From a virus (lineage: Duplodnaviria > Heunggongvirae > Uroviricota > Caudoviricetes), in IMG/VR virus record IMGVR_UViG_3300012979_000028, positions 21,985-85,984 of that record: a stretch of DNA of 64,000 nucleotides. One strand, 5' to 3'. This document shows, one piece after another, positions 1-64,000 of this stretch. The notes under the pieces were generated by a model. The model saw nothing but the letters and a program-made list of their open reading frames with translations. It searched no databases and was not told the origin of the DNA. Numbering within the stretch: position 1 is the first letter of the stretch; the number at the start of each line of letters is the position of its first letter. Made by a program: the position numbers and the translations under genes.

Positions 1-636
1 GTCCACATTAGGTTCCAAGAGTGCAGGATTATTCTCTTTCCAGGCTCTATATAAACTAGTCGGACTGAAATTTGGATATAGTGTACGAATTCCTACTCCA
101 AGACCTTCAATCAAACCCCCTTTCATATATAAACATAAAGGCAAAGGGAGCGGAATATATGTTGGTTCTAGTGGTCCTTGTGGTGATTCTTCGTATGGTA
201 CCTCTTTGATTAAGTCCCCAATAATATCCCAATACAAGTCACTCAGTCTATTCTTTGTGTATCTGGTTGCTGCATGTGGGTTTTGGGTTCCATCTATGTC
301 TGTATTACCAAAGAATCCATGACCAGAAAATACTCCAGACCTAACTAACATTGCATTTAATCCCTCACAACCGTCTGTAGAATGTGGATGAACCTCTGAT
401 AATGAAGGAACAAATTCATGAGTAGGTACATCTTTTCCTCTCGGGTGTTTTGTCATCATATAGATTATTCTCTTATATGATACTTTACAACCATCCGCCA
501 CATTTGCAATAGCTCGGTGTGTATTAACGTAAGAGCCGTATAATGTATAACACTCTTCTGCCAATTGTCCTACAGGTAATGGTTTTATACACTCTCCCCC
601 TAGACTTTGACTATTATTATTTTTCTTCTTTGCCAT
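1..636 (-). CDS. DNA topoisomerase II medium subunit (GyrA/ParC-like, T4 gp52-like), N-terminal part; gene continues beyond window start
   Basis: ATG at 634-636 on minus strand. Translation MAKKKNNNSQSLGGECIKPLPVGQLAEECYTLYGSYVNTHRAIANVADGCKVSYKRIIYMM... matches the GyrA N-terminal signature ([21 protein letters not shown]). It is absent from the ORF track because the window edge truncates it. Confidence 0.75.
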   Translation of the reverse strand, partial: MAKKKNNNSQSLGGECIKPLPVGQLAEECYTLYGSYVNTHRAIANVADGCKVSYKRIIYMMTKHPRGKDVPTHEFVPSLSEVHPHSTDGCEGLNAMLVRSGVFSGHGFFGNTDIDGTQNPHAATRYTKNRLSDLYWDIIGDLIKEVPYEESPQGPLEPTYIPLPLPLCLYMKGGLIEGLGVGIRTLYPNFSPTSLYRAWKENNPALLEPNVD

Positions 637-641
637 AGTTT

Positions 642-1028
642 TTAAATATCTGTGAAATTATATGGATTAGTTAATATACCTTTATTCATTAACAGCTGCT
701 TTCTTGCATTAATATCCTCTACAAGTTTCATAGCATAATCAGCCCCGTCCGGAACCACCTGATATAATCGTCGTTTAGTCTCATCGTAGAAAACATCATA
801 TATATCATCTTCATCAAGACTTCCAAGGCCCTTAAAACGACGATAGTGTTTATTTGGATCCATACCAACTCTAAAAGGTGTCCCCGGAATTACTGGATCA
901 GACGGATAATAAAATACTCCATTCTGTTCAAATATCGGAGACTCTATGACATAAAGTAATCCAAAATCTATAATAAATCGTGCAAACTTTAAGAAAGCAT
1001 AACACAATCCATTTCGTATAGCATATCC
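642..1028 (-). CDS. DNA topoisomerase II large subunit (GyrB-like), exon 2 (T4 gp60-like C-terminal region)
   Basis: The frame stays open upstream of the tracked TTG start back to GGA at 1026-1028. The product GYAIRNGLCYAFLKF...RFKGLGSLDEDDIYDV aligns with GyrB GSHIRTLLLTFF...YKGLGEM. Stop codon at 642-644. Confidence 0.7.
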   Translation of the reverse strand, partial: GYAIRNGLCYAFLKFARFIIDFGLLYVIESPIFEQNGVFYYPSDPVIPGTPFRVGMDPNKHYRRFKGLGSLDEDDIYDVFYDETKRRLYQVVPDGADYAMKLVEDINARKQLLMNKGILTNPYNFTDI

Positions 1029-1349
1029 CAGTTATGTTTAGAATTAGTCGTCTACTCTAATCCTGAGATTTCTCTCCTCATACTCTCATATGAGCTCAGA
1101 CTATATTTTCACCTTCATCATTACATGGTCAGGTGTTGTATCTTTCGAACAGTCATTAATAGACTTACTGTCCTACTCTCTTTCGAGATAGTCGTTGAAG
1201 TTTATAAAATCTTACTCTTACAAACTGCGGATTGTCCCTATCATAAAGATTTTTACTAAAGATTTAGTACTTTATGCCTAACAGGAGTTCCCCGCTTTTA
1301 ATACAATTATACGGTATATATTTCTATATACTAGGACTATTTTTAGTTA
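1029..1349 (-). mobile_element. ORF-less group I intron inside topoisomerase II large-subunit gene
   Basis: On the minus strand it contains P7-forming R/S elements (CGACUAUCUCGAAAGAGAG ... GAAAAUAUAGUCUG) and a shared core AGTAAAAATCTTTATGATAGGGACAATCCGCAG. It is the same family as the introns in the polA gene. No ORF. Precise excision joins ...ATDADED to GYAIRNGL..., restoring the Toprim DxDxDG motif. The in-frame stop at 1347-1349 is intronic. Confidence 0.65.
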
Positions 1350-2966
1350 ATCCTCATCTGCATCTGTTGCTATCACAATTTTAGAAAATCTAGTATACCT
1401 CTGAATAAGTTCGTAAGCTTCTTCTGGGGTTTTTGCATCTTTTGTTACATTATTTACATCAATCCCTAGACCGATTAATTTAAAGATTGTGAAAAGCTCT
1501 TTATTATCCATTGCTTGATCTGCGGAAGAGTCTTTTACATTTTTAACCTTACCGCGAAGAGGCATTACTGCATTATACCTAGTGTCTTTTCTACCTTTCT
1601 TTAGTGAACCTGCAGCAGAAAGTCCTTCACACAAAAACAGACTACAATTCCATCTATCAGGAGCTGTCGCATCGGCAAAACCATTAGCAATTTCACCCTT
1701 CAGCTTATATACTCCTCTACCACCAGCATCATCAATAATCTTCTGAGCCTTATCAATCGCACTCAGGGACTTCATAGATTCAGCCAAGTAATTAAGTTTA
1801 TCTAAGTGAGCTGACCAGTAATCTTCATTCTTCTTAAATATCTTCTGAAAATCCTTAAGAACCTCACTGAAATCACCCTTCTTAACTTTTGTAATCTGCT
1901 TTAAGTTCTCCTTGGTCTGCGAATTAAATTGACACTCATTAGCTAGAACAATACAGACAAACTTCAGGCCATTTAGTAGATAATCATGCTTGACTTTGAA
2001 ATAATCCTTGAATGCATCCTTGAATAGATTCTTTACTAGGCTCATATGGCATCCATCATTACAAGTCAATCCATTTACACTACCGGCTGAAACTACATTA
2101 CCAAGTCCAGGGTCAGCTTCAAACGTAATATAAATACCTACCTGCTTGTTATAACTTGTATCCCTCGGCACTATAGTCTCCGTAATTTCAAACTTATACG
2201 GACTAAAACTACTTCTGATATTCTCTCCATTCACTATAACATTAACACGCTTCTTATAAAACTTTTCCTGAATTAATAAAAAGTATTGTAAGTTACTGAG
2301 AGGAATTTCTACATTAACGTTATCAAAAATTGTAGGATCCGGCTTGAATAATACTATAGTACTCTGACCCTCCGGGAGAGATATATAACCAGGGACATCT
2401 TTGAAAATCTCCTTCTCTAAGTCCCCAAGTCTACCAGCTCCTTCATATACCTTTAATCCTTCTTCCATGACTAAGATATAATAGAGATCCTTCCTGACTC
2501 TAGGCCCACTTTTTTCCCAAGCCTCATTTACCGCCGGAATTGATCTATTATAGTTATTCTCCGTAATCTTGGATAGAATAATATAGGAGCTCGACGTAAA
2601 ATTAACAGCACTAGATCCAATACCATTCATTCCTACTCTGGCTATTGTATCAGTTCCATCAAATTTACTACCACTATGAAATTCTGTAATACTAAGTTCT
2701 GCGGCGGTAATATTTGGCTTGTCTATACTCATACTAATCGGCAAACCTCTTCCATTATCCGCAACAAAACAATACCCATTAAAGTTATTACTAATTAAGA
2801 TCGTATCACCATAACCACTAGAAATCTCATCACAACTATTGTCTATGATCTCTCTGATAGTTATATTCGCATTCTCCGTAGATCCAAGGTACATTCCAGT
2901 TCTTCGTCTACATGCATCCCTTGGTGATAAAAATCTGATCTCTTCTTCGTTAATCTTTTCACTCAT
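1350..2966 (-). CDS. DNA topoisomerase II large subunit (GyrB-like ATPase + start of Toprim; T4 gp39-like), exon 1
   Basis: N-terminus MSEKINEEEIRFLSPRDACRRRTGMYLGST is typical of GyrB/topo II. A GHKL ATPase region follows. It ends IVIATDADED at the start of the Toprim motif. Confidence 0.85.
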
Positions 2967-3027
2967 AGTTTTTTATTTTTTTTTTATTTATTATCATTCT
3001 CTATTATAAGGAAAATAACCTGGTCTA

Positions 3028-5022
3028 TCATTCCTTTCTTTTAATTAATCTAAATCCTTCTTCGCGTTTCCCATTAACTGTAAAAACGCATCTCTTTAAT
3101 TCGAAATATTCTTCTAGATCTGTAGCTTTAGGTATTCTTGTTGATCCTAGGTCTGAATATATCTTCTTTAATTTTTCTTTTATTTCTTTTCTCATATATA
3201 ATTGATCCTCTTCAAAGTTCTTTAATATGGCTTCACTTAATGCAGTTGAACTAAAACCAGAATCTCTTTGTCCATTCAACTCTTTCTCTAAGTTCCCTTT
3301 TCTATATTTTAAATTTCTACATCTATCTACACCTAACACCGTATAGATTGATTTATAGATTAATGGAATTTGGTCTAAGATTACACTAAGTTCCTCTTTT
3401 TCTAAGACAGTTTCACAAAGTAGTTTCATTTTATCTGGAAATTGAGATAGGTTATTAAAGGCTGTCAAAAACTTTACCACTTCATCATCTCTATCTACCA
3501 GGCTTAAACTCTTTAAAGTATTAAAAACAGAAAATCGATCTTTATAATCTACCTGTTGTATATCAAAGGCTCTCTGCTCCGATACTAAGACGAGTTTATT
3601 TAATATAGGTACAAGATTTTTTCCTGTATGCTGATTGACTGCAACATAATGACTTTTATAATTAAACGTCTGAGCTAATTTTAAATATTCACCAGCTAAC
3701 GTACCTTTACTAGTATCTGGACTAGACTCGTATGAAATAAGTAAATCATTTGTTTTCTTTAACTTCTCATTAATAAAAGCATTAAACTCATCTCTACTTT
3801 TTACAACCTTTGAGGTCTTATAATAAAACTCAGCTCTATTTTTCCAAGGATTACTATCATTTCTCTGTCTTCCTAGAATTTGAGGTAGGTCTAAGGATAT
3901 GTCTACGCTCAAAGTTTCTATGTTAGCATCACTCAATACTATAGTTCTAGCATTAGTTGAATAAAAATCAGCTCCCAAGTAGACGGTTCTTGTACAAAAA
4001 GTAAACATCTTATGAGACTCTCCCTTTAATGGAATCTTGCCTATCTTCCAACCTTTTCCAAGTCTTCTCTTTAATTTTAAAACATTATCTGGAGTTCGGG
4101 CTACTAAGATATTACACTGCTCAGGCTTTAATCCACACTTATTGATTATTCCAAGTATATTAGATACTGAATTAACATAAAATACGGCTTCTCTTGATTC
4201 TATTGTTTGTATATCACCATTCTCATCTCTATAATTAACACTTTCAAATTCTCCAGAAAGATATTTACTAATAATTTCATAAGCCGGTTCATTTACACTT
4301 CTGCAGGTTTTTATTATTAAATCTGGTTTAAGTACTCTAAGTGGATCTTGAGTTTTCCAATCTAATTCTATATATGGCAAATCTTTAAATTCATCTAACT
4401 GTTCAAGATACTCATCAATCATTGGAGTAGCTGAAACAAAACTAACTTTATTGAGATTTTGAAGTTGAGAAATAAACTCTAACTCAGTTCCAGATTTAAA
4501 CCTAGAATCTGTAAAAATGCTCTGAAACTCATCTACTACTATTCTAAAACTACCTAATAAACTACCTAAAGTCTCTTTAACTAACCTGAAGGAATCATAC
4601 GTTACAAGAATTTTTATAGGCTTTTTCTCACAATAACATTGATCAACATAAGACTTTATTTTATTCTTAAGCTCTTCAATAATCTTTCTTCTTACTTCTT
4701 CTGGTGTAATGTCTACTAATCTGGTTGAAACTTTAGTAGAACCTTTAGTAACCTTTTCCAAATCTTTATCTACTGCTTCATCCTGATCTAGTTCATTTTT
4801 TACATAAAGTATTTCTCCAGGATGTTGGTTTTCTTTATTCTCTAATAGTAATTTTCTTGGAGAACAAAGGATAATGTCTTCAGAGTTAGTTATACAATAT
4901 TCAGTAAAACCACAACCAGGTATCTTTTTATCAATGATACATGGATAATCAGGAATAGTAAAACCATTCCATTCACTTAAAAATCTGATTCCTTTTGGAA
5001 CTTCAATCGTTTCTTTCTTCAT
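3028..5022 (-). CDS. putative SF2 helicase-like protein
   Basis: 664-aa ORF with a DExQ-like box (IVVDEFQ) and a SAT motif (FVSATP). Walker A is degenerate. Function is tentative. Confidence 0.45.
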   Translation of the reverse strand: MKKETIEVPKGIRFLSEWNGFTIPDYPCIIDKKIPGCGFTEYCITNSEDIILCSPRKLLLENKENQHPGEILYVKNELDQDEAVDKDLEKVTKGSTKVSTRLVDITPEEVRRKIIEELKNKIKSYVDQCYCEKKPIKILVTYDSFRLVKETLGSLLGSFRIVVDEFQSIFTDSRFKSGTELEFISQLQNLNKVSFVSATPMIDEYLEQLDEFKDLPYIELDWKTQDPLRVLKPDLIIKTCRSVNEPAYEIISKYLSGEFESVNYRDENGDIQTIESREAVFYVNSVSNILGIINKCGLKPEQCNILVARTPDNVLKLKRRLGKGWKIGKIPLKGESHKMFTFCTRTVYLGADFYSTNARTIVLSDANIETLSVDISLDLPQILGRQRNDSNPWKNRAEFYYKTSKVVKSRDEFNAFINEKLKKTNDLLISYESSPDTSKGTLAGEYLKLAQTFNYKSHYVAVNQHTGKNLVPILNKLVLVSEQRAFDIQQVDYKDRFSVFNTLKSLSLVDRDDEVVKFLTAFNNLSQFPDKMKLLCETVLEKEELSVILDQIPLIYKSIYTVLGVDRCRNLKYRKGNLEKELNGQRDSGFSSTALSEAILKNFEEDQLYMRKEIKEKLKKIYSDLGSTRIPKATDLEEYFELKRCVFTVNGKREEGFRLIKRKE

Positions 5023-5568
5023 TTTCTTGGATTTTTTAATTGAGTAGGGAGGCGAAGCTTCCCTTAGTTATATTTATCATTTTCTATCACTTTTAAGAAT
5101 AATAGCCTGAATTATCAGAGAAATTGGAAAAATTATTACAACCTGAGCTCAATATCAATATATGTTATGAAAAATTCCACACCTTTATTTACTCTAACTA
5201 ACTCTCTCTACTCTCCTCCATTCATCCAACCCTATTCTCCTTCTCTCCTTTCAGTCGATCAGTGAATAGGGTTGCACGATGCGCCTCAACCGGCGAAGCC
5301 TAAATTGAAGTAATATTATTCTCTCTTTAATTGACTTAACTATAATTAAATTAAATGAGGCTTTTTTGTTTAATCTCTTTAGAAAAATAAAAGAAACATT
5401 AAGGAGAGATAATAAACACCCTCCGGGGGTTTGTTCAAGTTCTCACTATCGAAGCGACCTGGAGACGGGAGCGAAGATGGGAGGACGCTACGCCTCCCTA
5501 CTCGAAATTTTTCTCCAACATCGAACAAGAAAAAAAAGCTTTCGGACGAATCCTACTTGCTTTTTCTC

Positions 5569-5925
5569 TCACCACTCTATTTCAATTTCACCTTTCGATT
5601 CTTTATCTGCTAACCAAAGTCTCAGACTTCTTTCAACTTGATCTCGAGGCATTATCTTTCTTCTTTCATCCTCTGTTATCAGTTCGTCTAGAATATTTTT
5701 AATCCTAGATATAAATCCTCCGACTTCAGAATAAGAGATGATAGGTGATAGAATAAAGATATACATGTTACCTTTTACTTTCAACTCTATTTCTTTGTCT
5801 TCTGCAATTTGTTTTTGGAGAAATACAGAAATCTCTTCTGATGACATATTATCTCCCGTAAATTGAAATTTTGCTTTAACGGCATTAGTATCAGTACTTG
5901 ATACTTTAAATAAGTTTAATTTCAT
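5569..5925 (-). CDS. hypothetical protein
   Basis: 118-aa ORF on the dominant strand. Promoter-like CCTTATACATGAG lies about 25 nt upstream. Confidence 0.5.
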   Translation of the reverse strand: MKLNLFKVSSTDTNAVKAKFQFTGDNMSSEEISVFLQKQIAEDKEIELKVKGNMYIFILSPIISYSEVGGFISRIKNILDELITEDERRKIMPRDQVERSLRLWLADKESKGEIEIEW

Positions 5926-6029
5926 GTTTTTTTTATTTGTGTTTTTTACTCATGTATAAGGCTTTTAGAGGTGGAGAAAAAAATAAAGGCTTTCAGATAG
6001 CCAATGTGGGATCCTACTCACCTTTTATT

Positions 6030-6281
6030 TTAGTTTTCTTCTCTTCTTTTTTCTTCCTCTCTTACTAGAGAATAGAAATTTTTCTCATCCTCATCAGAAG
6101 AGAATTCGATTTCTATTGAGTGCCATTCATAAACAAACTCAATAGTTACTTTGATAATATTCTCTTCTTTGAAGGGTACTGCGAATTCCCATATCTCAGG
6201 GTCATCGCTCTCCCAAGCACTGGTGTAACCAATTTTCTTAAAAGTGTTCCTACACCATTCAAAGATATCTACTTTATCCAT
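6030..6281 (-). CDS. hypothetical small acidic protein
   Basis: 83-aa ORF preceded by the conserved 33-nt leader and a promoter-like motif. Confidence 0.5.
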   Translation of the reverse strand: MDKVDIFEWCRNTFKKIGYTSAWESDDPEIWEFAVPFKEENIIKVTIEFVYEWHSIEIEFSSDEDEKNFYSLVREEEKRREEN

Positions 6282-6285
6282 AACT

Positions 6286-6318
6286 TTATACGATTAACCT
6301 ATACATCGCGAGGTTTTT
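6286..6318 (-). promoter_or_regulatory. conserved 33-nt 5' leader element (copy 1)
   Basis: Identical 33-mer immediately upstream of the start codon of 6030..6281. Potential hairpin AACCT...AGGTT. Confidence 0.5.
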
Positions 6319-6350
6319 TAGTTAATGATTATTTTTTTTTTATTCTTTTC

Positions 6351-6362
6351 TCATATATAAGG
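6351..6362 (-). promoter_or_regulatory. promoter-like motif CCTTATATATGA (mRNA sense)
   Basis: One of more than 25 occurrences of CYTTATAWATG upstream of minus-strand genes. Other copies near 5951, 6529, 29781, 29967, 30873, 31213, 32721, 41511, 41943, 42523, 42643, 44570, 47690, 49112, 62660, 63292. Confidence 0.45.
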
Positions 6363-6606
6363 TTTTCAGATTGGTTAGAGGAGGTGAAAAAAAAATAAAT
6401 AAAACTGAGACTCTTCATGCGGAGGTTAAATGCTCGTCAGCTGCTTAACCCCTTACTACTATTTAAGATTCTTTATAAATAGAATCCGCAGCATACTTCG
6501 AGTCCCAGTATTTTCTTTCTCATATTTCTCATATATAAGATTTTCAGCCGTTTTGAAAAGAAAAAATAAAGCCTAACCCTCTTCTGAGCTAGACTTCACT
6601 TTCTCT

Positions 6607-6767
6607 TACCTTTCTGGCTGCTTTTTACCCAATAATAAATAGATTATCAAAGCAAAAATTCCAAAGAAAGCCCCACAAAATATAGCAAGACCAACGCTTC
6701 TATTCTTGTTATTTGCAACTATTCCACAGCAAATTGCGAAGAACATCATAAATAATAATAGTACCAT
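6607..6767 (-). CDS. small hydrophobic membrane peptide (about 52 aa), below ORF-track cutoff
   Basis: ATG at 6765-6767. Translation MVLLLFMMFFAICCGIVANNKNRSVGLAIFCGAFFGIFALIIYLLLGKKQPER, dominant strand. Confidence 0.35.
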
Positions 6768-6798
6768 ATTTTTCAGTTTTTAAATAAATAATCCTGCG

Positions 6799-7185
6799 TT
6801 ATAATTCATCTTGTCGTATTTTTTCTATTTTATTCTTAGAAATGCTGTCCTCGTATGTTATAAAGATTCTTTTGATTGAATCTATAGATACACTTATAAA
6901 GCCTCCTTCGATGAAGAAAACACTATAGTAATTGCACTTTCCGTCTTTTACAAATTTTAATTTTTCATAGTCAGAATATGGATATTCTTCAAACTCAGAT
7001 GTTGAAATCAGTGGAACTCCATACTTTTGTGTAAACCGATAAACTATGTCATTATAATCAGATTCAAGTTTGGCCCAGGACATATCATAACTGCCTGGTA
7101 GAACTATACGGCAAAAACTTAGAATGTTATAATCTTCCCTTAAAACAAAATCACAACCTAGATATCCCTGAAAAGTACCAGACAT
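6799..7185 (-). CDS. hypothetical protein
   Basis: 128-aa ORF on the dominant strand. Confidence 0.5.
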   Translation of the reverse strand: MSGTFQGYLGCDFVLREDYNILSFCRIVLPGSYDMSWAKLESDYNDIVYRFTQKYGVPLISTSEFEEYPYSDYEKLKFVKDGKCNYYSVFFIEGGFISVSIDSIKRIFITYEDSISKNKIEKIRQDEL

Positions 7186-7381
7186 GTAAATAAAGTTTTT
7201 TTTCTAAGTTATTTTTATTTATTTTACATCCTTTTGTTTGTAAATGAGTAGCCATTTCTAACATACTGCAATCCATGGATTTACCCATAAATTTCAATCT
7301 CTGAGTTGAAGTTGCCTGTTGTGCAAATGAACTAATAAATGTGATGAAAACTGTTAACAATAAAATTAATCTTTTCTTCAT
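7151..7381 (-). CDS. small secreted protein (signal peptide)
   Basis: MKKRLILLLTVFITFISSFAQQ is signal-peptide-like. Confidence 0.4.
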   Translation of the reverse strand: MKKRLILLLTVFITFISSFAQQATSTQRLKFMGKSMDCSMLEMATHLQTKGCKINKNNLEKKLYLHVWYFSGISRL

Positions 7382-7407
7382 AGTTTTTATATTTAGTTTA
7401 TTAATTA

Positions 7408-7533
7408 TTATTTTCTTTTGTGATATACCTTTTTACCATTCTTACTATAATGATAAACTCCACCTCTTGGGCCTACTCTATTCAATCCAAGAAAACCAAA
7501 GATAATAATACAAATAAGAATTAATACTTCCAT
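7408..7533 (-). CDS. 41-aa membrane peptide with C-terminal GPRGGVYHYSKNGKKVYHKRK motif
   Basis: ATG at 7531-7533. Translation MEVLILICIIIFGFLGLNRVGPRGGVYHYSKNGKKVYHKRK. The C-terminus matches the C-terminus of ORF 8362..8847. Confidence 0.35.
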   Translation of the reverse strand: MEVLILICIIIFGFLGLNRVGPRGGVYHYSKNGKKVYHKRK

Positions 7534-7669
7534 ATTTTTTTTCAGTTTTTTAATTTAAAGTTTGATTCAAAATTGTCTAAGTATTTCTCCACTTCATACT
7601 ACTTTTATACCTGAAATTGCTTTAAAGATATAAGGTAGAACTAATATTATTAAAGTTATAATTTCCATT

Positions 7670-8365
7670 TTATTTATTTATTTCTTCAATGTATCCTGCA
7701 GTAAGTATTCCCGATGGTAATGCTATAATTGCTATTCCAACCAGAGAAGATATCATACTTATTACTCTTCCTAAATTTGATATTGGATATACATCTCCAT
7801 ACCCAACTGTAGTTAAAGTACAAGTAGCCCAGTAAATAGCATCTAAGAAATTTTCAAAGAATACTTCGCCTGATTTTGTTACTGGTTCTTCTATATTAAA
7901 CATCACGAGTGCTGTAATATAGATATAAAATAGGGCGAATCCAATTACTGTCAGTAATAATTGTTTCTTTTTTCTAAATACTTTTATTATTATTTTAACA
8001 GGTTTATAATATTCAAGAAACTTTATAATTCTTAACAATCTCAATAATTTCCAAATTCTAAATATTTTAAGATTATTATTGAAATAATTTATTACTGGTA
8101 ATATAGCCATTAAATCTACTATAGACCCTATCGTAAATGGATATTTGATTGGATTTTTAGAAATTATCCACTTAAGAGTGTAATCTATGATAAATACTAT
8201 ACTTACTAATATTTCTGTTATAGTAAATATAATATAATTATCTCTGAACATTAATGGAAAAAGACTAATTATTGTTGACCATAATAATATTCTATTGTAA
8301 ATATTATTATTTATTAAACGCCGAATATTATTAAAATAGTAGTATTTTTCTTTATTCCAATTCAT
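7670..8365 (-). CDS. voltage-gated-type potassium channel (6TM)
   Basis: Selectivity filter TLTTVGYGDVYP. S4-like helix IWKLLRLLRIIKF with a basic residue every third position. Pore helix and S5/S6 segments are present. Confidence 0.75.
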   Translation of the reverse strand: MNWNKEKYYYFNNIRRLINNNIYNRILLWSTIISLFPLMFRDNYIIFTITEILVSIVFIIDYTLKWIISKNPIKYPFTIGSIVDLMAILPVINYFNNNLKIFRIWKLLRLLRIIKFLEYYKPVKIIIKVFRKKKQLLLTVIGFALFYIYITALVMFNIEEPVTKSGEVFFENFLDAIYWATCTLTTVGYGDVYPISNLGRVISMISSLVGIAIIALPSGILTAGYIEEINK

Positions 8366-8847
8366 TTTCTTTTTATATAAGTTTTATTTCCATTTTTATT
8401 AATATAATAACGTCCTCCGCGAGGACCTACATAGATATTGTATTTGTATGACTCATTACTTTTATAAGCCTTATTTCTATTTACTTGTTTCTTTTCAACG
8501 TGACCTTCTTTTTTATCCTTTATAGATTTATCTTCTATAGAGCCTTTCTTGATGATCTGACCTGTGATTACACCAGCCTCTGTGTTAGCTACAACTATAT
8601 AGACGTAATCCTTAACCAAGTTAGCAACGTTAACTACATTAGACTCATAAGAAGCAACCAAAGAACCATCTGCAGAGTAAACAGCTACGCTATTAACACC
8701 TTCGTTAGCTACAGTGATAACATCAGCTGCAGGGTTAGGATAGATAGAGATCTCACCCTTAGCAACAATAGTATCATTCATGCTGTTTTGAGAAAATAAC
8801 GTACATGAATAACCGATAACTAATAGTAAAATTAAAAGTTTCTTCAT
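8362..8847 (-). CDS. secreted protein (signal peptide), C-terminal GPRGGRYYINKNGNKTYIKRK motif
   Basis: MKKLLILLLVIGYSCTLFSQ signal peptide. 4-nt overlap with the channel gene. Confidence 0.55.
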   Translation of the reverse strand: MKKLLILLLVIGYSCTLFSQNSMNDTIVAKGEISIYPNPAADVITVANEGVNSVAVYSADGSLVASYESNVVNVANLVKDYVYIVVANTEAGVITGQIIKKGSIEDKSIKDKKEGHVEKKQVNRNKAYKSNESYKYNIYVGPRGGRYYINKNGNKTYIKRK

Positions 8848-8965
8848 AGTTTTTATTGTTTATTTTTATAATTCACCTACTAATCTCATAAATAAGCCAG
8901 AAAATTAGGAATAAAACCAGAATTGATAATGAATTAAATAACACCATACTTCTTTTTTTTTATTT

Positions 8966-9292
8966 CTAACCAAACTTTTCCATTGCTTCTTCCCAAGTAT
9001 AAAAGCCTTCTTCATTTTCCGGCTTCCACCATACATCTCCGAACTTAATTCCGCCTTCAAATGGCCAATCGGAAACAAGTCTAACGCTCGCGGAATGATT
9101 AATTTTCAAAAATGTTATATTAAGCCCATCAAATACGTATGCATGTTTACCTGACTCCTCAAAATCAGAGCACCAACAAAAACTTCGATCTATCGGATCT
9201 TCTTCATCTTGATTGAGACGAACATCGTAGAAATGTAATTTATTTCCAGATTCTTCATTCAAAAAAAATTCTACACTTACTATCACTATCAA
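8966..9292 (-). CDS. hypothetical protein
   Basis: 108-aa ORF. Confidence 0.45.
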   Translation of the reverse strand: MIVIVSVEFFLNEESGNKLHFYDVRLNQDEEDPIDRSFCWCSDFEESGKHAYVFDGLNITFLKINHSASVRLVSDWPFEGGIKFGDVWWKPENEEGFYTWEEAMEKFG

Positions 9293-9512
9293 GTTTCGAA
9301 AATTCTCGTCTTATGCTAATAAATTCTTCTCGTGTTGGGAGCCTAAGATATGGAGACACACGATACTCATATCTTTCTTCAAGTACATAATCCTCATTGA
9401 AGTCCTCGATATCTTCCCATTCTGAACATTCTGCTGTCCTTCGTTGTATTGTTCTGCCTTTCTTGCAGGCATCTTCATATAGTTTAATAGCTTCTTTAAT
9501 TGTATGTTTCAT
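9255..9512 (-). CDS. hypothetical protein
   Basis: 85-aa ORF. Confidence 0.4.
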   Translation of the reverse strand: MKHTIKEAIKLYEDACKKGRTIQRRTAECSEWEDIEDFNEDYVLEERYEYRVSPYLRLPTREEFISIRREFSKLDSDSKCRIFFE

Positions 9513-9606
9513 AATAACCTAATATTGTACACATATAAGGAGGGGAGAAGGTTGTAAAAGAAGAAAAAAAAAGAGAGGGACATAAAAATCCTTCTCTTCC
9601 TTTTTA

Positions 9607-10158
9607 TTAGTCTTTATTATTCTTGTTCTTGTAGTAGTCATAAGCTTTCTTAGCACCAACTGTAGCAGCGGCGGGAGCTAGAGTAATACCTGCAATAGCT
9701 GCTCTACCCTTTGCATTTTTCTTAAAGCTAGCTAGATCATGACCTTCTCCCCAAGCATTCTTAATCTTCTTTCCAAGGTTTTCAGCAGTATCAAGGATCG
9801 CTTCTTTACCACGTTTAACTTTATTCTTAGCAATTTCACCCTTAGACTCTTCAACACCAAGCAATTTACCAAGTTTACTATTACGAGTGTTAGATACTAG
9901 ATTTCTAACAGAAGAGCTAGTTTTATCTAATACACCACGACCTTCATATTTACTTAGACCATACATACCTGCTCCAGTTGCTGAAGTTAAACCAAGAGCT
10001 GCGATACCTAGTTTCTGATTTTCAGTTAGTTCATCATTTTTTTTTGCGAACTCTCTCTGAGCAGCCTGGTATCCCTCACAGAATGCTCTTTCTTCTATAG
10101 CTGAAATCAGGTCTTCTGTTTCACTATAGTTACTAAATACTTTTCTTGTTACTCTCAT
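9607..10158 (-). CDS. paralog-family protein (MRVTRK N-terminus, Gly-zipper C-terminal region)
   Basis: 183 aa. C-terminal region ALGLTSATGAGMYGL. Confidence 0.55.
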   Translation of the reverse strand: MRVTRKVFSNYSETEDLISAIEERAFCEGYQAAQREFAKKNDELTENQKLGIAALGLTSATGAGMYGLSKYEGRGVLDKTSSSVRNLVSNTRNSKLGKLLGVEESKGEIAKNKVKRGKEAILDTAENLGKKIKNAWGEGHDLASFKKNAKGRAAIAGITLAPAAATVGAKKAYDYYKNKNNKD

Positions 10159-10285
10159 TTTATTTTATTTTGTTTTTTATTAGTTTATTCTCTTTCAATT
10201 TTAAGGGCAGAGAAGTAAAACAAATTAATAAAGTGGGCAAAAAAGAAAGTAACTAATCTCTCTTAGACTAGCTACTTTACTTCTA

Positions 10286-11512
10286 TTAATCATTTTTCTT
10301 ATTCTTCTGATACAAATAATAACCTCCAGTACCTAAAGCCGCAGTTCCAGTTCCAATACCTATATACTTACCGATATTGCTTTTCTGTCGTTGTGTCTGA
10401 GCTTGAGGGTTATTACTTACTGTACTGCCACTTCCTATAGTCTCTTTAACCGGCATATCAGTATTAGTTACGAATTTTGGTTGTGGCTGTGTAGGTGGTT
10501 CGTATACATTATTCTTTTTCTGCTGCTTTTCTAATATTTTAGTTCTTTCTGGCCTTGTCTCTTCTGTTCTCTTCTTTGCTAATACTCTTTGTTCTCTCTG
10601 TTGCTCTAATGCTTCTTTCTTTTGTTGTTCTAGTGCTGCTGCTATCTCTTTCTGTTGTTCTAATTGTTTTAATGCTTCCTCTCTCTGTTGATTATATGCA
10701 GCATCAGTCAACTCATCCTTAGCTATTTTGAATTTACCAGTCTTTCTATCTACTGAAACAAATGCATTATCTCTTAGCCCTTTTACTTTTCCACTATTAA
10801 AAACTCGAAGGTCATTTAGGTTATAGCTATAGTTGCCCCCGAAAGCAGTATCCTTACCAGCTTTACGATTTGCCTCATTTAACTTATCGAATAAAGCCCT
10901 GTTAGTTGAAACTCTATTACCCTCAGCGTAAACATTATTATACTGATCACTAACTCGACGCAATTCCCGCTTTCTAACATCAGCCTCGTAAGTAGCTTTA
11001 TCAAAATTTCTATTCTTTAGGAAAGCTTCACTCTCTTTTTCTCCTGCCTCCTGTAGTGCTTTAGAATTGTATTTTCTATTTAGTTCTCTGGCAAAATCAT
11101 TTCTAGATTGTTTATTCATTATCGGATTAATAATACGATCTGCTTCCTTTGATGTAATTTTTCCAGCCTTAAAATCTGCCTCCGCCTGATGAAGTATTCT
11201 TTCCTGATTTCTATCAAAGTCTTCTAATTCCTTAGTAAGCTTCTTTCCAAGATTTTTATCCTTATTTCTAAGAATAAAATCAAAATCATTAAAGTTTTCT
11301 GGATTATTCTTTAACCTCTCTGCTTTTCTTGCTACACTAGCTGCTTCATATTCAGCCGAATACTTAGCACTACGTCTTGCCTCTGCTCTAAGATTAAGTA
11401 ACCTGGCAGCCTCTTTATTTCTAGCTTCTCTAACCATTTTCTCAGCACCTTCACCATAAAGAGTTCTTATCTGAGCATAGTTAAAGAATAATTTTTGTCT
11501 TAGAATTCTCAT
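10286..11512 (-). CDS. paralog-family coiled-coil protein with C-terminal glycine-zipper TM
   Basis: 408 aa, starts MRILRQK. Long charged coiled-coil. C-terminus GIGTGTAALGTGGYYLYQ. Confidence 0.6.
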   Translation of the reverse strand: MRILRQKLFFNYAQIRTLYGEGAEKMVREARNKEAARLLNLRAEARRSAKYSAEYEAASVARKAERLKNNPENFNDFDFILRNKDKNLGKKLTKELEDFDRNQERILHQAEADFKAGKITSKEADRIINPIMNKQSRNDFARELNRKYNSKALQEAGEKESEAFLKNRNFDKATYEADVRKRELRRVSDQYNNVYAEGNRVSTNRALFDKLNEANRKAGKDTAFGGNYSYNLNDLRVFNSGKVKGLRDNAFVSVDRKTGKFKIAKDELTDAAYNQQREEALKQLEQQKEIAAALEQQKKEALEQQREQRVLAKKRTEETRPERTKILEKQQKKNNVYEPPTQPQPKFVTNTDMPVKETIGSGSTVSNNPQAQTQRQKSNIGKYIGIGTGTAALGTGGYYLYQKNKKND

Positions 11513-11628
11513 TTTATTTATAGTTTTTAATTAGTTTTCTCTCAAATTTAAGGTACGAAAAAAAAAACGGTTGTAAGGATGGTGGTGAAAAAGAAAGAGA
11601 CTCAGTTAACCCAAGCCTCTAGTATAGT

Positions 11629-11805
11629 TCAATTATTTTTTATTCGTTTTATATCTTTTTTATTCTTAGCCATTTCTCCTTCCAGCCTTATATTATCTTT
11701 TTTAATTTTTTCAATCATTTTTATATTCATCTTCAGCTTTTTCTTAGTCTGGGATATATTTTCAGACAATTCAGCGATCCTTTCTTTTTCTCTTTGTGTA
11801 AGCAT
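11629..11805 (-). CDS. small coiled-coil protein (58 aa), below ORF-track cutoff
   Basis: ATG at 11803-11805. Translation MLTQREKERIAELSENISQTKKKLKMNIKMIEKIKKDNIRLEGEMAKNKKDIKRIKNN. Confidence 0.3.
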   Translation of the reverse strand: MLTQREKERIAELSENISQTKKKLKMNIKMIEKIKKDNIRLEGEMAKNKKDIKRIKNN

Positions 11806-12081
11806 AGGCAGTAAGTTTTAATGTTTTACATATATAAGGGAGAGGAGAAAAAAAAAAGAAAGGGAAAGATAGTTTTTAATATTCTATCGATCCCTTAAAT
11901 TCTTTTATCTTACCTTACCAACAGCCACTCCATACTTTTCAATTAGTTTAAGAAGTGCTTGGTCTTGGGTTGATACGATTCCATTCTTTGCATTTTCTCT
12001 TACTTTACTTACATTTATTTGTCCTGGTAAGTAAGTTTTTGCAAAGTTCTTTCTAATAATAAGCATATTTTACTACATACA

Positions 12082-12642
12082 TTACATTAGTCCGTCAGAA
12101 TCCACTGCTGCCGTTTCTGTAGTGTTGAATTCCTCCGGATCTAGTACTCTCACTCCATTGTCGTTTACTCCATTTCCGGTAACCTTTACTCCTTTGCTTT
12201 TCAAGAGTTTACAGATGATACAAGCGGCGTTACTACCGTCACAATTTTCGTAATTTTCAGTATACTGCTCACAGAAATCAGGACAGAATGAATCCGTAAA
12301 ATCCTTCAACTTTAACATTGTTGGATTCTTTTGTGTTAGAATTTTGATCACAGACTCTCCTTCATCTGCGAATGCATCATCAACACTACCTGGTTCTGGA
12401 TAATAATTGTTCTTATCATCATCCGCTAACTGTCCACACCATTCGCACAGTGTAGAATTTTTGTCTGCTGTGTTTCTTGGATCTGGAAGTAAGTGGCATA
12501 TCTTAAATAGTGGACATACCTGCCTACAATCATAAATGCCATCTTTGTAACCTGCGGGAATTAGAGTAAAACTTCTTTCTTTCCCTGTCGCATCGTCTTT
12601 TACTACTACGACTTTCTTCTTTAGCATTAAATCACTCGCCAT
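12082..12642 (-). CDS. cysteine-rich hypothetical protein
   Basis: 186 aa with many CxxC-like pairs. Confidence 0.55.
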   Translation of the reverse strand: MASDLMLKKKVVVVKDDATGKERSFTLIPAGYKDGIYDCRQVCPLFKICHLLPDPRNTADKNSTLCEWCGQLADDDKNNYYPEPGSVDDAFADEGESVIKILTQKNPTMLKLKDFTDSFCPDFCEQYTENYENCDGSNAACIICKLLKSKGVKVTGNGVNDNGVRVLDPEEFNTTETAAVDSDGLM

Positions 12643-12718
12643 AATATTATATATATAAATTATTTGGTTTCTTTACTATATATAAGAAAATTAAGGGAAT
12701 GAAAAATACTACTAATTT

Positions 12719-13792
12719 TTAATCTTCTTTTCCTTTATTATTCAGTGCATTATAACCAAGATAAGTAAGACCAGAGATACCAGCAGTTGCACCACCTAAG
12801 ACACCAGCTTTACCCCATCCACTTAATCCATCATACCAACCCTTTTCTTCTTGAGTTGGAGTAGTAGGAGTTTGAGTATTAGTATTAGTAGGGGTTTGAG
12901 GTTGTTGCTGAGTTTGTTGTGTATTAGTAGGGGTTTGAGGTTGTTGCTGAGTTTGTTGTGTATTAGTAGGAGGAGTATTAGTCTGCTGAGTCTGAGTTTG
13001 AGGTTGTTGCTGAGTTTGTTGTGTATTAGTAGGAGGAGTATTAGTCTGCTGAGTCTGAGTTTGAGGCTGTTGTTGTGTTTTTGCTGCCTCTTGTTGTGCT
13101 TTAGCCGCTTCCTGTTCTGCCTGAAGTTGTTTTCCTACCTTTTCTTGAGCAGCTCTTCTTTCATCCCAAGGTTTTTGTGCTTTCGCTGCCTCCTGTTGAG
13201 CTTTCGCCGCTTTAGCTGCTGCCTCTTCTTCTGCCTGAAGTTGTCTACCTACTTCTTCTTGAGCAGCTCTTCTCTTTGCTGTTACATTAACGTCTTTAAT
13301 TCCAGTACCAAGATCTTTATTACTATTACGTAGATTTTCGACTTCCTTAAGCTTATTCTCTAGTTGTTTATCTAAGGCAGGCTGTTCGTTTGTTAGTTTC
13401 TTGATTGTTTTTTCATTATTGTTATAGGCATTTACGTTAGCTATATCTCCTGAAGTTTCTGCCTTTGGTTTTAGGGTTGCTCGATTTGACTGTGCTACTT
13501 CTAGTCCTCTACTATTAGCACTTACAGCATCTCTCGCTACTCTAGCCTCTCTTTCTGCTGCAGCTATACTATTTCTGTTTCTAGCTATCTTAAACGAGTC
13601 CATCCAACCTTTTCCTGACGTACGTTGATTTCTGACACTTTGTATAAATCTTGCTCCGCTCGTAAAAGGGTTAACTGCATATTCTCGTTGTTCTTCTAGT
13701 TCTTGGTAATTGTTATATGCAGCGAATCTTTTTATTTTATACACTCCAGATCCGCAATATTTAATAGGAGAGTGTTGTCTGGTTAGTTTCAT
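12719..13792 (-). CDS. paralog-family protein with internal Q/T/P-rich and AQEEAAK tandem repeats and C-terminal glycine zipper
   Basis: 357 aa. N-terminus MKLTRQH. C-terminus GWGKAGVLGGATAGISGLTYLGY. Contains DNA-level tandem repeats. Confidence 0.6.
   Translation of the reverse strand: MKLTRQHSPIKYCGSGVYKIKRFAAYNNYQELEEQREYAVNPFTSGARFIQSVRNQRTSGKGWMDSFKIARNRNSIAAAEREARVARDAVSANSRGLEVAQSNRATLKPKAETSGDIANVNAYNNNEKTIKKLTNEQPALDKQLENKLKEVENLRNSNKDLGTGIKDVNVTAKRRAAQEEVGRQLQAEEEAAAKAAKAQQEAAKAQKPWDERRAAQEKVGKQLQAEQEAAKAQQEAAKTQQQPQTQTQQTNTPPTNTQQTQQQPQTQTQQTNTPPTNTQQTQQQPQTPTNTQQTQQQPQTPTNTNTQTPTTPTQEEKGWYDGLSGWGKAGVLGGATAGISGLTYLGYNALNNKGKED
12855..13080. repeat. intragenic tandem repeat (about 42-nt and 63-nt units, 2 copies each) encoding QQTQQQPQTQTQQTNTPPTNT
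   Basis: The unit ggttgttgctgagtttgttgtgtattagtagg... is repeated directly. Confidence 0.7.
13085..13275. repeat. second intragenic tandem repeat (about 90-nt unit x2) encoding RRAAQEEVGRQLQAEEEAAKA
   Basis: gctgcctcttgttgtgctttagccgcttcctgttctgcctgaagttg... is repeated. Confidence 0.55.
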
Positions 13793-14069
13793 AAGTTGTA
13801 TTTAAATTTAGTAGTTTCTTTTTATTATCCAATTCTTTTCTCTGTTCAGCTAGGTTTTGTTTTTCTTCTATTAATTTTTGTTGTTGAAGTTTTAATTGAT
13901 TTTCTTTATTAGCTGTTTGAAGACCTGGATTATTATTAGGCATAGGATTAGTAGGTTTCTGAGAGGTCATTGGCATTGGTTTTATTGTATTTCCCACTGA
14001 CTTTACTACCTCTATTGTTTCTGGTTTTCCTATGGTTGATATAAACATTTTTTGTCTCGGAATTCTCAT
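13761..14069 (-). CDS. hypothetical protein (MRIPRQK N-terminus; paralog family)
   Basis: 102 aa. Overlaps the start of the upstream paralog by 32 nt. Confidence 0.4.
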   Translation of the reverse strand: MRIPRQKMFISTIGKPETIEVVKSVGNTIKPMPMTSQKPTNPMPNNNPGLQTANKENQLKLQQQKLIEEKQNLAEQRKELDNKKKLLNLNTTYETNQTTLSY

Positions 14070-14296
14070 ACTAGTTTATTCTATTAGTCAATTATAAGGT
14101 ATGGTGTTTATTTTTTTTTTAGAAAGGCTGAAACTCTTATATATGTAAATTCTATTAACTCATAGATTATATTTTAAGATTGTTAGACAATAGCTGAGGA
14201 GGATAAATTCTTTGGCTATTGTTTTTTTTTATTTTTACAGATTCTCACGCTTACAAACCTTATTATTGAAAGTTTAACTAAAAAAACATTAAAGGT

Positions 14297-14782
14297 ATGG
14301 ATATTAATGTAGATCTATTTAGAAGATTAGCTCCAAAGAAAAAGTTAGAGATTATAGATAAACTTAAGCCTTCGGAGTTATTAAAGGTTTCTCCAGCGAC
14401 GTTTGAAAGGATAATTAAAGAGGCTGGATGTGGTGCTTGGTCGGAGAAAAGATCTAAGAATAAGAGGTTGATGATTAGAAGTAGCTTGCAGGAAGGTAAT
14501 AACTGGAACTCAACTATTGAAGGAATTGCAATTTACAAAGGAACATTATGGTTGACAGTGTACCTTCAATATGATAATACAGATACTTTTGATGAAACTA
14601 CTTTTACATCATTTTTTAAAAGTGGATCAACTAGAGTAGAGATTAATAGAACTGATAGGTATGGTAATCCAAGAACCTATTATGCTACTTATAGTGAAGA
14701 TGATAAAAGTGAAGTTATTAGAAGCATCCTCAAAGAATATATCTACACAAAATATAAAGATAAACTAGAGGAAACTAAGTAA
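14297..14782 (+). CDS. hypothetical protein (plus-strand island)
   Basis: 161 aa. SD-like aaaggt before the ATG. Followed by a plus-strand terminator. Confidence 0.55.
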   Translation: MDINVDLFRRLAPKKKLEIIDKLKPSELLKVSPATFERIIKEAGCGAWSEKRSKNKRLMIRSSLQEGNNWNSTIEGIAIYKGTLWLTVYLQYDNTDTFDETTFTSFFKSGSTRVEINRTDRYGNPRTYYATYSEDDKSEVIRSILKEYIYTKYKDKLEETK

Positions 14783-14790
14783 AATAATAA

Positions 14791-14829
14791 ACCAGTCTAA
14801 GTTAATTATAGGCTGGTATTTTTTTTTTG
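14791..14829 (+). terminator. rho-independent terminator
   Basis: Hairpin accagtctaagttaattataggctggt followed by T9. Confidence 0.6.
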
Positions 14830-14891
14830 CAGGAGGAGGATGAGATAAAAAAAAGAAGCAGGAACTTAATCCTACTCCCTTTTATTATTTT

Positions 14892-15289
14892 TTAACCTAT
14901 CTTTTTGAATGTGACTGTGTACTTGCTTGTGTCTTTAATAATACAAGTACCCTTCTCTTGAATAAATCTATCAATCGGATTTGTTACCCACTTCGAAACT
15001 AGATCCTCATACTTAGTATCACATTCCACCTGAAGACTACGACAATTCATAATCTTCTCGTAAATCTTTCTCATACTATATGCACTACCAGAGAATTGAA
15101 TAGTATTATCATCTATTGCCTTCATATCCATAGCTCTCTCATAGGAATCGCCACATAGAAGGTCAAACAATAATCTAATCTTCGGACCAAAAGATGCACA
15201 ATAATCTGTATAATTCGTATCGTAAAATCTTCTAATCTCAAATATCTTCTCTACTGGTACATAATTAGTATTCGAATCCGCTTTTGTTC
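14892..15289 (-). CDS. family A DNA polymerase, terminal exon (about 131 aa; motif C region ...LQVECDTKYEDLV)
   Basis: The frame stays open upstream of the tracked start to 15289, next to the intron 3' end (...CTATGTG|AACAAAAGCGG). Contains the Q-V-x-D-E-like segment. Confidence 0.55.
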
Positions 15290-16499
15290 ACATAGGTTCA
15301 CTACGCCTATGCCGAATCTTATTTCAGCTATTAGTCTCCCAATAGGCCAGACTATATCTTCACTATAATAATATAATATAATATAATATAATATACTATA
15401 GTGTCTACCGTTTCGAGTATCAATCGTTTATACTCTACTCCCTTTCGGGATAGTCGTTGAATAAATTGCAAGAATTAAAGTAGTCAACTTTATTTCTATT
15501 ATTTACAGGATTTTCTTTAATAAAATCATCTACTTTAGTAGACTCTATTCTTAACTCTTTTACACCATTATTTACTAATGTCTTTTTAGGAGCAGAATAT
15601 TTTCCTCTCTTTTTTCTAGCAGGTTCTATTCTTCCTATAAATTTATAATCTTTATATTGATTAGACCCTATCAGTGATTTATCAACTAAAATAGATTTCT
15701 GTCCATTATTAATCCAAATTTTACCAAGATTAGGAGAAATTAAATTTCCTTTATTAAATCCCATTTCTCTATATTTTTCGTATTCATTAGGGTCTATCAT
15801 TTTAGATACTACCCCATTATTAACCCAGATAGTTCCTTTTAGGAAATTATGTTTACATGACCCTAAATTAAAACCGTTATCTAAAAATCTAGGAATATCT
15901 TCTTGATAAATGTAAATATCATATTTACCATCATTTACACAGATAGACCCTTCTTTCCATCCTGGTTTTCCATCAATAGAAACATTATATCCGAAAAGTA
16001 CTGAATCATATTCTTTAATCAATTCAGTTTCTCTTAGAAGTATTCTGTCGTAATTACTTGGAGTATCTTCATCCTCTATAAAGATGGAAAAATTATCTAT
16101 ATTAATATTCATGTTATGATACATTCCCCTACATTTAAATTCATTATTGCTTCTAAACAATATTACGTGCCCGTGAAATCCATCATAAAGTCGTCCAGGC
16201 AATCCATATTTAGCAGTCCCTATGTAATTTTTATTAGTAGATTTATCATGTATCCTATATAACACTGATTTATAATTTAATAATGGTTCTGGTAAATTTT
16301 CAATACCGTTAATTAAGTCTTTAAATTTAAATTCTCTCATTTTTTTTTATTTATTTTTATCTTTATTGCAATTTACTGCTGATTGACTCTATCTAAAGGA
16401 TTTTTACTATTGTGACTAAATCAATAGTACCTTTAGCTTAACAAGTTGTTCCAGCAATTAAGTAGATTTAAAGTGCACCATTTCTAGTTAATGCACTAC
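15290..16499 (-). mobile_element. group I intron with GIY-YIG homing endonuclease ORF
   Basis: The 3' core (P7: CGACUAUCCCGAAAGGGAG ... GAUAUAGUCUGG) sits at 15300-15440. The 5' core (AGTAAAAATCCTTTAGATAGAGTCAATCAGCAG) sits at 16375-16420. The ORF lies in between. Confidence 0.6.
15435..16340 (-). CDS. GIY-YIG homing endonuclease with NUMOD-like repeats
   Basis: SVLYRIHDKSTNKNYIGTA ... RETELIKEYDSVLFGYNV matches GIYxIxN..YVGSA/R..E..N of I-TevI-like enzymes. C-terminal WVNNGV/IWINNGQ/LVNNGV repeats. Confidence 0.75.
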   Translation of the reverse strand: MREFKFKDLINGIENLPEPLLNYKSVLYRIHDKSTNKNYIGTAKYGLPGRLYDGFHGHVILFRSNNEFKCRGMYHNMNINIDNFSIFIEDEDTPSNYDRILLRETELIKEYDSVLFGYNVSIDGKPGWKEGSICVNDGKYDIYIYQEDIPRFLDNGFNLGSCKHNFLKGTIWVNNGVVSKMIDPNEYEKYREMGFNKGNLISPNLGKIWINNGQKSILVDKSLIGSNQYKDYKFIGRIEPARKKRGKYSAPKKTLVNNGVKELRIESTKVDDFIKENPVNNRNKVDYFNSCNLFNDYPERE

Positions 16500-16559
16500 A
16501 ATAATTGGTTTAAGAGCTCTACTAGGGTTCCACTGTTGAGCAGAAACTCTAATATTATT
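16500..16559 (-). CDS. family A DNA polymerase, short exon (about 20 aa ...IIILEFLLNSGTLVELLNQLL)
   Basis: Lies between a B-type intron 3' end (...UUUUAUG|) and the next intron's 5' end. The frame links to the terminal exon. Boundaries are tentative. Confidence 0.35.
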
Positions 16560-16852
16560 CATAAAACCACTTGCCATTCAGTTTATCCAATATTTTCATA
16601 CTGGCCCGGACTATATCATCTTCCATTTATTTAATCTGGAAGGACTGCACTTCGAAAGATGGAATTTCACCACCAATCTACTCCTTCTCAGGATAGTCTC
16701 TACACCTTCTTATTTCTAAGCTTGGCACGGGATTAGCATAGATTATACACCCTTAGCTTTCCCCGTTAGCACTATTTCCATAGCACACCCTAGTTTTTCC
16801 AGGTTCACAGTCTTCTCATATAATATTACTACTATACGGCACAATTTTGTTT
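16560..16852 (-). mobile_element. ORF-less group I intron (B-type)
   Basis: Shares the core CATAAAYAAWTTGTGSCCNTATAGG...CACTTCG...GATAGTC...AAGCTTGGCACGG...GATATAGTC with the copies at 16874-17140 and 19759-20034. Confidence 0.55.
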
Positions 16853-16873
16853 ATGCTTGAAGTTCCTCCTTGT
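16853..16873 (-). CDS. family A DNA polymerase, 21-nt micro-exon (Q-G-G-T-S-S)
   Basis: ACAAGGAGGAACTTCAAGCAT lies between two B-type introns. Joined to the upstream exon it gives ...NLPIQGGTSS, matching the PolA N-x-P-[IM]-Q-G-[ST]-A-A motif. Confidence 0.4.
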
Positions 16874-17140
16874 CATTAATGTTAACTTTAAGTTCATTTT
16901 CCTTAAAGATCAGACTATATCATTATCTATTAATATATAGATAGATCGCACTTCGAAGAGAAGAATTTCACATCTCTTCTACTCCTTTTCAGGATAGTCG
17001 TTACACTTTCTTACTTATCCAGTAAGCTTAGCACGGGATTGGCATCTCAGCTTTCCCCGTTAGCACTATTTCCATAGCACACCCTTCTAGGTTCACGATC
17101 TTTTCGCTTATAAGTTACCCTATAAGGCCACAAATTATTT
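16874..17140 (-). mobile_element. ORF-less group I intron (B-type)
   Basis: 5' end AAATAATTTGTGGCCTTATAGGG right after exon ...CCCAT. P7 GACUAUCC/GAUAUAGUC. P9 hairpin CTTTAAGGAAAATGAACTTAAAG. Ends ...TTAATG. Confidence 0.6.
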
Positions 17141-17431
17141 ATGGGTAGATTCACTCCAAGTCTTTGAATTCTGGCTTCTTGATTCTTTTTCTCTCTTTGA
17201 TTTGTTGCAGCTTGATAATACTTCCACTCTTGAACTTGTAACTTATCACCTAACATAGTATTAATATATCCGTCGTGTGTTAGTGGATATTGCTGTTGAG
17301 AAGCCACATATTCACGAAGCTTAGGGAAACTCTTATAAAGTCCCTGAATAATATCCTCAGCCTCTTCTTCAGTTGCATTAAGACGTTCCGCTAGTGATTT
17401 TTTTCCAAGTCCATAAAGCCAATTTTTTTTT
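17141..17431 (-). CDS. family A DNA polymerase exon (motif B distal part: ...LYGLGKKSLAERLN...GYINTMLGDKLQVQEW...EARIQRLGVNLPI)
   Basis: Aligns with Klenow LIYGMSAFGLARQLN...GYVETLDGRRLYLPDI...AERAAINAPM. The tracked ORF 17047..17307 is read-through of this exon into the downstream intron. Confidence 0.6.
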
Positions 17432-18770
17432 CAAGGAGTATCGCTACTTCTCCCCGGTTCTCAGGTTTTATCCATGAACTCCTATGAGTTTGCCTCACAG
17501 ATTAGACTATATCTTCATCTTTATTTCTAAAGAGCTTACCGTTTCCACTATGCGAATTTTATAGTGTACTCCCTTTCGGGATAGTCGTTGAGGTTCAATC
17601 TGAAGATTGATTAGTCAGACCAATCTTTTTTATTTCATCTATAAGAGTTTGAGAGTCTGTAATTACATCATACGGATACTCAAATTCTTTTCCGAGATTA
17701 GAGTAGTATAAAACTTTAATACCATGTTCAGTACAAAGGTCTAACTTATTCTTATCTCTTAGTTTTACTTCTTTTAAATTATCCTCTCCTCCAAAGAACA
17801 CAACACTTTTAAAATGTTGAATTCCTTGACATTCAATAATAATATTATAGTCTGGTAAGTAAAAATCTACAAATTGTTTAGAATTATACACCAGCCAATC
17901 CCATGATTTTTGTTCTTCAGCCTTTATTGAGTTTTCATTTAAAATATTTCTTACGTAATCCTCTAAATGGGAACTTTTCACACATTGCGGGCATCTACAG
18001 CCTTGTAAATGGCTCTGAGCTTCCTGGAAAAACTCCCCATGTTCCGGACAGATTATACAAACTTCATCATGAAGATTATTAAATTTAACATTATCATAAT
18101 TATATCTAAAATTATGAATTTTATTTCCTCTTTCTTTGAAAGTTTCAATAGGCATTCTAAATCTTTTTGATAAATTAATTAATTTACAATTAGGACACCC
18201 TCTTCCAATTAGATGTTTAGAAGGACTTTGTTGAAATTCAGTTCCGCATTTATTGCATATTATTGTAACTTTTTCACTAGATCCTTTATAATCTACTTTT
18301 GAATAGGAGAAATTATTTCCATGTATTTTGGAAGCCTTTAATAGAAAATCATCCAGGGAAGTTCTAATTGCCTTCATCTTCTCCTTTCCGCAAATTGGGC
18401 AACCACATCCCCTTAAATGACTTCCAGCTTGCTGATAAAATTCATAATTGTGATTATTACATATAATAGGGATTTTATTTTTTGAACTAATACTATTATC
18501 TACTTTAGAATAATCATATTTATCTCCATGAATTTTTCTTGCCCTTTCAATAAATTTTTCTATAGTTAATTTTTCACTCATTGTACATTGTAATTAAATT
18601 TTATTTTAGATTAAACCTGCTGATTAACTCTATTCACTAGATTTTTACTATAAGCGACTAAATCTTATAGTACTAGTGACCTACGTAAATGTTAATTTAC
18701 TTCGAGTTTTTCCAGCATTTAGTAAGTAATAATTAAGTATCGCTACTTAACAGCGCACATTTTATTATAC
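17432..18770 (-). mobile_element. group I intron carrying a homing-endonuclease ORF
   Basis: 5' core at 18600-18770 (ACTTACTAAATGCTGGAAA...AGTAAAAATCTAGTGAATAGAGTTAATCAGCAGG). 3' core at 17432-17600 (CGACUAUCCCGAAAGGGAG, P8 hairpin CACUAU..AUAGUG, AAGAUAUAGUC). The ORF sits between them. Confidence 0.6.
17595..18581 (-). CDS. intron-encoded putative homing endonuclease: three zinc-ribbon repeats + Vsr/DUF559-like nuclease domain
   Basis: Triplicated module HG..Y.YSKV......K..IIC..HG.F.Q....HL.G.GCP.C. C-terminus FVDFYLPDYNIIIECQGIQHF resembles the DUF559/Vsr-type endonuclease core. Confidence 0.6.
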   Translation of the reverse strand: MSEKLTIEKFIERARKIHGDKYDYSKVDNSISSKNKIPIICNNHNYEFYQQAGSHLRGCGCPICGKEKMKAIRTSLDDFLLKASKIHGNNFSYSKVDYKGSSEKVTIICNKCGTEFQQSPSKHLIGRGCPNCKLINLSKRFRMPIETFKERGNKIHNFRYNYDNVKFNNLHDEVCIICPEHGEFFQEAQSHLQGCRCPQCVKSSHLEDYVRNILNENSIKAEEQKSWDWLVYNSKQFVDFYLPDYNIIIECQGIQHFKSVVFFGGEDNLKEVKLRDKNKLDLCTEHGIKVLYYSNLGKEFEYPYDVITDSQTLIDEIKKIGLTNQSSD

Positions 18771-18883
18771 GCCAAGGAAAATTGTTTTGAAGCGTTTACG
18801 CCACATCTTTTGCTGCTTTTTATCTAATTCATCCCAATGATCGCCTAAGTAAAGCTTCGCACTGTATATATAACATTTGTGTT
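18771..18883 (-). CDS. family A DNA polymerase exon (motif B proximal: ...HKCYIYSAKLYLGDHWDELDKKQQKMWRKRFKTIFLG)
   Basis: Aligns with Klenow DIHRATAAEVFG...SEQRRSAKAINFG. Junction phase is unresolved. Confidence 0.45.
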
Positions 18884-19228
18884 CAAGGAGTATCGTTACT
18901 TCTCCCCGGTTCTCAGGTTTTATCCATGAACTCCTGTAAGTTTTTTTACCCTACAGATCAGACTATATCTTCATCTCATTTTTACATGAGAGCTTACCGT
19001 TTCCACTATACGAATTTTATAGTGTACTCCCTTTCGGGATAGTCGTTGAGGTTCAATCTATAGAGATCAAACCTGCTGATTGACCCTATTAAAGAGATTT
19101 TTACTGAGTATTCCTCTAGTACTCTTTACCTACGTAAATTGTAAATAATTTACTTCAGGTGTTTCCAGCATTTAGTAAGTTAGTTTTTCTTAGAATCACT
19201 TCTAAGCGACACTAATATTTAATGTCAG
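18884..19228 (-). mobile_element. ORF-less group I intron (C+A type)
   Basis: Same 5' core (GACATTAAATATTAGTGTCGCTTAGAAGTGATTCTAAG...AATGCTGGAAAC) and 3' core (P7/P8/P9) as the intron at 19315-19650. Confidence 0.55.
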
Positions 19229-19314
19229 TTCCATTATTAAATTTTTCAATCAAATCTGGGTCTAAACTAGCAAACCCCGCGCTCTTTACTTCTGCACTAC
19301 TACATTTATGTTCA
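19229..19314 (-). CDS. family A DNA polymerase exon 3 or duplicated pseudo-exon (...EHKCSSAEVKSAGFASLDPDLIEKFNNGT)
   Basis: Its first ~30 nt are homologous to the start of exon 18771..18883 (AACAYAAATGT...AGTGCRGAAG). Flanked by two near-identical introns. Confidence 0.3.
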
Positions 19315-19650
19315 GGAAAGTTCACTACGCTCTCCCCGTTCTCTTATGAACTGCTATGAGTTCCTTCCCCATAGATCAGACTATATCTTCATCTCTGTTA
19401 CCAGAGAGCTTACCGTTTCGAGTATCAATCGTTTATACTCTACTCCCTTTCGGGATAGTCGTTGAGGTTCTGATTATAGATTAGTTAGTCAGACCAGTTT
19501 TAAATCAAAACCTGCTGATTGACCCTATGATAGAGATTTTTACTGAGGGTGACTAATTCCTCTAGTACTCTACCCTTAACAGGTGTTTCCAGCATTTAGT
19601 AAGTTAGTTTTTCTTAGAATCACTTCTAAGCGACACTAAAATTTAATGTC
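19315..19650 (-). mobile_element. ORF-less group I intron (C+A type)
   Basis: See 18884-19228. P7 CGACUAUCCCGAAAGGGAG / AAGAUAUAGUCUG. Confidence 0.55.
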
Positions 19651-19758
19651 GAAATAGGTCATCACATAATCACAACCACCATAGATTATATTACCATTTT
19701 CATCCCAGCTTGGTGGAGTAACAATACAATCTTTTAGGTCTGCATGCGAAATAATTGT
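19651..19758 (-). CDS. family A DNA polymerase exon 2 (TIISHADLKDCIVTPPSWDENGNIIYGGCDYVMTYF; motif A region)
   Basis: This is the only open frame across the segment between the B-type intron 3' end (...AAAATTG|) and the next intron. Aligns with Klenow DPNLQNIP...YVIVSADYSQIELR. Confidence 0.45.
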
Positions 19759-20034
19759 CAATTTTGTTAATCTTTAAGTTCATTTTCCTTAAAGTTCAGA
19801 CTATATCATCACCCTTTTTATATTGGGTGAGCTGCACTTCGGGATAAGGAATTTCACCTTAAACCTACTCTCTTTCGAGATAGTCGTTACACCTTCTTAT
19901 TTCTAAGCTTGGCACGGTATTGGGAATCTCACCTTTCACCGTTAGCTCTATTTACATTTACATAGAACACCCTAGATTTCTAGGTTCACAGCTTTCTGCA
20001 CTTATAAGTTTCCCTATAAGGCCACAAATTATTT
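19759..20034 (-). mobile_element. ORF-less group I intron (B-type)
   Basis: Starts AAATAATTTGTGGCCTTATAGGGAAAC immediately after exon-1 ...GGATTCCAT. P7 CGACUAUCUC/GAUAUAGUCUG. P9 hairpin CTTTAAGGAAAATGAACTTAAAG. Confidence 0.6.
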
Positions 20035-22566
20035 ATGGAATCCTGAGCTCCATCTTTTAGAACTCTTTGTATTTACTTCATAATGTACAAAACACTTTTC
20101 TACAGCCCCTTGTTCTCCTGGATCTGCTTCTCTTAGTGGAATATGGTCTTCACCTTCGATCACCCACTTATTATTAGCCTTGAACATTCCGTCGATATAA
20201 GTAGAGAGGACTTTAGCATATTTTTTATAGAGAAGATAATTAATAACCAGCTTTCTCATAAATTTAAAATCCTCTTGTAGGTCAGACTCATCGAACGGTT
20301 TGCCATAATCTAGGTATTCTCCATTAACATAACCAAAGAATTGAGCTTGAGCGATAAATCCATTAAAGTTAGACCAGATTTCTTTAACTTGATCTGCATC
20401 TTGAGGAACCACAGTCACTTTTTTAGTACCATCTGCTTTAGTTTTAGTAGAGGTTGAAGTTTTAATAGTTCCTAGGTATTCTCTTGATAGGTTATAAACT
20501 TTTTCTGGATAGTCTCCCAAGTCCTTTCCTTCAGAGTTATAATAGTTTTCTGTAGAAGTTAGGAAATGTTCGAATGCTTTTTCTATACTATCTATTCCTA
20601 GGTTTTGATAGAATTTCTCTGCATCTTTGAGTTGTTGAGTAGAGTCTAGGATAGCAGCAAGGAAAGCAGTTTGATATTTATACAGTTCGGCGAATTCATG
20701 GCATATCAGATCATTTTCCTCTGGGCTAGTACACATAAATAGGTTCTTACTAATATATTCAGAGTATTCACTTAGAGTTAGCCAAGATCCGAATGCATAG
20801 ATTTTATCAGGAATGTTATTAATATCTTTAAGTTGGTTACTAGATATTTTCTTTAGTTCTTTATAAGCTTTTTCATAGTACATATATTTTTCTAGTTCTA
20901 TTAGCTTATTATCCACCTTAATAGAATCTAGTCCAATAAGTGTTTTAATTTTTTCAGCTATAATTCCTAAGATTTTCTTTTTCTTAACAATTCCATCATC
21001 TATCTTAGTTTTCATTTTAACTTCGGTCATAGAACTTCTTACAATATCCATGAAGTCCCCAGCAAAAGTGTCACCATAGCTCATTCTAAGACTACCTTCA
21101 TTTACTCCCGTATCATAAGCATCCATTGTGTCTATGTTAGAAGATAGGATATACTTAGTTATCTCTAGTGGATCAGCATTAAAGAACTTACCGTCACGAA
21201 TTAATTTTTGAGCAACCGGATGGAATTTCTTTATATTAGCCATTTTACTAGAGTGTGTATTCATTTTAATCTTACATCTAGCGGTAGCACAATAAGTTAT
21301 TCCCCAAGCCATCATTTTCAGGGATTCGTTATGATATTGAAGTCTAAAGTTTTCATCAATATACAAACCGCTCGAGTGAAGAAGAGAGCCTAGTCTGGAA
21401 TTATCAAGGAAAGTTTCAAATGCATCAGTACTATATTCATTTTTCTTAGATTCATATAGCATTAGTGTATAGAAAGCATCCAAGTTACAGTAATAGCCTA
21501 AGATATCACTAGGAATACACATAAACGGATTTCCCCAATATTCTAGGATAAGACTTTCGAATTCTTTCACGTAGTTAGGATATCTTGTACTTAGTTCTGT
21601 CCACTCCGGCGTATTCTTGAAATTGCTCTGATCTACCTTAAGAATTTTTTGTCTATCTTTCTTGGTAGTTCCGGTAGTAGTAAATAGCATCTCATCAATC
21701 AAGTCAGAGATTCTATCAAATTCAGTATCCCATGCATTGACTCCTAATATATTTTGAGCTGTCCATTTGAGGGAATATTTCTTCAAGTGATTTCCATCCA
21801 AGACATTAATAGTAGAAGCGTCACAGAGATTATAAAGAGTTACACCAAGCATTCTATGACTAACTTGGAACTCGTACTGCATATTATAGACCCATATCTT
21901 TCTTTGTCTTTTCTCCAAGAATTCACCAAGTCTCTTCAGTAGTTCTAGGTATTCTCCGGGGGTATTATTATGTCTACAATCTGTAAAGCTAATAAATCCA
22001 CCAAACTGAGAATTACATAAAGATGCTCCAGATATTTCAAACCATTTATCCAAGGGCATACCAGAAGCTTCATAGTCAAATCCAAAGTTAGTATCTTCAG
22101 GGAGGCTATCCATATAATTTATCATGTTAATAGACTCCTGAACGTTATGAAGTATTTTGTGTTTAAAGTTGAAATTAACCTGTTGTGTAAATTCTGGAGA
22201 TAAGAAGTAGTTTATATCCTCTTCTTTCGGTTTATCATCTCCAATACATTTCACAAAAGCGCCACCCTCTATGGATAGTCTTTTTAATTTACAACAGTCT
22301 GAGAAGTTTTCATTACGTATACCAAAATGAAAATACTGTCTCAAACATGAAAAAGCACCAGGGTCAGCTAACAATACACCATCCCCAGGCCCTAATGTTT
22401 TTACTAATTTAATTTCTTCGTCAGTGAGTACGGGTATTTCTGATTTTCTACTTGATGTTCTAGCGATTAATATACTTTCACTAGTAGAAATACCATCAAT
22501 GAAAAAATAGTTGTTATTGAAACTACCGTTTTCATCTGAACTTAGAATAATTAATCTTTTGTTCAT
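20035..22566 (-). CDS. family A DNA polymerase, exon 1 (3'-5' exonuclease domain + N-terminal part of polymerase domain)
   Basis: Exo I FGFDYEASGM. Exo III YCNLDAFYTLML. C-terminal part ...KVLSTYIDGM...FVHYEVNTKSSKRWSSG aligns with Klenow KSTYTDKL...HTSYHQAVTATGRLSS. The tracked ORF terminates 3 codons into the intron. Confidence 0.8.
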
Positions 22567-22686
22567 AATTTAAATGGTTTTTATAATATTAATATACACC
22601 TATAAGGAACCTCCTGCTCTTGAATCTACTTTACAAAAAAAAAAAGAAAGAGAAGGACTTTTTTACATCCCTCTCTATAATTAATT

Positions 22687-22986
22687 TTACAAGTAGTCGT
22701 TTGAGAATCTAGTTAGGTCTTCACTCATAGGAATAGAATCTGGTTCAAAGTCCTCATCTATCACCCATTCTTTGGCGATAATATAAGTTCTTTTATCATC
22801 CCCTAGTACTTTTAATACGGGCATAACTGGAGATACGTCTAAGATATGTCCATGTTCAGTGAATTCGAGTAGATCCTTATCATACCACTTAAAATTAATT
22901 CTCATGCCAACTTTAAGACTATCCATATTGTATTTTAAGTTTATGGTTGGTTTAGTTATTACTTTCTTTTTCTTCAGGTTTGTCAT
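22687..22986 (-). CDS. hypothetical protein
   Basis: 99-aa ORF. Confidence 0.45.
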   Translation of the reverse strand: MTNLKKKKVITKPTINLKYNMDSLKVGMRINFKWYDKDLLEFTEHGHILDVSPVMPVLKVLGDDKRTYIIAKEWVIDEDFEPDSIPMSEDLTRFSNDYL

Positions 22987-23671
22987 CAGTTCTTAAGTCG
23001 ATTAGTTTAAATTTTCCAAGTCCGTCCTCAAAATCATATTCACTGCTCTTAGAATCAATCAACAAGTTCCAAGTATCTTCATCATTAACTAGTCTCAAGC
23101 TATAAGTAGTACCTGCCTTATGATGAATATTAGCTTTGTGAATTCTAATCCAGAGTATATTACCATCATTTAACTCAACTGCCATACCAAAGTTACAGCA
23201 ATATTTTAGAGTCTTATCTTGTTCCTTAGATTCCTGTAATGCCTTAATAGATTCTATACTAATTGTTGGTCTAGTTTCCATCAGGTTTTTTACTCTACTT
23301 AGGAACAATTCTCTCTCAGTCATTTCGCAGTGTAGAGAGTATGGAATAAATCTAATCATGTTTCTTGTTTCCTCAGGGTTACCAAAACTAAAACCTTCAG
23401 GAATAATATCAATAACTTTAGTTTCCTCACTACCTTCCAATCTATAGTAGCATTTGTAAGTCATAGTTAGTGGATTAAAGTTACAGATATCTTCAATAAT
23501 AGCGGCTTTATTAGTTACATTCCAGTTATTATTATCGTCTTTTGTAAAGTTTAAACACATAACTGGCTGACCTATATATTCAAGTATAACAGATCCAGGT
23601 AATACCCATTTGTAGCTAGAATGATTAAAGCCGTAGCGATCAATTAAAATTTGTTCTCTTGTTTTTGCCAT
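22952..23671 (-). CDS. hypothetical protein
   Basis: 239-aa ORF. Confidence 0.5.
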   Translation of the reverse strand: MAKTREQILIDRYGFNHSSYKWVLPGSVILEYIGQPVMCLNFTKDDNNNWNVTNKAAIIEDICNFNPLTMTYKCYYRLEGSEETKVIDIIPEGFSFGNPEETRNMIRFIPYSLHCEMTERELFLSRVKNLMETRPTISIESIKALQESKEQDKTLKYCCNFGMAVELNDGNILWIRIHKANIHHKAGTTYSLRLVNDEDTWNLLIDSKSSEYDFEDGLGKFKLIDLRTDDKPEEKESNN

Positions 23672-23675
23672 TGTT

Positions 23676-24290
23676 TTAAATATTTATATCATTTTCTACG
23701 AAGTCTGTCTTAAATTCTCCTGATTCAGTAAAGTATTTCATGTTACTAAGCCAGTCTTTATAATTCATTACCCTAGTTCTAACATAAGCTTTTCCTTTAC
23801 TTTTCCTATAATTGCTTAACTTCAATACCCCTTTTGTATCTTTTATTAGCTTAACGTTAGTAAAAGAACTTGCCATTACACTAAGCATTTTGTAGTAGGG
23901 GTCTTCATTATCAACAGTTTCAGGAGCTCTATTAACAATACCTTTTATAATAACATCCTCTAGAGCTTGTTGTTTTATCGGTATGATTATAGGTCTACCA
24001 TACTCATCAGTTATACACATAGAAATTTTGGCCTCCTTAATGGGATCAACGCCGTAGTTATCTCTATATTGTTTTATTTTCTCTAGAGCATCTTTATTAT
24101 CTTCTGCCCAGTCGTTAATATTAATCTTAGTTCCGAAAAATATACGAGAAGGGTAGTCAAAGTCATCATCCGGTTTTTGAAAATTTTGGATCTCAAGTAC
24201 TAGGTTTGGTGTTTTTCCTAGTTTGTTCCAGAATGTTTTGAGTAATTCTTCAAAAGTTTCTGTATCTACTATGTTCCATTTATAAATCAT
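23676..24290 (-). CDS. hypothetical protein
   Basis: 204-aa ORF. Confidence 0.5.
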   Translation of the reverse strand: MIYKWNIVDTETFEELLKTFWNKLGKTPNLVLEIQNFQKPDDDFDYPSRIFFGTKININDWAEDNKDALEKIKQYRDNYGVDPIKEAKISMCITDEYGRPIIIPIKQQALEDVIIKGIVNRAPETVDNEDPYYKMLSVMASSFTNVKLIKDTKGVLKLSNYRKSKGKAYVRTRVMNYKDWLSNMKYFTESGEFKTDFVENDINI

Positions 24291-24449
24291 TTAAAATTAA
24301 TTATTATTTAGTTTGCTTTTCTAATCATGGCCTGTATAGTATATGGGAAAACTAATACAGACTATTCTACACTTATAAGAATATTCTTCCTCTAGATCGG
24401 CAAATTTATAACATTTCCCTCATATATAGAGAATTAAATAATATTAACT

Positions 24450-24842
24450 ATGAAAAATGAATTTATTATAGACACTCTGAATAGTATAGAGGGTTATAAA
24501 ACTAGATTAAAAGAGATTCACTGGTCTTCTCCTAATATGTGTATTCATGAATTATCTGATGAATTTTCTACAATACTAGGGACTTATGAAGATCAGATTG
24601 CGGAGCTAGCTATTTCTTTATGGGGTGAGATTATGCCTGGAGAGTTAGAGCCTATTTCATCAGGGGACATGGATTTTCTTAACTTACTACAGACAATCTT
24701 AGGAAAAGCAATAGAAGTGAAGAGAAATTGTGAATCAGGGTTAATGTGGACTGGTATAGAAAGCGTTACTGATTCATTTATAGCAGATGTTCAGACCTAT
24801 ATTTTCAAAGTAAGAATGGAATATAAGTCTTTGAAGGATTAA
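24450..24842 (+). CDS. hypothetical protein (plus-strand island)
   Basis: 130-aa ORF. Confidence 0.5.
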   Translation: MKNEFIIDTLNSIEGYKTRLKEIHWSSPNMCIHELSDEFSTILGTYEDQIAELAISLWGEIMPGELEPISSGDMDFLNLLQTILGKAIEVKRNCESGLMWTGIESVTDSFIADVQTYIFKVRMEYKSLKD

Positions 24843-24889
24843 AAAAAGTAGAGAAGGATTTTTATGTCCCTCTCTTTCTTTTTTCTCTC

Positions 24890-25798
24890 TTAAATTACTC
24901 CCTCTGTTATGAGTTTTGTAAATTGCTCCAAGTTTATAAGACAACCACAAGCCCCTGGATGTCCTCCACCATTTTCATAGCTCTTAGATACATATTCACC
25001 ACAATTAAACTCTGGCAATCGATCTGGCTCTTTGTACATTCCTAAGCTAAAGGTTGTTGCTGTTTTTCTCTGAACTACAACATAAATATCATAGTCAGGA
25101 ATTACACTCTCAAACATACTAGAACCAAATTGTGGACTTAACAGAGCGATTCCATTATACCTACCTGCTACTGTAACTGGAAATCCGTAAGTTTTAACCC
25201 AAGTTCTCCAAGTAGCTCTATTATATTCTAGGATGCTTTTGCCTGTATTAATTAAGTATCCTATTATTTTTTGATTAGATATTAAGTCGTTCAAGTTATT
25301 ATAGAGTTTATTAAATTTCAACTCAAACTTAGTCTTAATAGCATACTCGATAGGTAGGGTCTCTTCTTCCCAAGGAAACTTACTTTTATTCCATACATCA
25401 TAAGCTCCAATATACTGAATGATCTTAGGACAAACAGTACCTGGATAAAAGAACTGCCAACATAACTCACAAGCAGCAGTACCATTAACTCTTATTCCTT
25501 GGGCTCCATCGTAACCGTGATTGATAGAATTATTTATAGCAGTACAGTGGTGATCTATCCAAACTAATTTTCCTGAGTCCGCTAGTTCTTTCATTACTTC
25601 AGGTGGGAAAGAGATATCAACCATTACTACCTTATCGAAACTTTGTAATAGGTAATTAGTCTCTGGTATATTATCTCCGTAATTCCAACCTAAGAACTGT
25701 GGCTCAAGTCCTTCAACTTCTGTAAAATATTTTCTTGCTATACTACCTGAAAATAATCCATCGAAATCTACCCTATGATAAATGATTAGTATGTTCAT
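24890..25798 (-). CDS. DHH/DHHA1-family phosphoesterase (NrnA/RecJ-like)
   Basis: N-terminal HRVDFDGLFSG (motif I). WIDHHCT (DHH motif). GGGHPGACG (DHHA1 GGGH motif). Confidence 0.7.
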   Translation of the reverse strand: MNILIIYHRVDFDGLFSGSIARKYFTEVEGLEPQFLGWNYGDNIPETNYLLQSFDKVVMVDISFPPEVMKELADSGKLVWIDHHCTAINNSINHGYDGAQGIRVNGTAACELCWQFFYPGTVCPKIIQYIGAYDVWNKSKFPWEEETLPIEYAIKTKFELKFNKLYNNLNDLISNQKIIGYLINTGKSILEYNRATWRTWVKTYGFPVTVAGRYNGIALLSPQFGSSMFESVIPDYDIYVVVQRKTATTFSLGMYKEPDRLPEFNCGEYVSKSYENGGGHPGACGCLINLEQFTKLITEGVI

Positions 25799-26241
25799 AG
25801 TCCTGTTGCATTAAATTCTAGTCCAGTAATAGATCTTACAATATTCTGAAGTTGGTGTACACTCTTGAAATTACCAGACCCACAGATAGAGTAGCTGTTA
25901 TCTTTAATTTCTACTTTCCAGATTCCATTACTTACAGACACAATCGTCAAAGTATAGAATACATCAGACTTTGTAGGAGAAAATAGCTGAACAATCTTAT
26001 CAACGACAGGCAATTCAGTTACAGAAGTTTTTATCTCTCTATCTGAAAAACCTAGAGCTACAAATATTCTGTTATCGAAGAAGATTAGTGGCTCAAGTTC
26101 ACTATAAGCTCTCTCACTAGTTTCGTCTCCTAGTAAAGTTTTTAGAGTTACAGTGCTTTCCTTGATTTCCACAACCTTCATTCTTTTCAGATCTTTCGGA
26201 GAATTTACTATATCTCCAATCATCAATTCACTTTTATCCAT
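25795..26241 (-). CDS. hypothetical protein
   Basis: 148 aa. 4-nt overlap with the upstream gene. Confidence 0.5.
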   Translation of the reverse strand: MDKSELMIGDIVNSPKDLKRMKVVEIKESTVTLKTLLGDETSERAYSELEPLIFFDNRIFVALGFSDREIKTSVTELPVVDKIVQLFSPTKSDVFYTLTIVSVSNGIWKVEIKDNSYSICGSGNFKSVHQLQNIVRSITGLEFNATGL

Positions 26242-26295
26242 ATTGTATTAATTTATTCATTCGTTTATAAGAGAAAGAGTTGATGTAATCCTTCT

Positions 26296-27180
26296 TTAGT
26301 ACATTTTATCTTGTAACTGAACTGCATCAACATAATCAATTCCACATTTTTCAGCAGAGAGTCTATCAATATTACTCTGTCCTGCAAAACCTGAATTAAC
26401 TCCGATATACACAGCCTCACTCTTACATATTGGAAACTCTGGATTACTAAGGATGAAGTTAATGTGATCTGCTTTTGTAACTCCATCACTCATTACTATA
26501 GCTTGACATGCCAGATGAGAAAAGCCTAGGAATGAACTAAGAGCCATACAGAAGTAACTAAAAGTAGAATTCCACAAGCCTCTATCTCCTCCATAATTTT
26601 TACAAAGGATATAGATTTTCTCTGGGTTATAAGCTCCAATCTTAGTCCATAGTTGTAGTTTAGGTTTAAGATCATAAATACCTCGTGGAACTAATCCTAG
26701 ACTTCCGTTACTGTGTATTGTTTCTGCCACTATATCCTGAAAGTCTGTAATAATAACCTTCTTAGTTCTATCAATCTCGACATCACTACTGTTATTGTTA
26801 TTATTACTATTGTTCCAAGGCATAGTTGTTGTTCCAGTACTTCCCCACATAGGTCTACTTTGCTGTTGTGGTTGAGTCCATGCATTACTACCAGAAGAAC
26901 TACTATTATTCCAACTATTATTTGCTGCAGCTCCCCAAGTTGGTGTTGAAGATTGTGTTATAAAAGGTGTAGTTACCATGCTTCTATTATTAAAATTGTT
27001 TATAATTCTTTTACTATCATCGTCTTCGGTTTCTTCATCCTCTTTTCCTTCGTCGATGTCACTTAAGCTATCTTCATCATCATCGTAATCGTCGTCATCA
27101 TCATCACTGTCATACAATTCACTCGAGTAATCAGGCTTAAGTAAATCTGTTATCTCTTCTTTTTTCTCATGTTTATCCAT
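26296..27180 (-). CDS. hypothetical protein with extremely acidic N-terminal region
   Basis: DSDDDDDDYDDDEDSLSDIDEGKEDEETEDDD, then an S/N/T-rich linker and a C-terminal globular domain. Confidence 0.55.
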   Translation of the reverse strand: MDKHEKKEEITDLLKPDYSSELYDSDDDDDDYDDDEDSLSDIDEGKEDEETEDDDSKRIINNFNNRSMVTTPFITQSSTPTWGAAANNSWNNSSSSGSNAWTQPQQQSRPMWGSTGTTTMPWNNSNNNNNSSDVEIDRTKKVIITDFQDIVAETIHSNGSLGLVPRGIYDLKPKLQLWTKIGAYNPEKIYILCKNYGGDRGLWNSTFSYFCMALSSFLGFSHLACQAIVMSDGVTKADHINFILSNPEFPICKSEAVYIGVNSGFAGQSNIDRLSAEKCGIDYVDAVQLQDKMY

Positions 27181-27201
27181 AAAGTTAATTTTTTAATGAG
27201 T

Positions 27202-28620
27202 TTACCAATTATAAGGTACTAGTGGGATTTCAATTGAACCTGTTTTGCACCTCCACCTAATATTATACTTCTTATTCTCTTGAACTGCTAATCCACAACA
27301 CTGAAATTTATTGATACAGGATAGAGCTAGCCTATAATCTATTAATTTATTAGATAGCTCTGTAAATCTCTCAATAACTTCCGGTCCTGTAGGGTTTTCT
27401 TCCCACTCATTTCTTTTTACAGCAGGAAGAATGTCTGGAGTAATTGTCTCAATGCAGAAAGATTGAACTGTTTCTTTTTTCTCTCTTTCCTTTCCCTTTT
27501 TCTTTTCAGGCTGTTTGGATACTTCACTTCTCTTCTCACAGATTCCATCCACTATACCCAAACTTTCTAAGAACTTCTCCTTTTCAGTTTTCTCATAATC
27601 TTTGCTTTCTAGGTATAGATATTTTTTCCATCTCAGGTCTCTCAATTCTCCTAAGATATTGCCAACTTCACCTAGAATATTAGTTGTATCGAATCTCTTC
27701 CTGCTGTATAATGGGAGTGATTTAAGACTTAGCATGTATTCACCCTCAGTCAACTCTTCCATCTCAATTCCTGTACATTTTAATTTATCATAGACACTAG
27801 GTGAAACTCTGACTGTTAGATAATCTTTCCAGTAATATCCGTCCTTAATTATACACAGATGTCTTTTTCGTACGGTTTCAAATTTACCTTCCGGAATATC
27901 TACTTTATTTTTAGGGATTTCTATTTCAGTAGGGATTAGATAGGCTATACTAATATTACTTCTAATCTTATTTCCTAGCTTTCCGAATCTCACTAATTTT
28001 ACCCAATCACTTTCTTTCAGTTTATTAGATCGGTGTGAAACAATAGTGATATTTCTTACTTCATCTATGTTATAATCACTTCCAAGATTAATAAATACAT
28101 CATCCTCACTTTCCAGCAGAATATTAATTACATCTAAGACATCATACTTTCCACTTTTAAATGCTAATGATTTGTCCTGATAGCTTGCAATGTCTGGTTT
28201 TAGTGCCTTGGCATTTAAGTTAGAAATCCTTTTGTTGTAGAATTGTTTATTAAGATCCTCATTACGTAGACATCTTACCAAAACTTCCATTACCTGAATT
28301 AACTCATACATTTTCTGCCATTCTTTAACTCCTGACACATCTAGTTTGATTAGGTTGATTATTGAAGAAATGACTCTCCTTTCATATTCACTCTTCTCAC
28401 TAATTTTCAAACATATCTCATCACCCTCCTCTAGCGAATATATTTCATCAACACTGTTCAGTTCTCTTTTTATAACCTCACTATCATTTTTATAAAAACT
28501 TACAATCTTGGTAGGAGATAATCCAAAGATATAAAATTTATCACTGTTTACAATTGTATCGACCTCATAAATACTTATCTCCCTGATTCTTAACTTAGAG
28601 TATTCAATATCTATTAACAT
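27202..28620 (-). CDS. hypothetical protein
   Basis: 472-aa ORF. Confidence 0.55.
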   Translation of the reverse strand: MLIDIEYSKLRIREISIYEVDTIVNSDKFYIFGLSPTKIVSFYKNDSEVIKRELNSVDEIYSLEEGDEICLKISEKSEYERRVISSIINLIKLDVSGVKEWQKMYELIQVMEVLVRCLRNEDLNKQFYNKRISNLNAKALKPDIASYQDKSLAFKSGKYDVLDVINILLESEDDVFINLGSDYNIDEVRNITIVSHRSNKLKESDWVKLVRFGKLGNKIRSNISIAYLIPTEIEIPKNKVDIPEGKFETVRKRHLCIIKDGYYWKDYLTVRVSPSVYDKLKCTGIEMEELTEGEYMLSLKSLPLYSRKRFDTTNILGEVGNILGELRDLRWKKYLYLESKDYEKTEKEKFLESLGIVDGICEKRSEVSKQPEKKKGKEREKKETVQSFCIETITPDILPAVKRNEWEENPTGPEVIERFTELSNKLIDYRLALSCINKFQCCGLAVQENKKYNIRWRCKTGSIEIPLVPYNW

Positions 28621-28695
28621 TTGTAAATTAATTTAGTTTAGTTATTAACAATTATAAGGAAAAAAGGCTTTATAAATACACTTGAAATCTTATAA

Positions 28696-29466
28696 GTGTA
28701 CAAATGTAAATTAACTACTATGGATAATTGTAAAAGAGATCTAGTTCTTTGTGGAGATATTCATGGAGACTTAAGAAAACTGGTATGGACTGCAATCAGT
28801 AAGTATAAGATGGAGAATACTGACATCTTAGTTTTAGGTGACTTTGGTGTTGGGTTTGATAAGAAGATATTTGCTGATTATGAAAACGTTGGTCCAAAAT
28901 TAGAGGCTGCTAACATTACTATCTATACTATTCGAGGAAATCATGATGACCCGGGATGGTTTGATGGTACACATGATTTTGATAGGATTAAGTTTTTAAA
29001 AGATTATGAAATTATTAACCTAGGAGATAATCTTGATATTCTTCCTATAGGTGGTGCTAATTCTATAGATATTACGTATAGGTTGGAAGAAAATAAAAAA
29101 CTGGAGAAAAAGAAAAAGAAGTGTTGGTGGGAAGGAGAGGATATTGAAAGACGTGACATAAAAGATATTCCTAAACGGGTGGATCTTATTGTAAGTCATG
29201 AATGTCCTTTATTATTTGAACCTATCCCCACTAGAATAAGTGACTGTCCTTTATGGCAATATGATAAGATACTAAGTTCAAGAGAGTACCTAAAAGATAT
29301 TGCTCTGAATGTAAATACTAATTATTGGTTCTACGGTCACTATCATAAATCTATTTCAGGAGACTTTAGAGATATTAGGTGGAGATGTTTAGATATTATG
29401 GAGTTATATCTAGTTCCAGAAAAGAAGATTACAAACCCTCAGGGAAAACTTTTAGAAACGGAATAA
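28696..29466 (+). CDS. calcineurin-like metallophosphatase (Ser/Thr phosphatase-type)
   Basis: GDIHGD, GDFGVGFD and RGNHD motifs. Confidence 0.75.
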   Translation: MYKCKLTTMDNCKRDLVLCGDIHGDLRKLVWTAISKYKMENTDILVLGDFGVGFDKKIFADYENVGPKLEAANITIYTIRGNHDDPGWFDGTHDFDRIKFLKDYEIINLGDNLDILPIGGANSIDITYRLEENKKLEKKKKKCWWEGEDIERRDIKDIPKRVDLIVSHECPLLFEPIPTRISDCPLWQYDKILSSREYLKDIALNVNTNYWFYGHYHKSISGDFRDIRWRCLDIMELYLVPEKKITNPQGKLLETE

Positions 29467-29548
29467 ATCCTTATATATGAGTTAATAGAAATATATAACG
29501 ACGATTTTACAACAATAACTATATATATGTTGTACGTTGTTTGTGTTT

Positions 29549-29590
29549 CTCCCGGGGTACTATCCTCGGGTTTTTTATTTTTTTTTCTTT
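29549..29590 (+). terminator. rho-independent terminator for the plus-strand phosphatase gene
   Basis: ctcccggggtactatcctcggg hairpin + T-run. Confidence 0.65.
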
Positions 29591-29591
29591 T

Positions 29592-29616
29592 AATACAGAG
29601 TCCGGTTGAAAAAAAA
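29592..29616. promoter_or_regulatory. conserved box AATACAGAGTCCGGTTG + A-run (copy 1 of 3)
   Basis: Near-identical copies at 41988-42014 and inverted at 63966-63990. Confidence 0.4.
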
Positions 29617-29806
29617 GAAAAGCTAACTAAGTTTCCCAACTCGATTAGCCTTTGAAAGCAGTATCCATCTACTGTGGCGAATTATATAGGTTCAATTACC
29701 TAACACGTCTTACCCAGCAGGACTTGCTTTCTGTCTTATTTGACATGCTTGTACGGAAAATCAGAAACCGTACAATATCCTCATATATAAGACTTTTAGG
29801 GGATAA

Positions 29807-29840
29807 GAAAAAAAAATAAAGCCCAGTTAATCCAGGCTTT
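29807..29840 (-). terminator. rho-independent terminator (minus strand)
   Basis: AAAGCCTGGATTAACTGGGCTTT hairpin followed by T9 on the minus strand. Confidence 0.55.
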
Positions 29841-29846
29841 TCTCGG

Positions 29847-29947
29847 TTATAAGATAAATCTCTGTATTGCGTCTACAATGATCCAACCGAAGATCCCTAT
29901 TGCAGACAAGATTGTTATTATACAAATTATTGTAAATAAATCTTTCA
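29847..29947 (-). CDS. 33-aa membrane peptide
   Basis: ATG at 29945-29947. Translation MKDLFTIICIITILSAIGIFGWIIVDAIQRFIL. Promoter-like motif 20 nt upstream, terminator immediately downstream. Preferred over the tracked 71-aa ORF in another frame. Confidence 0.4.
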
Positions 29948-30908
29948 TACTTTTGTGTTTTTATTACATATATAAGGGTTTTAGAGGGGAAGAAAAAAAA
30001 ATTCAGACTTATTGCTAAGTCCTCTAAAAATACTTCCAACAAACTTTAGTTACCAGTCGCATTTTTCTGTTTCGCTTCAGAAGTATTGCTACCTCCTGGC
30101 TCTTCAGGGTAGAAATAAGTAACCTATATCTACCTACATAAAAATGCATATTAGTTTGTTTTATTTTATTTTGTTATTGTGTCTCTAAAAATCACGTAAT
30201 AGATTTTCACCTATTACTTTTAATAATTGTTATCGCTATAAGTGTCTCTCTTATAGACTTTCGAAGTTAAATATTATCTTCCAACTGAGACTTAGTCTTC
30301 TCGTTTCGGATAATATAGTTTGGTCTGTAAACCTCACCCCTTAACTTCAGCCCTCCTATACTTGAAAAATAATATTACAGTATTAATTTTCTTTCAAGGT
30401 TCACTATGTATACATAGTTACTGAGCCTTTTGCGTATGTCTCTATTGATCTAACTAAGTTTCTGATCTCAACATACAGGTCTAGGGATTCCATCATAGAA
30501 TAACCTAGATTTTAATTTTGTTTTTTTTTGTTTAATTTGTAGAATAAGCCATCCAATATAAATATATAATAAAAAATTTAAGGACAGCTCATCCTAATAT
30601 TTTGTCTCAAAAACCATTTAATTTATTAATTTTAATCTTCCGCTCTGAGCCTATACTTAATATACCTCACGGCAGAGACTAACAACAATCTCTTTAAATA
30701 TTAAGCGTGTAGCATTTTATACTCGCTCAGACGAGTCTAGTCTTAGCACTACTAGTTTTCACTTACAAACTTCCTCTACACGACCTTTAGTATAGTCTGT
30801 AAGCTAGTATATAATTTAAATATACTTAACGCTAAGTGTATAATATAGTAACATATCATACATTATTTCTTTCTATATATAAGACTTTCAGGTACAATTG
30901 AAAGGGTG

Positions 30909-30936
30909 AAAAAAAAAGTTCCAGGGTTTCCCCTGG
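30909..30936 (-). terminator. rho-independent terminator (minus strand)
   Basis: CCAGGGGAAACCCTGG hairpin + T9 on the minus strand, downstream of 30949..31155. Confidence 0.6.
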
Positions 30937-30948
30937 ATACAATTTACA

Positions 30949-31155
30949 CTAGTCTCTCTTCACGGCTGCCATTACAGCGAGGTTTGCAGTTAATGCTACC
31001 AATGCTGATGCTATGCCGAAATTTCCCGTCCAAAACTGGATAGGAGATGTGACCATCTCCCAAAAAGAGTGGTCCTGAAGAAATGTTACGCACTGCGCGA
31101 TAAATAATATTGAACTTATCGCCATCATTACTAATATAAATACTATTGTTTTCAT
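30949..31155 (-). CDS. small membrane protein
   Basis: 68 aa with two hydrophobic helices. SD-like taaggaa before the ATG. Conserved 33-nt leader upstream. Confidence 0.55.
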   Translation of the reverse strand: MKTIVFILVMMAISSILFIAQCVTFLQDHSFWEMVTSPIQFWTGNFGIASALVALTANLAVMAAVKRD

Positions 31156-31159
31156 TTCC

Positions 31160-31192
31160 TTATACGATTAACCTATACATCGCGAGGTTTTT
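31160..31192 (-). promoter_or_regulatory. conserved 33-nt 5' leader element (copy 2)
   Basis: ttatacgattaacctatacatcgcgaggttttt, identical to 6286-6318. Confidence 0.5.
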
Positions 31193-31256
31193 GTTTGTGT
31201 TTTATTTTTCTTTACATATATAAGGCTCCACGGTTAGTTTGGGACGGAAAAATAAT

Positions 31257-31283
31257 AGACCCTAGAATTTCTCCTAAGATCTA
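31257..31283 (-). terminator. repeated terminator-like hairpin (copy 1)
   Basis: agaccctagaatttctcctaagatcta. Inverted repeat AGATCYTAG..CTAAGATCT. Second copy at 31521-31547. Confidence 0.4.
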
Positions 31284-31300
31284 TTTATTATTGCTTAATT

Positions 31301-31495
31301 TTAAGGTTTCTTTAAGCATTCTTTTATTTTAACTATCGCAGCTTCTGCCTCTTCCTTGCTATTGAAGTAATTTCCATCTTTCCAGCGAGAGTCATCAACA
31401 GGGAGATTAAAATCCCTTGTACTATGAACCTCAAATTCTCCTCCCATGCATACTACAGTGTAATATACATCTTCTTTTAACTTTTTTCTTTCCAT
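31301..31495 (-). CDS. hypothetical protein
   Basis: 64-aa ORF followed by the repeated hairpin. Confidence 0.45.
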   Translation of the reverse strand: MERKKLKEDVYYTVVCMGGEFEVHSTRDFNLPVDDSRWKDGNYFNSKEEAEAAIVKIKECLKKP

Positions 31496-31520
31496 AAAGG
31501 TATATTTTTTTTGTTTATAC

Positions 31521-31547
31521 TAAAATAGATAGATCCTAGAATTTCTC
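31521..31547 (-). terminator. repeated terminator-like hairpin (copy 2)
   Basis: agatcctagaatttctcctaagatcta, 24 nt downstream of the stop of 31571..32416. Confidence 0.4.
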
Positions 31548-31570
31548 CTAAGATCTACCATTATTATTCT

Positions 31571-32416
31571 TTATTTTACAGGAATTTGAATTAGATTACT
31601 TCCTCCACCAGTATAAGTAGGAAGTTTTCCATCCCATTTCTCTATCCAATCTTCCTGAATAATCATAGTAGATAGTGAAGCTGCAATCGTTCTATTATAG
31701 TATGCCTCTGCGTCAGCCTTAATTTTCATAGCCTTTGCATTACCTTCGGCCTGAGCTATAGCTATCTTTGCATTCGCCTCCGCTTTCTTTACTTCATTTT
31801 CAGCTTTTAGACTCTCCTGTATTGACTTATTTTTAGAATCAATTGCTGCCTGAAGTGCTGATGGCGGTATAATCTGAGAAGTAAATTCATGAACTGTAAA
31901 TCCTTCCTCCTCTAGACTTTTCTCTAACATTGCTCGAACTCCTGATTCAAACTCTGCTCGATTTGCCATTAATTGATCACTTGTATATTTATTTGCTGTC
32001 AATCTATAGGCATCAGAAATAACAGTCTTCATATACCCATTTTCAATTTCCCCTAGGTCTCTTCTATACTTGGAGAACACCTGAACAGCCATATCTTTTC
32101 TTAGTTGATATGCCAAGAGTGGATCCATAGTAAAGATAGCAGCGTCCTTGGTAGTTACTGTAAATGGTTCGTAATCTTTTCTTTGTACGAATGTAGGGTA
32201 AGTGAAGACGTCTGTAGTTAGTGGATTATAAAGAACATATCCACTACAATTCTCAGCAATCAACTCACCCTGATCACTTACACTGAACTTCTTGAACTTA
32301 ATACCTACCTCAGAAGAATCAACTGAAGTACAGCAAGTGCAACCTCCTAGTAAACAAAATAGTGCCATTATTCCAATAATGACGTACTTCATTACTTTAA
32401 AATCAAACTTAGTCAT
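31571..32416 (-). CDS. SPFH/band-7 (prohibitin/HflKC-like) membrane protein
   Basis: N-terminal TM. SPFH core. C-terminal coiled coil ...KAENEVKKAEANAKIAIAQAEGNAKAMKIKADAEAYY. Confidence 0.7.
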   Translation of the reverse strand: MTKFDFKVMKYVIIGIMALFCLLGGCTCCTSVDSSEVGIKFKKFSVSDQGELIAENCSGYVLYNPLTTDVFTYPTFVQRKDYEPFTVTTKDAAIFTMDPLLAYQLRKDMAVQVFSKYRRDLGEIENGYMKTVISDAYRLTANKYTSDQLMANRAEFESGVRAMLEKSLEEEGFTVHEFTSQIIPPSALQAAIDSKNKSIQESLKAENEVKKAEANAKIAIAQAEGNAKAMKIKADAEAYYNRTIAASLSTMIIQEDWIEKWDGKLPTYTGGGSNLIQIPVK

Positions 32417-32515
32417 TTTTATTGATTTTTAGTTAATTAATAAATTTTATTATCAATTATAAGAGTTCTCTGGGAAACAAAAAGAAAGCAGGAAATTAAT
32501 CCCACTTTCTTAAAA

Positions 32516-32701
32516 CTACAAGACTATTTCAATTATTCTCTTTAGCCTCTTCATCCTCGTTCTTGCTATCTCAGAGTGACAGCAGAGACAACCTTGTTCT
32601 TTATCCCTCTCCACCAGAAGGATTTCGTTTTTTATTTTCTCCTCGAGTTCCTTTTCATTTTTTGCCCCGAACTCCTTGAGCAAGCTTTTCATGTTTTCCA
32701 T
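32516..32701 (-). CDS. small hypothetical protein
   Basis: 61 aa. Promoter-like motif 20 nt upstream. Confidence 0.4.
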   Translation of the reverse strand: MENMKSLLKEFGAKNEKELEEKIKNEILLVERDKEQGCLCCHSEIARTRMKRLKRIIEIVL

Positions 32702-32720
32702 ATTGTTTTGTGTTTTTTGT

Positions 32721-32760
32721 TCATATATAAGGGTTTTAGGGGAGAAGAAAAAAATAAAGC
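32721..32760 (-). promoter_or_regulatory. terminator-promoter cassette (GGCTTTATTTTTTT-CTTCTCCCCTAAAACCC-TTATATATGA)
   Basis: A stereotyped cassette between 32803..35523 and 32516..32701, with the ATG 20 nt downstream. Confidence 0.45.
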
Positions 32761-32802
32761 CTTAATTCTTTTTACAGAACAAGACTTTATTTGGTTTAAG
32801 TA

Positions 32803-35523
32803 TTAGCTAAATTCAACTACAATCTTAGAATCAGCGTCAACGTCTAGCTTTACTTTAGTTTTATCACTGACACTTTCTTCTAGCATCTTCTTACAAATTT
32901 CCTTCTGAATGTAGTCGTTGATCAATCGTTTCAAAGATCTAGCGCCATACTTAGGATCTACTTTAGAAACAACTAGCTCTTTTACCTTTGAAGTAGCTTT
33001 GATATCAAGTTTTCTTTCTTTCTTAATCATATCATGCAACTTCTTTAGCTCAAGGTCGTAGATATTTCCTAGTTTATCCTTATCTAGACTATTGAATACG
33101 ACAATCTTAGTTAGTCTGTTAAGGAACTCTGGACGAAATTCATTGTTAACCTCTTTCATCACGGTATTAACATCAAACTTCTTCTTTTCCTCACCTTCCA
33201 ACTTTCCGAATCCAATACCACTACCTTTCAGTTCTAGAGCCTTAGTACCTACATTTCCAGTGAAGATAATGATACAGTTTCTACAGCTTACTTTTTCACC
33301 AGAGCTTAGAGTAATTTCACCTTCTTCCAGCATATTAAGCCAGATATTATATAGGTTACTGCTACTCTTTTCAATCTCATCAATTAGTAGAACTGTGTAA
33401 GGCTGTCTTTTAAGAATATACAACCTAGGCTCTGTACTATCAAAACCAACATAACCTGGAGCAGATCCTAAGAGTTTACTTTCACTCCAATCTTGCATAT
33501 ATTCACTGCAGGAAATAGTTACAAGATTTTTCTCACCACCAAAGAACTCCTCTGCAATTGTTTTAGCCATCAAGGTTTTTCCTACACCAGTACATCCAAC
33601 AAACAAGAAGGATGCAATAGGTTTCTTTGGATCACGTAGTCCTAGTAGATTCTGTTGTAATGCGATACTCAACTCTTCTACTGCCTCTTCCTGACCTACA
33701 ACTTTCTTTTCAATCTGAGCTTTCATTACTCTAACTTTGTCTAGGTCAGTACTCTTTATCTTATCAACAGGTACACCGGAAGTTTCAGAAATTACTTTAA
33801 CCACATCATCAATAGTAACTGTAGTCCAAGAAAGTCTATCCTTCTCTAGTTTGGCTTTTTGCTTTTCTAGATCCAGCTTAAGTTCATCAATCTTATCTTT
33901 GAGTTCAGAAGCCTTGTCGAAATTATCAAAGTCGTTTAGGATAATATCATTCTTTGTTTTACTTAGACTAGCAATTTCATTTTCTAGTGTTTTAATCATA
34001 GAAGTGTCTGCCGGTCTAGAAATTTTAACCTCTGAACCTGCTTTATCCAAGATTCTAATAGCTTTAGCAGGGAAGAAGCCATCGTAAATATATCTATCTG
34101 CCAATTCTACACAAGCGATCAGGGCATCATCGGCGTACTTTACTTTGTGATATTTCTCGTAAACCTTTGAAACTCCCTTAACTATGCTTATTGTATCCTG
34201 AATTCCTGGTTCTCCGATAAAGATAGGTCCAAAACGTCTGACTAGAGCTTTATCTTTTTCAATAAATTTTCTATACTCGGCTGTTGTAGTAGACCCGATG
34301 CACTGAAATTCTCCTCTACTCAAGAAAGGTTTTAGAATGTTTGCCATATCACCATTACCCTCTTTTGCACCAGCTCCAGCACCCATCATATTGTGAATTT
34401 CATCAATATATACAATGACATTCTTAGCATTAATCACCTCTGTAATGATAGTCTGTAGTCTCTCTTCAAACTGGCCTCTATACATACAACCAGCCACTAC
34501 AGCATTAACATCGAGATTGTAAATTACCTTATCTTGTAGAAATTCAGGTACTCTCTTATCTTTCTTTGCAATAAGTCCAGCCAAGAACTCTATTATAGCC
34601 GTCTTACCACAACCAGGATCACCCAAGAGTAGAGGATTATTACAAAGGCGACAACTAAGAACTCTAATAATCTCCATGACCTCATTATCTCTACCAATAA
34701 CTGGATCATAGTTGCTATTAAGTGCTTTCTCATTCATATTAATAGCAAAGGTATCTAGAGTTGGAGTGTTAGTTTCTTTTTTCTTGAATCCTGAAACAGC
34801 TCCATCCATGCCAAACTTCTCAAACTCTTTCTTGGCACTCTTCTTAGCTTTTTCGTAGTCATCCTCTTTACTACTCTCAGCCACTCTCTTCTTTACCCAA
34901 TCCTCTACATTCTTCTCTAGGTATCGTTTGAAGTCCTCCGCCATGTCATCATCTTCTTCACCGTTAGATTGTCTTTTCTTGAATTCAAATCTACTAAGAG
35001 AGGGAGACTTCTTGTAATACTGCTCAATGTCAATACCATACTTCTTTAGAACAGTCAATGAATCCTCGTAAGTTAACTTGAATTCTTTGATAGATACTTC
35101 CATGGTCAAGAATCCGATAATGATGTGTGAAGTATCTAGAGAAAACTCATCTGGATCATCTCCCTTCATCTGATAAGAAGCATTCAGTATATAGATACAC
35201 TTCTTAATGAATCTATCTAGCTCATCTGTATACTCACACTTGTCCGGATCTCCCATGATTTCAACTTTAGCAGCCTCTTTGAAACAATCATTTAGCTCGT
35301 TACATAAGTTGTCGCGATCTGTAATTGAAAGATTATTAATTAACTCTAAGAATATTGGACAGTCTACATTTCTAGTAGAATCACTCAAACTATCTCTGTA
35401 AGTTCTGACAATACTTAGAATTAATGAACTAGCGGTGATCTGATTTAGCTGCTGTCCCGTTGATAGAATAGCTGCTCTGCTTATAATCTCGCTTAGCTCT
35501 CTACTAAATTTTACTCTTTTCAT
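32803..35523 (-). CDS. ClpC/ClpB-like Hsp100 AAA+ chaperone (two NBDs + Clp_N repeats)
   Basis: NBD1 LLLGDPGCGKTAI...VIVYIDEIH. NBD2 FLFVGCTGVGKTLMAK...VLLIDEIEK plus sensor-2 region GARSLKRLI. N-terminal Clp_N-like repeats. Confidence 0.85.
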   Translation of the reverse strand: MKRVKFSRELSEIISRAAILSTGQQLNQITASSLILSIVRTYRDSLSDSTRNVDCPIFLELINNLSITDRDNLCNELNDCFKEAAKVEIMGDPDKCEYTDELDRFIKKCIYILNASYQMKGDDPDEFSLDTSHIIIGFLTMEVSIKEFKLTYEDSLTVLKKYGIDIEQYYKKSPSLSRFEFKKRQSNGEEDDDMAEDFKRYLEKNVEDWVKKRVAESSKEDDYEKAKKSAKKEFEKFGMDGAVSGFKKKETNTPTLDTFAINMNEKALNSNYDPVIGRDNEVMEIIRVLSCRLCNNPLLLGDPGCGKTAIIEFLAGLIAKKDKRVPEFLQDKVIYNLDVNAVVAGCMYRGQFEERLQTIITEVINAKNVIVYIDEIHNMMGAGAGAKEGNGDMANILKPFLSRGEFQCIGSTTTAEYRKFIEKDKALVRRFGPIFIGEPGIQDTISIVKGVSKVYEKYHKVKYADDALIACVELADRYIYDGFFPAKAIRILDKAGSEVKISRPADTSMIKTLENEIASLSKTKNDIILNDFDNFDKASELKDKIDELKLDLEKQKAKLEKDRLSWTTVTIDDVVKVISETSGVPVDKIKSTDLDKVRVMKAQIEKKVVGQEEAVEELSIALQQNLLGLRDPKKPIASFLFVGCTGVGKTLMAKTIAEEFFGGEKNLVTISCSEYMQDWSESKLLGSAPGYVGFDSTEPRLYILKRQPYTVLLIDEIEKSSSNLYNIWLNMLEEGEITLSSGEKVSCRNCIIIFTGNVGTKALELKGSGIGFGKLEGEEKKKFDVNTVMKEVNNEFRPEFLNRLTKIVVFNSLDKDKLGNIYDLELKKLHDMIKKERKLDIKATSKVKELVVSKVDPKYGARSLKRLINDYIQKEICKKMLEESVSDKTKVKLDVDADSKIVVEFS

Positions 35524-35528
35524 ATTAT

Positions 35529-35954
35529 TTATTTAAATTTATTTTCTGTTTCGTTTATAAGAGATTGAGGCTGTTTCTTAGTTAACTTTTTTGCTATCTC
35601 TTCTGTAAAAAACTTCTTCTGAAAATATCCCACCGGGTCAAAATATGCATAAATAACTCTAGGAACTATAATCAGAGGTATCCAGAGTGGTCCTAATATT
35701 CTAGAAGACAAAACATAACCATAAGACTTCCTTAACTTAATATTAGTAAACCAAGAGTCCGCAGATATAAAAATGTAGTCCCCTAGTGTAAAATCATCCA
35801 TAAAACAACTGCGACAAATAGTAGAATAGAAATAAACCCCATTCACTTTCTTTAATGTACAGTATGAATTATAGTCAGTATAGATAAACTTAATAATGAT
35901 TAGTGCAATAATGTTTTGAGGAAATTGCCATAACCATAATAATACTCTTTTCAT
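35529..35954 (-). CDS. hypothetical protein
   Basis: 141 aa. Confidence 0.45.
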   Translation of the reverse strand: MKRVLLWLWQFPQNIIALIIIKFIYTDYNSYCTLKKVNGVYFYSTICRSCFMDDFTLGDYIFISADSWFTNIKLRKSYGYVLSSRILGPLWIPLIIVPRVIYAYFDPVGYFQKKFFTEEIAKKLTKKQPQSLINETENKFK

Positions 35955-35956
35955 CT

Positions 35957-36151
35957 CTAGTAACAGTAATTTTTTATTGTCTGTAATGTTCCTTTAAGAG
36001 TTGATAAAGTTTTCTGCGTATATGTAATTCTATCATAGGCATCAAAACCAAGAACCCAAAGGACTAAGTTAGCTATAAGTGCATAAAGTAGCCAAAGAAT
36101 TACAAAAGGAAAAACTAACACATTTACTAATAATCGAATAATCAGTTTCAT
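35957..36151 (-). CDS. small membrane protein
   Basis: 64 aa, two TM helices. Confidence 0.45.
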   Translation of the reverse strand: MKLIIRLLVNVLVFPFVILWLLYALIANLVLWVLGFDAYDRITYTQKTLSTLKGTLQTIKNYCY

Positions 36152-36279
36152 AATATTTTTCTTTTATTTTATGATTGAAAGAGCCCAAATTATAAAGTCT
36201 ACCAGTATAAGAATAACTATGATAAAAGGCAATGCTAGAATGATTACCGGTATACTGATAATAAATTTAATATACTCCT

Positions 36280-37425
36280 TCATTTCTTTTTCTTATAAGT
36301 TTCTTGTTTAATTAGTGTTTCTTCATCCTCTACCGTTCCATCCTTGAAAGTATATATCCAGTCTCCTTGTTCCTTATCTAGCTCAACCCCTGTAACTTCT
36401 CCTAGTACATGATCTCCTTCACAGTCTGTTGAAAATTCATAGTAAGCTAAGATATCACCAACTTCCCACATTGGTTCTCTTCCTACATGATATACTTCTT
36501 CTGTGTAACTATGTAAAGGTTGATCTATGTCTTCCTCTTCTTCAACTTCCCACTCATCCTTGAAATTTTGGTATTGTCTTTTTAGTATAGAGAGTTCAAA
36601 TTCCCTATACTTCAATACCTTCTTCGAAAACCAATCAGAACAATAAGCAGATTCAGTTAAGTATCCACCGTTTGCATAGATAAATTGTAAGAAGCCAAGG
36701 AAATCAAAGAAATATTTTTTAAGGACTGGATCAGAGTTGTTAATCCTAGTCTCTCTAAAAATTGTCCTTGTATCTAGAAATTGACCACATGCGAATTGTT
36801 TACCGGAATCATTTAATTGACTTACAGGGATAGAATATTCTGGGTCATCTACAGTAATACCAGAGATAGTTAAGATATTCCAGTACTTAGTTTTCTCTGG
36901 ATACTTCTCTAGAAATTCAACTGTCTTATCCCAACATTCTGAGTAATTTATATATTCATTAGAGTTTGCAAAGTCTTCTAACTCCGTAATCTTATCATAA
37001 ACTTCCTTTCTCTCAATTACGTAAGTTAGTCTAGAGTTAAGTTTTGTAAGAGATAGATGTTCCATTAACTTTATCAACTCTTTATCATCTTCACTGGCTT
37101 CTCCTCTATTAACTTTCGCATTCAAACCCACAAATCTATCTCCATTAAACTTCTCAATTAGCTTTAATACTTCATCCAGGTTTTTAACTCCGAAGGCTTT
37201 TATTAGTGCGTCAGTATTAAAATCTTCTCTGACATCCTTTATAAAACCGTAATCATTATAGACACCAAACAAAGGAAAGCATAATGGAGTAAGAGTTCCG
37301 GAAATTACTGAAGGACCTAAGTTTTCAGGCCTGTTACCAGAATAATAGCAAGGAATTAATACTATCTCATCTTCATGTTCAATCGGGAGACGAGAATAAA
37401 ATCCATAATTATTAAAACATCCCAT
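36280..37425 (-). CDS. hypothetical protein
   Basis: 381 aa. Confidence 0.55.
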   Translation of the reverse strand: MGCFNNYGFYSRLPIEHEDEIVLIPCYYSGNRPENLGPSVISGTLTPLCFPLFGVYNDYGFIKDVREDFNTDALIKAFGVKNLDEVLKLIEKFNGDRFVGLNAKVNRGEASEDDKELIKLMEHLSLTKLNSRLTYVIERKEVYDKITELEDFANSNEYINYSECWDKTVEFLEKYPEKTKYWNILTISGITVDDPEYSIPVSQLNDSGKQFACGQFLDTRTIFRETRINNSDPVLKKYFFDFLGFLQFIYANGGYLTESAYCSDWFSKKVLKYREFELSILKRQYQNFKDEWEVEEEEDIDQPLHSYTEEVYHVGREPMWEVGDILAYYEFSTDCEGDHVLGEVTGVELDKEQGDWIYTFKDGTVEDEETLIKQETYKKKK

Positions 37426-37506
37426 AACTTTATTGTTCTTCTTCTAGCCTTAAAGCTTCTGCCATTTCAGCTATTATACAAATTTCCCAATCAGTTAACA
37501 TTTCTT

Positions 37507-37812
37507 TTAATTCCATTTAAGTTTATACTCTTTTAATAAGCTATATGAATTCCAAGCTTTTAAACGTATCAACCTAAGCATATGACTACTGTAAAAGAAA
37601 TTAAAGTCCTCATATGCAATAAATCTTGTAGAATTATTTACATTTACAAATTTTTGTTGAGATGGATCTACAAATCTATCTAAAAGTTTAATAGCTAATT
37701 TAACTATGTATGCTTTTTGATCTGCAGCGTGTTTATCCAACCAATTTTTCAAAATAATCCTTTCTCTTTTCATTTGGAAAAATTTCTCTAAGGATATTGT
37801 TGTATGTTCCAT
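37507..37812 (-). CDS. hypothetical protein (tandem paralog A)
   Basis: 101 aa. Similar to the adjacent 37814..38218 (KLA[IL]KLL...KAW..Y.LL..YKL). Confidence 0.5.
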   Translation of the reverse strand: MEHTTISLEKFFQMKRERIILKNWLDKHAADQKAYIVKLAIKLLDRFVDPSQQKFVNVNNSTRFIAYEDFNFFYSSHMLRLIRLKAWNSYSLLKEYKLKWN

Positions 37813-37813
37813 C

Positions 37814-38218
37814 TTAATCCCACATTTCTTGTAGTTTGTAGCATCTTAGTAGGTTATAAAGATGCCAGGCTTTCTCACATCTTAATTCTGAAACATAATA
37901 AACATTACTTATATCGAATGAGTTAAAGTTAATAAACCTTTTTGCGTTCTTCGTATTGACATAGACGTTTTCTTCTGAGACATTTACTGTATACTCATAT
38001 ATTTCAAGCAACTTCAACGCCAACTTAGCAATTGCAGCTCGTCTATCAGAGTATTCATCAAGTGCATGGGTAAATTCTTTCTTAGTATACTTATCCAGCC
38101 AATCTTTCCATATAGCTTTTTCGAATTCTAGCATATAACCAAAATCCCACCATCTATAATTTGTAAAAGCTCTCTTAATAGCTGTAGTGTACCCCTGTTT
38201 GTCTCTTTTCTTAGTCAT
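37814..38218 (-). CDS. hypothetical protein (tandem paralog B)
   Basis: 134 aa. Confidence 0.5.
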   Translation of the reverse strand: MTKKRDKQGYTTAIKRAFTNYRWWDFGYMLEFEKAIWKDWLDKYTKKEFTHALDEYSDRRAAIAKLALKLLEIYEYTVNVSEENVYVNTKNAKRFINFNSFDISNVYYVSELRCEKAWHLYNLLRCYKLQEMWD

Positions 38219-38433
38219 AATTTATTTTTCCAACTTTTTACAAATCTATATATCTCCTCTGCGCTGTAAAAGTTTCCAAAGTCCTCCCTCTCATCTTCCA
38301 ATGTATAACAGCCAGAGTCATAGTCACTGAATATATAAATTTTATCTCCAGAACTATTTACGAAACACCAACCATTAACCTCATCATGATCGAAATACCA
38401 TCCTAACTTTTCTAAGAATTCACTAAATTGCAT
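38215..38433 (-). CDS. hypothetical protein
   Basis: 72 aa, 4-nt overlap. Confidence 0.4.
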   Translation of the reverse strand: MQFSEFLEKLGWYFDHDEVNGWCFVNSSGDKIYIFSDYDSGCYTLEDEREDFGNFYSAEEIYRFVKSWKNKL

Positions 38434-38457
38434 AAAGGAATTATCTACTTGTATCTA

Positions 38458-38733
38458 TTATAAAAATCCATTAAGCCAATTAAACTTAGAACCTATTTTC
38501 GTAACTTGGACATATAGTGTTTCAGTAGGTATATCGAACCAAGTCTTCATGACAGTATATATCTCGTCACTGCTATCAATTGATATTTTTCGTCCTTCAG
38601 TAAAAATCTCAGAGTTGTTCGTTTTGTATTCATGGTTAAGAATATCCAACGCATTGTCTCCTTTTTTGTATGTAACTATTTTTACTTTCATACTAGTCCT
38701 CCCAATTAACTTCGTGTTTAACGCCATTCTCAT
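38458..38733 (-). CDS. hypothetical protein
   Basis: 91 aa. Confidence 0.4.
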   Translation of the reverse strand: MRMALNTKLIGRTSMKVKIVTYKKGDNALDILNHEYKTNNSEIFTEGRKISIDSSDEIYTVMKTWFDIPTETLYVQVTKIGSKFNWLNGFL

Positions 38734-39208
38734 CTACGTATTCTACATTAACATCTTGTAGAGAGTAATAACCTAGATCATTCTCTTCACAAAGTTCAAG
38801 GTCATCCCAGGTTTGAGTATACTTCTTATATTTCTCAAAAACTTCTTTTGTCAAGGTAGAGGGAAGGTCATCACCCCAGTATGCATCTAGATCATCATAA
38901 TCATCACCGCGACTTAGAATTATCATTGAAAGGATGTCTCGATCCTCTTCTGACATTAAATCATTTTTCAGAATAATCTCTAAGTGATCAAGGCAAAGAC
39001 GACGAGAATAATAATTACTATACCTTCCTATGTCTATTTTTGAGAATTCATCTAGAACGTGAATGGATTTCTGAATTACTTCGTCAAATTCATCCTCATA
39101 AAATGTAGACTCCTTTTCTATAAATTCATCAGCATCACCAATCATATAACTGAGTGTTACTAGATAATGCGGAATAACTTTCTTTTCTTTTTCTACTACT
39201 TTATACAT
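38693..39208 (-). CDS. hypothetical acidic protein
   Basis: 171 aa. Confidence 0.5.
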   Translation of the reverse strand: MYKVVEKEKKVIPHYLVTLSYMIGDADEFIEKESTFYEDEFDEVIQKSIHVLDEFSKIDIGRYSNYYSRRLCLDHLEIILKNDLMSEEDRDILSMIILSRGDDYDDLDAYWGDDLPSTLTKEVFEKYKKYTQTWDDLELCEENDLGYYSLQDVNVEYVDENGVKHEVNWED

Positions 39209-39262
39209 AATTAGTAAGTTAAAATAAGTCAGGAGTTTTATTTCCTGACCTATATATTTTTT

Positions 39263-39700
39263 TTAATGAATACTACTAGTGATTGTATAGAAGTACTCAG
39301 TCTCACTAGCTTTTTGAATTTCTGCTCTTCCAACCTGCTTTTGAAGTAACTCTTGATCCTCCTTCATAAGTTTGTATAGATGACTTAGCAGAGCAGAAGA
39401 AATTTTACAAGTAGCTATCTCAACTTTCACACGACTGATTGTTTCTCCTTTCTTCTCATCAAATACATCTTCCCCTGAGCATCGTGCAGTCTTTGTAATT
39501 GTAAACACTCCAGCTTTTGTTGCACCTCCTGATACTTTCTTTTTCAAAAACTTAATTAACCGAGAACCATACTGCTCTTTCAATCCAGGATAAGCTTTGT
39601 TAAACTTCACCTGATAAGTAGTTGAAAACTGTACAGAGTCGTTGCTTTTCATAATCACAAGCCTTGAACTCAATACTTTTAGATAAACTACGTCTTTCAT
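39263..39700 (-). CDS. hypothetical protein
   Basis: 145 aa. Confidence 0.5.
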   Translation of the reverse strand: MKDVVYLKVLSSRLVIMKSNDSVQFSTTYQVKFNKAYPGLKEQYGSRLIKFLKKKVSGGATKAGVFTITKTARCSGEDVFDEKKGETISRVKVEIATCKISSALLSHLYKLMKEDQELLQKQVGRAEIQKASETEYFYTITSSIH

Positions 39701-39886
39701 ATAATATTGCTTTAAATTAATAATAAATCATCTTCATATACTAATAAGGTTTCAATCGGATCGTAAATGCAGCAGTCTATTTCTACTTTATATATTGCTT
39801 TACTATCCTGACCTTGTAGTGGAATAATCTCAACTATACTACCAGTTTCTCCTTTATATCTTCCTGGCAAATTTATACAAACTCTT

Positions 39887-40312
39887 TTACCTAGACTGAT
39901 CATCTTGAAAATTTTTCTTTGATTTATAAAAATAGAAATAACCTGCTCCGCCCGTCTCTTTAGGTCTACAGTCAACCCTAAGAACTAAGTCATCTTTACT
40001 ACACCTCTGTTGAATTATATCCCCAACATTATACCCAGACCAAGCTCCAGTTCCAATTCCTATAACCTCTCCATTACAGTTATTAATCATCATTGGAGCA
40101 TTACCGCCTTCTGCCATTATAGCTTCATCTAGGATATATAGGTCATTAGCAGTTAGATCACAATACTTAACTAGGCTGAGATGTCCTAAACCTATCCCCG
40201 GAAAACCCTTCAGTAGTTCCTTAAGGTGAAGTCTCATATAATTAACCTGACTTGGCCAATCGAGAATACCAAGACTTCTAGTTATCTTTATTAGAACATT
40301 ATTATTTACCAT
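39887..40312 (-). CDS. hypothetical protein
   Basis: 141 aa. The overlapping 39712..39975 ORF probably starts at an internal Met. Confidence 0.45.
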   Translation of the reverse strand: MVNNNVLIKITRSLGILDWPSQVNYMRLHLKELLKGFPGIGLGHLSLVKYCDLTANDLYILDEAIMAEGGNAPMMINNCNGEVIGIGTGAWSGYNVGDIIQQRCSKDDLVLRVDCRPKETGGAGYFYFYKSKKNFQDDQSR

Positions 40313-40607
40313 CCCAATATTCTTCTAGTTTACTTTTTAAAAAATACCAATCATCATTTCTCTCAACCACCGGATTAAATAAGAGTACAGCGTTAATAGC
40401 ATGCTCGGTTAGTTTATAAAATTCAGTATCCCCTTTTCTTACTTTATCGGCTACTCTTTTTACAAACTTTAAAGAGAAATCTGGAGTAAAATATTCATTG
40501 TTATGGTTTTCGTAGATTAGCTTTCCAGATTCCCATGACATTTTCTTAGATTCCAGGTCCTTTCTTCTATTCTCTATTTTTCTAAGCCTTCTTTTATTTT
40601 TATTCAT
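40302..40607 (-). CDS. hypothetical protein
   Basis: 101 aa. Confidence 0.45.
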   Translation of the reverse strand: MNKNKRRLRKIENRRKDLESKKMSWESGKLIYENHNNEYFTPDFSLKFVKRVADKVRKGDTEFYKLTEHAINAVLLFNPVVERNDDWYFLKSKLEEYWDGK

Positions 40608-40609
40608 TA

Positions 40610-40759
40610 TTATAACTTTAGATAAACAGATAATGATAAAAGTGTAGCCCCATATAAACTAAGCCATGTTCCAGCTCTCTTAGGGGATTTACATACTAGT
40701 ACTATAAATATTAAAGTAGCTGTAATACAAGTTCCGATTATTATCCAAATTTTATCCAT
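40610..40759 (-). CDS. 49-aa membrane peptide below ORF-track cutoff
   Basis: MDKIWIIIGTCITATLIFIVLVCKSPKRAGTWLSLYGATLLSLSVYLKL. Confidence 0.3.
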   Translation of the reverse strand: MDKIWIIIGTCITATLIFIVLVCKSPKRAGTWLSLYGATLLSLSVYLKL

Positions 40760-40863
40760 AATATTTTGTTTTTTACCATAAATAAGGTTACTATAACTCC
40801 AGAGCAGTAAATTTGAAAAAAAAAGAAAAGGGAAATTAATCCCCCAATCTTTTTTAAACTACA

Positions 40864-41487
40864 TTACATATCTGAATAATGTAACGCAACTGTTCTCTTC
40901 CACTGTTTAGAGAGATCCTCTTGATTAGCATCTCTAAACGTAACAGTAATTTTCCAGTCACTTTCCATATCAACTATAACACTTGTTCTAGTATCATAGT
41001 CGAAGAAACATGAGGAATACGCTGCATACCCGAGAATATAAGCATTTTCTTTATCCTCGATTGAATCATAATTGCTGTATGGACTCTTAAAGAACTCATG
41101 ATTTAAGTTCGGTCTTCCATACTTTCCCATCAGTGCATGACGGACATGATTATAGTACTCCAGTATTCCCTTCCATGTCTGTTTATTTTCTGGGACACTA
41201 ATAGTAATTTGTATCCCTAACGCTGGAAGAGAGTTCCATTCAACTAACCCAATTATATCTTCATATGCAATGGGTTTAATTGTTGCTGGGAGATTAGAAT
41301 AGGTAATGCTTAACTCTGCACTCTCTCCTACTCCCTTTTTTCCATACCAATTAGCCTTCTCTACCAATTCTTTGTAGATCTGGCCACAATTCTTCTTAGA
41401 CAAGCTTATTCCTTTATAACTTATCTCCTCTGCTCCTGCCAATAGACTAGCTACTGAAAGGATTAATAATAAAATTACTTTTTTCAT
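40864..41487 (-). CDS. secreted protein (signal peptide)
   Basis: The likely start is the second Met (MKKVILLLILSVASLLAGA). The tracked first ATG lies inside the promoter-like TATATATGA motif. Confidence 0.5.
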   Translation of the reverse strand: MKKVILLLILSVASLLAGAEEISYKGISLSKKNCGQIYKELVEKANWYGKKGVGESAELSITYSNLPATIKPIAYEDIIGLVEWNSLPALGIQITISVPENKQTWKGILEYYNHVRHALMGKYGRPNLNHEFFKSPYSNYDSIEDKENAYILGYAAYSSCFFDYDTRTSVIVDMESDWKITVTFRDANQEDLSKQWKRTVALHYSDM

Positions 41488-41546
41488 ATTTTCTAATTTT
41501 AAATTAATATTCATATATAAGGCTTCTTAGTGAGTCTGAGCGGGAA

Positions 41547-41588
41547 GAAAAAAAAAATAAACTGACTTAATTATCCTAAATCAGTTGT
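41547..41588 (-). terminator. rho-independent terminator (minus strand)
   Basis: AACTGATTTAGGATAATTAAGTCAGTT hairpin + T-run. Confidence 0.5.
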
Positions 41589-41693
41589 TATATACTTTGA
41601 AGATTTCTTTTTGAACCTTCACCAAGTCAATCCTGCCTTTTTATCTATATATTGAGTGTGCGATAAAACTCAACTTGCTAGAGACTCTTACTC

Positions 41694-41942
41694 CTAATAT
41701 GATCCACAACAAGGACATTCATAGTAAGATGCGAAGACCTTTACTACTACCTTTTCATCTTTTCCCTTGTCATGAAAAACATATTTCTCTACTGCCTGTG
41801 TTCTAACATTGCAGTATGGACAGTCAGGGCCGTAAGTTTTTTCCTCACTTACTAGCTCCAAGTTTTTGTCCTTGAAGAAATCCCTAGCATAGTAATCATT
41901 AGATGTACAATATCTAACTTTTCTATACTTATTATCTTTCAT
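41694..41942 (-). CDS. zinc-ribbon protein (CPYC...CPCC)
   Basis: Probable start MKDNKYRKV at 41940-41942, directly after CCTTATATATGT. The tracked N-terminal extension translates the conserved box/A-run. Confidence 0.5.
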   Translation of the reverse strand: MKDNKYRKVRYCTSNDYYARDFFKDKNLELVSEEKTYGPDCPYCNVRTQAVEKYVFHDKGKDEKVVVKVFASYYECPCCGSY

Positions 41943-41987
41943 ACATATATAAGGCTCTCGGGTCAGTTGTAGAAGGTTTTTTATTTG

Positions 41988-42014
41988 AATACAGAGTCCA
42001 GTTGAAAAAAAAAA
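41988..42014. promoter_or_regulatory. conserved box AATACAGAGTCCAGTTG + A-run (copy 2 of 3)
   Basis: See 29592-29616. Confidence 0.4.
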
Positions 42015-42054
42015 GAAGCTTTCGGATATCAATTCCTACTCACTTCTCTCTTTC

Positions 42055-42501
42055 TTAAAGAGTTATTAGATCTGTAACGCTTTTACTTACGTTAATTATA
42101 CTCTCTCTTAATAAAGATCTTGACTTTAACTCTAGATTATGTAGATCTATTCCTGAAAGCTTAATACTTCCAGAAATCCTACAGTTTTCAATAAGCCCTG
42201 ACAATATGACAGAGCCGCCCTTTATATTCGAACCCCTCACGGATGTATCACTAATAATTACATTTCCGCTTATTATGGAGTTCTCCACATAAGATCCACG
42301 TACCTCCGCGTTATGTGAAATACATGAATGTCCAGTAACCTTAGACCCTTGATAGACCCAGCAATTACCGTAATGGGAGAGGTTAGCCTCCCCACTTATC
42401 AATCCACCCTTTTCACCTTTTACAACATCGTTAAAAGACTTAAGGGCATAAATTCTGTAAGCCTGAGACTCTTGTTCCCAAACCATTTTAAACTTTTCCA
42501 T
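42055..42501 (-). CDS. beta-helix / hexapeptide-repeat-like protein (bactofilin- or acyltransferase-like fold)
   Basis: Repeated [IV]SG..[IV] and S.RGS.[IV] units. Confidence 0.4.
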   Translation of the reverse strand: MEKFKMVWEQESQAYRIYALKSFNDVVKGEKGGLISGEANLSHYGNCWVYQGSKVTGHSCISHNAEVRGSYVENSIISGNVIISDTSVRGSNIKGGSVILSGLIENCRISGSIKLSGIDLHNLELKSRSLLRESIINVSKSVTDLITL

Positions 42502-42714
42502 AGTTAATATTTTAATTAATATTCATATATAAGGTCACTAGTCACTATTGAAGCGGAGAAAAAAAGAACTAACTTATCTCAAGCTAGTCCTTTCGTTTTT
42601 TAATCATTAACTAAAACTAAAATTATTTCATTAAAACATCTTCTATATATAAGGGATTAAGAGGAAATAAAAAAAAAAGAACCAACTCACTATAAGCCAG
42701 TTCCTTTACTTCTC

Positions 42715-43104
42715 TTACTTATAAACTACTTTAGCAATTGATATAAAGTTATTAATCTTAGTTCGGTTATATGATAAGACAATCTCAGTTAACCAAAAGC
42801 AGATTGGAAGAATACCTATTACCAAGTTAGTAGGTTCCCATAGACTAATTGAAACAATCCACCAGAACGCCAGGCAGGATATGAAGTCTCCCAACATAAT
42901 ACTACCCATCAAAGGAAAAAGTATATTGAGGATTACTATTTTCTTTGGGTCTTTAAGGTTATTCAATGCTTTAATTAGAGGTTCTGCAGTAGAGTTATCA
43001 GCATCAGAAGCATATCTTAGGAGTAATTTTAAGTCTCTCCTAAATAACTTACTTTCATTCCAATATAAAACTCTTTGAACCTCTGAGTAATTTATTTTAT
43101 CCAT
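42715..43104 (-). CDS. membrane protein
   Basis: 129 aa, multiple TM segments. Confidence 0.5.
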   Translation of the reverse strand: MDKINYSEVQRVLYWNESKLFRRDLKLLLRYASDADNSTAEPLIKALNNLKDPKKIVILNILFPLMGSIMLGDFISCLAFWWIVSISLWEPTNLVIGILPICFWLTEIVLSYNRTKINNFISIAKVVYK

Positions 43105-44009
43105 TGTAGTACAGATCCATATTTAAGTCTTCTCTTCATACATTCTTCCGGGTCTTCTCCATTAGATTTTATTATAGAGATAGGGCAGTAATCTATAGTT
43201 TGTTTTAATCTTTCAGCTATTCTAATACTAATTTCTGTTTTATCCATGTATATTATTATCTTAGTAGGAACATATTCTCTCAGAAACTGTATTTGATAAT
43301 CACTTATAGAGGAACCTAAGACTGCCATTGGTGTATAATCTGGGGCCATAATAAGGTTAGCAATAGCATCAAATACACCCTCACATATTATAAACTGTTT
43401 GTTCTCACCATGTTCAATTATGTAAGGTGGTTTATTACTGATTGGAGGAAAGAAATATCTAATACGGGAATCTCCACTAAATCTGATCTGATAATAGAAA
43501 ATCTCATCATGATATTTAAAAGGCATTACTACATTACCATCTATGAATTTAAAGTCTAGTATTTTATAGAGTTCTTTCATAAATGGATGTCTTCCTATCA
43601 GGTAATTTATTCCGGTTTCATCTTCATCATCGAATTCATAGTTATATTTATCTAGAGTCCAGGTAGGGTCATTCAGTTTAATTAAGTTTAGAGGTTGATT
43701 ATTCATTAGACCGAAACCTGAAAAACTAGGTAACAAAAATGATATATCAACTTTATCTGTAGTATGAATAAAATCTCTACAACAAACGAAACAATGACCT
43801 ACAGTAAGATCCGATTTTATATAGAGTTTGTGTTTAGTATGTCCCTCAGCTTTACAAAATGGACAGTGACAGATATATTCTCCAGAGTTGTTAGCTAGTG
43901 GTTCTACTTCTTTCATCGTAGGTAGACCGTAAGCTTCAGTTAATAGATCTTCGAAATTACAGAAAATCAGTCTTTGTCCTTTTTTGGTTTTTATTTCTTT
44001 GTAATCCAT
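43092..44009 (-). CDS. DnaG-type DNA primase (T4 gp61-like: zinc ribbon + Toprim)
   Basis: CHCPFCKAEGH...HCFVCCRDF zinc ribbon. IICEGVFDAIA Toprim glutamate motif. Confidence 0.6.
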   Translation of the reverse strand: MDYKEIKTKKGQRLIFCNFEDLLTEAYGLPTMKEVEPLANNSGEYICHCPFCKAEGHTKHKLYIKSDLTVGHCFVCCRDFIHTTDKVDISFLLPSFSGFGLMNNQPLNLIKLNDPTWTLDKYNYEFDDEDETGINYLIGRHPFMKELYKILDFKFIDGNVVMPFKYHDEIFYYQIRFSGDSRIRYFFPPISNKPPYIIEHGENKQFIICEGVFDAIANLIMAPDYTPMAVLGSSISDYQIQFLREYVPTKIIIYMDKTEISIRIAERLKQTIDYCPISIIKSNGEDPEECMKRRLKYGSVLQWIK

Positions 44010-44086
44010 GTGAGATAAAAATAAAGTAAGTCCTAGGAATTTGGTTATATTTCTTAGGACTTAAAATAGAACAGAAATTTCCTTTA

Positions 44087-44539
44087 TTACTCAGCTTTCT
44101 TAGATTTCTTTTTCTTTGTAGTAGCTGGTTCTGGCTCTGCTGTCTCTTCAACAACCTTCTCTTCTACCTCCTGCTCAGTTGATGAACAGTTGCATTGATT
44201 ACATTCACCGTTGCAAGTTTCCTCTTCCTTCTTTTCCTCCTCAATAATCTCATCAAGTTTTGAAGGCTCTGATTTAACCTGGAAACGCTCAATTGCCTCA
44301 TCTAGTGAAGTAGTAGTGAAGTTACAAGCCAAAGGAATATTAGCACAAACATTATACTCAAACGTACCAGCTACAATAAGTGCAATCTCTTCTGGTGTAA
44401 AAGTCTGAGTAAGTAGTTCCAAGAATTCTTTTGTAGGAACAATGTTTGGTGATACTGACTTAGGTCCTAGTTCTAGCATACGTGAAGTACCCAACATAGG
44501 AACACAAATTTGACAATTTTTTCCGTTATAAACTCTCAT
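44087..44539 (-). CDS. hypothetical protein, acidic Cys-containing C-terminus
   Basis: 150 aa. Confidence 0.5.
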   Translation of the reverse strand: MRVYNGKNCQICVPMLGTSRMLELGPKSVSPNIVPTKEFLELLTQTFTPEEIALIVAGTFEYNVCANIPLACNFTTTSLDEAIERFQVKSEPSKLDEIIEEEKKEEETCNGECNQCNCSSTEQEVEEKVVEETAEPEPATTKKKKSKKAE

Positions 44540-44596
44540 TTTAGTTTTTATTTATTTTGTTATAGTAATTTACATTTATAAGAAGTCTATGTTTTT

Positions 44597-45775
44597 TCAA
44601 CTCCCTTTTTCTAAAATTTCAACAAACCCAAAAATTCCCTCTGCATAATATAAGAGATACTCATTACTTTTTTCCTTTATCTTCGTGCTCTTTCCGAACC
44701 AATTAAACCGGAGAGTCTCTTTAGTATACTTGAGATAGATTATTTTATCAGTGATTTTTATAATTTCCTTTTTCCAATCTTTATGAGATATTTTTAGGAA
44801 ATCTTCTATTTTAAATCTAAGAGATACAAAATAATCATCATCACTTAGTTCTGGAGTTTTATAGACTAGTGGGATAAGCTTTTCAACACCTATCTCAGTC
44901 TCAGTTTTATCTCTCTCCAATTTAATCTCTGGAAATATATCAGTTTGACCGAGAATTAATTGATCAGGCTGAAATACGTAGTTAGGAGTATTATATGGAA
45001 TTATCTTATCTCCTTCTAGTTTTAAAGCTGTGAATATAACTGGAGTTGGTTTTTGTATCGGAGTAATAGGACAAGGAATATCTAATGGTTCAAAGTATAT
45101 ATTCTCACTCTTCATAAGTTGTTCTAAAAAAGAGATATTATACTTTACATTACACATATCTCTACTACTAAGAATAATAACATCAGAATAAAGAGATGAA
45201 AATTCTAAGAGATAAGGTGTAGTATAGGTTGAGATAACAGCATTAGAATTAACCCAACCACCAAAAGTATTAGTTGAAAATATAGTAATTCCAGACTCCT
45301 TACAATAATCAATAATATCCTTCTGAAAATTAATTGGAGAAATATCGAGGAGAACACTTTCCACCTTATGACCTATTGCTTCTAGGTACTCTATATTTTT
45401 CTTTAGTGTATCAATATCTTTAGGTCTAGATAATCCAAGGTGTTCTATTTCATTTCTACTATAGATATCTTTAATTGATGTATCGAAGTACTTATAATCT
45501 AGGTTAGCATTTAAGAATAGGAGATCATACTTTGTCCTTCCTAGGTGTTTTAGATAAGAGACTAGAATATCATCAGCACCATCTACATAATTTATTTCAG
45601 TCAGTAAAAAAGCCTCTGATAAATATTCCAGGTAAGGCTTAATTAGAAAGTCATTATTAGAAGCTGGATTAGTTAGTACATATCCTATAGAAGCTTTATC
45701 ATAGTAATATTCTACTGGAGCATAATCTAGGGTAGTTGTATCTAATCCTATGCCTTTAAGTTTGAAATTAGTCAT
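44597..45775 (-). CDS. hypothetical protein
   Basis: 392 aa. Confidence 0.55.
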   Translation of the reverse strand: MTNFKLKGIGLDTTTLDYAPVEYYYDKASIGYVLTNPASNNDFLIKPYLEYLSEAFLLTEINYVDGADDILVSYLKHLGRTKYDLLFLNANLDYKYFDTSIKDIYSRNEIEHLGLSRPKDIDTLKKNIEYLEAIGHKVESVLLDISPINFQKDIIDYCKESGITIFSTNTFGGWVNSNAVISTYTTPYLLEFSSLYSDVIILSSRDMCNVKYNISFLEQLMKSENIYFEPLDIPCPITPIQKPTPVIFTALKLEGDKIIPYNTPNYVFQPDQLILGQTDIFPEIKLERDKTETEIGVEKLIPLVYKTPELSDDDYFVSLRFKIEDFLKISHKDWKKEIIKITDKIIYLKYTKETLRFNWFGKSTKIKEKSNEYLLYYAEGIFGFVEILEKGS

Positions 45776-45776
45776 A

Positions 45777-46754
45777 TTATATTATAGAAATGTTAATTGT
45801 ATCGTCTTCAACCAATTCCTCATAAGATTTAATAGTCCATAGTAGATTGAAACTTTTATCTTTCTTTGGATCTATGTGAATTGAGTTACGGAGGAAAACA
45901 GTATCTTTAAATTCCTTACAAGCTTTAAGAATTTCTAGGATCACTTCGAATATTAATCTAAGACAAACTTTATTTCTCATTATAGCTAGTTTGATTATAG
46001 CGAAGTCCTGTTTTCTCAAGCTTCCTATATTAATCTCTTCACCATTTTTAAGTAGTCTGAATATAGATTTTATGTTATTCTTTTCAGTGTTATAGAATTT
46101 AATACATTTTTCTCCAATCTTTAGTCTCTTAGTTTTTATTGCCCTAGCTTTATTAAAAAGGCTATATCTTGAATGGTGTTTAGAATCATAGCTTACAAGT
46201 TCGGGGAATATAATCTCATACTCTCCAACTTTTATTCTATCAGATTTATTTTCTATTGTGTATAGTTCTGACAGGTTGATTAACTGTAAGCCATCAAGAT
46301 TTTCAAGACTTATAATTTTAGGAAAGCCAGGAATCCAATCTAAGAACCAAATATCATTACGACTAGGAGGATTTAAGTGATTAATAACTTTCTTAAACAT
46401 TGAATACTCGTGAGGTAATGTATTCTTAAAGTAGATTGGATCAATAATAAATAGTTGAAGGTATCTATCTCCTAATATTCTTGAGTAGTAGAATTCTTTT
46501 ATATTTCTCAAGATTCCGTCTACTATACTTTGTCTTTCGCTTTTTCTCTTACTATCAACGCAATTCCAACAAGGCTGATAATAAAAGTTTGGTTCAAGAT
46601 AAGTAAGAGGTTTTAATGATTCCCCACATCTATAACAGTAACTTTCTTCGCTCCCTGATTCTAAGAGTTTAATTTCTGCATAGTCTTGATAACTTAGAAA
46701 ACCAGGCTTTAAAACATTTTCATATAATATTCCTGGGTCACTCAATATTTTCAT
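45777..46754 (-). CDS. hypothetical protein with CxxC zinc finger
   Basis: CYRCGESL...CWNC. Confidence 0.5.
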   Translation of the reverse strand: MKILSDPGILYENVLKPGFLSYQDYAEIKLLESGSEESYCYRCGESLKPLTYLEPNFYYQPCWNCVDSKRKSERQSIVDGILRNIKEFYYSRILGDRYLQLFIIDPIYFKNTLPHEYSMFKKVINHLNPPSRNDIWFLDWIPGFPKIISLENLDGLQLINLSELYTIENKSDRIKVGEYEIIFPELVSYDSKHHSRYSLFNKARAIKTKRLKIGEKCIKFYNTEKNNIKSIFRLLKNGEEINIGSLRKQDFAIIKLAIMRNKVCLRLIFEVILEILKACKEFKDTVFLRNSIHIDPKKDKSFNLLWTIKSYEELVEDDTINISII

Positions 46755-47664
46755 AATTGCCTAAATAAAATTTTGTAATAAATTGTTTACGTAATTTTTT
46801 TGCTAGAACTGAAAAATCTGGATGAGCATCTGGAGCACACCTTAGATAGAAAAATCCCGCTTTTTCTGTTGTATCTTCTGGCTTGTATGTAAAATCTTCA
46901 ACAAAACCGGTAGTACAGATTTCAGTCATAACGTCATTACATAAAACTCCTCTTGCATCTTCTGGCTTTAAGTAATTTCTCTCTTCCAGGTATTCTTTTT
47001 CACAATCTTCCCAGAACTTATTTCTCTTCTCAGCTACAGGATTAACTTTTACCAATTCATTCCATAGCTCTTCACCTTCTAAGTTCTCTCCGATTTGTTC
47101 CCCGAGTTTATAAGCCCATTGAGGAATAATAAAAGAGATTCCAGCCCCATTTTTCTCAAGATCATAGGCTATATATCTTTGACTAGCCTGAAGTATTGAA
47201 TTTAATCTATGTCTAACTAATTCATGAGATACAGCTCTACTACAAATCCACCTAACTGTAACTCTTGGCTTGAAATTAATATTATCAGGCTCACTCCAAT
47301 ATTTATCTAGTAATTCTTTAGGATCCTTTTGATTTTTATTGCAAAAGTGAAGAATCTCTCTATAGTTCGTAGTAAAATAATAGTAATCCAAGTCTTCTGT
47401 AAACTTAGTATATGGATTATTCTTAAAGTAAATAGTCTCTACGAAAGATGGAAATTTAGGAATCTTTAAGTAAACTGTTCCCTGTTCAAAACAAGCCCAG
47501 TGTCCTCTTTTCATTAACATATCACAGAATCTAATATAAGAATCTTCAGATATAGAACTTTCCGTGTGATATGCAATTCTAGCAACTCTCTCAATGTGTT
47601 TGAACATACCTACTATACCTTGTGGCTGTTCTAGGATTTCTACACTACTATCTATTACTTTCAT
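46738..47664 (-). CDS. thyX: flavin-dependent thymidylate synthase ThyX
   Basis: ThyX signature RHRLNSILQASQRY (RHRxxSxxxxSxRY). Confidence 0.8.
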   Translation of the reverse strand: MKVIDSSVEILEQPQGIVGMFKHIERVARIAYHTESSISEDSYIRFCDMLMKRGHWACFEQGTVYLKIPKFPSFVETIYFKNNPYTKFTEDLDYYYFTTNYREILHFCNKNQKDPKELLDKYWSEPDNINFKPRVTVRWICSRAVSHELVRHRLNSILQASQRYIAYDLEKNGAGISFIIPQWAYKLGEQIGENLEGEELWNELVKVNPVAEKRNKFWEDCEKEYLEERNYLKPEDARGVLCNDVMTEICTTGFVEDFTYKPEDTTEKAGFFYLRCAPDAHPDFSVLAKKLRKQFITKFYLGNYENIE

Positions 47665-47772
47665 ATAAAATTTAATTTATCATTTACATTTATAAGAGAG
47701 TAAAGCCAGTGTAAGAGCAAATTTAAAAAAAAATAAAGGAAGATACTTTTAAAATATCTCCCTATTGATTTA

Positions 47773-49086
47773 TTAATACTTAATTGAGCCTCCGATTGTA
47801 TTTCCTTCTATCGCTGGGAAGTATATCAGACTACAAGCCTCTGTACCACACTCAATCTTTTGTACCTTCATGTACTTACCTCCTTCGAATATTTCAAGGA
47901 TCACATAGTCATATCCGTAAATTGAGATGAGGTCTGCTGGTTTAGCTTTCTTTGGTAATATGAAATTCTTTGCATACCTGCTATTAACGGATCCACTCTG
48001 TACTTCCCAAGAATAAACCTTCTCTAAGATCAACTCTTCCTTCGTCTTTTTTCTCTTCTCCTTATCCTTAGGCTTTCCATCTCTTTCATCCCAAGGGTCA
48101 CGTTCATAAGAAAGTCTTCTACGCCCTCCAGTACCGTATTTCGAGATAATGCCCTTAGTTTCATCATTAACTACACTCTTAAACTCTTCCATACTTACTG
48201 TATGATCCTGACAATCAACGATGAAGTAAGGCACTATAATTCCAGTCTTCTCAATATTAAGATACTCTAGTGCTTTAGAAGGAGATACACCCATAATATT
48301 AACCTCATCTACAATAGCTTTAACTATATCTATTGTAATGACCTTCAGTTGTGATACTTCCTTCAATAGCTCAGCCTCATATTCTGGATGTTTTAGGTTA
48401 TCCTTAATAAATGACTTAACTATAGATGGATCTAGGTTCTTGTAAGTTCTTGAATACAGAATACGTCCAGGTCTTGAAATCAAGTTTGGATTAATCGACA
48501 GTGCGTTAGTTGTAAACAAGAATACATGAGGAATATCTGTAGAAAAAACTCCATCCAAGATAGGCAATAAACTCTCTCCAGCTGTTGAGACTCTACGTTT
48601 ATTTCTTTCATAATCCTCATCATCATCGTCATCACGTACACTAATAGGTAAACCATTACTGAACGTCTTCTCAAATTCATCAAAGAAGAAGCAGATTGGT
48701 TGATTCCAACGACTGATGAAATCTTCTCCTAAGTTTGGAAAGTTAGTTCCTACGATAATAACAGGTAGATTTAGTTCGTTTGCAATAGTCTTAGATATCA
48801 CAGACTTACCAGCTCCTTTACTACCATTAAGAAGGATACCAAAGTTCTTTTTCATACTTGGATATCTCTTAAGAACGTAGGAAATAAATTCGTCGTCTAT
48901 TGGATATTTCTTAAAAGGAAATTCAAAACGATCTCCCTTTCTCTCCATGAAGAACTCTCCAGTCTGGGATTGCTTTAGAATGTATACTCCAAGAGGCAAT
49001 TTACTCAAAGAAGAGTCTGTAAACTTAGGGTCAATAGTATAAATATCATTTCCCCTCTGGTTAATTACATAATCAATCTTTTTCAT
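47773..49086 (-). CDS. AAA+ family ATPase
   Basis: Walker A GSKGAGKS. Walker B ICFFFDEFEK. Confidence 0.6.
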   Translation of the reverse strand: MKKIDYVINQRGNDIYTIDPKFTDSSLSKLPLGVYILKQSQTGEFFMERKGDRFEFPFKKYPIDDEFISYVLKRYPSMKKNFGILLNGSKGAGKSVISKTIANELNLPVIIVGTNFPNLGEDFISRWNQPICFFFDEFEKTFSNGLPISVRDDDDDEDYERNKRRVSTAGESLLPILDGVFSTDIPHVFLFTTNALSINPNLISRPGRILYSRTYKNLDPSIVKSFIKDNLKHPEYEAELLKEVSQLKVITIDIVKAIVDEVNIMGVSPSKALEYLNIEKTGIIVPYFIVDCQDHTVSMEEFKSVVNDETKGIISKYGTGGRRRLSYERDPWDERDGKPKDKEKRKKTKEELILEKVYSWEVQSGSVNSRYAKNFILPKKAKPADLISIYGYDYVILEIFEGGKYMKVQKIECGTEACSLIYFPAIEGNTIGGSIKY

Positions 49087-49280
49087 TATTGTTAATCTTG
49101 TTTAATTATTAATAATCACATATAAGATATTAAGAGGGAAGAAAAAGAGAACAGGCTGAATAAAGACTCAGACCTGTAATTCTTAGACACAAATAACATA
49201 TCGAACTCAACGAAAATCCATCTATGACCTTTAGTTAGAAGTTTTCCTAGCTATATGTCGCTCTAGAAAATCTTTTATAA

Positions 49281-49889
49281 CTAGATCGCATAATTATTAT
49301 AACACTGATAATAATTTGGATTTCCTAATCTAGCATCTACAAGAACTGGATTTACTCTATACCAAACTTGTCCATTTCCCATATTTACTCCTTGTTGGTA
49401 TTGATTAGAGTAACATCCATAATTATTCATAGGATTTCCATAACCATAACCATAACCATAACTTGGCTGAGGCTGTTGTCCTTTGAATAGTGCTGAAACT
49501 CTGGATATACTATCAGCAATTTCAGAAACACATTGAGCAGCAGCTGTAACCATTCCACAAGCTCTTACTGCTGACTTCAATCCTTTATTTACAATTTCTC
49601 CTTTGCTCTCTGGCTTAGGTTCCTCTGTAACAGTAGAAGGTAGTTGACTTTGATTATTATTTTCTGCTTCTTGTTGTTTCTGACCCTCAAAATTTGGAAT
49701 AATTATTAGAGGATTATCACTTAGATTTCTTCTATAACCATTATTCCCAGGCTTAGGTTCAGGCTTTTTCTTAATCTCATCAAACTCACTAAAACCTACC
49801 TTAACTGTTTTAAATACTGCCATGCCCGTTGCCGCACCAGCTAACAAGCATATACCAAATTTCAATGCTTTATTAAAGTTCATATTCAA
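49281..49889 (-). CDS. secreted protein with GYGYGYG motif
   Basis: Signal peptide MNMNFNKALKFGICLLAGAATGMA. Q/N/G/Y-rich C-terminus. Confidence 0.5.
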   Translation of the reverse strand: MNMNFNKALKFGICLLAGAATGMAVFKTVKVGFSEFDEIKKKPEPKPGNNGYRRNLSDNPLIIIPNFEGQKQQEAENNNQSQLPSTVTEEPKPESKGEIVNKGLKSAVRACGMVTAAAQCVSEIADSISRVSALFKGQQPQPSYGYGYGYGNPMNNYGCYSNQYQQGVNMGNGQVWYRVNPVLVDARLGNPNYYQCYNNYAI

Positions 49890-50062
49890 TTTTAATTTAA
49901 TCGCTTTCTTTCTTCTTTCTCATGTTAGTAATAATTTTAAATTTTAACATTTTAAATTTGAATAATTGTTTGGAAGATATATACTTCTCCCGAATATAAG
50001 AAAATGAGGGGTAGAAAAAAGAATAGTTAGAAAATCTCTTCCCTAACTACCCTCTTTTATTT

Positions 50063-52225
50063 TTACTTGCCTATATTTTGTAACTCTTCCTCAATACATT
50101 TTTCATAGTAATCATAAGAGTTATATTCCAAGGCTTCCTCTAATCTACTTTCACTTAGACTCTCCCCATGCTCTTTAACTAATTCTAAGAAGCGAGACTG
50201 AGACATTTCACCTTTCTGACCAAGTTCTTTTCCAACCACTAAGAGCAATTTTTTATTTTCCTCTAAGATTTGTTTAGTTCTATCTAGGCAGCGTTTGAAA
50301 AATCCTCTTACTTCAATCATAGCTTCATCATCATTCATACCAAGTGGAATACCGTTATTTAATGATTCTCCATCCTTAGTATAAGACATAAAGTTTTTCA
50401 GACCACATCTATAAACAGCATTAGTTAATTTATCCCAAGCATCACAGATATCACTACTACTGCCTAATAATCTCTTGTCATCATCCTGGAACGTAATTTT
50501 CTCAGCATACCAACCTCCAGCACTAATACAAACATCATTCTTTATATCCATGATGCTATCAATCTCATTAATTCTATCTTTATCATGAGTTACACAGAAG
50601 CCTCCATGATTAGTAGAAACTGCAACAATACTAAGAGGAAGTTTACCAGTCAGATAGGACATTACAATAGCGTGTCCTGCCTCATGAATTCCACAGATAA
50701 ATCTAGTCTTTCGGTTTACTGGATCTCTATCTCCTCCTAAGTTTAATTTAATAGTCTTAGTATCTGTATGTCCATTAGAATACTTTAGATAAACCTGAAC
50801 CTCTGGAACCTTAAAATCTGATTCGTCAACATCAATTTCTACACTAATATCTTTCTGATCTCCCACATATAATAAGATGTCAGATAAGAATGGTGTAAAT
50901 AGTGAGTTGATTGTTGATAGAATAGGTCTTACTCCTTGGGTTGGGAATACACTCTCCGAATAAAGTAACTGTAAGAATGAAAGTGTAGTTTTAATCTCTA
51001 CTCCAAACAATTTCTCAGTTTCATTACAGATTCTATCAACCTCTTTCTTGATAATATCCTTAAAGTGTTGTTTCCCTAGAGTTGGATATTTAATCAGGTT
51101 ATTTCCGAATCTGGCTATCTGTTCTGGTCTAAATCTACGACGAAGTGCATCTTTAATATCTCCAATAGTTACTTTAGATGTCTCTTCATGAAATATATCA
51201 GCATCAAGGTCAGAACTCATATCACCTGAAACTTGATATGCCTCATCTAAGTTACCAATACAAAAAACCAAGCCCTTAGATACGTCAATGGTCACTGGAG
51301 TTACTAAGCAGCTTCTCACTTGGTTAATATAGTTGTAAAATTCTCCTAGTGTTTTAATGCTATTAACTTTATCAAATACAGTTCTCATTGTAGCACTGCC
51401 GTTAAGTTTTTTCTCTAAAGTTAATAAGCTCTTTAGAAGTTTAGAGGATACTGTATCTGTACAATCTTCAACTAGTAGAGAAAGACTTCTGTAATTATCC
51501 TGAATCTCTTCCTCATTTTTCTTTGTTCTTTTATAATTCTCAAATCGTCGAGGCTCCCATAAAAATCTATCCTTGTAATAAATAAATCCTAGGGAGTCTA
51601 GTATTTTCTTAACTTCATCTCTATTAACAACTTTTCCATCTACTAGCTTTATATTCGCATTACTAGGAGACTCTTGTAAAAATTCTTCAAGAGAGGTTAG
51701 AAAATTGAAGATCTCATAGGTTTGATAGTCATTATTTTCATTAAACTCTACAAGACCTGAGTCAATAATAGTAAAGATAGATTGTAAGGATTGATTTCTA
51801 ACTTCACATCCATTCTCATCTATAAATCTTGCATGTTGAAACTCATCAAAGATAAATACAGTTTTCTCACAGAGTTGGTTTATAGATCGAGGGTCTTCTA
51901 TTTCTCCTACCATAAAATAATCATACAACTTCCTAGAAATAGACTTATAACTATCTTCACCAGCTTCAGATCCACAGTCTACAGCTATTGTACTTTTCTG
52001 AAGATCTAGTAATTCCAGAAGTCTTCTTACTACACTAGTTTTTCCTACTCCACTCATACCCCAGAGAGAAATAACAACAGGTCTTTTTAAAACTTCTGGA
52101 GTAATATACCAAGGGGTGATGCTTTTTCCAATCTCATCTATAATAGAGTCTAACCCTATAAATTCAGTCTTTAATTGGGATAGTACTTCATCTAGCTTTT
52201 TGATCTTTTCAAGTCTTTCACTCAT
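50063..52225 (-). CDS. FtsH-like protein: divergent P-loop/AAA-like N-terminal domain + M41 zinc metalloprotease domain
   Basis: Walker A WGMSGVGKTS. Walker B VFIFDEFQ. C-terminal GIHEAGHAIV (HEXXH) plus ...SAGGWYAEKI...GSSSDI, parallel to the FtsH peptidase domain. Confidence 0.65.
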   Translation of the reverse strand: MSERLEKIKKLDEVLSQLKTEFIGLDSIIDEIGKSITPWYITPEVLKRPVVISLWGMSGVGKTSVVRRLLELLDLQKSTIAVDCGSEAGEDSYKSISRKLYDYFMVGEIEDPRSINQLCEKTVFIFDEFQHARFIDENGCEVRNQSLQSIFTIIDSGLVEFNENNDYQTYEIFNFLTSLEEFLQESPSNANIKLVDGKVVNRDEVKKILDSLGFIYYKDRFLWEPRRFENYKRTKKNEEEIQDNYRSLSLLVEDCTDTVSSKLLKSLLTLEKKLNGSATMRTVFDKVNSIKTLGEFYNYINQVRSCLVTPVTIDVSKGLVFCIGNLDEAYQVSGDMSSDLDADIFHEETSKVTIGDIKDALRRRFRPEQIARFGNNLIKYPTLGKQHFKDIIKKEVDRICNETEKLFGVEIKTTLSFLQLLYSESVFPTQGVRPILSTINSLFTPFLSDILLYVGDQKDISVEIDVDESDFKVPEVQVYLKYSNGHTDTKTIKLNLGGDRDPVNRKTRFICGIHEAGHAIVMSYLTGKLPLSIVAVSTNHGGFCVTHDKDRINEIDSIMDIKNDVCISAGGWYAEKITFQDDDKRLLGSSSDICDAWDKLTNAVYRCGLKNFMSYTKDGESLNNGIPLGMNDDEAMIEVRGFFKRCLDRTKQILEENKKLLLVVGKELGQKGEMSQSRFLELVKEHGESLSESRLEEALEYNSYDYYEKCIEEELQNIGK

Positions 52226-52338
52226 ATTATTTAAGTTTTAATTAATTACAGTTATAAGATATTTAGCGTATAGAAAAAAGAAACCCACAGTAAATTATAA
52301 AACTGTGAGTCTCCCCTACTTACTTTAATAAATAATAC

Positions 52339-53016
52339 TTAATCAACTAGGTTCTTGCGTTTAAAAGACTTCCACTCTAGTGTTTTCAGCATTCTATTAA
52401 TTTCTGAAATCTTACCAGGCTTTCTTTCAAAATGATCTCTAGGATATTCAAGCTTTTGTAGGTCTACTTTCAATGGATTCTTCTGCTCCACATCATCAAG
52501 TTTATAAACACCTACAGGCTCAAACCAAAAATTCTCATCACCATCATCACCCCAGATATCAAAAACTACATATTCCGTCGGTGTGTAGAGAAGATCTAGC
52601 TGTCTACCACTTTGAAATCTATAAAGTCTCCAACGCAACGCATCTCGAAGACCAATAATAAGAGCTTTTTGTAGATCAGATCCTTCAGTCATTTCAAACC
52701 AAGGAAACTCTCTACCTTTTTCGACTACAGTAGTATCTCTATTACTAAGAATATCCTCCACTAGTGATGTTCCTGCTGTAATAATGTCTTTCTTAGTTCC
52801 TAGACACATCGCAAGTATATCACTACCATGTCCATGAGGTTCGCTAACAATTCTCTCATTCGTTTTAATAAGACTGAGATAAGGAGTTAGTTCACTAGTT
52901 AGACCTGGAGAATAAATCTCATAGTAGTAATAGGATGACTTTAGATTACTATTGTTTAGGAAAAATGGATAACCTGTTCCTAACATACAATCTACTCCTG
53001 CATTTAATTTGTTCAT
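52339..53016 (-). CDS. hypothetical protein
   Basis: 225 aa. Confidence 0.5.
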   Translation of the reverse strand: MNKLNAGVDCMLGTGYPFFLNNSNLKSSYYYYEIYSPGLTSELTPYLSLIKTNERIVSEPHGHGSDILAMCLGTKKDIITAGTSLVEDILSNRDTTVVEKGREFPWFEMTEGSDLQKALIIGLRDALRWRLYRFQSGRQLDLLYTPTEYVVFDIWGDDGDENFWFEPVGVYKLDDVEQKNPLKVDLQKLEYPRDHFERKPGKISEINRMLKTLEWKSFKRKNLVD

Positions 53017-53028
53017 TTGTTAATTAAT

Positions 53029-53271
53029 TTATTGGTTAATACTATTGTTAACTTTTAATCTAGTTACGATACGACCTCTTGTTAAATCGTATGGGCTGAC
53101 TTCGATTTTCACTCTATCTCCTACAATAATTCTGATAAAGTTTTTTCTAATCTTGCCACTTATTGTACATATTATTTCTTGATTTGCCACATCCGCTAGT
53201 ACTCTAAACATTGCATTTCCTAGTTCTGCAACAACTTCACCTTCTAGTTCTATATTATCTTGCTTTGCCAT
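53029..53271 (-). CDS. infA: translation initiation factor IF-1 homolog
   Basis: [24 protein letters not shown]...[35 protein letters not shown] is collinear with bacterial IF-1 (MAKEDNIEMQGTV..LPN.MFRV...ISGKMRKNYIRIL.GD.V..E.TPYDL.KGRI..R). Confidence 0.8.
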
Positions 53272-55005
53272 TTAATAAATTATATCATCTATATTTTTAA
53301 CTAATAGGGATCTAAATCTAATGCCTACTATCTCTTGTTTAAGGCTTGTAGTCAATAATTTCTCCCTTTTTGCAAAATTTAACAAGTCAAGTAGAGTAAT
53401 GTAGATAAATTTCTTTACTGACCTTGAAACTGTTGCTGTTCCAAACTTACTAACACTATCTCCGTCGGTCTTTAATGCATGTTCACATAGACTTTTCAAT
53501 ACACTAGTGATTGACGATACATCAGTAACTTTAATACGTTCATCCCCTAAGTTAGAAATCTTCTCTTTATAAAGATAATCTACCGAATATGAACCTCTAT
53601 TAAAGGATGAAGGAGATATTAGCTTAGTAGTTAAGGATTCTGGATTGAATACTGGTGTTGAGAAATAATTAAAATCAAACTTGGTTCCTCCTATTTCATG
53701 ATGTCGATCGTAGGTATACTGTCTATTCGGAATTATCTTAGTGTATTGTTCAAAATTATCATCTTCACCTACATTCTCAGAAGCTAGTACAGTATCATTA
53801 AGCTCTTTCCATCTTGCATTATTGTCAATGAAAACTTTACTAACATCTATTCCCACTTCTAATAGAATCTTGGTGAAACATTCTTCTTTATAAATTTTAT
53901 CATATACTATTATTCCTAGAGCATAGTACATTGCATTCCCAACGAATCTTGAATAATCCACTTTATCAGCAGTGACACATGGAGTACAAACACTATCACA
54001 AAATCCATTCCATACCAAGGTGTTTATAGAATCCTCCAATAACTTTTTTACTGCTGGAGAAATAGTCTTGCTGTAATCTTTTCCTCCAATAGACTGAGTA
54101 GAAATAACATCAAGAACATTAATGTAATCCTCATAGTATGGTCTTTGGAAAACTGACATCCTTAAGCATTCTTTCAGTGTTTTTTCAAGAATTGGCTCAT
54201 AGAAATCACCAAAATCTATTCCTTTGCCTGTATAATCGTCAACTAAAACCTCTCCACAATCTACAGCTGTTATAGTATTCTCTATGATCTTAATTCCATC
54301 TTTATCATTACTACGATTAAAACTTCTACTATTGAATACATCAGTAATAGTCTTCTCACCTTTAGTCTCATAAATCACTAGCCTAACTGGAGTCGACTTA
54401 TGTATATCATCAGGATCACCACTATCTTTACCTTTCTTTCGTCTAATTCTATTTTCAAATTCCCCTAGATAAATATAGTTCTCTTTTTCAGTTGCGTAAG
54501 AATGTCCTGGGATCCACTTTTTTGTCTTTTTATAAGCCTTACAACAAGTTAATCTTCCTAGTTCATTGATTGCAGCTTTATAACCAGGCATACCTTCATG
54601 TACTAGTGTGATTTCTGGGTTGTAATTATTATAAGCTATCTCAAATTTCAATCTATCATCCTTCAGTGTAATAACTCCTTCATCACACATAGAATAAGTA
54701 AGAATATTTCCGATAGTTTTAACATCGAAGTTTCCAACCTTATAAAACTCCCCAGGCTTACTTAATTGATCAGATTTAATAGCTATCGCAGTACTACCGT
54801 CATCCCAACTATCAAACTTTACTTCTTTGATTTCTAGAGATGGTACAACTTTTTTATCATAAGCAGAATCAATATCTCTACTTACGTTAATTTTAGTAAC
54901 CTTATCACTAACTCCACCATCCTCCGCCAGATAAATAACTCCAGGCATGCTGAATGGATAATATATGATTACTGAATTACAACTTAATCTCCAAGTTAAT
55001 TTCAT
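53272..55005 (-). CDS. hypothetical protein
   Basis: 577 aa. Stop abuts the IF-1 start. Confidence 0.55.
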   Translation of the reverse strand: MKLTWRLSCNSVIIYYPFSMPGVIYLAEDGGVSDKVTKINVSRDIDSAYDKKVVPSLEIKEVKFDSWDDGSTAIAIKSDQLSKPGEFYKVGNFDVKTIGNILTYSMCDEGVITLKDDRLKFEIAYNNYNPEITLVHEGMPGYKAAINELGRLTCCKAYKKTKKWIPGHSYATEKENYIYLGEFENRIRRKKGKDSGDPDDIHKSTPVRLVIYETKGEKTITDVFNSRSFNRSNDKDGIKIIENTITAVDCGEVLVDDYTGKGIDFGDFYEPILEKTLKECLRMSVFQRPYYEDYINVLDVISTQSIGGKDYSKTISPAVKKLLEDSINTLVWNGFCDSVCTPCVTADKVDYSRFVGNAMYYALGIIVYDKIYKEECFTKILLEVGIDVSKVFIDNNARWKELNDTVLASENVGEDDNFEQYTKIIPNRQYTYDRHHEIGGTKFDFNYFSTPVFNPESLTTKLISPSSFNRGSYSVDYLYKEKISNLGDERIKVTDVSSITSVLKSLCEHALKTDGDSVSKFGTATVSRSVKKFIYITLLDLLNFAKREKLLTTSLKQEIVGIRFRSLLVKNIDDIIY

Positions 55006-55010
55006 ATTAT

Positions 55011-55427
55011 TTATTTAAAGTTAATTTTAATTTTCTTTTTAACATTATTGAAGGAGAATTCAGTGCCTCCTAAACGTTCTGATAAATCTTCAAGTTCTGA
55101 TTTAAGTTCGTCCGTTATATTTTCTACCATTGCTGAAGTTAGAATACGAATATGAGCCTTTTTAAACTTTCGCTTGTTTAGATCTGGCTCATCTAGTTTA
55201 GTACAGAAAAATAAGTGTCCTTCTGTTTCATCTAGGATTTTCTTCATACTCGGTAACTTAGAACATTCATAGTTAAGCTTACATTCAACAAACTGCTCAA
55301 AACTTCTACAAACTTCTCTATCAGTATTCGGAGTTCTCTGCTGACTGATATAATCCTTTTCATAGATGCTAAGTGTTGAGTTCACTTTCTGAATTGCTAG
55401 TTTAATGTCTTCCTCAATATTGTTCAT
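55011..55427 (-). CDS. hypothetical protein
   Basis: 138 aa. Confidence 0.5.
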   Translation of the reverse strand: MNNIEEDIKLAIQKVNSTLSIYEKDYISQQRTPNTDREVCRSFEQFVECKLNYECSKLPSMKKILDETEGHLFFCTKLDEPDLNKRKFKKAHIRILTSAMVENITDELKSELEDLSERLGGTEFSFNNVKKKIKINFK

Positions 55428-55552
55428 AGTGAAAATTAATTTATAAAATTTTTATTTATCATCGCACGTATAAGGAAACTGGAGGAACGATTAGGTGAAA
55501 ATAACATAAAATTCCTAATATATGTTAAACTTTAATTATGGAGGATTAGAGT

Positions 55553-55882
55553 ATGGGAGCAATCAGCTATTTTAAATCTTTAGCTGTTCCGGGGAGTGGT
55601 AACAGCAGTAAAGCCTTTGCACTTCTTCTTTCGGCAATTGTTGGGGCTTTGATGGGTTTGTGTATTTGTTTTGTACTAATCTTTGATGTAGTAATAGATG
55701 GACAGGTAAACACAGACTTGAATGAATTAGGTTGGTTTCTTCTATGCACAGGAGCTTACAGTTTTGGTGCAGGAGCTGGAAAGATAATTACAGACTCTCT
55801 AGGCTCTAAAACAAAGACTGCTGTAGAGGATGAATTTGATAGGAGATTAAAGCAAGACAAAGAAAAGAAAGAAGAAGAGTAA
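55553..55882 (+). CDS. small membrane protein (plus strand)
   Basis: 109 aa. Two TM helices and a charged C-terminal tail, so holin-like topology is possible. Confidence 0.45.
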   Translation: MGAISYFKSLAVPGSGNSSKAFALLLSAIVGALMGLCICFVLIFDVVIDGQVNTDLNELGWFLLCTGAYSFGAGAGKIITDSLGSKTKTAVEDEFDRRLKQDKEKKEEE

Positions 55883-55934
55883 AAAAAAAAGAATCAGGGA
55901 GTTAGTTTATTTTCTCTCTGATTCTCTCTTTCTT

Positions 55935-56618
55935 TTATAAACAGCTCTGAATAATTTGTCGAACTGCCATCTTTGCTATACACTCACTTCCAAACTCACT
56001 GTCAAAGTAAAATCTAGACTTAGTAGAGATAATTTCAACCTCAAGCTCATCTCCATCTTTATCTACTGACTTCACAATTACTTTCACTGATTGCTTTCCT
56101 GGATCAATCTTATACTTATCCCAGAATATCTTAGGAACTTGAATAGGAGTATCGATTTCAGTTAGCTCCAAGTCACTTAAAGGAATTCCTAGATCTTCAA
56201 CATCAATACTATCAGCTGTTATTGTATTGTACTTTGCATCAAATTCTAGAATAAGCATCTCTTTAAATCTCTCAGCTCCTCCAAATCCAGTCTCAGAAGT
56301 TACAGGGATTATAGAATTTTCATCATTAATCTGAAAAAGCGTACTATCCCATTTAAAAGTATCTCCCGGTTTTAGTTCTGGTGGATTACCCAAGAACTCT
56401 CTATTTTGAATTAAGTTCTCAGGTTTCAATGCATCTTCACTCCCTGGATCTACACCATCTTTTAATTTGGCTGGAAAATCACTACTCTCCCAATCCACTA
56501 TTCCATTCAGCTTTGTTAATAGGTTAGGGATTTCAATGAAGTAGTAACGATCCTTTAACTTTTCATCACTAGGATCAAGACCGTGTTTCATGCCTCTACC
56601 GAAAATAGATAAAATCAT
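55935..56618 (-). CDS. hypothetical protein
   Basis: 227 aa. 4-nt overlap with the upstream IMPDH-like gene. Confidence 0.5.
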   Translation of the reverse strand: MILSIFGRGMKHGLDPSDEKLKDRYYFIEIPNLLTKLNGIVDWESSDFPAKLKDGVDPGSEDALKPENLIQNREFLGNPPELKPGDTFKWDSTLFQINDENSIIPVTSETGFGGAERFKEMLILEFDAKYNTITADSIDVEDLGIPLSDLELTEIDTPIQVPKIFWDKYKIDPGKQSVKVIVKSVDKDGDELEVEIISTKSRFYFDSEFGSECIAKMAVRQIIQSCL

Positions 56619-57691
56619 AAGTGTATATATTTTACATTATTCTTAAAAGACTTCCAATCAATACTAGAAGTCATAACAAATCCATAATTAAAACACTCAT
56701 ACATTCCCTTAAGCCAAGTTTCTAGATTAGAGTTTATAACTACATTCTCACATCTAGAGTCTACTGGCTTTTTCTTTTTTACAGTACTCTCCCACTTTTC
56801 TACACTAGAATAACCTGCTCTTTCTGCCTGAGTTTGATTTGTAGTGTTTCCTTTATAGATTCTAACTAATTCTAATCTCTTCAGTGAATCTACATCCATG
56901 TTAACCAGGTCTTCTTTATTCTGAGGTTCTAGGACTCTTTTCTTCTCGTTAGTATCATAGACCTCTTTATAAATATCACCATTAGCCTCTAGTAGTTTTG
57001 CAAATTCTCTACCAATCATCACGTAGTCTGCACCTAAAGCAATACATTTTAGGATATCTGACGGACTCTTAATACCACCATCAGCAATAATCTTAGTCTG
57101 CTTTAATCCAACTCCTGTAGTCTTCTTAGTTGTATTTATGTCTATCAGAAGCGAAGCCATAGGATAATAGAAACCGTACTTCTCATAATCCACTAGTGAT
57201 CCAGAACTTAAACCAACTCTTACATAATCAAAATCAGCTCTACAATAGTCTAGGTAAGTAGAAGGGTTTCCAATATTACCACCCATTATTGATACTCTAG
57301 GACCATAAATTCTTCTCAAGTTCTTTCCAATTTCTAGAACCTCTGTATCATGACCATTTCCAGCATCAATACAAATTCTAATCAGTGGTGTTGGAGACTT
57401 ATTGATGTTAACTATAAAATGCTGCTTAACTTCCTCCTTACTGAAAGCTACAAAGATATAACCACAAGCCTCTAATCTAAATTCAATAGACTCAGTTCTC
57501 GGGATTACTGGCTTTATTCCATTATTAGGCCATATTTTCCAGTTTGAAGATCCCACTACAGCTTCCATTGGACTCGTAAAGATAGGTAGAGACGGTTCAA
57601 CATCATCTACTGCAAAATTAAAATTACCTTGTACAGAATTACCTGAATTAAGCTCTGTAGGTAATAATGCTATGCCATCAAGTTCTAACAT
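56615..57691 (-). CDS. IMPDH/GMP-reductase-family TIM-barrel protein lacking the canonical catalytic cysteine
   Basis: PIFTSPMEAVVG, RICIDAGNGH, IADGGIKSPSDILKCIALGADYVMIG match GuaC/GuaB blocks. The GIGPGSVCTTR position reads GLSSGSLVDYE. Confidence 0.65.
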   Translation of the reverse strand: MLELDGIALLPTELNSGNSVQGNFNFAVDDVEPSLPIFTSPMEAVVGSSNWKIWPNNGIKPVIPRTESIEFRLEACGYIFVAFSKEEVKQHFIVNINKSPTPLIRICIDAGNGHDTEVLEIGKNLRRIYGPRVSIMGGNIGNPSTYLDYCRADFDYVRVGLSSGSLVDYEKYGFYYPMASLLIDINTTKKTTGVGLKQTKIIADGGIKSPSDILKCIALGADYVMIGREFAKLLEANGDIYKEVYDTNEKKRVLEPQNKEDLVNMDVDSLKRLELVRIYKGNTTNQTQAERAGYSSVEKWESTVKKKKPVDSRCENVVINSNLETWLKGMYECFNYGFVMTSSIDWKSFKNNVKYIHL

Positions 57692-57732
57692 ATTTTATAA
57701 TTTTATACTACTATCTATAAGAAATTTAGGGC

Positions 57733-58599
57733 TTACATACTTATACTATCCATGTACCCAGTTAAGAGCTTTACATAATCCGCATATTCCTGAGTTTCAA
57801 ATATCCACTCTCCCCTCTGTCTAGTCTCTTCTCCCGGATAATGTATGTCAACCTCTTTAAATACTCTACACGGATTGGCTTGAAGAATGAATACCTTGTT
57901 AGAAATATAGGCAACTTCTTCAATACTATGACTTACATTGATAATAGTAGGGTCATCTAGTGAAGGGTCATAGAATATCTTCAACATAATATTCTGTACT
58001 TCCCTCTTCATCTTAATATCCAATGCACCTGTAGCTTCATCAAATAAAATAATCTTTGAATTACAAGCTAGACAACGGGCAATAGCTACTCTCTGTTGTT
58101 GACCCCCGGATAGTTTAGAAGGGTATTTATCTACGTGATCCTTTAAACCTACACAATCTAGAAGTTCGAGGGCTCTATTCTTAGCTTCCGCCTCACTAAT
58201 TCCTCTACAAGTCATAGGTATCATCACATTCTCTAATACAGTATACCACTCAAAGTTACTGTAAGTCTGAAATACCATTGGAAAACTGTGATTACTACTT
58301 ACAGGCTCTCCATAAACTTTTACAGTACCTTCATTAAATTTACTAAGTCCTGCAATAACCTTTAACATCTGAGACTTACCACAACCTGAAGCTCCCATGA
58401 TAGAAACTAGTTGAGCTTGACCAGGAATATCAGGGATGGTTAAGTTAAAATTCTCAAATAACTTATACTCATTAGGCAAGCCAGGGTTAAAGATGTGTGT
58501 TATATTCTCTAACTGGATTACTGGAGTTAGGTTATTATTCTGCTGACTACTTGGTAAATCAGAAGCCATCAGATTATCTATGTTTATTTGTCTACTCAT
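57733..58599 (-). CDS. ABC transporter ATP-binding protein (NitT/TauT family)
   Basis: Walker A GASGCGKS. Signature LSGGQQQRVAIAR. Walker B ILFDEATGALD. Confidence 0.85.
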   Translation of the reverse strand: MSRQINIDNLMASDLPSSQQNNNLTPVIQLENITHIFNPGLPNEYKLFENFNLTIPDIPGQAQLVSIMGASGCGKSQMLKVIAGLSKFNEGTVKVYGEPVSSNHSFPMVFQTYSNFEWYTVLENVMIPMTCRGISEAEAKNRALELLDCVGLKDHVDKYPSKLSGGQQQRVAIARCLACNSKIILFDEATGALDIKMKREVQNIMLKIFYDPSLDDPTIINVSHSIEEVAYISNKVFILQANPCRVFKEVDIHYPGEETRQRGEWIFETQEYADYVKLLTGYMDSISM

Positions 58600-59411
58600 T
58601 TTCTTTTGAATTTAAAGATTACTGGTTCGAATAATTTAATAATCTGATCCTGCAATATTCCAATCAAGATTATAATCAACAAGAGGGCATAAACACTATC
58701 AATCTGACTTTGCTTCGTCATTGTGTTTATTAAAGCTCCTAAACCACCATCTTTGTTTATATTTTCTGCAATAGTTACGTAAGTATAGGATATTGCTACT
58801 AAACTTCGAATATCACTATAAACTCTTGACATAACAAAAGGGACATATATCTTCCAGAATGTATCCCACTTTCCTAATCCGATAGTTTTAGCTGTCTGAA
58901 GGTATACATTATCTTTCGGGTTATTAGGGTCTTGTAATTCAGTAACTCTTTGTGTAACTACCGGAAGAATATAGATCAAAATACCAAGAGCCAAGAAACT
59001 AGCCTTCATATCAAATCCAATTCCGAATATAGCTACCATAATTCCACTAACTGCAGGAAGAGGTAAAAATCTTATTGCTTCTAGTGGCTTTTGGAACATA
59101 GCTCTAGGAAGTGGATATATACCTATAATAAAACCTGCAGGGATAGCTATAATCAGTGCATATACGTAGCCAAGCAGATTAAGAGAGATAGTATACCAGA
59201 TATTACTAAAGAGCCTAGACTCCGTAATTAATCTAGGAATACTTGTTAATACATCTATCGGGTTTGGTAAAATTTTATTAGATATCCAACCCATCTTTGT
59301 AACTAGAAACCAAAAAAGTAGGAGGAATATACCCCCTACTATACCAGTTATTATTGATTTCTTGGATTCTAGACTTCCTCCGAATTTCAATAACTCCTTC
59401 ATACTTCTCAA
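58596..59411 (-). CDS. ABC transporter permease (NitT/TauT family)
   Basis: 6-TM topology. 4-nt overlaps with both neighbours. Confidence 0.7.
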   Translation of the reverse strand: MRSMKELLKFGGSLESKKSIITGIVGGIFLLLFWFLVTKMGWISNKILPNPIDVLTSIPRLITESRLFSNIWYTISLNLLGYVYALIIAIPAGFIIGIYPLPRAMFQKPLEAIRFLPLPAVSGIMVAIFGIGFDMKASFLALGILIYILPVVTQRVTELQDPNNPKDNVYLQTAKTIGLGKWDTFWKIYVPFVMSRVYSDIRSLVAISYTYVTIAENINKDGGLGALINTMTKQSQIDSVYALLLIIILIGILQDQIIKLFEPVIFKFKRK

Positions 59412-60907
59412 TCTGCTAGCAAGTTAAGGTCTGTTGTACGGTAGTTGATGTTGTCTCCTTGAACCCCATCTTTAATAGCATGCTTAGGTCCATTTCCAAC
59501 AACTACGATACGATTCTTATTAACTCCATACTGCTGAACTAGGTAATCTGCTACACTCTGAGCTCTTTTCTTTGATAGCTCTATGTTTGAATTATAATTA
59601 CCTGTAGCATCTGTATTACCCTCAATTCGAATTCTAGTATTTGCGTAAGCCTGAACAATATCTACAAACTCACGGTCAATAATAGATCTAGCATCATTAT
59701 CCAAAGTATATCCGGCAGTCGGGAAATTAATAGTAACTTTCTTATTACTAAATGCCGGTTTTGTTTCATCTGCTGTAGTCGGAGTTGCAAAGTTCTTCTC
59801 TACAGTACCGAAAGCTTCCTGTTTATTAGGCAACTTATTATCACTGACTACATTCTCAACAATATCAGTGTAAGCTACTTTAGACCAAGGTAATACTGAC
59901 TTACATAAACCTAGCTGACTATACTGATAACTCATCTTACTATAAATTCTCTCACCAGTCATTCCAGAATAATCAGTACTAATTCCAAGCCAATTCTTTT
60001 CATCCTCTAGAGTTGCATAGTTAATAGTCTTTGATGAAGCTAGTGCAAATTCAACATCAGTCTCAAAGGCCTGTGCAAAACTTGATGCTGCCTCTTTGAA
60101 TGCCTCTTTATTATTAGATACCTCTGAATTAGCTGCCAGGATCGCTTCTACAATTTTCTTAGCTAGATCAGAATTAGCCTCCAACCACTCTTTCTTAGCT
60201 ATCAATCCATCAGAAACTAGCATATTAGACTGAGCTGTAGAAGTAAGTACATGAGCTCCGGAAAATGCTGCTACACAATCTTGATCATCGGGTGCCCAAA
60301 CTGCTGCACAATCCACATTCTTAGACTTAAATAACTGTGCTGCCTCAATACCAGAACCTACTTTAACTGGAATAATATCAGACATCGACATTCCAGAGGT
60401 CTCTAGTGCATTAATTAATAAAGTATGACTTGCTGTTCCCTCAGAATATGCTACACGCTTTCCACGAAGATCTGAAACTGTCTTTACTGAATTATTAGCT
60501 ACCAATGCATCAGCTCCAGCACTAAAATTAAGCAACATAAAATACTTTACATCAGTCATTGTACCTGCTGAACCCATTTCTACAGGCAGAGCATCTAGTG
60601 TACAATACTCAATGTCGACATCACCATTCTTCAGGGCTGATCTAGCGGCATCAAAATCATCCATAATTACAATCTTCAACTTAAGACCGTAATTTTTAGC
60701 GAAGAAGCTTTCATCAGATCCCTCAAGACCGCCATTACCCCATACGATTGGAGAGAATCCACAGTAAGTATTCACCACTACTGTAGCATCTGACTCCTTA
60801 GACTTACTACCTTTAGTTCCTCCAAATGCATAAATAATTGCACCTAGGATTGCTACTAGAACTGTAATAACCACAATTCTACCTGCTGTTGTTAATCTAC
60901 TAAACAT
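59408..60907 (-). CDS. TM-anchored NMT1/SsuA/TauA-like substrate-binding protein fused to C-terminal OmpA peptidoglycan-binding domain
   Basis: N-terminal TM helix. Periplasmic binding-protein domain. C-terminal ...NTDATGNYNSNIELSKKRAQSVADYL (OmpA_C motif). Confidence 0.7.
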   Translation of the reverse strand: MFSRLTTAGRIVVITVLVAILGAIIYAFGGTKGSKSKESDATVVVNTYCGFSPIVWGNGGLEGSDESFFAKNYGLKLKIVIMDDFDAARSALKNGDVDIEYCTLDALPVEMGSAGTMTDVKYFMLLNFSAGADALVANNSVKTVSDLRGKRVAYSEGTASHTLLINALETSGMSMSDIIPVKVGSGIEAAQLFKSKNVDCAAVWAPDDQDCVAAFSGAHVLTSTAQSNMLVSDGLIAKKEWLEANSDLAKKIVEAILAANSEVSNNKEAFKEAASSFAQAFETDVEFALASSKTINYATLEDEKNWLGISTDYSGMTGERIYSKMSYQYSQLGLCKSVLPWSKVAYTDIVENVVSDNKLPNKQEAFGTVEKNFATPTTADETKPAFSNKKVTINFPTAGYTLDNDARSIIDREFVDIVQAYANTRIRIEGNTDATGNYNSNIELSKKRAQSVADYLVQQYGVNKNRIVVVGNGPKHAIKDGVQGDNINYRTTDLNLLAD

Positions 60908-60943
60908 GATTTTTTATTTTAAAGTTAATATTTCTATTTTTGT

Positions 60944-61981
60944 TTAACACCATTGATGACCACCTCCCCGTTTAGCTGGAGTATTAGGAACTTCAACATA
61001 ATCAACATCCTGGATATCCTCTGTTGAAAATGAAGTAAACTTATCATACTTATCCAAGATAGCCTGAACTTTAACATCATTGACTTCTTGACCTAAGTTA
61101 TAATCCTCCAAGATACCATTAGAGTCATTGATAAATCTCTCCATCTCAGCAATACTCATATTAACGGTATTAGTGATATGCTCAATAGCTAGTTCTTCCT
61201 CTAGAGACTTAGTATCACCGTTCATAATAGCTGATATAGACTTTAGAGCAGACTGTTGAGCTTTCGCCTGTTCATATGCATCTTTACTTCTAGAGAGTTC
61301 AAGTTCACTTCCCTTAATTCTCTCTCCGGCAATGATCTCTAGCTTTTCTATAACTTTCTGATACTTCTCTGAAACTTCTATACGCTTTTTCTGAGATGTA
61401 ATCATTTTATCCAAGTTAGCTACATCCTGGTTTAAGTTATTTATTGAAAGCTGAACTCTTAACTTATCATTTGGCTGTAATTCCTCTTCGCTTAGTTTTC
61501 TTTTCTGTATTTTTAGCTTGGATAGATTCTCAGCCATGTCACTTTCGTATTCCTCAAGCTTATTCTTCATCTTTATCAGAATACTTCTAAGTGTAGTGTT
61601 ATTCTCATGTACTCCGGAAAGTTTGATCTTCATATTCTCAATCGAACGTTCAAGAATACTGATAGGATCAATCTTAACAAAAGCTCCTACAATCTTTCTG
61701 TTTATTTGTAGCCAGAGTAGAGATACCCACTTTCTAATGTCGCTGCTAGTAAGTACAAACAAGATAGCAGCTATTCCCACAAGTTCTGCTATAAAAACTA
61801 GTAAATTCTCTGCAGCGGAAATCAAGAACGGAAGAGCCTTGAAAAATCCAAATCCAAGACCAAGAGCTGCACCTATAGCCGTAATCTTGGCAAACGTTCC
61901 GCCAGGTCTATTAAACATGTCAGAGATTGATAAGTTCTTTCCCTGATTACCTACTGTTGGAAAACCTTTATTATCCATCAT
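60944..61981 (-). CDS. membrane-anchored PspA/IM30-like coiled-coil protein
   Basis: Two N-terminal TM helices, then DPISILERSIENMKIKLSGV... which resembles the PspA start [20 protein letters not shown], then a long coiled coil. Tentative. Confidence 0.4.
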   Translation of the reverse strand: MMDNKGFPTVGNQGKNLSISDMFNRPGGTFAKITAIGAALGLGFGFFKALPFLISAAENLLVFIAELVGIAAILFVLTSSDIRKWVSLLWLQINRKIVGAFVKIDPISILERSIENMKIKLSGVHENNTTLRSILIKMKNKLEEYESDMAENLSKLKIQKRKLSEEELQPNDKLRVQLSINNLNQDVANLDKMITSQKKRIEVSEKYQKVIEKLEIIAGERIKGSELELSRSKDAYEQAKAQQSALKSISAIMNGDTKSLEEELAIEHITNTVNMSIAEMERFINDSNGILEDYNLGQEVNDVKVQAILDKYDKFTSFSTEDIQDVDYVEVPNTPAKRGGGHQWC

Positions 61982-61982
61982 C

Positions 61983-62762
61983 TTAGATATTTAAGTTATT
62001 TATAATTTTTACATCATTATCCAAGACATTCATAAAGAAGTCGAATGTTGCTCTGAATTTCTGCTCTTCTTTATTAATCTCCTCCGTGGAAACCTGAATC
62101 TCCTGTTTGATTGAGTTAATACTAGCTTTCATTTCCTCAATACTCTTCTTCAGCTCTTCAATTTGACCTTGTCTTTTCTCAATCTCAAGCTCAGTATTAG
62201 AAATGACGCTCTCTTTATTTCCAATCTTTTCTAATCTCTTTGCCTCGAACTGACTCTGACCATCCTGCTTCTCTTCACTGATAAAAGCTCTGTAAGTCTC
62301 AATGCTCTTCAAAAGTACATCCTTACTAAATTCTGGATGTTGAGCTTTGAGCATAAGAAAGGCAGACTGCATTCTCTTCTCAATTGGATCACCGGTTGCT
62401 CTTAGACTTTCTGAAAAATTGCGGATCTCTAAGTAATTAGGTCCTGGCAAATTACGGTCTGCAAGTACTTCCCAAAGATGTTTAAGTCCCGCTTCATCTA
62501 CTTCATTAATGACTGTAGAATACTGTGTCGTCGATGGTATCACAGTTGTCGTTGTTTGAGTCGGCGTCACTTCAGTTTTCTTTTCAACTTTCTGTTCACC
62601 TTCATCCTTAATAAAAAAACTTTTAAAATCCATCTTATTTATTTTTATTAATCTACATTTATAAGATTTTAAGGGGACAAGAAAAATAGAGACACAAAGG
62701 CCTCTACTTATTATCTCCAAATTTTTATAATCCACTTGAGCCAACACACTACTAGTATCCAT
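61983..62762 (-). CDS. coiled-coil hypothetical protein
   Basis: 259 aa. Confidence 0.5.
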   Translation of the reverse strand: MDTSSVLAQVDYKNLEIISRGLCVSIFLVPLKSYKCRLIKINKMDFKSFFIKDEGEQKVEKKTEVTPTQTTTTVIPSTTQYSTVINEVDEAGLKHLWEVLADRNLPGPNYLEIRNFSESLRATGDPIEKRMQSAFLMLKAQHPEFSKDVLLKSIETYRAFISEEKQDGQSQFEAKRLEKIGNKESVISNTELEIEKRQGQIEELKKSIEEMKASINSIKQEIQVSTEEINKEEQKFRATFDFFMNVLDNDVKIINNLNI

Positions 62763-62828
62763 TTCCCTAAGTTACAGTAGATATAAGTAAATGTTGGAAA
62801 TATATTACAGCTACCGGAATGCTCTAGT

Positions 62829-63272
62829 CTAAAGTTCATGGAGTTGATCAGTAATTTCTTTTAATACTTGCTCAATTTCCTCTACAGTACAGTCATCTCC
62901 CAAGTATCCATGTTCCATACAGATATCCAATACTCCAATCCAATCTACATACTCTCCGTTAATTAGTGGAATGCCAAGGGATCTATCATCTATAAACAAA
63001 TCTGCATGAACCTTAGGACTCTTTGACCACTTTCGCTGCTCAGGATTCAGGTTTATACCCCACAGATTAATACCTTCCTTTACTAACCAATTTCCAGCAT
63101 TAAGCGAATAAAACCCATCTCTTACTGTATTCAGGATAATCTTTATACCCTTAGATTGCATCAACTTTAGTACAGGAATAGCTCCAATAGGTTTACCGAT
63201 GTTAGGAAACTCATCTGTTACACAAGTTCCATCAAAATCTACAGCAACAATTTTAACTTTACCATCTTTCAT
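62829..63272 (-). CDS. HAD-superfamily phosphatase
   Basis: Motif I VAVDFDGTCV. Downstream DD motif FIDDR. Confidence 0.6.
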   Translation of the reverse strand: MKDGKVKIVAVDFDGTCVTDEFPNIGKPIGAIPVLKLMQSKGIKIILNTVRDGFYSLNAGNWLVKEGINLWGINLNPEQRKWSKSPKVHADLFIDDRSLGIPLINGEYVDWIGVLDICMEHGYLGDDCTVEEIEQVLKEITDQLHEL

Positions 63273-63326
63273 AATCTTTCTTCTATTTTAATTAATCACA
63301 TATAAGATATCTAGAAGGCTAAGTCG

Positions 63327-63539
63327 GTGAAAATATCCGCCCTAAACCAACCCGAGAACCTTATATATGTAAAGAAAAATAACATGGAAAAAGAACAAGA
63401 TAAGGTTCTAGAGGAGACTCTAAAGAACCTTAAATCTACTTCAGCAAAGACTTGGATTAAGACAGGATTAATAGTAGGAGCTATATTTGGAGCCTACATC
63501 ATTCTTAACCAATACTTTGGAATCTGTATAGATTGTTAA
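63327..63539 (+). CDS. small membrane protein (plus strand)
   Basis: 70 aa, C-terminal TM. Confidence 0.45.
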   Translation: MKISALNQPENLIYVKKNNMEKEQDKVLEETLKNLKSTSAKTWIKTGLIVGAIFGAYIILNQYFGICIDC

Positions 63540-63648
63540 GTAGAAAGTTGAGTTTTATCGCATACTCAATATATAGACAAAAAGCAAGATTGACTTAAGA
63601 AGGTTCAAAAAGAAATCTTCAAAGTTTTAACGCAACAAATATTACTAT

Positions 63649-63732
63649 GTTGTGGCTATGGATAATATTATCATTCCTCGCAGGAGTGGTAACAACTCTA
63701 GGGGTGTTGTTATATATAACAACTAGACCCTA
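63649..63732 (+). CDS. 27-aa hydrophobic peptide (plus strand)
   Basis: MLWLWIILSFLAGVVTTLGVLLYITTRP, followed directly by a strong terminator. Confidence 0.3.
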
Positions 63733-63738
63733 AACTTT

Positions 63739-63765
63739 ATAACCCTGCGGGGTTATTTTTTTTTC
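63739..63765 (+). terminator. rho-independent terminator (plus strand)
   Basis: ataaccctgcggggttat hairpin + T9. Confidence 0.7.
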
Positions 63766-63780
63766 ATATCCACTAAATCT

Positions 63781-63862
63781 CTTATATATGTAAAATATTC
63801 TGTATATTTTTGTTAAATTTAGTAATAAAGTCAGTCTGAGATGGATTGGCTTTATATTTTTT
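63781..63862 (+). ncRNA. candidate small RNA unit 1 (promoter-like CTTATATATG + terminator hairpin)
   Basis: cttatatatgtaaaatattctgtatattttt...aaagtcagtctgagatggattggcttt + T-run. No ORF. Confidence 0.35.
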
Positions 63863-63879
63863 TCACCTCCTCTAAATCT

Positions 63880-63962
63880 CTTATATATGTAAAATATTCT
63901 ATACATTTTTATTTTGCTCATTAATAGTAAAGTCAGCTCGAGAGGGGTTGGCTTTATTTTTT
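63880..63962 (+). ncRNA. candidate small RNA unit 2 (tandem duplicate of unit 1)
   Basis: cttatatatgtaaaatattctatacattttt...aaagtcagctcgagaggggttggcttt + T-run. About 85% identical to unit 1, with an identical terminator stem and a different loop. Confidence 0.35.
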
Positions 63963-64000
63963 ACACCGGACTCTGTATTAATAAGAAAAAAATAGAGGAT

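Follow-up and report, generated by a model that had tools for sequence, protein, structure and literature searches.

The large subunit gene of the type II topoisomerase of this phage ends inside the Toprim DxDxDG motif and reopens 321 nt further downstream, and the question raised by the locus is whether the two parts are joined in one spliced message. The gene lies on the minus strand of the window, which means here the whole stretch of 64,000 nt that was analysed. By conceptual translation, the ORF 2966..1347 encodes 539 aa with the C-terminus IVIATDADED (FSKIVIATDADED) directly followed by TAA, and the minus-strand frame reopens at 1028 with GYAIRNGLCYAFLKFARF (GYAIRNGLCYAF, GYAIRNGLCYAFLKF). 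The original prediction had described a first exon ending in IVIATDADED plus a stop and a continuation on the same strand after 321 nt; both statements were borne out, the continuation being in frame from position 1028. The gap had also been called ORF-less, and the ORF list of the window indeed contains no minus-strand ORF of at least 30 aa within 1029..1349. While the features lay at the coordinates given for them, the strand (minus) and the family of introns occupying several sites of this gene were missing from that description. The gene and its downstream neighbour are arranged as follows:

2966..1350, minus strand: exon 1 (1617 nt, divisible by three; 539 codons) of the gene for the topoisomerase II large subunit, encoding the GHKL ATPase, the transducer and the beginning of Toprim as far as D535-A-D537-E-D539.
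1349..1029, minus strand: intron, 321 nt, an ORF-less group I intron of subgroup IA type.
1347..1349, minus strand: in-frame TAA, the first three intron bases, at which translation of unspliced RNA ends directly after D539.
1028..642, minus strand: exon 2, 387 nt, 128 codons plus stop (stop at 644..642), encoding G540 of DxDxDG, the remainder of Toprim, the KGLG motif and the C-terminal tail.
636..1, minus strand: start of a GyrA-like topoisomerase II medium subunit gene (Pfam PF00521, E = 9.9e-13; phrog_551), which runs off the window.

Directly upstream of the topoisomerase gene lies an ORF of 664 aa (3028-5022, minus strand) without a Pfam or PHROGs match; the same neighbour is kept in two of the related loci described below (L002 and L004).

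Fusion of exons 1 and 2 gives a complete phage topoisomerase II large subunit of 667 aa. The fused protein matched phrog_543 (DNA topoisomerase II large subunit) in one stretch from residue 2 to residue 650 (E = 1.5e-86), and the Pfam Toprim match covered residues 443-548. The best matches among solved structures were topoisomerase IV subunit B and gyrase B (E = 2.8e-39). The alignment with ParE (4juo) was gapless across the junction (skiviATDADEDGyAIrnglcyaf versus dkiiiMTDADTDGaHIqtllltff), in agreement with the collinearity with GyrB that had been proposed for the fusion. The break falls on a codon boundary of the Toprim DxDxDG motif (D535, D537, D539, G540), with the third Asp before it and the Gly after it.

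The protein encoded by exon 1 is identical to database protein P0009, which comes from a contig of 325,884 bp. A second assembly from another sample was 100% identical over 3,845 bp including all 321 nt of the intron. Because the two assemblies carrying the identical 321 nt (ERZ27246411 and SRR6059713) come from separate samples, an assembly artefact can be ruled out. The phage that carries the gene is a huge phage of the gut type, known from a contig of at least 326 kb. The GC content of the intron is 33%, the same as that of the flanking sequence. Comparison of positions 600-3000 with 50,697 phage records at the DNA level gave only short matches of 72-75% identity, covering 5% of the query and all outside the intron, so no close relative is known in this phage collection.

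The boundaries of the intron were set by intron-less alleles. The intron-less relatives, with 84-95% identity, are uninterrupted at the predicted junction and read GATGAGGAT/GGATATGCT (here and below, a slash in an exon sequence or motif marks the insertion point). At the protein level, the intron-less homologues P0001 (667 aa, 90% identical), P0002, P0004 and P0007 are continuous through ATDADEDGYAIRNGLCYAF; intron-less homologues are 667-669 aa long, and their junction is identical to that of the fused protein. The DNA of locus L002, whose gene is 95% identical, reads GCAACAGATGCAGATGAGGAT/GGATATGCTATACGAAATGG and is identical to both exon ends of the window for 57 nt. The sole pair of boundaries that reproduces the intron-less sequence lies after T1350 and after G1029, exactly matching the coordinates 1029-1349 of the original prediction. 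Precise removal of the intron restores the host reading frame of 667 aa, with GAUGAGGAU-GGAUAUGCU as the expected junction of the ligated exons. Written as RNA, the DED/G site is GCAGAUGAGGAU/GGAUAUGCU; the counterpart in L003 is GAAGAU.

The gap had been interpreted as a group I intron, with an Rfam search suggested as a check. In this search the whole RF00028 model matched 1354..1077 with 40.2 bits (E = 8.1e-09 locally and 8.6e-07 for the 64-kb window), which together with the presence of all core helices and with covariation upheld the interpretation. The match stayed below the gathering score of 50 bits, a curated threshold and not a biological feature, and RF00028 also overlooked the clear homologue in L011. 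A default Rfam scan therefore overlooks the intron. Unconstrained folding with RNAfold yielded -84.3 kcal/mol versus -62.3 +/- 4.8 for shuffled sequences (z = -4.58), and 0 of 100 shuffles were as good. By hand, 15 helices were placed (P1, P2, P3, P4, P5, P5a, P5b, P6, P7, P7.1, P7.2, P8, P9, P9.1 and P9.2), and all of them are fully paired. The minimum free energy (MFE) fold contained all of these helices but P7, which is pseudoknotted with P3. The elements of the fold are:

1350..1354, minus strand: P1 5' strand, the last five exon bases AGGAU, with a U1350.G1337 wobble at the 5' splice site.
1333..1337, minus strand: internal guide sequence GUCCU, the P1 3' strand (helix map, MFE fold).
1314..1331, minus strand: P2 hairpin GUAUAUA-GAAA-UAUAUAC, six of seven pairs with compensatory changes.
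1301..1306, minus strand: P3 5' strand UUGUAU, pairing with 1141..1136 (AUACAA), four of six pairs compensatory and 100% of cells paired.
1227..1295, minus strand: P4-P5-P5a-P5b domain, in which all seven pairs of P5a covary.
1200..1225, minus strand: P6 hairpin with a loop of 10 nt, which in relatives holds an HNH endonuclease ORF.
1189..1193, minus strand: P7 5' strand GACUA, pairing with 1103..1099 (UAGUC) in a pseudoknot with P3 (Rfam alignment; compensatory GACCA:UGGUC in L007).
1148..1188, minus strand: P7.1 (UCUC-GAAA-GAGA, 1188..1177) and P7.2 (GACAGU...ACUGUU, 1172..1148), seven of ten pairs compensatory.
1110..1135, minus strand: P8 hairpin CACCU...AGGUG (MFE fold, helix map, covariation).
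1041..1094, minus strand: P9, P9.1 (GAAA loop) and P9.2, a peripheral 3' domain common to the L002 intron, with the same architecture in intron B of L047.
1029, minus strand: terminal guanosine (omega G), the last intron base, set by the only boundary giving the intron-less sequence.

The presence of two helices, P7.1 and P7.2, between P7 and the 3' strand of P3 characterises subgroup IA in the Michel-Westhof classification. The intron is accordingly designated IA-type, an assignment made from the presence of these helices and not from subgroup-specific models. By analogy with other group I introns, P7 would be the guanosine-binding helix.

Covariation was scored in six sequences, namely the window intron and its homologues in the topoisomerase gene of related phages (one each in L002, L011 and L007, two in L001), among which two pairs are close relatives. 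The endonuclease ORFs were cut from the P6 loops before alignment, and 63 named pairs from P2 to P8, including the pseudoknot, were scored; P1 was excluded from the count as the alignment is unreliable there. Standard pairs occupied 95.9% of the cells (63 pairs, n = 6), compared with 40-45% when the 3' partners were slid by one to three columns. Both sides had changed in 36 of the 63 pairs, and none of 500 shuffles reached any of the five covariation measures. P3 occurred as UUGUAU:AUACAA, UCGUAU:AUACGA, UUGUGU:ACACAA, UCCUAU:AUAGGA and UCCCGU:GCGGGA, and P7 as GACUA:UAGUC, with GACCA:UGGUC in L007. For P1, exon and guide were read directly. The pair AGGAU:GUCCU is found in the window, in L002 and in L047 intron B, CGGAU:GUCCG in L011, L007, L021, L026, L029 and L047 intron A, CAGAU:GUCUG in L001 intron 1, and CUGAU:GUCAG in L006. 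From one insertion site to the next, the guide sequence thus varies together with the exon end.

We consider it about 92% probable that 1349..1029 is a self-splicing group I intron of the IA type, without an ORF of its own, inserted in the Toprim DxDxDG motif after the codon for D539 and before that for G540. Splicing at this locus is proposed from the chemistry of group I introns. The gene would be transcribed as one pre-mRNA, in which P1 would arise by pairing of the guide GUCCU with the exon end AGGAU, the U.G wobble lying at the splice site, and the P3-P9 core would fold and bind guanosine in P7. The guanosine would attack after U1350, and the freed exon 1 would then attack after the terminal G1029, joining GAU to GGA in a single reading frame of 667 aa. 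Unspliced RNA would give only the truncated product of 539 aa, because the intron starts with TAA.

Compared with L002, exon 2 has 20 base differences in 16 codons, all of them synonymous and none non-synonymous, and compared with L003 there are 50 synonymous and 11 non-synonymous codons. As 16 of 16 codon differences from L002 are synonymous, exon 2 appears to be translated in the frame of exon 1. Within exon 2, codons 547 (TTG) and 595 (ATG) are the first in-frame start candidates, and no terminator-like site was found between the exons. The exclusively synonymous changes, the late start candidates and the absence of a terminator fit one spliced message and argue against a two-chain enzyme or a pseudogene.

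A splicing-dead intron, which would make the gene of this phage a pseudogene, is very improbable on these data. Such a state would be in line with the Rfam score under the gathering threshold and with the DED/G insertion being known from one phage only (two identical contigs). It would also be in line with the 3' splice site: P10 pairing with the 3' exon is impossible at DED/G, where the first base of exon 2, a G, faces an A, while the relatives at KGL/G have two such pairs. However, both exons are free of stops and frameshifts, the codon differences of exon 2 against L002 are of the synonymous kind throughout, every core helix is perfectly paired, and no second large-subunit gene was seen in the window. 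For a functional intron at this site, exon ligation could be less efficient because P10 pairing is lacking.

The gene might also be split without being spliced, the exons being translated separately into an active enzyme, as in T4 gp39 and gp60, and the RNA element being a relic. The T4 topoisomerase II large subunit, cut inside Toprim, works as two chains, and the ORF list of the window contains an ORF of 121 aa starting with TTG at 1007. This arrangement is nevertheless very improbable. The break lies inside DxDxDG without added terminal extensions, which all MobA-type splits keep. A start at the TTG of codon 547 would lose G540-G546, yet these codons are conserved and show synonymous changes only. 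Finally, the ribozyme core is intact and covarying, which is unexpected for a relic.

The first part of T4 gene 60 ends with NVAIMTDADHDG (MTDADHDG) and is followed by a 50-nt gap (TAG...GGA), after which the second part starts with LGSIYP. BLASTP aligned IATDADEDGYAI with IMTDADHDGLGS, which sets D45-G46 of T4 against D539-G540 here. The parallel with T-even phages in the original prediction is thus closer than had been stated, since the alignment with T4 gp60 puts both interruptions at the same position within one codon. According to Manning and Atkins (bioRxiv 10.1101/2022.08.31.505936), all bypass cassettes lie within one codon of this position, in other phages at G46 or D45, and D45 is part of the Toprim motif. 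The two cases share the gene family and the spot, and in both a selfish element sits in the Toprim metal-binding motif without destroying the protein. They differ in mechanism: in T4, insertion of mobA divides the large subunit into gp39 and gp60, and ribosomes in addition hop over 50 nt, whereas removal of 321 nt by RNA self-splicing is proposed here. The T4 cassette and the window intron have no sequence relationship.

The position within one codon of the T4 hop, and the fact that homologues of this gene do carry inteins, would suit a gap that is crossed by the ribosome or removed as an intein, but the gap contains a complete group I fold, and the probability of either is close to nil. A bypass of the T4 gene 60 type was rejected, since the gap is 321 nt long versus 50 nt and the take-off and landing codons are unmatched (GAU before the gap, CUG at its end). 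An intein was rejected as well; the gap has many stops in the exon frame from the first codon on and is not translatable through. Inteins in type IIA topoisomerase B subunits, carried by many homologues of this gene, are likewise selfish elements in catalytic motifs, but they are removed at the protein level and lie in another motif (LFL/CEG).

It is textbook knowledge that phage genes for DNA metabolism can carry group I introns in conserved motifs, and the window intron adds one more example of this kind. Introns of subgroup IA from virulent phages include those of T4 td, nrdB and nrdD, of the DNA polymerase gene of Bacillus phage SPO1 and of orf142 of Staphylococcus phage Twort. Like the window intron, these have P1-P9, P7.1 and P7.2 between P7 and P3', P9.1 and P9.2 at the periphery, and they end in G and have their 5' splice site marked by a U.G pair. 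They also interrupt a DNA-metabolism gene in a highly conserved catalytic motif, with an in-frame stop close to the intron start. The td intron has the I-TevI ORF in its P6 loop, as the relatives of the window intron have an endonuclease ORF there, and Twort has ORF-less copies comparable to the window intron. The difference lies in the host gene and site, which here are the topoisomerase II large subunit and the step between D and G of DxDxDG.

Intron-rich genomes have been described among the jumbo gut (Jug) phages; according to the main text of that study, 136 genomes contain 2,513 introns, on average 18.5 per genome, and the interrupted genes named there are terL, nrdD and DNA polymerase (PMC12880540). 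The same text reports metatranscriptome reads confirming splicing for 37 of 76 predicted group I introns of related jumbo gut phages, and it gives 'DNA topoisomerase IV' among the conserved single-copy genes without naming the topoisomerase II large subunit as interrupted (PMC12880540). Full-text literature searches, covering PMC12880540 by its main text, turned up no description of a group I intron in the type II topoisomerase gene of a phage. Jug and crAss-like phages resemble the present phage in their huge AT-rich genomes, in which essential genes are fragmented by numerous short group I introns and by inteins, and which encode HNH endonucleases both inside introns and as free-standing genes. 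The Jug phages, of which the present phage may or may not be a member, have a GC content of 27-30% (33% here) and a size of 360-402 kb (here a contig of 326 kb).

With the present locus, type II topoisomerase would join the few phage genes known to harbour group I introns. The locus also bears on annotation, as gene callers give this essential enzyme as a truncated protein of 539 aa and an orphan ORF of 121 aa. Because gene callers split the enzyme and Rfam at its curated threshold overlooks the intron, topoisomerase genes of huge gut phages are expected to be mis-annotated unless splicing is modelled.

The same gene was mapped by tblastn in 43 loci on contigs of 200-400 kb. Introns outside the covariation set were judged by eye from the guide pairing, the P7 strands and the terminal G; RF00028 found none of them. 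The insertion sites, in the numbering of the window protein, are:

G/QNGIG, in the ATP lid: intron in L026.
EG/LSPAG, in the Toprim glutamate motif: intron of 212 nt in L030 and L034.
LFL/CEG, near residue 447: mini-intein of about 138 aa in L028 (3817-4232); PF14890 inteins in P0005-P0018, P0030-P0032 and others.
ATD/A: intron in L001, L007 and L011.
DAD/xDG: intron in L006, L021, L026, L029 and L047.
DED/G: intron in this phage only.
KGL/G: intron in L001, L002 and L045/L047.

In huge phages, introns and inteins frequently interrupt the gene for the topoisomerase II large subunit. The Toprim DxDxDG motif is a repeated landing place, with three intron positions within five codons in related phages in addition to the T4 hop. 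Relatives of more than 80% identity include intron-less, intein-bearing and otherwise intron-bearing genes, and this patchy distribution among close relatives is the pattern expected of mobile elements.

Scans of IMG/VR and of JGI metagenomes with exact patterns for the intron core and for the exon-intron junction gave no match, and a degenerate P3'-P8-P7' pattern led to L044-L048. RF00028 had no match in L002 and L003, the former with a 1.2-kb ORF in its intron and the latter intron-less. It also had no match in nine loci searched together (65 kb), even for the clear homologue L011. The model is insensitive to this intron family, and surveys based on Rfam will undercount it.

Short introns of another type were observed in L030 (3830-4041), L034 (3500-3711) and L026 (2774-2960), with the 5' ends CAAATTAGGCCGTTT in L030 and L034 and CAAATTGGCCGTTT in L026. 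They occupy EG/LSPAG and G/QNGIG, in both cases after the exon bases GGT, and have no Rfam match; judged by eye, one intron type here again occupies two different sites. In L007 (6735-6750) the 3' junction GAACGAAACAG/CAGATTCT lacks one base for an intact frame if the canonical 5' splice site after CGGAU is used; the close homologues in L011 and L001 have AAAATG/GCTGAT. This could reflect a shifted splice site giving TD/SDSDG, a decaying intron or an assembly error.

The nearest relative of the window intron is that of L002 (4820-6377), with 91% identity over the aligned positions; by BLAST, the 5' parts are 85% and the 3' parts 92.5% identical. The L002 intron lies at KGL/G, 68 codons downstream of DED/G, and carries an HNH_3 ORF of 401 aa in its P6 loop. 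Intron B of L047 (3302-4831), in a host protein of 59% identity, is also found at KGL/G and has the same guide, the same layout of the 3' domain and an HNH_3 ORF of about 400 aa in the P6 loop. Pairwise identity among the HNH ORFs of L002, L047 intron B and L001 intron 1 is 39-41%, although they belong to introns at different sites. By descent, the window intron belongs to a family whose members carry HNH endonucleases and are inserted at several conserved motifs of the topoisomerase gene in related huge phages.

No HNH ORF of the L002 type was found anywhere in the window. What is left in the P6 loop of the window intron, a UAA and the 3' stem, aligns with the end of the L002 ORF and points to deletion of an endonuclease ORF. 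The window intron is probably a relocated derivative that has lost its endonuclease gene, and owing to this loss it would be unable to home by itself. By parsimony, KGL/G would be the older site and DED/G the derived one, since L002 and the distant L047 intron B are both at KGL/G. With near-identical genes and near-identical introns at different sites, the window and L002 offer a natural test case for the spread of an intron to new sites.

The only exon bases shared by DED/G and KGL/G are the five bases AGGAU, the partner of the guide. This is predicted by integration through reverse splicing, and it would equally be left by selection for splicing after any mode of insertion. The P1 match was rejected as proof of reverse splicing; the spliced gene holds seven AGGAT sites, and any surviving insertion must pair with the guide. 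It is conceivable, at clearly less than even odds, that the intron moved recently from KGL/G to DED/G by reverse splicing and not by endonuclease homing, and that the T4 cassette and the intron converged on one Toprim phosphodiester bond.

The empty KGLG site of the window (816..833, codons 605-610, KGLGSL) reads AAG GGC CTT GGA AGT CTT versus AAA GGA TTA GGC TCA TTA in L002. The recoding is synonymous and amounts to 12 differences in 60 nt, compared with 0-3 in the neighbouring bins. Because no GGAT is left, pairing with the guide is lost at this site. The recoded site is possibly an endonuclease-resistant allele or a co-conversion tract.

Including the topoisomerase intron, RF00028 gave seven matches in the window. 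The others are:

16587-16862, 16891-17150, 17482-17709, 18934-19231, 19354-19655 and 19777-20044, minus strand: six further group I matches, two of the six below the gathering score.

These six introns fragment one gene between the ORFs 20029..22566 and 15435..16340. They have 42 invariant alignment columns in common with the topoisomerase intron, including CAACGACTATC..GAAAG.GAGTAG and GATATAGTC. The original prediction had stated that the core is shared with polA introns. The shared core was confirmed; the label polA depends on a weak match of one exon of the gene at 15.4-22.6 kb to DNA polymerase I (PDB, E = 7e-4), and Pfam and PHROGs gave no name to the large ORFs of this gene. The gene interrupted at 16.6-20.0 kb may, on the strength of this weak match, be family A DNA polymerase-like. 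Among its introns lies an ORF for an HNH endonuclease of 328 aa (17595-18581, minus strand; phrog_559, E = 5e-62; Pfam DUF4379 treble-clef finger), the start of which overlaps the weak intron match 17482-17709.

Follow-up and report, generated by a model that had tools for sequence, protein, structure and literature searches.

The gene under study lies at positions 7670..8365 on the minus strand of the window, that is, of the whole 64-kb stretch of DNA that was analysed, and is an ORF with an ATG start that encodes a 6TM voltage-gated K+ channel of 231 aa. It is the middle member of a cassette of about 1.47 kb that comprises the genes for a 161-aa secreted protein, the channel and a 41-aa membrane protein, and that has direct repeats at both bounds. 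The stop of the 161-aa upstream gene (8362..8847, minus strand) shares the four nucleotides ATGA with the start of the channel ORF, and the upstream protein opens with a signal-peptide-like segment, MKKLLILLLVIGYSCTLFSQ; the 4-nt overlap with a gene for a secreted protein that the original prediction had proposed was confirmed in this way. The overlap suggests that the two genes are probably co-transcribed. The 41-aa downstream gene (7408..7533, minus strand) encodes a protein with a single hydrophobic helix at its N-terminus and a basic tail after it.

The channel possesses an S1-S4 voltage sensor, an S4-S5 linker and an S5-P-S6 pore, without any cytoplasmic domain. Its selectivity filter, read from the sequence, is TTVGYGD at residues 185-191 (T185-D191; 7793..7813, minus strand); it is preceded by a pore helix (residues 173-185) and was found to be invariant in a family alignment with 27 homologues. 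The S4 gating-charge segment (residues 100-115; 8021..8068, minus strand) contains a basic residue at each third position, six in total, namely, K100, R103, K106, R109, R112, and K115. The last four of these pair with the basic S4 residues R, R, R, and K of Kv2.1 in a HMMER alignment, and four arginine positions of S4 are at least 90% conserved among the 27 homologues. In the Kv2.1 alignment, F58 and D61 of S2 as well as D84 of S3 occupy the canonical charge-transfer positions, and all three are invariant in the family alignment. S6 has a 'PSG' gate, and every family-invariant column is kept in the phage copy. A TVGYGD filter within only 231 aa and an S4 helix with periodic Arg/Lys residues had both been predicted, and both were verified, the former as TTVGYGD in a minus-strand ORF and the latter as the six basic residues at every-third spacing.

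Clear matches to voltage-gated channels were obtained with profile and sequence searches. The Pfam family Ion_trans (PF00520) matches residues 29-225, spanning S1 to S6, with 75.2 bits against a cut-off of 25 (E 5.9e-21), and Ion_trans_2 scores 54.5 bits. A phmmer search of PDB sequences gave 230 matches at E<=0.01, of which the best were KCNQ5, Kv2.1, and Shaker at about 1e-15, and the proposed homology to the ion-transport family is therefore well founded. The phage protein family PHROG 7872, annotated as 'unknown function', aligns residues 18-229 with its profile positions 10-218 of 254 (E 2.5e-34). The NCBIfam equivalog for MVP (NF040645), the hyperpolarisation-activated archaeal type, reached 35.3 bits, below its cut-off of 300.

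An AlphaFold2 model built on 27 homologues has a mean pLDDT of 82. Helices S1 to S4 correspond to residues 21-39, 45-68, 79-94, and 101-119, and are followed by the S4-S5 linker (121-132), S5 (134-158), the pore helix (173-185), and S6 (197-230). At least two helices were expected around the filter, and S5, the pore helix, and S6 are found there. Foldseek comparison with the PDB returned Kv channels exclusively as top matches (Kv4.2, Shaker, Kv1.2, Kv2.1, and KCNQ1); those to Kv4.2, Shaker, and Kv1.2 had E values of about 1e-8 and TMq values of 0.6-0.78 over 210-250 columns that cover sensor and pore, and the identity of the matched Kv chains to the phage channel is just 20-26%. Among the viral structures of BFVD, matches were confined to the pore module (75-124 columns), and none was obtained at E<=0.001. 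A miniature viral channel of the Kcv type was considered and rejected, as the protein is a 6TM protein of 231 aa with its nearest relatives in Bacteroidales. The ORF is a complete, minimal 6TM Kv subunit in its sequence and fold features. The central claim of the original prediction, a K+ channel with a voltage sensor, is supported by sequence, profile matches, fold, and genome context.

Among 5.8 billion proteins searched, 4378 channel homologues were identified. One of these, encoded on a related phage fragment (L003), is 95% identical, whereas all others share at most 60% identity and are about 248-250 aa long. Long contigs that carry homologues are ordinary bacterial chromosomes, with gltX, DsbD, LuxS, and PorZ nearby, and one homologue is named 'ion transporter [Porphyromonas sp.]'. 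When one genome per species was scanned, a relative was found in 433 genomes, and the best 80 of these 433 are almost all from rumen or herbivore-gut Prevotella, Prevotellaceae, or Bacteroidales. Chromosomes of rumen and gut Prevotellaceae/Bacteroidales harbour the nearest bacterial relatives, with identities of 44-60%. Neighbor-joining without bootstrap placed the phage sequences together on a long branch within this radiation, with a single Bacteroidales clade as its sister group. The phage channel belongs to the prokaryotic 6TM Kv family and has Bacteroidales ancestry: its gene descends from a family common in rumen and gut Prevotellaceae/Bacteroidales chromosomes and has since been trimmed and AT-ameliorated.

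The GC content of the channel gene is 24.3% (GC3 17%), as compared to an average of 33% for the phage and a median of 44% for the bacterial homologues. Since this value is far below that of the bacterial genes, the gene is not a recent capture, a contaminant, or a chimera. A recent capture from the host was also rejected on the grounds of the identity of at most 60% and the full amelioration of composition, the latter of which implies a long residence. In the aligned part, the channel genes of L003 and the window differ by one non-synonymous and four synonymous substitutions; these counts are small, amounting to five substitutions only, and would be consistent with constraint. Indels are present at the channel N-terminus between variants, and the 5' end of the channel gene is frameshifted in a further related contig (L093). 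Because of these two observations, the gene may be decaying in some lineages.

The identical channel protein is encoded on the 325,884-bp ENA contig ERZ27246411:k141_1772331, of which the window corresponds to approximately 144.6-208.6 kb in reverse complement. The same protein was also found on a 5.3-kb contig from a second sample, in which the far end of the window was assembled independently as well. The window has a GC content of 33%, and nearly all of its ORFs of at least 150 aa are on one strand; a tRNA scan of the window found no genes. Most of its large ORFs are orphans, without a Pfam or PHROG match. Those with a match include the large subunit of a T4-type topoisomerase II (phrog_543, 7.8e-70), which is adjoined by a separate topoIV-like subunit and bears an intein in related contigs, and a DEAD-like helicase common to Edwardsiella, Acinetobacter, and Psychrobacter phages. 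The window also encodes a divergent family-A DNA polymerase (PolA), a Toprim primase, ThyX, a DHH phosphoesterase, and a homing endonuclease, and in addition ClpB, an FtsH-like AAA/M41 protein, IF-1, and an ABC transporter operon. A 122-kb IMG/VR viral contig shares the synteny of helicase, topoisomerase II, 73-aa, and topoIV genes at 43-60% identity. Searches with Pfam and PHROG of about 30 larger ORFs detected no capsid, portal, terminase, or tail gene in the 64-kb window; a megablast of 25 kb of the window against GenBank phages gave no match, and a scan of IMG/VR with the channel protein returned no relatives. Since no virion gene lies in the window, the phage identity rests on the replication and accessory genes and on the relatives. 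The genome is very probably that of a huge (jumbo) phage of gut or rumen type, and the proposal of a phage-like genome is supported by the phage-type replication module and the IMG/VR relative, although no structural gene was found in the window itself.

In the 161-aa protein, the signal-like segment is followed by a beta-sandwich similar to a T9SS type-A sorting domain (residues 35-101), and a linker rich in Lys connects this to the basic tail at the C-terminus. The T9SS type-A model TIGR04183 scores 29.3 bits on this protein, against a cut-off of 23, and the Pfam family Por_Secre_tail scores 26.5 bits. This domain is not C-terminal, as it occupies residues 35-101 of 161 and is followed by linker and tail; being internal, it cannot act as a C-terminal secretion signal. 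In the relative P0130, the sorting domain is located at the C-terminus.

Both proteins that flank the channel possess closely similar basic tails, described by the consensus "GPRGG..YxxxKNGxKxYxKRK". The 161-aa protein ends in YVGPRGGRYYINKNGNKTYIKRK and the 41-aa protein in RVGPRGGVYHYSKNGKKVYHKRK, each directly followed by the stop. The segments that encode tail 1 (VGPRGGRYYINKNGNKTYIKRK; 8365..8430, minus strand) and tail 2 (VGPRGGVYHYSKNGKKVYHKRK; 7411..7476, minus strand) were identified by a motif census and a DNA alignment as the left and right copies, respectively, of a direct repeat of about 70 nt. A six-frame scan of the whole 64-kb window for the motif G.RGG found two copies only, at the C-termini of these two ORFs. 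The 41-aa protein shows one amino-acid change in L003 and L093, and the DNA differences in its tail part are mostly synonymous. The sole family matched by each tail is PBCV_basic_adap (PF08789), with 15.9 bits for tail 1 (E 0.014) and 13.1 bits for tail 2 (E 0.11), both below the cut-off of 20.4. In a database search, many signal-peptide proteins of Bacteroidota proved to end in the 22-residue tail (85-96% identity); they bear diverse cargo (SH3b, HNH, SNase, and DUF5763), and PF08789 is precomputed for several of them. Because PBCV-1 kinases with the PBCV_basic_adap domain were recovered among virion DNA-associated proteins (PMC3281028), the basic tail may, by analogy, bind DNA or other polyanions.

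The bounds of the cassette are marked by a 45-nt direct repeat (repeat family D1). The left copy (8821..8865) covers the 5' leader and the signal-peptide start of the 161-aa gene, and the right copy (7355..7399) covers the start of the next gene downstream, which encodes a 76-aa signal-peptide protein. The two copies are 80% identical and spaced by 1466 nt, and both match a single copy at positions 1554-1613 of L009. A second repeat family (D2), with cross-matches in L003 and L093, comprises the leader upstream of the 41-aa gene (7514..7597, minus strand), which is paralogous to the leader of a gene for a 53-aa membrane protein (6745-6785); a 13-mer of this leader is confined to those two places within the window. 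A scan for sigma-70 promoters around the cassette gave 15 sites versus 17.7 expected, a scan that does not cover Bacteroidota promoters. A terminator-like hairpin at 8412-8426, inside the coding sequence of tail 1, is not conserved in L003 and was taken as chance.

Related contigs exhibit several configurations of this region. The 196-kb scaffold L009, whose core genes are 92-100% identical, lacks the cassette; it has the single repeat copy, and the neighbouring genes abut. L003 shares with the window, at 95.6% identity, a block that begins with tail 1, includes the channel and stops where the 41-aa gene ends; outside this block the identity drops to 75-88% or the sequences are unrelated, and upstream a different protein of 405 aa, with the same signal peptide and tail, takes the place of the 161-aa protein body. 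L093 contains the whole cassette at 93.8% identity on the opposite side of the neighbouring 76/128-aa gene, and L004 and L005 show the same arrangement as the window. The configurations of L009, L003, and L093 therefore indicate that the channel travels in a discrete, dispensable, and recombination-prone cassette of three genes. The cassette structure and the association with basic tails are the new elements of this locus.

Information on the genomic neighbourhoods of homologues provides further context. In five contigs of the closest bacterial clade (L001, L011, L012, L015, and L092), a gene for a signal-peptide protein that contains two DUF5763 modules lies upstream of the channel gene, and the two genes share the same 4-nt ATGA overlap. 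A translationally coupled, signal-peptide-bearing Endonuclease_NS follows the channel in L001, L011, L012, L015, and the L094-L097 set; the L092 contig ends too soon past the channel to show the downstream gene. Other members of the closest clade have upstream either an Hhe/PDC-S37-like helicase-nuclease (E 2.6e-216) or AAA ATPases with weak similarity to IetA, and in one case of this clade an ISL3 transposase is found near the channel. More distant Prevotella homologues are located in varied housekeeping contexts. Homology between the bacterial upstream DUF5763 protein and the phage 161-aa protein was rejected, since they have no domain in common; their only link is through proteins in which both modules occur together, a fusion of DUF5763 with the basic tail being frequent. 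The resulting association is three-way, linking channel and DUF5763, DUF5763 and tail, and tail and channel. A relative is also present in a GenBank phage, Dulem virus 33, where the channel gene overlaps a gene for a cI-like repressor in the immunity region and has the same orientation as the integrase gene. With PADLOC, no model matched the channel, the 161-aa and 41-aa proteins, or their neighbours.

Taken as a whole, we consider it likely that a minimal Kv subunit of Bacteroidales descent, carried by a phage-like genome in a mobile cassette, provides a K+ conductance in the infected cell and thereby a benefit in conflict or fitness. The infected cell would express the channel gene from the phage genome; an early or middle timing is suggested by the replication and accessory genes that surround it on the same strand. 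The protein would insert as a tetramer into the inner membrane of the host and add a voltage-gated K+ conductance, which would pull the membrane potential towards E_K and let K+ re-equilibrate rapidly. The benefit would then lie in a control of membrane potential that excludes superinfecting phages or stabilises the infected cell, and not in a core step of replication. A conflict or fitness benefit was judged most likely because the cassette is dispensable and mobile, because the Dulem virus homologue lies beside a repressor gene, and because nuclease, AAA, and Hhe-like genes are neighbours of the closest bacterial relatives.

The alternative that survives best, and that we regard as possible but less probable, is a plain auxiliary role in K+ homeostasis. 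In the course of a lengthy jumbo-phage infection, electrophoretic K+ uptake through the channel would restore or sustain turgor and the K+ level of the cytoplasm, a host-like job to which the flanking genes would be unrelated. The wide distribution of the channel family in Prevotellaceae chromosomes, in varied housekeeping neighbourhoods, is in line with this role, as are the genes of a physiological type in the window (those for the ABC transporter, ClpB, the FtsH-like protein, IF-1, and ThyX). A further point in its favour is that phages T4 and T5 alter the K+ conductance of their hosts at infection, as noted by Greiner et al. (PMC6163359). However, near-identical phages can dispense with the cassette, and it moves as one block; a homologue in a temperate phage is located in the immunity region, and the closest bacterial clade adjoins nuclease and defence-like genes. 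A conflict or fitness role is slightly preferred over plain K+ homeostasis on this evidence, and the housekeeping contexts of many Prevotella homologues fit K+ homeostasis as well as a conflict role.

According to another explanation, which appears unlikely, the three genes form one functional unit, in which the PBCV_basic_adap-like tailed proteins would be auxiliary subunits, localisers, or tethered blockers of the acidic outer vestibule of the channel (E159, E160, E167, E171, and D175). Every contig with the cassette does preserve the order tail, channel, tail, including where the upstream gene has a different body; the closest bacterial clade has an upstream signal-peptide DUF5763 protein with an identical ATGA overlap, and the fusion of DUF5763 and tail in many Bacteroidota proteins closes the three-way association. 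Yet the tail is present on many proteins that have no channel nearby, a G.RGG neighbour was found at none of 80 bacterial channel loci, the Pfam matches of the window tails are below threshold, and recombination of the repeated tail-coding DNA alone can explain the arrangement. The flanking tails may thus be mere recombination substrates and not functional partners. A bolder version, for which the probability appears low, sees in the cassette a mobile weapon, complete in itself, with which huge Bacteroidales phages act on membrane potential; it would derive from a module of DUF5763 protein, channel, and secreted nuclease, the tails of the flanking proteins would control the activity or placement of the channel, and the outcome would be a Rex-like exclusion of competing phages or a countering of depolarising host defences.

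It is improbable that the contig is bacterial, a plasmid, or a chimeric assembly and that the gene is an ordinary bacterial channel. The lack of virion genes in the window, of megablast matches to known phages, and of IMG/VR relatives of the channel would be compatible with such an origin, but the same arrangement was assembled independently in several samples and the channel GC of 24% contrasts with 44% in bacteria. The split T4-type topoisomerase II, the phage matches of helicase and PolA, the homing endonuclease, and the intein in relatives also argue against it, as do the syntenic IMG/VR relative, the absence of a tRNA gene from the scanned window, and the approximately 64 kb of co-directional and mostly orphan ORFs. 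Least probable of all is that the channel is a decaying passenger, an unexpressed or non-conducting remnant of a captured host operon that hitch-hikes and is being lost, as the L093 frameshift, the N-terminal indels, the loop and tail shortened relative to bacterial homologues, and the absence of the cassette from L009 might suggest, since all functional motifs including the columns invariant in 27 homologues are intact, the fully ameliorated composition implies long residence, hardly any non-synonymous change is seen in the TM core as against flanks that have diverged to 75-88%, and the AlphaFold2 fold is confident.

The preferred reading, a gated K+ conductance of benefit in conflict or fitness, can be set against several known systems. 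Lambda RexB is a prophage-encoded membrane channel beside cI that depolarises cells and excludes other phages. Like RexB, the channel is predicted to be a phage-borne ion-conducting membrane protein, and its Dulem virus homologue shares the place beside a repressor; in contrast to RexB, with which it has no sequence or fold kinship, no RexA-like partner was identified for it. The channels of chloroviruses and other algal viruses, typified by Kcv, are likewise virus-encoded K+ pores with a GYGD-type filter and are thought to manipulate the membrane potential of the host. Kcv-type channels reside in the virion internal membrane and act at entry (PMC9405923). They differ from the phage channel in that they are 2TM proteins without a voltage sensor, their structural matches to it involve the pore only, and its ancestry is bacterial.

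K+ channel genes on tailed-phage genomes as such are already known from the compilation of Greiner et al. (2018), from PHROG 7872, and from Dulem virus 33, and the gene described here very probably resembles them in this respect. That survey lists K+ channel genes in Mycobacterium, Vibrio, Acinetobacter, Pseudomonas, Streptomyces, and Lactobacillus phages (Greiner et al. 2018, PMC6163359); most of the catalogued proteins are 2TM, pore-only channels of 117-124 aa, and voltage is never mentioned. The Dulem virus 33 protein (XCD07631.1), annotated as 'Ion transport protein', is a 6TM relative of 235 aa with 42% identity. Its filter reads TTMGYGD, and its gene lies in the immunity region of a temperate phage of 40 kb, whereas the gene described here belongs to a repeat-bounded cassette in a genome of about 326 kb. 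The statement that viral K+ channels are known mainly from algal viruses, which would make one in a phage notable in itself, was consequently overstated, but a full voltage sensor remains uncommon, as illustrated by the pore-only matches in BFVD. Literature searches for a virus-encoded channel with a voltage sensor retrieved the 2018 survey and algal-virus work only, and no description of such a channel.

The viral K+ channels that have been studied are 2TM pores of algal viruses, and none with a voltage sensor has been characterised in the literature searched. With a sensor and a pore only, the 231-aa protein would rank among the smallest natural Kv channels and would therefore lend itself to use as a minimal model of voltage gating. 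The unannotated PHROG 7872 likewise gains a putative function from this gene. If the proposed role is true, tailed phages are able to equip their hosts with a gated K+ conductance, which links phage biology to the physiology of bacterial membrane potential, and the cassette with its ties to DUF5763, nuclease, and basic-tail proteins suggests a conflict or cell-envelope module in Bacteroidota.

Among characterized channels, KvAP, KvLm, MVP, and the eukaryotic Kv1, Kv2, Kv4, and Kv7 (PF00520) have the same fold of voltage-sensor domain and pore with an S4-S5 linker helix, and their gating charges, charge-transfer centre, and GYG filter are all found in the phage channel, which differs from them in having no T1, C-terminal, or other cytoplasmic domain. 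The closest system is the chromosomal 6TM 'ion transporter' family of Bacteroidales (represented by P0107 of Porphyromonas sp. and by L001 and L011-L015), which has the same architecture and, at 44-60% identity, the same invariant F58, D61, D84, S4 arginines, CTLTTVGYGD, and AIIALPS, and in whose closest clade the channel gene likewise overlaps an upstream gene for a signal-peptide protein by 4 nt. The phage copy, by contrast, is 17-18 aa shorter, with a deletion of about 9 aa in the S2-S3 loop and without the basic C-terminal tail; it has a different N-terminus, Lys in place of Arg at two S4 positions, and a GC content of 24%, and its locus possesses tail-bearing neighbours instead of the downstream secreted Endonuclease_NS.

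The bacterial clade nearest to the phage channel shows translational coupling between the channel gene and a 3' gene for a secreted non-specific endonuclease (Endonuclease_NS, with a DRGH motif). This coupled endonuclease was found in the Bacteroidales loci L001 (10728-11510), L011 and L015 (3674-4456), and L012 (2266-3048), as well as in L094-L097, and a secreted DUF5763 protein is often encoded 5' of the channel gene in the same clade. The set formed by the DUF5763 protein, the channel and the Endonuclease_NS looks like a conserved module that has so far not been described. In two Bacteroidales MAGs (L013 and L014), the gene immediately 5' of the channel homologue encodes a 957-aa Hhe/PDC-S37-like helicase-nuclease (22-2895 in both loci; PADLOC E value of 2.6e-216), and this direct adjacency suggests a defence-island setting for these two homologues.

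Frameshifts were detected in the channel gene of one related phage-type contig and in the gene adjoining the channel cassette. In L093, the channel gene is frameshifted at its 5' end (1660-1790), within an A-rich run, and the product obtained by gene calling has 193 aa, with most of S1 missing; this reflects either an assembly error or gene decay in that lineage. In the window, two ORFs of 76 and 128 aa (6799-7381) lie in different frames with an overlap of 35 nt, and they correspond to a single ORF of 194 aa in L009, a related contig without the cassette, and of 189 aa in L093. This gene is split by a frameshift in the window phage, and the split is present in two samples.

Further differences were seen between the window and the related contigs. 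The large subunit of topoisomerase II is an intein-free protein of 539 aa in the window (1347-2966), and it has 684 aa, including an intein-splicing domain, in L009 (7457-9511) and L010 (2976-5030). L009 also carries a T5orf172 gene as an insertion between the helicase and topoisomerase genes, and a homing-endonuclease-like gene (phrog_559, 5.3e-62; DUF723, treble-clef zinc finger) lies within the replication region of the window (17595-18581). Two proteins of 408 and 183 aa (9607-11512), both absent from the corresponding place in L009, resemble each other at the C-terminus, where a hydrophobic segment rich in Gly and Ala precedes YY..KNK(K/N)ND; a partial paralogue of the 183-aa protein is present at another site of L009 (13377-13481).

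The phage-like genome also encodes physiology-type functions. Protein quality control is represented by a full, 906-aa ClpB-type disaggregase (32803-35523) and a 720-aa FtsH-like AAA and peptidase M41 protein (50063-52225), and nucleotide metabolism by an IMPDH/GMP-reductase-like protein (56615-57691) and a ThyX-type thymidylate synthase (46738-47664). An ABC importer operon (57733-60907) encodes an ABC ATPase, a BPD_transp_1 permease and a 499-aa substrate-binding protein of the NMT1/phosphonate-binding type, to which an OmpA domain is fused. An 80-aa homologue of translation initiation factor IF-1/eIF-1A (53029-53271; Pfam, 70 bits) is flanked on both sides by orphan genes.

The segments at 8365-8430 and 7411-7476, the ends of the two genes flanking the channel, encode a C-terminal tail that is shared with many Bacteroidota signal-peptide proteins (P0131-P0207), in which it is a near-invariant sequence of 22 aa, (I/V)xTGPRGGRYYINKNGNKTYIKRK; these proteins differ in their cargo (SH3b, HNH, SNase, DUF5763). 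The tail may be a module for sorting, for anchoring or for polyanion binding. It would correspond to the Pfam family PBCV_basic_adap, originally described from chloroviruses.

Follow-up and report, generated by a model that had tools for sequence, protein, structure and literature searches.

Can the region between nt 22566 and 14892 (minus strand) of the window, i.e., the whole 64-kb stretch of DNA analysed here, encode one intact DNA polymerase, and if so, what are the segments that interrupt it? The window comes from a k141 contig of 325,884 bp. A preliminary description pointed to an 845-aa ORF stopping at a group I core, and this ORF is present (20029–22566, minus strand), ending two codons inside an element that starts AAATAATTTGTGGCC. 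The locus is, with a probability of nearly 0.9, a jumbo-phage gene for the replicative DNA polymerase of family A, with seven group I introns interrupting the palm/fingers coding region.

The proposed arrangement of eight exons and seven introns was examined by a search of the minus strand with Rfam model RF00028, the test set for it, and all seven insertions gave matches, between nt 20044 and 15328. The E-values exclude chance. The gathering score of 50 was reached by four of the seven, with intron 1 just below it, and introns 4 and 7 were matched only in part because ORFs interrupt them. The exons, introns and ORFs, all on the minus strand, are as follows.

Exon 1: 20035..22566, minus; 2,532 nt, 844 codons; N-terminal region, 3′-5′ exonuclease motifs and thumb, ending ...RWSSGFH
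Intron 1: 19759..20034, minus; 276 nt, family A, no ORF; phase 0, H844/T845; P1 is CCAU|AAA with UUUGUGG, U-G pair at the splice site, terminal G; RF00028 match 20044-19777, 49.4 bits, E 1.4e-10
Exon 2: 19646..19758, minus; 113 nt, TIISHADLKDC...YVMTYFD + AU, ending directly after the motif A catalytic Asp, D881 (equivalent to Taq D610)
Intron 2: 19303..19645, minus; 343 nt, family B, no ORF; phase 2, Ile882 codon; U-G pair in P1, terminal G; match 19655-19354, 64.4 bits, E 4.6e-15
Exon 3: 19222..19302, minus; 81 nt, (I)SSAEVKSAGFASLDPDLIEKFNNGTD + AU, the remainder of motif A
Intron 3: 18874..19221, minus; 348 nt, family B, no ORF; phase 2, Ile909 codon (Taq I638 of the D-I-H segment); match 19231-18934, 59.9 bits
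Exon 4: 18769..18873, minus; 105 nt, (I)YIYSAKLYLGDHWDELDKKQQKMWRKRFKTIFLG + GU, first half of motif B (O-helix)
Intron 4: 17420..18768, minus; 1,349 nt, family B, ORF in P6 loop; phase 2, Val944 codon (Taq V669); matches 18717-18618 and 17709-17482, 15.9 and 33.1 bits
ORF of intron 4: 17595..18581, minus; 328 aa, homing-endonuclease-like, treble-clef zinc fingers
Exon 5: 17141..17419, minus; 279 nt, (V)LYGLGKKSLAERLN...GYINTMLGD...RLGVNLP + AU
Intron 5: 16874..17140, minus; 267 nt, family A, no ORF; phase 2, Ile1037 codon (Taq V753, immediately before Q754); match 17150-16891, 53.4 bits
Exon 6: 16853..16873, minus; 21-nt micro-exon, A CAA GGA GGA ACT TCA AGC AU = (I)QGGTSS
Intron 6: 16579..16852, minus; 274 nt, family A, no ORF; phase 2, Ile1044 codon (Taq L760); match 16862-16587, 54.4 bits
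Exon 7: 16491..16578, minus; 88 nt, (I)MASGFMNNIRVSAQQWNPSRALKPIIVVH, stopping one codon short of the motif C catalytic Asp
Intron 7: 15279..16490, minus; 1,212 nt, family B, ORF in P6 loop; phase 0, H1073/D1074 (Taq H784|D785); U-G pair in P1, terminal G; match to 3′ half 15486-15328, 37.2 bits
ORF of intron 7: 15435..16340, minus; 301 aa, I-TevI-like GIY-YIG homing endonuclease
Exon 8: 14892..15278, minus; 387 nt including stop codon, DSNTNYVPVEKIF..., C-terminal domain ending ...TFKKIG*

Canonical P7 strands had been described between the coding segments, and a P7-strand pattern (GAYTATY...GAWATAGTC) indeed found exactly seven cores in the 64 kb, the same as the RF00028 introns. The rest of the window (58 kb) gave only one further RF00028 match, at 1077-1354.

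The gene spans 7,675 nt, of which 3,606 nt are exon and 4,069 nt intron, and the conceptually joined exons specify a 1,201-aa protein without internal stops. This product matches Pfam DNA_pol_A (PF00476) with 98.2 bits (cut-off 34.3), while exon 1 by itself has no Pfam match, so the domain is recovered only after splicing. The phiLo DNA polymerase (9qhs) is matched at E 6e-25, and Taq and Bst Pol I at about 1e-11 to 1e-12. As had been predicted for a product of about 1200 aa, it aligns colinearly with family A polymerases over motifs A, B and C. It is also colinear across all seven junctions with uninterrupted homologues of 1,153-1,217 aa (52-73% identity), which read SSGFH|TIISH at the exon 1/2 junction, and clade-invariant residues are restored at each junction. 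Several earlier motif readings need correction. Motif A is YFD|ISSAEVK, interrupted by intron 2 at the exon 2/3 junction (not IIYGGCDY), motif C is IIVVH|DSNT, interrupted by intron 7 at the exon 7/8 junction (not LQVECD), and the exon 3/4 junction gives D-I-Y rather than DIH. The 21-nt micro-exon is real (exon 6), but the supposed 60-nt exon is the 88-nt exon 7. The clustering of insertions in palm and fingers was correctly seen; all seven fall within the most conserved segments, namely beside the motif A Asp, within the D-I-H segment and the O-helix, ahead of the conserved Gln, and between His and Asp of motif C.

Inteins are described in Jug and crAss-like phages, as are genes divided by free-standing endonuclease genes (PMC12880540 and PMC7886860), and the fragments could in principle be expressed separately or joined as protein, with no RNA splicing. 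This is extremely unlikely here: the 21-, 81-, 88- and 105-nt exons have no start codons and five exons start mid-codon, the insertions are ribozymes in which the reading frame of the exons is not continued, and domain and profile searches found no Hint or intein domain.

Five of the junctions were located by comparison with L001, a strain with about 96% nucleotide identity. Its DNA is continuous across junctions 1, 3, 4, 5 and 6, where introns 1, 3, 4, 5 and 6 are absent, and those boundaries are therefore fixed to the base. The alignment is ungapped across the intron 3 junction, exons 4 and 5 directly adjoin, and the 21 nt of exon 6 are 100% identical inside continuous coding DNA. The 3′ end of intron 6 was placed at ...AAACUG because homologues read SSI-MAS-GFMNNIR and the L001 alignment starts at 16578. 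The intron 2 site is also occupied in L001 and many relatives. Exons 2, 3 and 4 show 88%, 72.8% and 90% nucleotide identity to L001, with mostly synonymous differences, and identity elsewhere is about 97% (97.4% in exon 8).

Related alleles at 93-97% identity carry other intron sets (L001, sites 2, 2b and 7; L109, sites 3 and 6), as would be expected if the assembler had merged co-existing strains, each intron being real but no single genome having all seven. A Logan contig (L129) also breaks within a part of intron 2 that is almost identical to intron 3, and exon 5, with 279 nt between introns 4 and 5, exceeds the assembly k-mer (k=141), so that linkage of the two intron groups on one molecule rests on the assembler path. 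Such a mosaic is nevertheless unlikely. Exons 2, 3, 4, 6 and 7 (21-113 nt) are shorter than the 141-nt k-mer, so that individual k-mers connect introns 1-2-3-4 and introns 5-6-7; two independent Logan contigs match at 100% identity over intron 1-exon 2-intron 2 and intron 6-exon 7-intron 7, and the two blocks on their own still contain four and three introns.

Two ribozyme lineages are represented among the seven introns, A (introns 1, 5 and 6) and B (introns 2, 3, 4 and 7). At the independently defined 5′ splice sites, U at -1 is paired with G in P1 in 7/7 introns, and all end in G. In the family A alignment, 95.2% of cells are paired (about 40% when partners were slid as a control), compensatory changes occur at 41/65 pairs, and P3 and P7 form the expected pseudoknot. 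Family B shows compensatory changes at 19/39 pairs, and introns 4 and 7 fit its structure once their ORFs are removed, intron 4 then aligning along its whole length. Introns 1 and 5 have 83% identity and a common guide sequence; introns 2 and 3 have 89% identity and likewise share a guide.

Splicing, including in vivo, is predicted from these features. A single 7.7-kb precursor would be transcribed from the whole gene, and each intron would fold as a group I ribozyme, with external guanosine attacking the phosphate 3′ of the U in the P1 U-G pair and the released 5′ exon then attacking behind the intron's terminal G. With all seven introns removed in this way, the 3,606-nt reading frame of the 1,201-aa polymerase would result. 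The duplicated guides (introns 1/5 and 2/3) could lead to exon skipping, and the exon frame stays open for about 31 codons into intron 5, so that ribosomes might disturb folding there. Mis-splicing and read-through of this kind, together with the five introns that have no endonuclease genes, might point to a decaying gene, in which at least one intron no longer splices and the copy is a pseudogene or of very low yield. This is very unlikely, since all eight exons are free of stops and frameshifts, the clade-invariant residues are all present, the ribozyme cores retain every helix in a covarying alignment of the whole clade, the differences from L001 are mostly synonymous, and no second polymerase gene was seen within the 64-kb window.

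Homing endonuclease genes occupy the P6 loops of introns 4 and 7. In intron 4, P6 is formed by GGUUUAAUCU (from 18617) and AGAUUGAACC (from 17601), and the ORF matches phrog_559 'HNH endonuclease' (5e-62), phrog_9084 'homing endonuclease' (8e-21) and Pfam DUF4379 (4e-11). In intron 7, P6 is formed by UAAAUUGCAA (from 16375) and UUGCAAUUUA (from 15471), and the 3′ end of the ORF overlaps the ribozyme P6′, P7 and P7.1. The family profile of this ORF matches 1ln0, the catalytic domain of I-TevI, over residues 2-92 (E 1.2e-7), with Y28, Y39, R50, E104 and N119 invariant, and PF01541 and PF07460 are present in its most distant homologue.

Intron content is polymorphic among relatives. The 128 related loci carry 0-3 insertions per gene, at nine or more sites, and the seven found here are the highest load among the 129 genes. 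The 5′ half of intron 7 is 97% identical to an ORF-less intron at the same site in L001, intron 6 is 98.5% identical to the same-site intron of L109, and introns 2 and 7 have a 55-nt identical stretch in common. The introns were probably acquired by endonuclease-driven homing from other alleles, probably with co-conversion of flanking exons and ORF-less introns, and recombination among intron copies probably contributed. The fungal mitochondrial cox1 gene is comparable, being an essential gene with many group I introns at conserved sites and strain presence/absence polymorphism, but it is organellar, needs protein splicing co-factors and is not a bacterial-virus gene.

The density of introns was rightly regarded as extreme, published phage polymerase genes having at most two or three each in the cited parts of PMC11878797 and PMC7886860. 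SPO1, Bastille and other Bastillevirinae likewise carry group I introns in a family A DNA polymerase gene, with homing endonuclease ORFs placed in peripheral loops and with conserved catalytic segments as insertion sites (PMC11878797), but they are described with one to three introns, against seven here from two lineages with exons down to 21 nt, and the present polymerase is from a different, larger subfamily with phiLo 9qhs as closest solved structure. Staphylococcus phage Twort orf142 and the phiNIT1/SIOphi multi-intron genes also have several group I introns per gene as well as short internal exons, and skipping of exons has been observed, but the cited part of PMC11878797 gives no more than three introns per gene and reports no 21-nt exon. 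Zeta and Delta crAss-like phages similarly have dense group I introns in core genes, for instance in a capsid gene of five fragments and a PolB gene of four (PMC7886860); these belong to a different order, have different polymerases and often alternative genetic codes, and fewer than eight fragments per gene are reported in that source.

A further parallel is with the 'Jug' (jumbo gut) phages, to which the group containing the 326-kb contig is related, although placement in the named Jug groups is putative. According to PMC12880540, a Jug phage genome contains on average 18.5 group I introns, metatranscriptome reads back the splicing of 37 among 76 predicted introns, and splits in the polymerase genes are frequent. 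Shared features include genomes of 326-402 kb among Jug phages and relatives, a standard genetic code, AT-richness, numerous short group I introns, split DNA polymerase genes, and GIY-YIG and HNH-type endonucleases (PMC12880540, in part). As these intron-dense phages were published in 2025-26, the seven-intron gene is an extreme example of a tendency that was known in the Jug-related group. The PolA of human-gut contigs of 390-401 kb is 64% identical to that described here and, unlike it, is encoded by an uninterrupted gene in the loci fetched.

The interruption of the family A DNA polymerase (PolA) gene on the minus strand (22566-14892) by seven group I introns, proposed in the preliminary description, is real: RF00028 matches at seven loci, seven P7 cores are present, and conceptual splicing gives one open frame of 1,201 aa. 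Unspliced, the gene reads as an 845-aa ORF (20029-22566, minus strand), with short open segments and two further ORFs (328 and 301 aa) downstream of it. Exons 1-8, numbered 5′ to 3′ along the gene, measure 2532, 113, 81, 105, 279, 21, 88 and 387 nt. The introns add up to 4,069 nt and all lie within a 687 nt coding span that includes the 21-nt exon. This micro-exon, recognised earlier, is exon 6; the exon described with it as 60 nt is exon 7 and is 88 nt long.

Introns of the PolA gene (minus strand, 22566-14892): length, position in the enzyme with the Taq equivalent, and reading across the spliced junction in protein alignment A1 (slash, junction between residues)
Intron 1, 276 nt: within the invariant KRWSSGFH/TI segment, upstream of motif A; exon 1/2 reads SSGFH/TIISH
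Intron 2, 343 nt: codon after the motif A Asp, D881 (Taq D610); exon 2/3 reads YFD-I-SSAEVK
Intron 3, 348 nt: Ile909 in the D-I-H segment (Taq I638); exon 3/4 reads D-I-YIYSA
Intron 4, 1349 nt: Val944 in the O-helix, between K938 and Y946 (Taq, between K663 and Y671); exon 4/5 reads FLG-V-LYGLG
Intron 5, 267 nt: codon before Q1038 (Taq Q754); exon 5/6 reads NLP-I-QGGT
Intron 6, 274 nt: seven codons past intron 5 (Taq L760)
Intron 7, 1212 nt: between H1073 and D1074 of motif C (Taq H784/D785); exon 7/8 reads VVH/DSNT

The 5′ splice sites were set after the U of the P1 U-G pair and the 3′ sites after a G that preserved the frame, and the placements were checked by the joined frame and Pfam, by alignment A1, and against the DNA of a related strain, L001. 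Uninterrupted homologues of 1,153-1,217 aa, found by protein search at 52-73% identity, are colinear with the spliced product in A1, and invariant residues are recovered at all seven junctions. The DNA of L001 and L002 (ENA scaffold; ~96% identical in exon 1) runs continuously over junctions 1, 3, 4, 5 and 6; positions 1-2645 of the spliced CDS correspond to L001 10001-12651, and positions 2661-3219 to 14218-14776, gap-free. L001 is a natural intron-less allele at these five junctions, and five introns are therefore bounded to the base. Exon 7 was taken to start at 16578, as in the L001 alignment, because an earlier version lacked three residues (MAS) present in homologues; starts giving 58 nt or 79 nt were excluded for this reason. 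The exon frame meets a stop no more than four codons past the 5′ splice site in introns 1, 2, 3, 4 and 7, and reads on for ~12 and ~31 codons in introns 6 and 5, respectively, lengths that bear on the splicing of a translated bacterial mRNA.

Over residues 875-1091 the spliced product scores 98.2 bits with Pfam PF00476 (DNA_pol_A; cut-off 34.3, E = 6.3e-28), and its best solved relatives are the phage phiLo DNA polymerase (9qhs, E = 6e-25), followed by Taq and Bst Pol I. Alignment to Taq and to the homologues confirmed the expected colinearity with motifs A, B and C, all intact: D881 and E886 of motif A correspond to Taq D610 and E615, R934, K938 and Y946 of motif B to R659, K663 and Y671, Q1038 to Q754, and H1073 and D1074 of motif C to H784 and D785. 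Two motifs had been misassigned. The Asp of motif A is D881 in YFD-I-SSAEVK and not in IIYGGCDY, and motif C is VVH/DSNT rather than LQVECD. The placing of all insertions in the catalytic palm and fingers region holds on the same alignment. Throughout the clade motif C is HDS instead of HDE, and phiLo likewise has no Glu (HDA). In the candidate exonuclease region, residues 208-404 match residues 270-471 of the phiLo enzyme (i-E 9e-7), and FDYE, YNMQYE and YCNLD are possible counterparts of Exo I, II and III; PF01612 is recorded for two homologous proteins (P0018, P0060), while the window protein has no direct Pfam match for a 3′-5′ exonuclease. Exon 1 alone, the small ORFs and the intron 7 ORF matched no Pfam family. 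The subfamily of the phiLo polymerase, the closest solved structure, carries a uracil-DNA glycosylase domain at the N-terminus, and within the N-terminal ~150 aa here (22566-22100) the clade consensus shows an LLVG.EP-type stretch of loose similarity.

The assignment of the seven insertions to group I is supported by covariance models, conserved splice-site features and covariation, and self-splicing is predicted from these. Across the 64-kb window four RF00028 matches attain the gathering score, every one of them in the PolA gene (53.4-64.4 bits), and a permissive scan of 14.5-20.5 kb added three more, in intron 1 (49.4 bits against a cut-off of 50) and, as partial matches, in the two ORF-bearing introns: intron 4 as two halves (15.9 and 33.1 bits) and intron 7 as its 3′ half alone (37.2 bits). 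The proposed search with this model thus found every insertion, with E-values from 4.6e-15 to 1.1e-5. A regular expression for paired P7 strands found seven cores in the 64-kb window, every one in the PolA gene. All seven introns have a P1 U-G wobble with U at -1, at junctions set independently by protein and DNA alignment, as well as a terminal omega-G, introns 1-7 ending in UUG, AUG, AUG, UUG, AUG, CUG and GCG.

Two ribozyme lineages are present, intron family A (introns 1, 5 and 6; 76-83% pairwise identity) and intron family B (introns 2 and 3 and the cores of introns 4 and 7; 74-89%). The family A introns were aligned with 16 introns of relatives (alignment A2), in which RNAalifold predicted 53 pairs, 36 with compensatory changes. 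When P1 and the P7 pseudoknot are included, there are 13 helices with 95.2% of cells paired and 41 of 65 pairs changed on both sides, values matched by none of 500 shuffles; sliding the 3′ partners reduced pairing to 37-45%. P9 and P10 were left out of the pairing scores, the alignment being out of register there. P7 is 98.9% paired with two compensatory pairs, and the P1 U-G pair is kept in 18 of 19 family A sequences. For family B, with introns 4 and 7 entered minus their ORFs (alignment A3), P4, P5, P6, P7, P7.2, P8 and P9 were predicted, 19 of 39 pairs being compensatory, and the hairpins between P7 and P3′ resemble P7.1/P7.2 of subgroup IA.

Each intron ORF occupies the P6 loop of its ribozyme, closed in both cases by a perfect stem of 10 bp. 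The intron 4 ORF (328 aa) matches the phage endonuclease families phrog_559 (5e-62) and phrog_9084 (8e-21) and carries treble-clef zinc fingers; searches of PDB and NCBIfam with it gave nothing useful. The intron 7 ORF (301 aa) is a predicted GIY-YIG homing endonuclease of the I-TevI type: a profile of 18 homologues matched the I-TevI GIY-YIG domain (1ln0, domain residues 2-92) at E 1.2e-7, against merely 0.18 for the single sequence, and the GIY-YIG residues Y28, Y39, R50, E104 and N119 are invariant.

Insertions were counted by chained tblastn matches in 128 related loci from IMG/VR and metagenomes, with the window itself as a control; here the count gave six gaps for seven P7 motifs, because the micro-exon is too short for a match and introns 5 and 6 are merged. 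The relatives carry 0-3 insertions per PolA gene, so the earlier description of the intron density as extreme is borne out, and their largest insert load is ~2.4 kb compared with 4,069 nt in the window. About nine or more insertion sites are used among them (residues ~838-846, 882-884, 887-896, 909-913, 940-944, 1037-1038, 1044, 1059 and 1070-1077). With sites numbered after the window introns, L001 is occupied at site 2 by an intron that has an ORF, at site 7 by one that has none, and at an extra site lying 15 nt past site 2; L109 is occupied at sites 3 and 6 only. In L001 (13941-14222), and in L002 too, the site 2 intron and the extra one are separated by a 15-nt micro-exon (T AGT AGT GCT GAG GT); the extra intron, inserted after ...AEV and absent from the window, was undetected by Rfam at E<0.01. 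Clustered introns occur also in more distant relatives: at site 5, L118 (~10680-11470) has an insert of 785 nt that contains three P7 motifs, and L093 has three inserts of ~255 nt (218-1330) without a family A or B P7 motif, which may represent a third ribozyme lineage.

Intron 6 is 98.5% identical to the same-site intron of L109, and for introns 2 and 7 identity to the corresponding L001 introns is 86-97%. The alternative that introns 3, 5 and 6 are new intragenic copies at genome-unique sites is excluded, since L109 is occupied at sites 3 and 6 and L086, L118 and L126 at site 5. Intron 1 has its nearest relative in the data in intron 5 of the same gene (77%), which offers a weak hint of intragenic copying. 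Exons 2-4 (19758-18769) are 88%, 73% and 90% identical to L001 in nucleotide sequence, compared with ~97% for exons 1, 5 and 8, and the differences are mostly synonymous; these exons are read as probable co-conversion tracts, left by homing from divergent donors. Introns 2 and 7 share 55 nt of 100% identity (19465-19411 and 15460-15406), covering P7, P7.1 and P7.2, against ~74% elsewhere. This identity points to exchange between intron copies and suggests gene conversion within one gene.

Guide sequences are shared as well. Introns 1 and 5 (20034-20015 and 17140-17121) have the common guide UUUGUGG and 5′ exons ending in CCAU, and introns 2 and 3 (19645-19625 and 19221-19201) the common guide UUAGUGUCG and 5′ exons ending in GACAU. 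Cross-pairing through such guides could lead to exon skipping, and loss of the 81-nt exon 3 would keep the frame. Our statements on splicing, on how the introns were gained and on possible exon skipping are inferences from sequence.

Group I introns in phage PolA genes have been known since phage SPO1 (PMC11878797). Polymerase genes of Bastillevirinae have up to three (PMC11878797), compared with seven here, and zeta crAss-like phages have up to 14 per genome, with one capsid gene in five fragments (PMC7886860). In the jumbo gut Jug phages (360-402 kb; Bacteroides/Phocaeicola as hosts) the mean number of group I introns per genome is 18.5, with metatranscriptome support for 37 of 76 predicted introns, and their polymerase genes are 'frequently split' (PMC12880540). 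The open-access papers searched, taken without the Jug phage supplementary tables, mention no phage gene with at least five group I introns. The window gene is thus an extreme case of a known kind and not a new kind of element. A stronger reading, to which we give a probability of roughly 0.35, is that no protein-coding gene so far known from a bacterial virus is as dense in introns as this allele, apparently built up recently through homing with co-conversion and through recombination of two resident ribozyme lineages with each other. If so, one could study in a natural system how many self-splicing reactions a single bacterial mRNA tolerates, and whether exon skipping through common guide sequences is regulated or accidental. 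At five of the seven sites a near-identical allele lacks the intron, so natural alleles that differ in single introns can be matched. Two introns with an endonuclease gene and five with no ORF lie within 5 kb, and micro-exons are as short as 21 nt here and 15 nt in a relative. The locus is therefore useful for work on homing and co-conversion of introns, on how ribozymes fold in crowded transcripts, and on bacterial exon skipping. To an annotation pipeline the gene looks like an 845-aa protein without a recognised domain, followed by debris, and the replicative polymerase becomes visible solely after splicing; many relatives in the protein database are also truncated, at ~883 aa or ~1,040 aa.

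The source sequence is a 325,884-bp MEGAHIT k141 contig (ERZ27246411). Over 31189-19610 and 16784-15431 the window is matched at 100% identity by two Logan contigs of run SRR6059713; a search of the literature for the run accession gave no result. All internal exons except exon 5 (279 nt) are shorter than 141 nt, and single k-mers therefore join introns 1-4 and introns 5-7, leaving room for a mosaic assembly path solely at exon 5. An exact-match search of IMG/VR with the junction of intron 5, exon 6 and intron 6 found nothing, nor did megablast when the region was compared with 50,697 phage records; tblastn retrieved distant polymerases only (≤29% identity). Contigs of the relatives are 340-404 kb and come from human and animal gut samples; the window PolA is 64% identical to that of 390-401-kb human-gut contigs, the window contig being 326 kb. 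Membership of the Jug clade is defined by at least 90% genome identity in the group or by placement in TerL/MCP phylogenies (PMC12880540).

Differences between the source contig and the window are confined to the repeat region of a 357-aa ORF (12719-13792, minus strand), the C-terminal part of which consists of long Q/T/P-rich repeats (QQTQQQPQTQTQQTNTPPTNT...). In the remaining 58 kb of the window there is one further group I match (1077-1354, minus strand; RF00028, 40.2 bits, E = 8.6e-7). It interrupts a topoisomerase II large-subunit gene (ORF 1347-2966, minus strand; phrog_543, 7.8e-70) directly after the Toprim motif ...IATDADED, and the downstream frame goes on as GYAIRNGLCYAFLKF.

Follow-up and report, generated by a model that had tools for sequence, protein, structure and literature searches.

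The window analysed here, a stretch of 64,000 nucleotides of viral DNA, contains a family-A DNA polymerase gene split by seven introns (I1 to I7) and a GyrB-like type IIA topoisomerase gene with one intron (T). Intron boundaries were set by a U at position -1, a terminal G and restoration of the open reading frame, which gave the following features, all on the minus strand.

14892..22566 (-), split family-A DNA polymerase gene: eight exons (3606 nt, 1201 aa plus stop) and seven introns (4069 nt)
20035..22566 (-), exon 1: codons 1-844, ending ...SSGFH
19759..20034 (-), I1: ORF-less B-family intron of 276 nt, in phase 0 and following codon 844
19646..19758 (-), exon 2: 113 nt, up to the aspartate of motif A (...YFD-I)
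19303..19645 (-), I2: ORF-less CA-family intron of 343 nt in codon 882, directly after the motif A Asp
19222..19302 (-), exon 3: 81 nt, SSAEVKSAGFASLDPDLIEKFNNGTD-I
18874..19221 (-), I3: ORF-less CA-family intron of 348 nt in codon 909
18769..18873 (-), exon 4: 105 nt, with its end in motif B (...RKRFKTIFLGV)
17420..18768 (-), I4: CA family, 1349 nt, inside codon 944 (motif B), endonuclease ORF in the P6 loop
17595..18581 (-), homing-endonuclease-like ORF in I4: 328 aa
17141..17419 (-), exon 5: 279 nt, ending ...RLGVNLP-I
16874..17140 (-), I5: ORF-less B-family intron of 267 nt in codon 1037
16853..16873 (-), exon 6: 21-nt micro-exon (I)QGGTSS(I), flanked by two tandem B-type introns
16579..16852 (-), I6: ORF-less B-family intron of 274 nt in codon 1044
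16491..16578 (-), exon 7: 88 nt, up to the His of motif C (...PIIVVH)
15279..16490 (-), I7: divergent CA-family intron of 1212 nt with an ORF, in phase 0, separating H1073 from D1074 in motif C
15435..16340 (-), ORF in I7: 301 aa
14892..15278 (-), exon 8: 387 nt with the stop codon, beginning DSNTNY...
1029..1349 (-), intron T: ORF-less, divergent CA-family intron of 321 nt in the topoisomerase gene

The seven polymerase introns are confined to 690 nt of coding sequence, and their removal yields a single ORF of 1201 aa with no internal stops, the product of which matches Pfam DNA_pol_A (E = 6e-28), is collinear with intron-less homologues without a gap at any of the seven junctions, and aligns end to end with the intron-less homologue P0001 (1198 aa, 73% identity). 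Exon 6 is required because the conserved NLPIQGGTSSIMASGF of all intron-less homologues is rebuilt only when it is included, and the 3' end of I6 was placed at 16579 because the homologues read SSIMASGF. When the motifs were positioned by alignment to Taq polymerase, every one of them was intact in the spliced ORF, and the insertion sites mapped at or beside catalytic motifs: I1 in the conserved segment SSGFH/TIISH (the slash marks the insertion), I2 and I3 in and after motif A, I4 in motif B, I5 and I6 in the PIQGG loop, and I7 between the His and the Asp of motif C. The interrupted region is the polymerase-domain end of a jumbo-phage family-A DNA polymerase. The topoisomerase exons flanking intron T, which splits the toprim motif (...ATDADED/GYAIRN...), also translate as one continuous protein, and the window shows no sign of an alternative genetic code.

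It is exceedingly unlikely that this arrangement reflects intron-like repeats misjoined during assembly or a decayed polymerase pseudogene. The contigs of several relatives (L048 and L052-L056) do end inside the intron cluster, which indicates that assemblers struggle with these repeats. However, seven excisions at canonical splice sites restore an uninterrupted polymerase ORF with all its motifs, the short exons are unique sequence, the relative L049 independently has four of the introns in the same order, and an independent contig is 100% identical to the window over 11.6 kb, running into I2.

All eight introns have the U at position -1 paired with a G in the P1 helix and end in G, features through which they would be expected to excise themselves from the pre-mRNA (a P1 U.G 5' splice site and the terminal G). 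The Rfam group I intron model RF00028 matched the seven polymerase introns and the topoisomerase intron, in every case on the minus strand, with 64.4 bits for I2, 59.9 for I3, 54.4 for I6, 53.4 for I5, 49.4 for I1 (E = 1e-10), 37.2 for I7 and 33.1 for I4. Three of the seven polymerase introns lie under the Rfam gathering threshold: I1 by 0.6 bits, with a B-family HMM match at E = 4e-76, and I4 and I7 because internal ORFs split both introns; in these two RF00028 matches the 3' half, and the CA HMM matches both halves. Intron T, matched at 1077-1354 (40.2 bits, E = 9e-7), is also under that threshold; it was found at E = 8e-24 by an HMM built solely from the polymerase introns of relatives, with no window sequence, in agreement with its first-pass assignment to the C+A type, of which it is a divergent member. 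The first-pass boundaries were exact at both ends of I1, I5 and T and at the 5' end of I6; the other ends were off by 2-19 nt, most of them because the CA-type 3' tail (...TGAACAyAAATG) had been counted as exon.

By sequence comparison, the introns of the window form two families, B (I1, I5 and I6) and CA (I2, I3 and I4, with I7 and T as divergent members), rather than the three structural sub-families initially proposed; a third family, B2, is present only in relatives. P7.1/P7.2 is present in both families, which therefore look like subgroup IA, the phage-typical core. Compensated pairing, with changes on both sides, was found for 37 of 57 predicted pairs in B and 25 of 47 in CA, in helices including P3, P4, P6, P7.1, P7.2, P8 and P9. 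Global identity over all columns was 67-77% within families versus 48% for shuffled sequences (maximum 53%), and identity between B and CA was about 50%, the chance level in this control. These values and the RF00028 matches bear out the view that a few related families of group I introns multiplied across the sites of one gene, and that the copies are more alike than random sequence. They are not, however, 85-95% identical as had been estimated: MAFFT alignments gave 79% for I1-I5, 72% for I1-I6 and 74% for I5-I6 in the B family, and 83% for I2-I3, 81% for I3-I4 and 70% for I2-I4 in the CA family, so that whole introns share 70-83%. I7 is 60-67% identical to I2-I4 and T 52-62% identical to the other CA introns (52-68% overall for I7 and T). 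Identities of 93-99% are limited to local blocks between paralogues, the best being the 5' 71 nt of I2 and I3 at 99%, with others of 40 nt at 98% in I5/I6 and 38 nt at 97% in I1/I5. The closest paralogue pairs have common P1 targets: exon CCAU, which pairs with intron GUGG in I1, is also the target of I5, and GACAU, which pairs with GUGUC in I2, is also that of I3. In I6, GCAU pairs with GUGC. At site 941, which is occupied in relatives, the exon codon (ACT or ACC) and the guide (GUAG or GUGG) covary.

Five of the seven polymerase introns are devoid of an endonuclease gene. The I4 ORF encodes repeated treble-clef zinc fingers and a nuclease-like C-terminal domain, and it matches Pfam DUF4379 (E = 4e-11), PHROG 559 (E = 5e-62) and PHROG 9084 'homing endonuclease' (E = 8e-21); homologues with 45-54% amino acid identity are located in introns at other sites in the relatives L001 and L051. 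The I7 ORF, the last 45 nt or so of which overlap the ribozyme core (P7/P7.1), probably encodes a GIY-YIG homing endonuclease, a label already given to it in the first-pass annotation; it is weakly supported by matches to phrog_5123 'homing endonuclease with GIY-YIG motif' (E = 0.002) and to the I-TevI catalytic domain 1LN0 (E = 0.18, motif residues aligned). A search of Pfam with this ORF gave no match, and its orthologue in L040 is 57% identical.

Polymerase homologues are located on viral contigs of 340-402 kb from human gut, and the contig names of the window's closest relatives point to rumen and other animal samples; the relatives are the 340-402 kb 'Jug-like' phages of gut and rumen. 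Among 52 relatives, intron number ranged from 0 to 4-5, and the seven introns of the window are the maximum. As expected for mobile introns, each of the seven sites lacks its intron in some relatives, among them intron-less homologues with 73-83% amino acid identity, and L001, a 98%-identical relative, has a different intron set; the site of I1, for example, is empty in L001 and L049.

Where sites are occupied in other phage contigs, the window introns share 86-97% with their same-site copies but at most 83% with any paralogue in the window. Same-site copies share 95% with I1 (L048), 97% with I3 and 96% with I5 (both L049), 94% with I6 (L051), 86% with I4 (ORF-less, L049) and 93% with I7 (ORF-less, L001; another ORF-less copy in L049, 89%); the counterpart of I2 in L001 has an endonuclease gene and a core that is 91% identical. 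Moreover, the paralogues at codons 844 and 1037 are 79% identical within the window and 77-80% between genomes (79% for L048 versus L049), and those at codons 882 and 909 are 83% identical within the window and 81-85% between genomes. A recent burst of transposition within this one genome, by homing or reverse splicing, had been the initial reading; it would fit same-family introns lying a few hundred bases apart, the local blocks of near identity and the shared P1 targets. These identities largely refute it, since equal paralogue distances within and between genomes mean no genome-specific burst and no concerted evolution, and four of these site lineages are already present in L049, in a polymerase gene with only 65-75% nucleotide identity in its N-terminal part. 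We therefore regard such a burst as highly improbable. With same-site copies closer than paralogues and distances equal across genomes, the paralogous split is the older event.

Vertical inheritance, with all sites occupied in the ancestor of the clade and precise deletions since, is very unlikely as well. The same sites do recur in relatives whose polymerases are only 55-75% identical, and precise loss through spliced RNA or intron-less donors is known in principle. Nevertheless, intron similarity between genomes exceeds that of the surrounding gene: introns are 94-97% identical between the window and L049 versus 65-75% for the N-terminal exon, and 94% versus about 69-82% for the gene around them in L051, so the claim that introns are better conserved than exons holds between genomes with respect to the N-terminal exon. 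Exon identity also steps sharply at the intron-bearing segment, from 65-75% in codons 1-760 to 92-98% in codons 921-1201 of L049, where four introns are common to both genomes. The exons of L001 are 97-100% identical to those of the window except in codons 841-920 (77-87%), where the intron sets differ. In addition, 21 of the 52 relatives are intron-free.

Taken together, these results make it quite probable that older transposition to guide-matching sites was followed by site-specific spread between co-infecting phages. In the older layer, members of each family would have transposed within the polymerase gene and into the topoisomerase gene, by reverse splicing or off-target endonuclease cuts (the data fit both), and would have persisted only at sites whose final 4-5 exon bases matched the internal guide sequence of the intron. 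As read from the sequence identities, the recent events are transfers between genomes at cognate sites. In this recent and continuing layer, each site-specific lineage would move by homing or recombination between co-infecting related phages, driven by the I4 and I7 endonucleases or by others supplied in trans, and would drag flanking exon sequence and neighbouring ORF-less introns along; the window genome would then hold the largest set accumulated so far. Because five of the seven introns have no endonuclease, recent movement would need trans-acting enzymes, co-conversion or general recombination, and the exon mosaic could also come from ordinary, endonuclease-free homologous recombination between co-infecting phages. 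The order of events is based on identity percentages from about 20 sequences rather than on a dated phylogeny, and structural constraint on the ribozyme makes conversion of identity into time hard.

Related group I introns at new sites in rDNA have been attributed to reverse splicing (work cited in PMC3984707). There, as in the window, related introns occupy different sites of one gene that have in common 4-6 bases pairing with the intron guide sequence, although the target here is a protein-coding phage gene. In both cases the evidence is circumstantial and equally fits insertion at the DNA level followed by selection for splicing.

Staphylococcus phage Twort has three introns in orf142. Two introns are also known in its nrdE gene, and the DNA polymerase genes of Bacillus phages SPO1 and Bastille have one each (PMC3984707). 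Like those of the window, these introns are of the phage-type subgroup IA and interrupt conserved motifs of replication genes; some encode homing endonucleases and are polymorphic among related phages. The number and density in the window are much higher (seven introns in 690 nt, with a 21-nt micro-exon). The window introns resemble those of cultured phages only in the core, where identity is about 70-77% over 100-150 nt. The crAss-like phages of the Zeta and Delta groups have up to 14 introns per genome, detected via endonuclease domains, and one major capsid protein gene in five fragments (Nat Commun 2021, PMC7886860). These phages infect gut Bacteroidota, and here too several group I introns interrupt core genes, but they belong to another phage order and the gene is a different one.

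A close parallel is with the 'Jug' (jumbo gut) phages of 360-402 kb, for which the accessible part of the report describes an average of 18.5 group I introns in each genome, numerous homing endonuclease genes, DNA polymerase genes 'frequently split' by endonuclease sequences, terL in two or three fragments, a fragmented nrdD, and metatranscriptome data that support the splicing of about half the introns predicted (Sci Adv 2026, PMC12880540). That part of its main text contains no description of a gene with seven introns, of a family and site structure or of the exon mosaic. Homologues of the window's polymerase are likewise found on large gut phage contigs; those from human gut, however, are about 73-75% identical in amino acids in the polymerase domain and intron-less in this region. 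The polymerase gene of the window is an unusually crowded case of a phenomenon described before in this group of rumen and gut phages and not a new kind of element.

All eight introns analyzed here are predicted to be self-splicing group I introns, seven of them (I1 to I7) located in the split family-A DNA polymerase gene (22566-14892, minus strand, eight exons) and the eighth (T) in the gene of a GyrB-like topoisomerase. Their ends were chosen so that the base preceding the 5' splice site is a U paired with a G in P1, the intron terminates in G, and the reading frame is restored, which gave the following features:

20034-19759, minus strand: intron I1, 276 nt
19645-19303, minus strand: intron I2, 343 nt
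19221-18874, minus strand: intron I3, 348 nt
18768-17420, minus strand: intron I4, 1349 nt
17140-16874, minus strand: intron I5, 267 nt
16852-16579, minus strand: intron I6, 274 nt
16490-15279, minus strand: intron I7, 1212 nt
1349-1029, minus strand: intron T, in the topoisomerase gene

Matches to RF00028, whose curated gathering score is 50 bits, were found, all of them on the minus strand, at each of the seven intervals that the first-pass annotation had named in the polymerase gene. The scores of I2 (64.4 bits), I3 (59.9 bits), I6 (54.4 bits) and I5 (53.4 bits) were above the gathering score, and those of I1 (49.4 bits), T (40.2 bits, match 1077-1354) and the ORF-split I7 (37.2 bits) and I4 (33.1 bits) were below it, with E-values between 1e-10 and 1e-5. 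As read from the sequence, the U.G pair in P1 and the terminal G are present in all eight introns, the exon/guide pairs being CCAU/GUGG (I1, I5), GCAU/GUGC (I6), GACAU/GUGUC (I2, I3), GCGU/GCGC (I4), GUGCAU/GUGCAC (I7) and AGGAU/GUCCU (T). Joining the eight exons produced a 3606-nt ORF without internal stop, whose 1201-amino acid product matches Pfam DNA_pol_A (E = 6e-28). A search of 5.8 billion proteins revealed many full-length intron-less homologues, e.g. P0001 (1198 amino acids, 73% identity), and in the alignment all seven junctions were collinear with them residue for residue (from I1 to I7, with a slash at the junction: SSGFH/TIISH, YFDI/SSAEVK, GTDI/YIYSAK, FLGV/LYGLG, NLPI/QGGTSS, GGTSSI/MASGF and IIVVH/DSNTNY). 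Other ends, i.e. 3' ends of CA-family introns at the conserved ...TGAA, a 3' end of I6 at 16570 and a 5' site of I4 past GGCGTAT, led to stops or to missing or extra residues with respect to the intron-less homologues and were rejected. Gene callers fragment the polymerase (845, 86 and 92 amino acids and so on), and recognition of the introns yields a complete 1201-amino acid enzyme as well as a complete topoisomerase subunit.

The seven polymerase introns all lie within codons 844-1073 (690 nt of coding sequence), and exon 6 comprises just 21 nt. Alignment with Taq polymerase located I2 one residue past the aspartate of motif A, I3 at DIY/DIH, I4 within motif B, and I5 and I6 in the PIQG loop. 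I7, which is beyond the reach of that alignment, lies between His1073 and Asp1074, and we take the VVHDS sequence at this site to be motif C by its likeness to QVHDE of bacterial Pol I. Introns I2 to I6 (16853-19645, minus strand) are all phase 2, interrupting an AUx or GUx codon after its second base, and the outer introns I1 and I7 are phase 0 and follow a CAU (His) codon.

Intron T, whose coordinates (1029-1349) are exactly those of the first-pass annotation, splits the toprim motif ATDADED/G of the GyrB-like protein, and the motif becomes continuous when its flanking exons are joined. Because it was found (E = 8e-24) by an HMM made from the relatives' polymerase introns only, T was assigned to the CA family. 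The gene that harbors it (1-3200, minus strand) codes for a type IIA topoisomerase subunit with ATPase and toprim domains, has this single interruption in its windowed part, and runs off the window start. Elsewhere in the window, a 357-amino acid ORF (12719-13792, minus strand) combines a coiled AQ/E-rich repeat with a long tail of low complexity made up of near-perfect QQTQQQPQTQTQQTNTPPTNT repeats. The GC skew is negative almost throughout positions 1-64000, and ARAGORN detected no tRNA genes in that interval.

The introns had initially been sorted into three families of copies 85-95% identical. Global alignments in which gap columns were counted gave within-family identities of 67-77%, against a mean of 48% and a maximum of 53% for shuffled sequences by the same measure, and therefore the copies are indeed more alike than expected by chance. 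Pairs between the B family (I1, I5, I6) and the CA family (I2, I3, I4 and the divergent I7 and T) showed about 50% identity, i.e. the chance level, so that the window contains two sequence families rather than three. In the MAFFT family alignments, identities were 79% (I1-I5), 74% (I5-I6) and 72% (I1-I6) in the B family, and 83% (I2-I3), 81% (I3-I4, core only) and 70% (I2-I4) in the CA family, with I7 showing 60-67% to I2-I4 and T 52-62% to the others. These alignments and the all-column measure with shuffles were used instead of a cheap-gap pairwise matrix, which inflated unrelated pairs to about 75%. Values in the range first proposed were reached in local blocks only, i.e. the 5' ends of I2/I3 (71 nt, 99%) and I1/I5 (38 nt, 97%), 40 nt of I5/I6 (98%), the P7.1-P7.2 region of I2/I7 (67 nt, 93%) and the 3' tail of I3/I4 (68 nt, 93%), and they were lower over whole introns. 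This confinement of high identity to local blocks indicates a mosaic make-up of the introns from shared modules. Thus, the introns and their two families proved to be real, and both the degree of identity and the family count had been overstated.

RNAalifold revealed changes on both sides in 37 of 57 pairs for the B family (13 copies) and in 25 of 47 pairs for the CA family (10 copies), the core helices P3-P9 being backed by compensatory changes and P7 (ACGACUA/UAGUC) being conserved. Two covarying hairpins, P7.1 and P7.2, are located between P7 and P3', right behind ACGACUA, in both families (columns 191-222 and 226-250 in alignment A3; 225-236 and 240-266 in alignment A4). Such hairpins are the phage-typical subgroup IA architecture (PMC3984707), and both families are accordingly predicted to have this architecture, of which T4 td and Twort are examples. 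The periphery of the B introns includes an extra hairpin region past P2 and a short P5, and that of the CA introns a long P5 extension, an extra 3' hairpin and the tail TGAACAyAAATG. Copies were sought with nhmmer profiles rather than covariance models, and these HMM searches found no further B or CA copies, either in the rest of the 64-kb window or within ~8-kb flanks of the relatives' polymerase genes.

The contigs carrying polymerase homologues came from human gut (viral contigs of 340-402 kb) and from rumen and other animal metagenomes. A census of 52 non-identical relatives covering the region, based on insertions visible to tblastn, counted no insertion in 21 of them, one in 4, two in 13, three in 13 and four in 1, and five introns were found by HMM in relative L041; the seven introns of the window are the maximum among the 52. 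The search of related genomes for empty sites proposed in the first-pass annotation was successful, since every one of the seven window sites is empty in some relative. Conversely, sites at polymerase codons 846, 887 and 941 are used by relatives and not by the window. A third intron family, B2, which is absent from the window, occupies site 887 and its vicinity in relatives. In L001, a relative with 98% amino acid identity, a 15-nt micro-exon, TAGTAGTGCTGAGGT, coding for SSAEV, is followed by a 262-nt B2 intron (L001:13941-14217) at codon ~887, which is unoccupied in the window. This B2 intron was not detected by Rfam at E <= 0.01; further B2 copies are present in L025, L041, L048 and L054. 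Site 941 (KTI/FLGV), 11 nt upstream of the I4 site of the window, is occupied by B-type introns in L025 (8162-8454), L039 (8177-8461) and L041 (8147-8441). For the study of intron dynamics the locus offers a small natural collection, with seven sites here, at least ten across relatives, and three intron families.

According to the first-pass annotation, the similarity among copies reflected a recent spread inside this genome. Comparison with the relatives agrees with introns that are mobile and have proliferated, but it does not support a recent burst within this genome. Copies at the same site in other genomes were always nearer to the window introns than the best paralogue within the window (I1/L048 95%, I5/L049 96%, I6/L051 94%, I3/L049 97%, I2/L001 91%, I4/L049 86% and I7/L001 93% identity), and the distances between paralogues were equal within and between genomes (e.g. 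79% versus 77-80%), which argues against a burst or concerted evolution specific to this genome. The exons are mosaic as well. The window and L049 showed 65-75% nucleotide identity at codons 1-760 and 92-98% at codons 921-1201, where four introns are shared; the window and L001 were 97-100% identical except at codons 841-920 (77-87%), the very segment in which they carry different introns; and L051 was only ~69% identical overall, yet its shared I6 was 94% identical. Both signs of homing introns, i.e. presence/absence polymorphism and steps in exon identity exactly around shared and unshared introns, were thus observed. Taken together, the closeness of same-site copies, the equal paralogue distances and the mosaic exons suggest a recent movement of site-specific intron lineages between phage genomes, in which the introns would carry flanking exon sequence along, and the split between paralogous sites appears to be older than this transfer.

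Two of the polymerase introns contain an ORF that might encode an endonuclease involved in such movement. The ORF of I4 (17595-18581, minus strand, 328 amino acids) has treble-clef zinc fingers (DUF4379, E = 4e-11) and is a strong match to the phage endonuclease families phrog_559 (E = 5e-62) and phrog_9084, a 'homing endonuclease' (E = 8e-21). Its homologues, 45-54% identical in amino acids, reside in CA introns at site 882 (L001:12824-13759) and at the I7 site (L051:5873-6835), the three sharing repeated zinc fingers, DUF723/DUF4379 and a C-terminal nuclease-like domain. Since one endonuclease family serves three different polymerase sites, the sequences suggest that endonuclease genes move between introns or retarget. 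Sequence comparison with solved structures yielded no informative relative of the I4 endonuclease and established no link to a Vsr-like EDxHD or other specific nuclease fold. The ORF of I7 (301 amino acids) is only weakly GIY-YIG-like, with weak matches to phrog_5123 (E = 0.002) and to I-TevI 1LN0 (E = 0.18, VLY..YIG..R..E..GYN aligned) and no Pfam match at E <= 0.01. Its 3' end (15435-15480, minus strand; ...FNDYPERE and stop) reads through P6'/P7/P7.1 of the ribozyme, and hence coding and catalytic RNA sequence overlap by ~45 nt. The locus has at least two endonuclease families that appear to swap between introns. The other five polymerase introns (I1, I2, I3, I5, I6) and T are devoid of ORFs and would rely on enzymes acting in trans, on general recombination or on co-conversion with adjacent introns; the clear exon co-conversion footprints make the locus useful for studying how such introns persist and spread in phage populations. 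An intron-encoded endonuclease of phage PhiPA3 reportedly acts in competition between co-infecting phages, and the locus could help to test such a role.

In each family the closest paralogues have identical exon bases opposite the guide, CCAU in I1 and I5 (sites 844 and 1037) and GACAU in I2 and I3 (sites 882 and 909). In these two independent pairs, the intron would have moved to a site sharing the exon bases that pair with its unchanged guide. The B-type introns at sites 941 and 846 of the relatives hint at the same pattern. At site 941, the exon bases are ACUAU and the guide is GUAG in L025, against ACCAU and GUGG in L039 and L041, so that a synonymous exon codon covaries with the guide (ACT-GUAG, ACC-GUGG), a compensatory change arguing that P1 pairing is under selection; and the site 846 copies and the L025 copy at site 941 both use ACUAU/GUAG, though these lineages are not each other's closest relatives. 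The pattern might record guide-sequence-directed transposition by reverse splicing within a protein-coding gene, which we consider rather unlikely. Common targets are predicted by reverse splicing and, equally, by any insertion mechanism, because only splicing-competent insertions survive in an essential gene. To our knowledge, the RNA-mediated pathway has long been postulated and never demonstrated. If transposition via RNA did occur, no available system would be better suited to catch it than this phage clade, and the pathway would help to explain the colonisation of essential genes by ORF-less introns.

The arrangement of the introns is supported in that the exons are unique, the ORF is perfect and L049 shows a parallel order. 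The independent assembly L056 is 100% identical to window positions 19610-31189 and ends 36 nt into I2, within the block common with I3. Contigs L048, L052, L053, L054 and L055 of relatives also end inside the intron cluster, indicating that the intron repeats break metagenome assemblies of the polymerase gene, so that public contigs probably show fewer introns than there are.

The locus has no close sequence relative among the 50,697 phage genomes deposited, since megablast against these records gave no match, tblastn retrieved among cultured phages only distant polymerases (<=27% identity), and sensitive blastn of I3 and I5 detected only 100-150 nt of core similarity to cultured-phage introns. 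The recently described Jug (jumbo gut) phages (PMC12880540) have genomes of 360-402 kb with a reported mean of 18.5 group I introns each, numerous homing endonucleases and DNA polymerase genes that are often split, and 37 of 76 predicted introns had metatranscriptome support; the one point of likeness compared here is the presence of polymerase homologues on 340-402 kb gut viral contigs. A similar intron infestation is known in crAss-like Zeta phages (PMC7886860), whereas in cultured phages such as Twort, SPO1 and Bastille a gene contains one to three introns (references in PMC3984707), versus seven here. The locus is thus an extreme case of the already known intron-rich phage genes and by itself leaves knowledge of group I introns unchanged; its contribution lies in its density, with seven introns and a 21-nt micro-exon, its proposed two-layer history and its exon co-conversion footprints.
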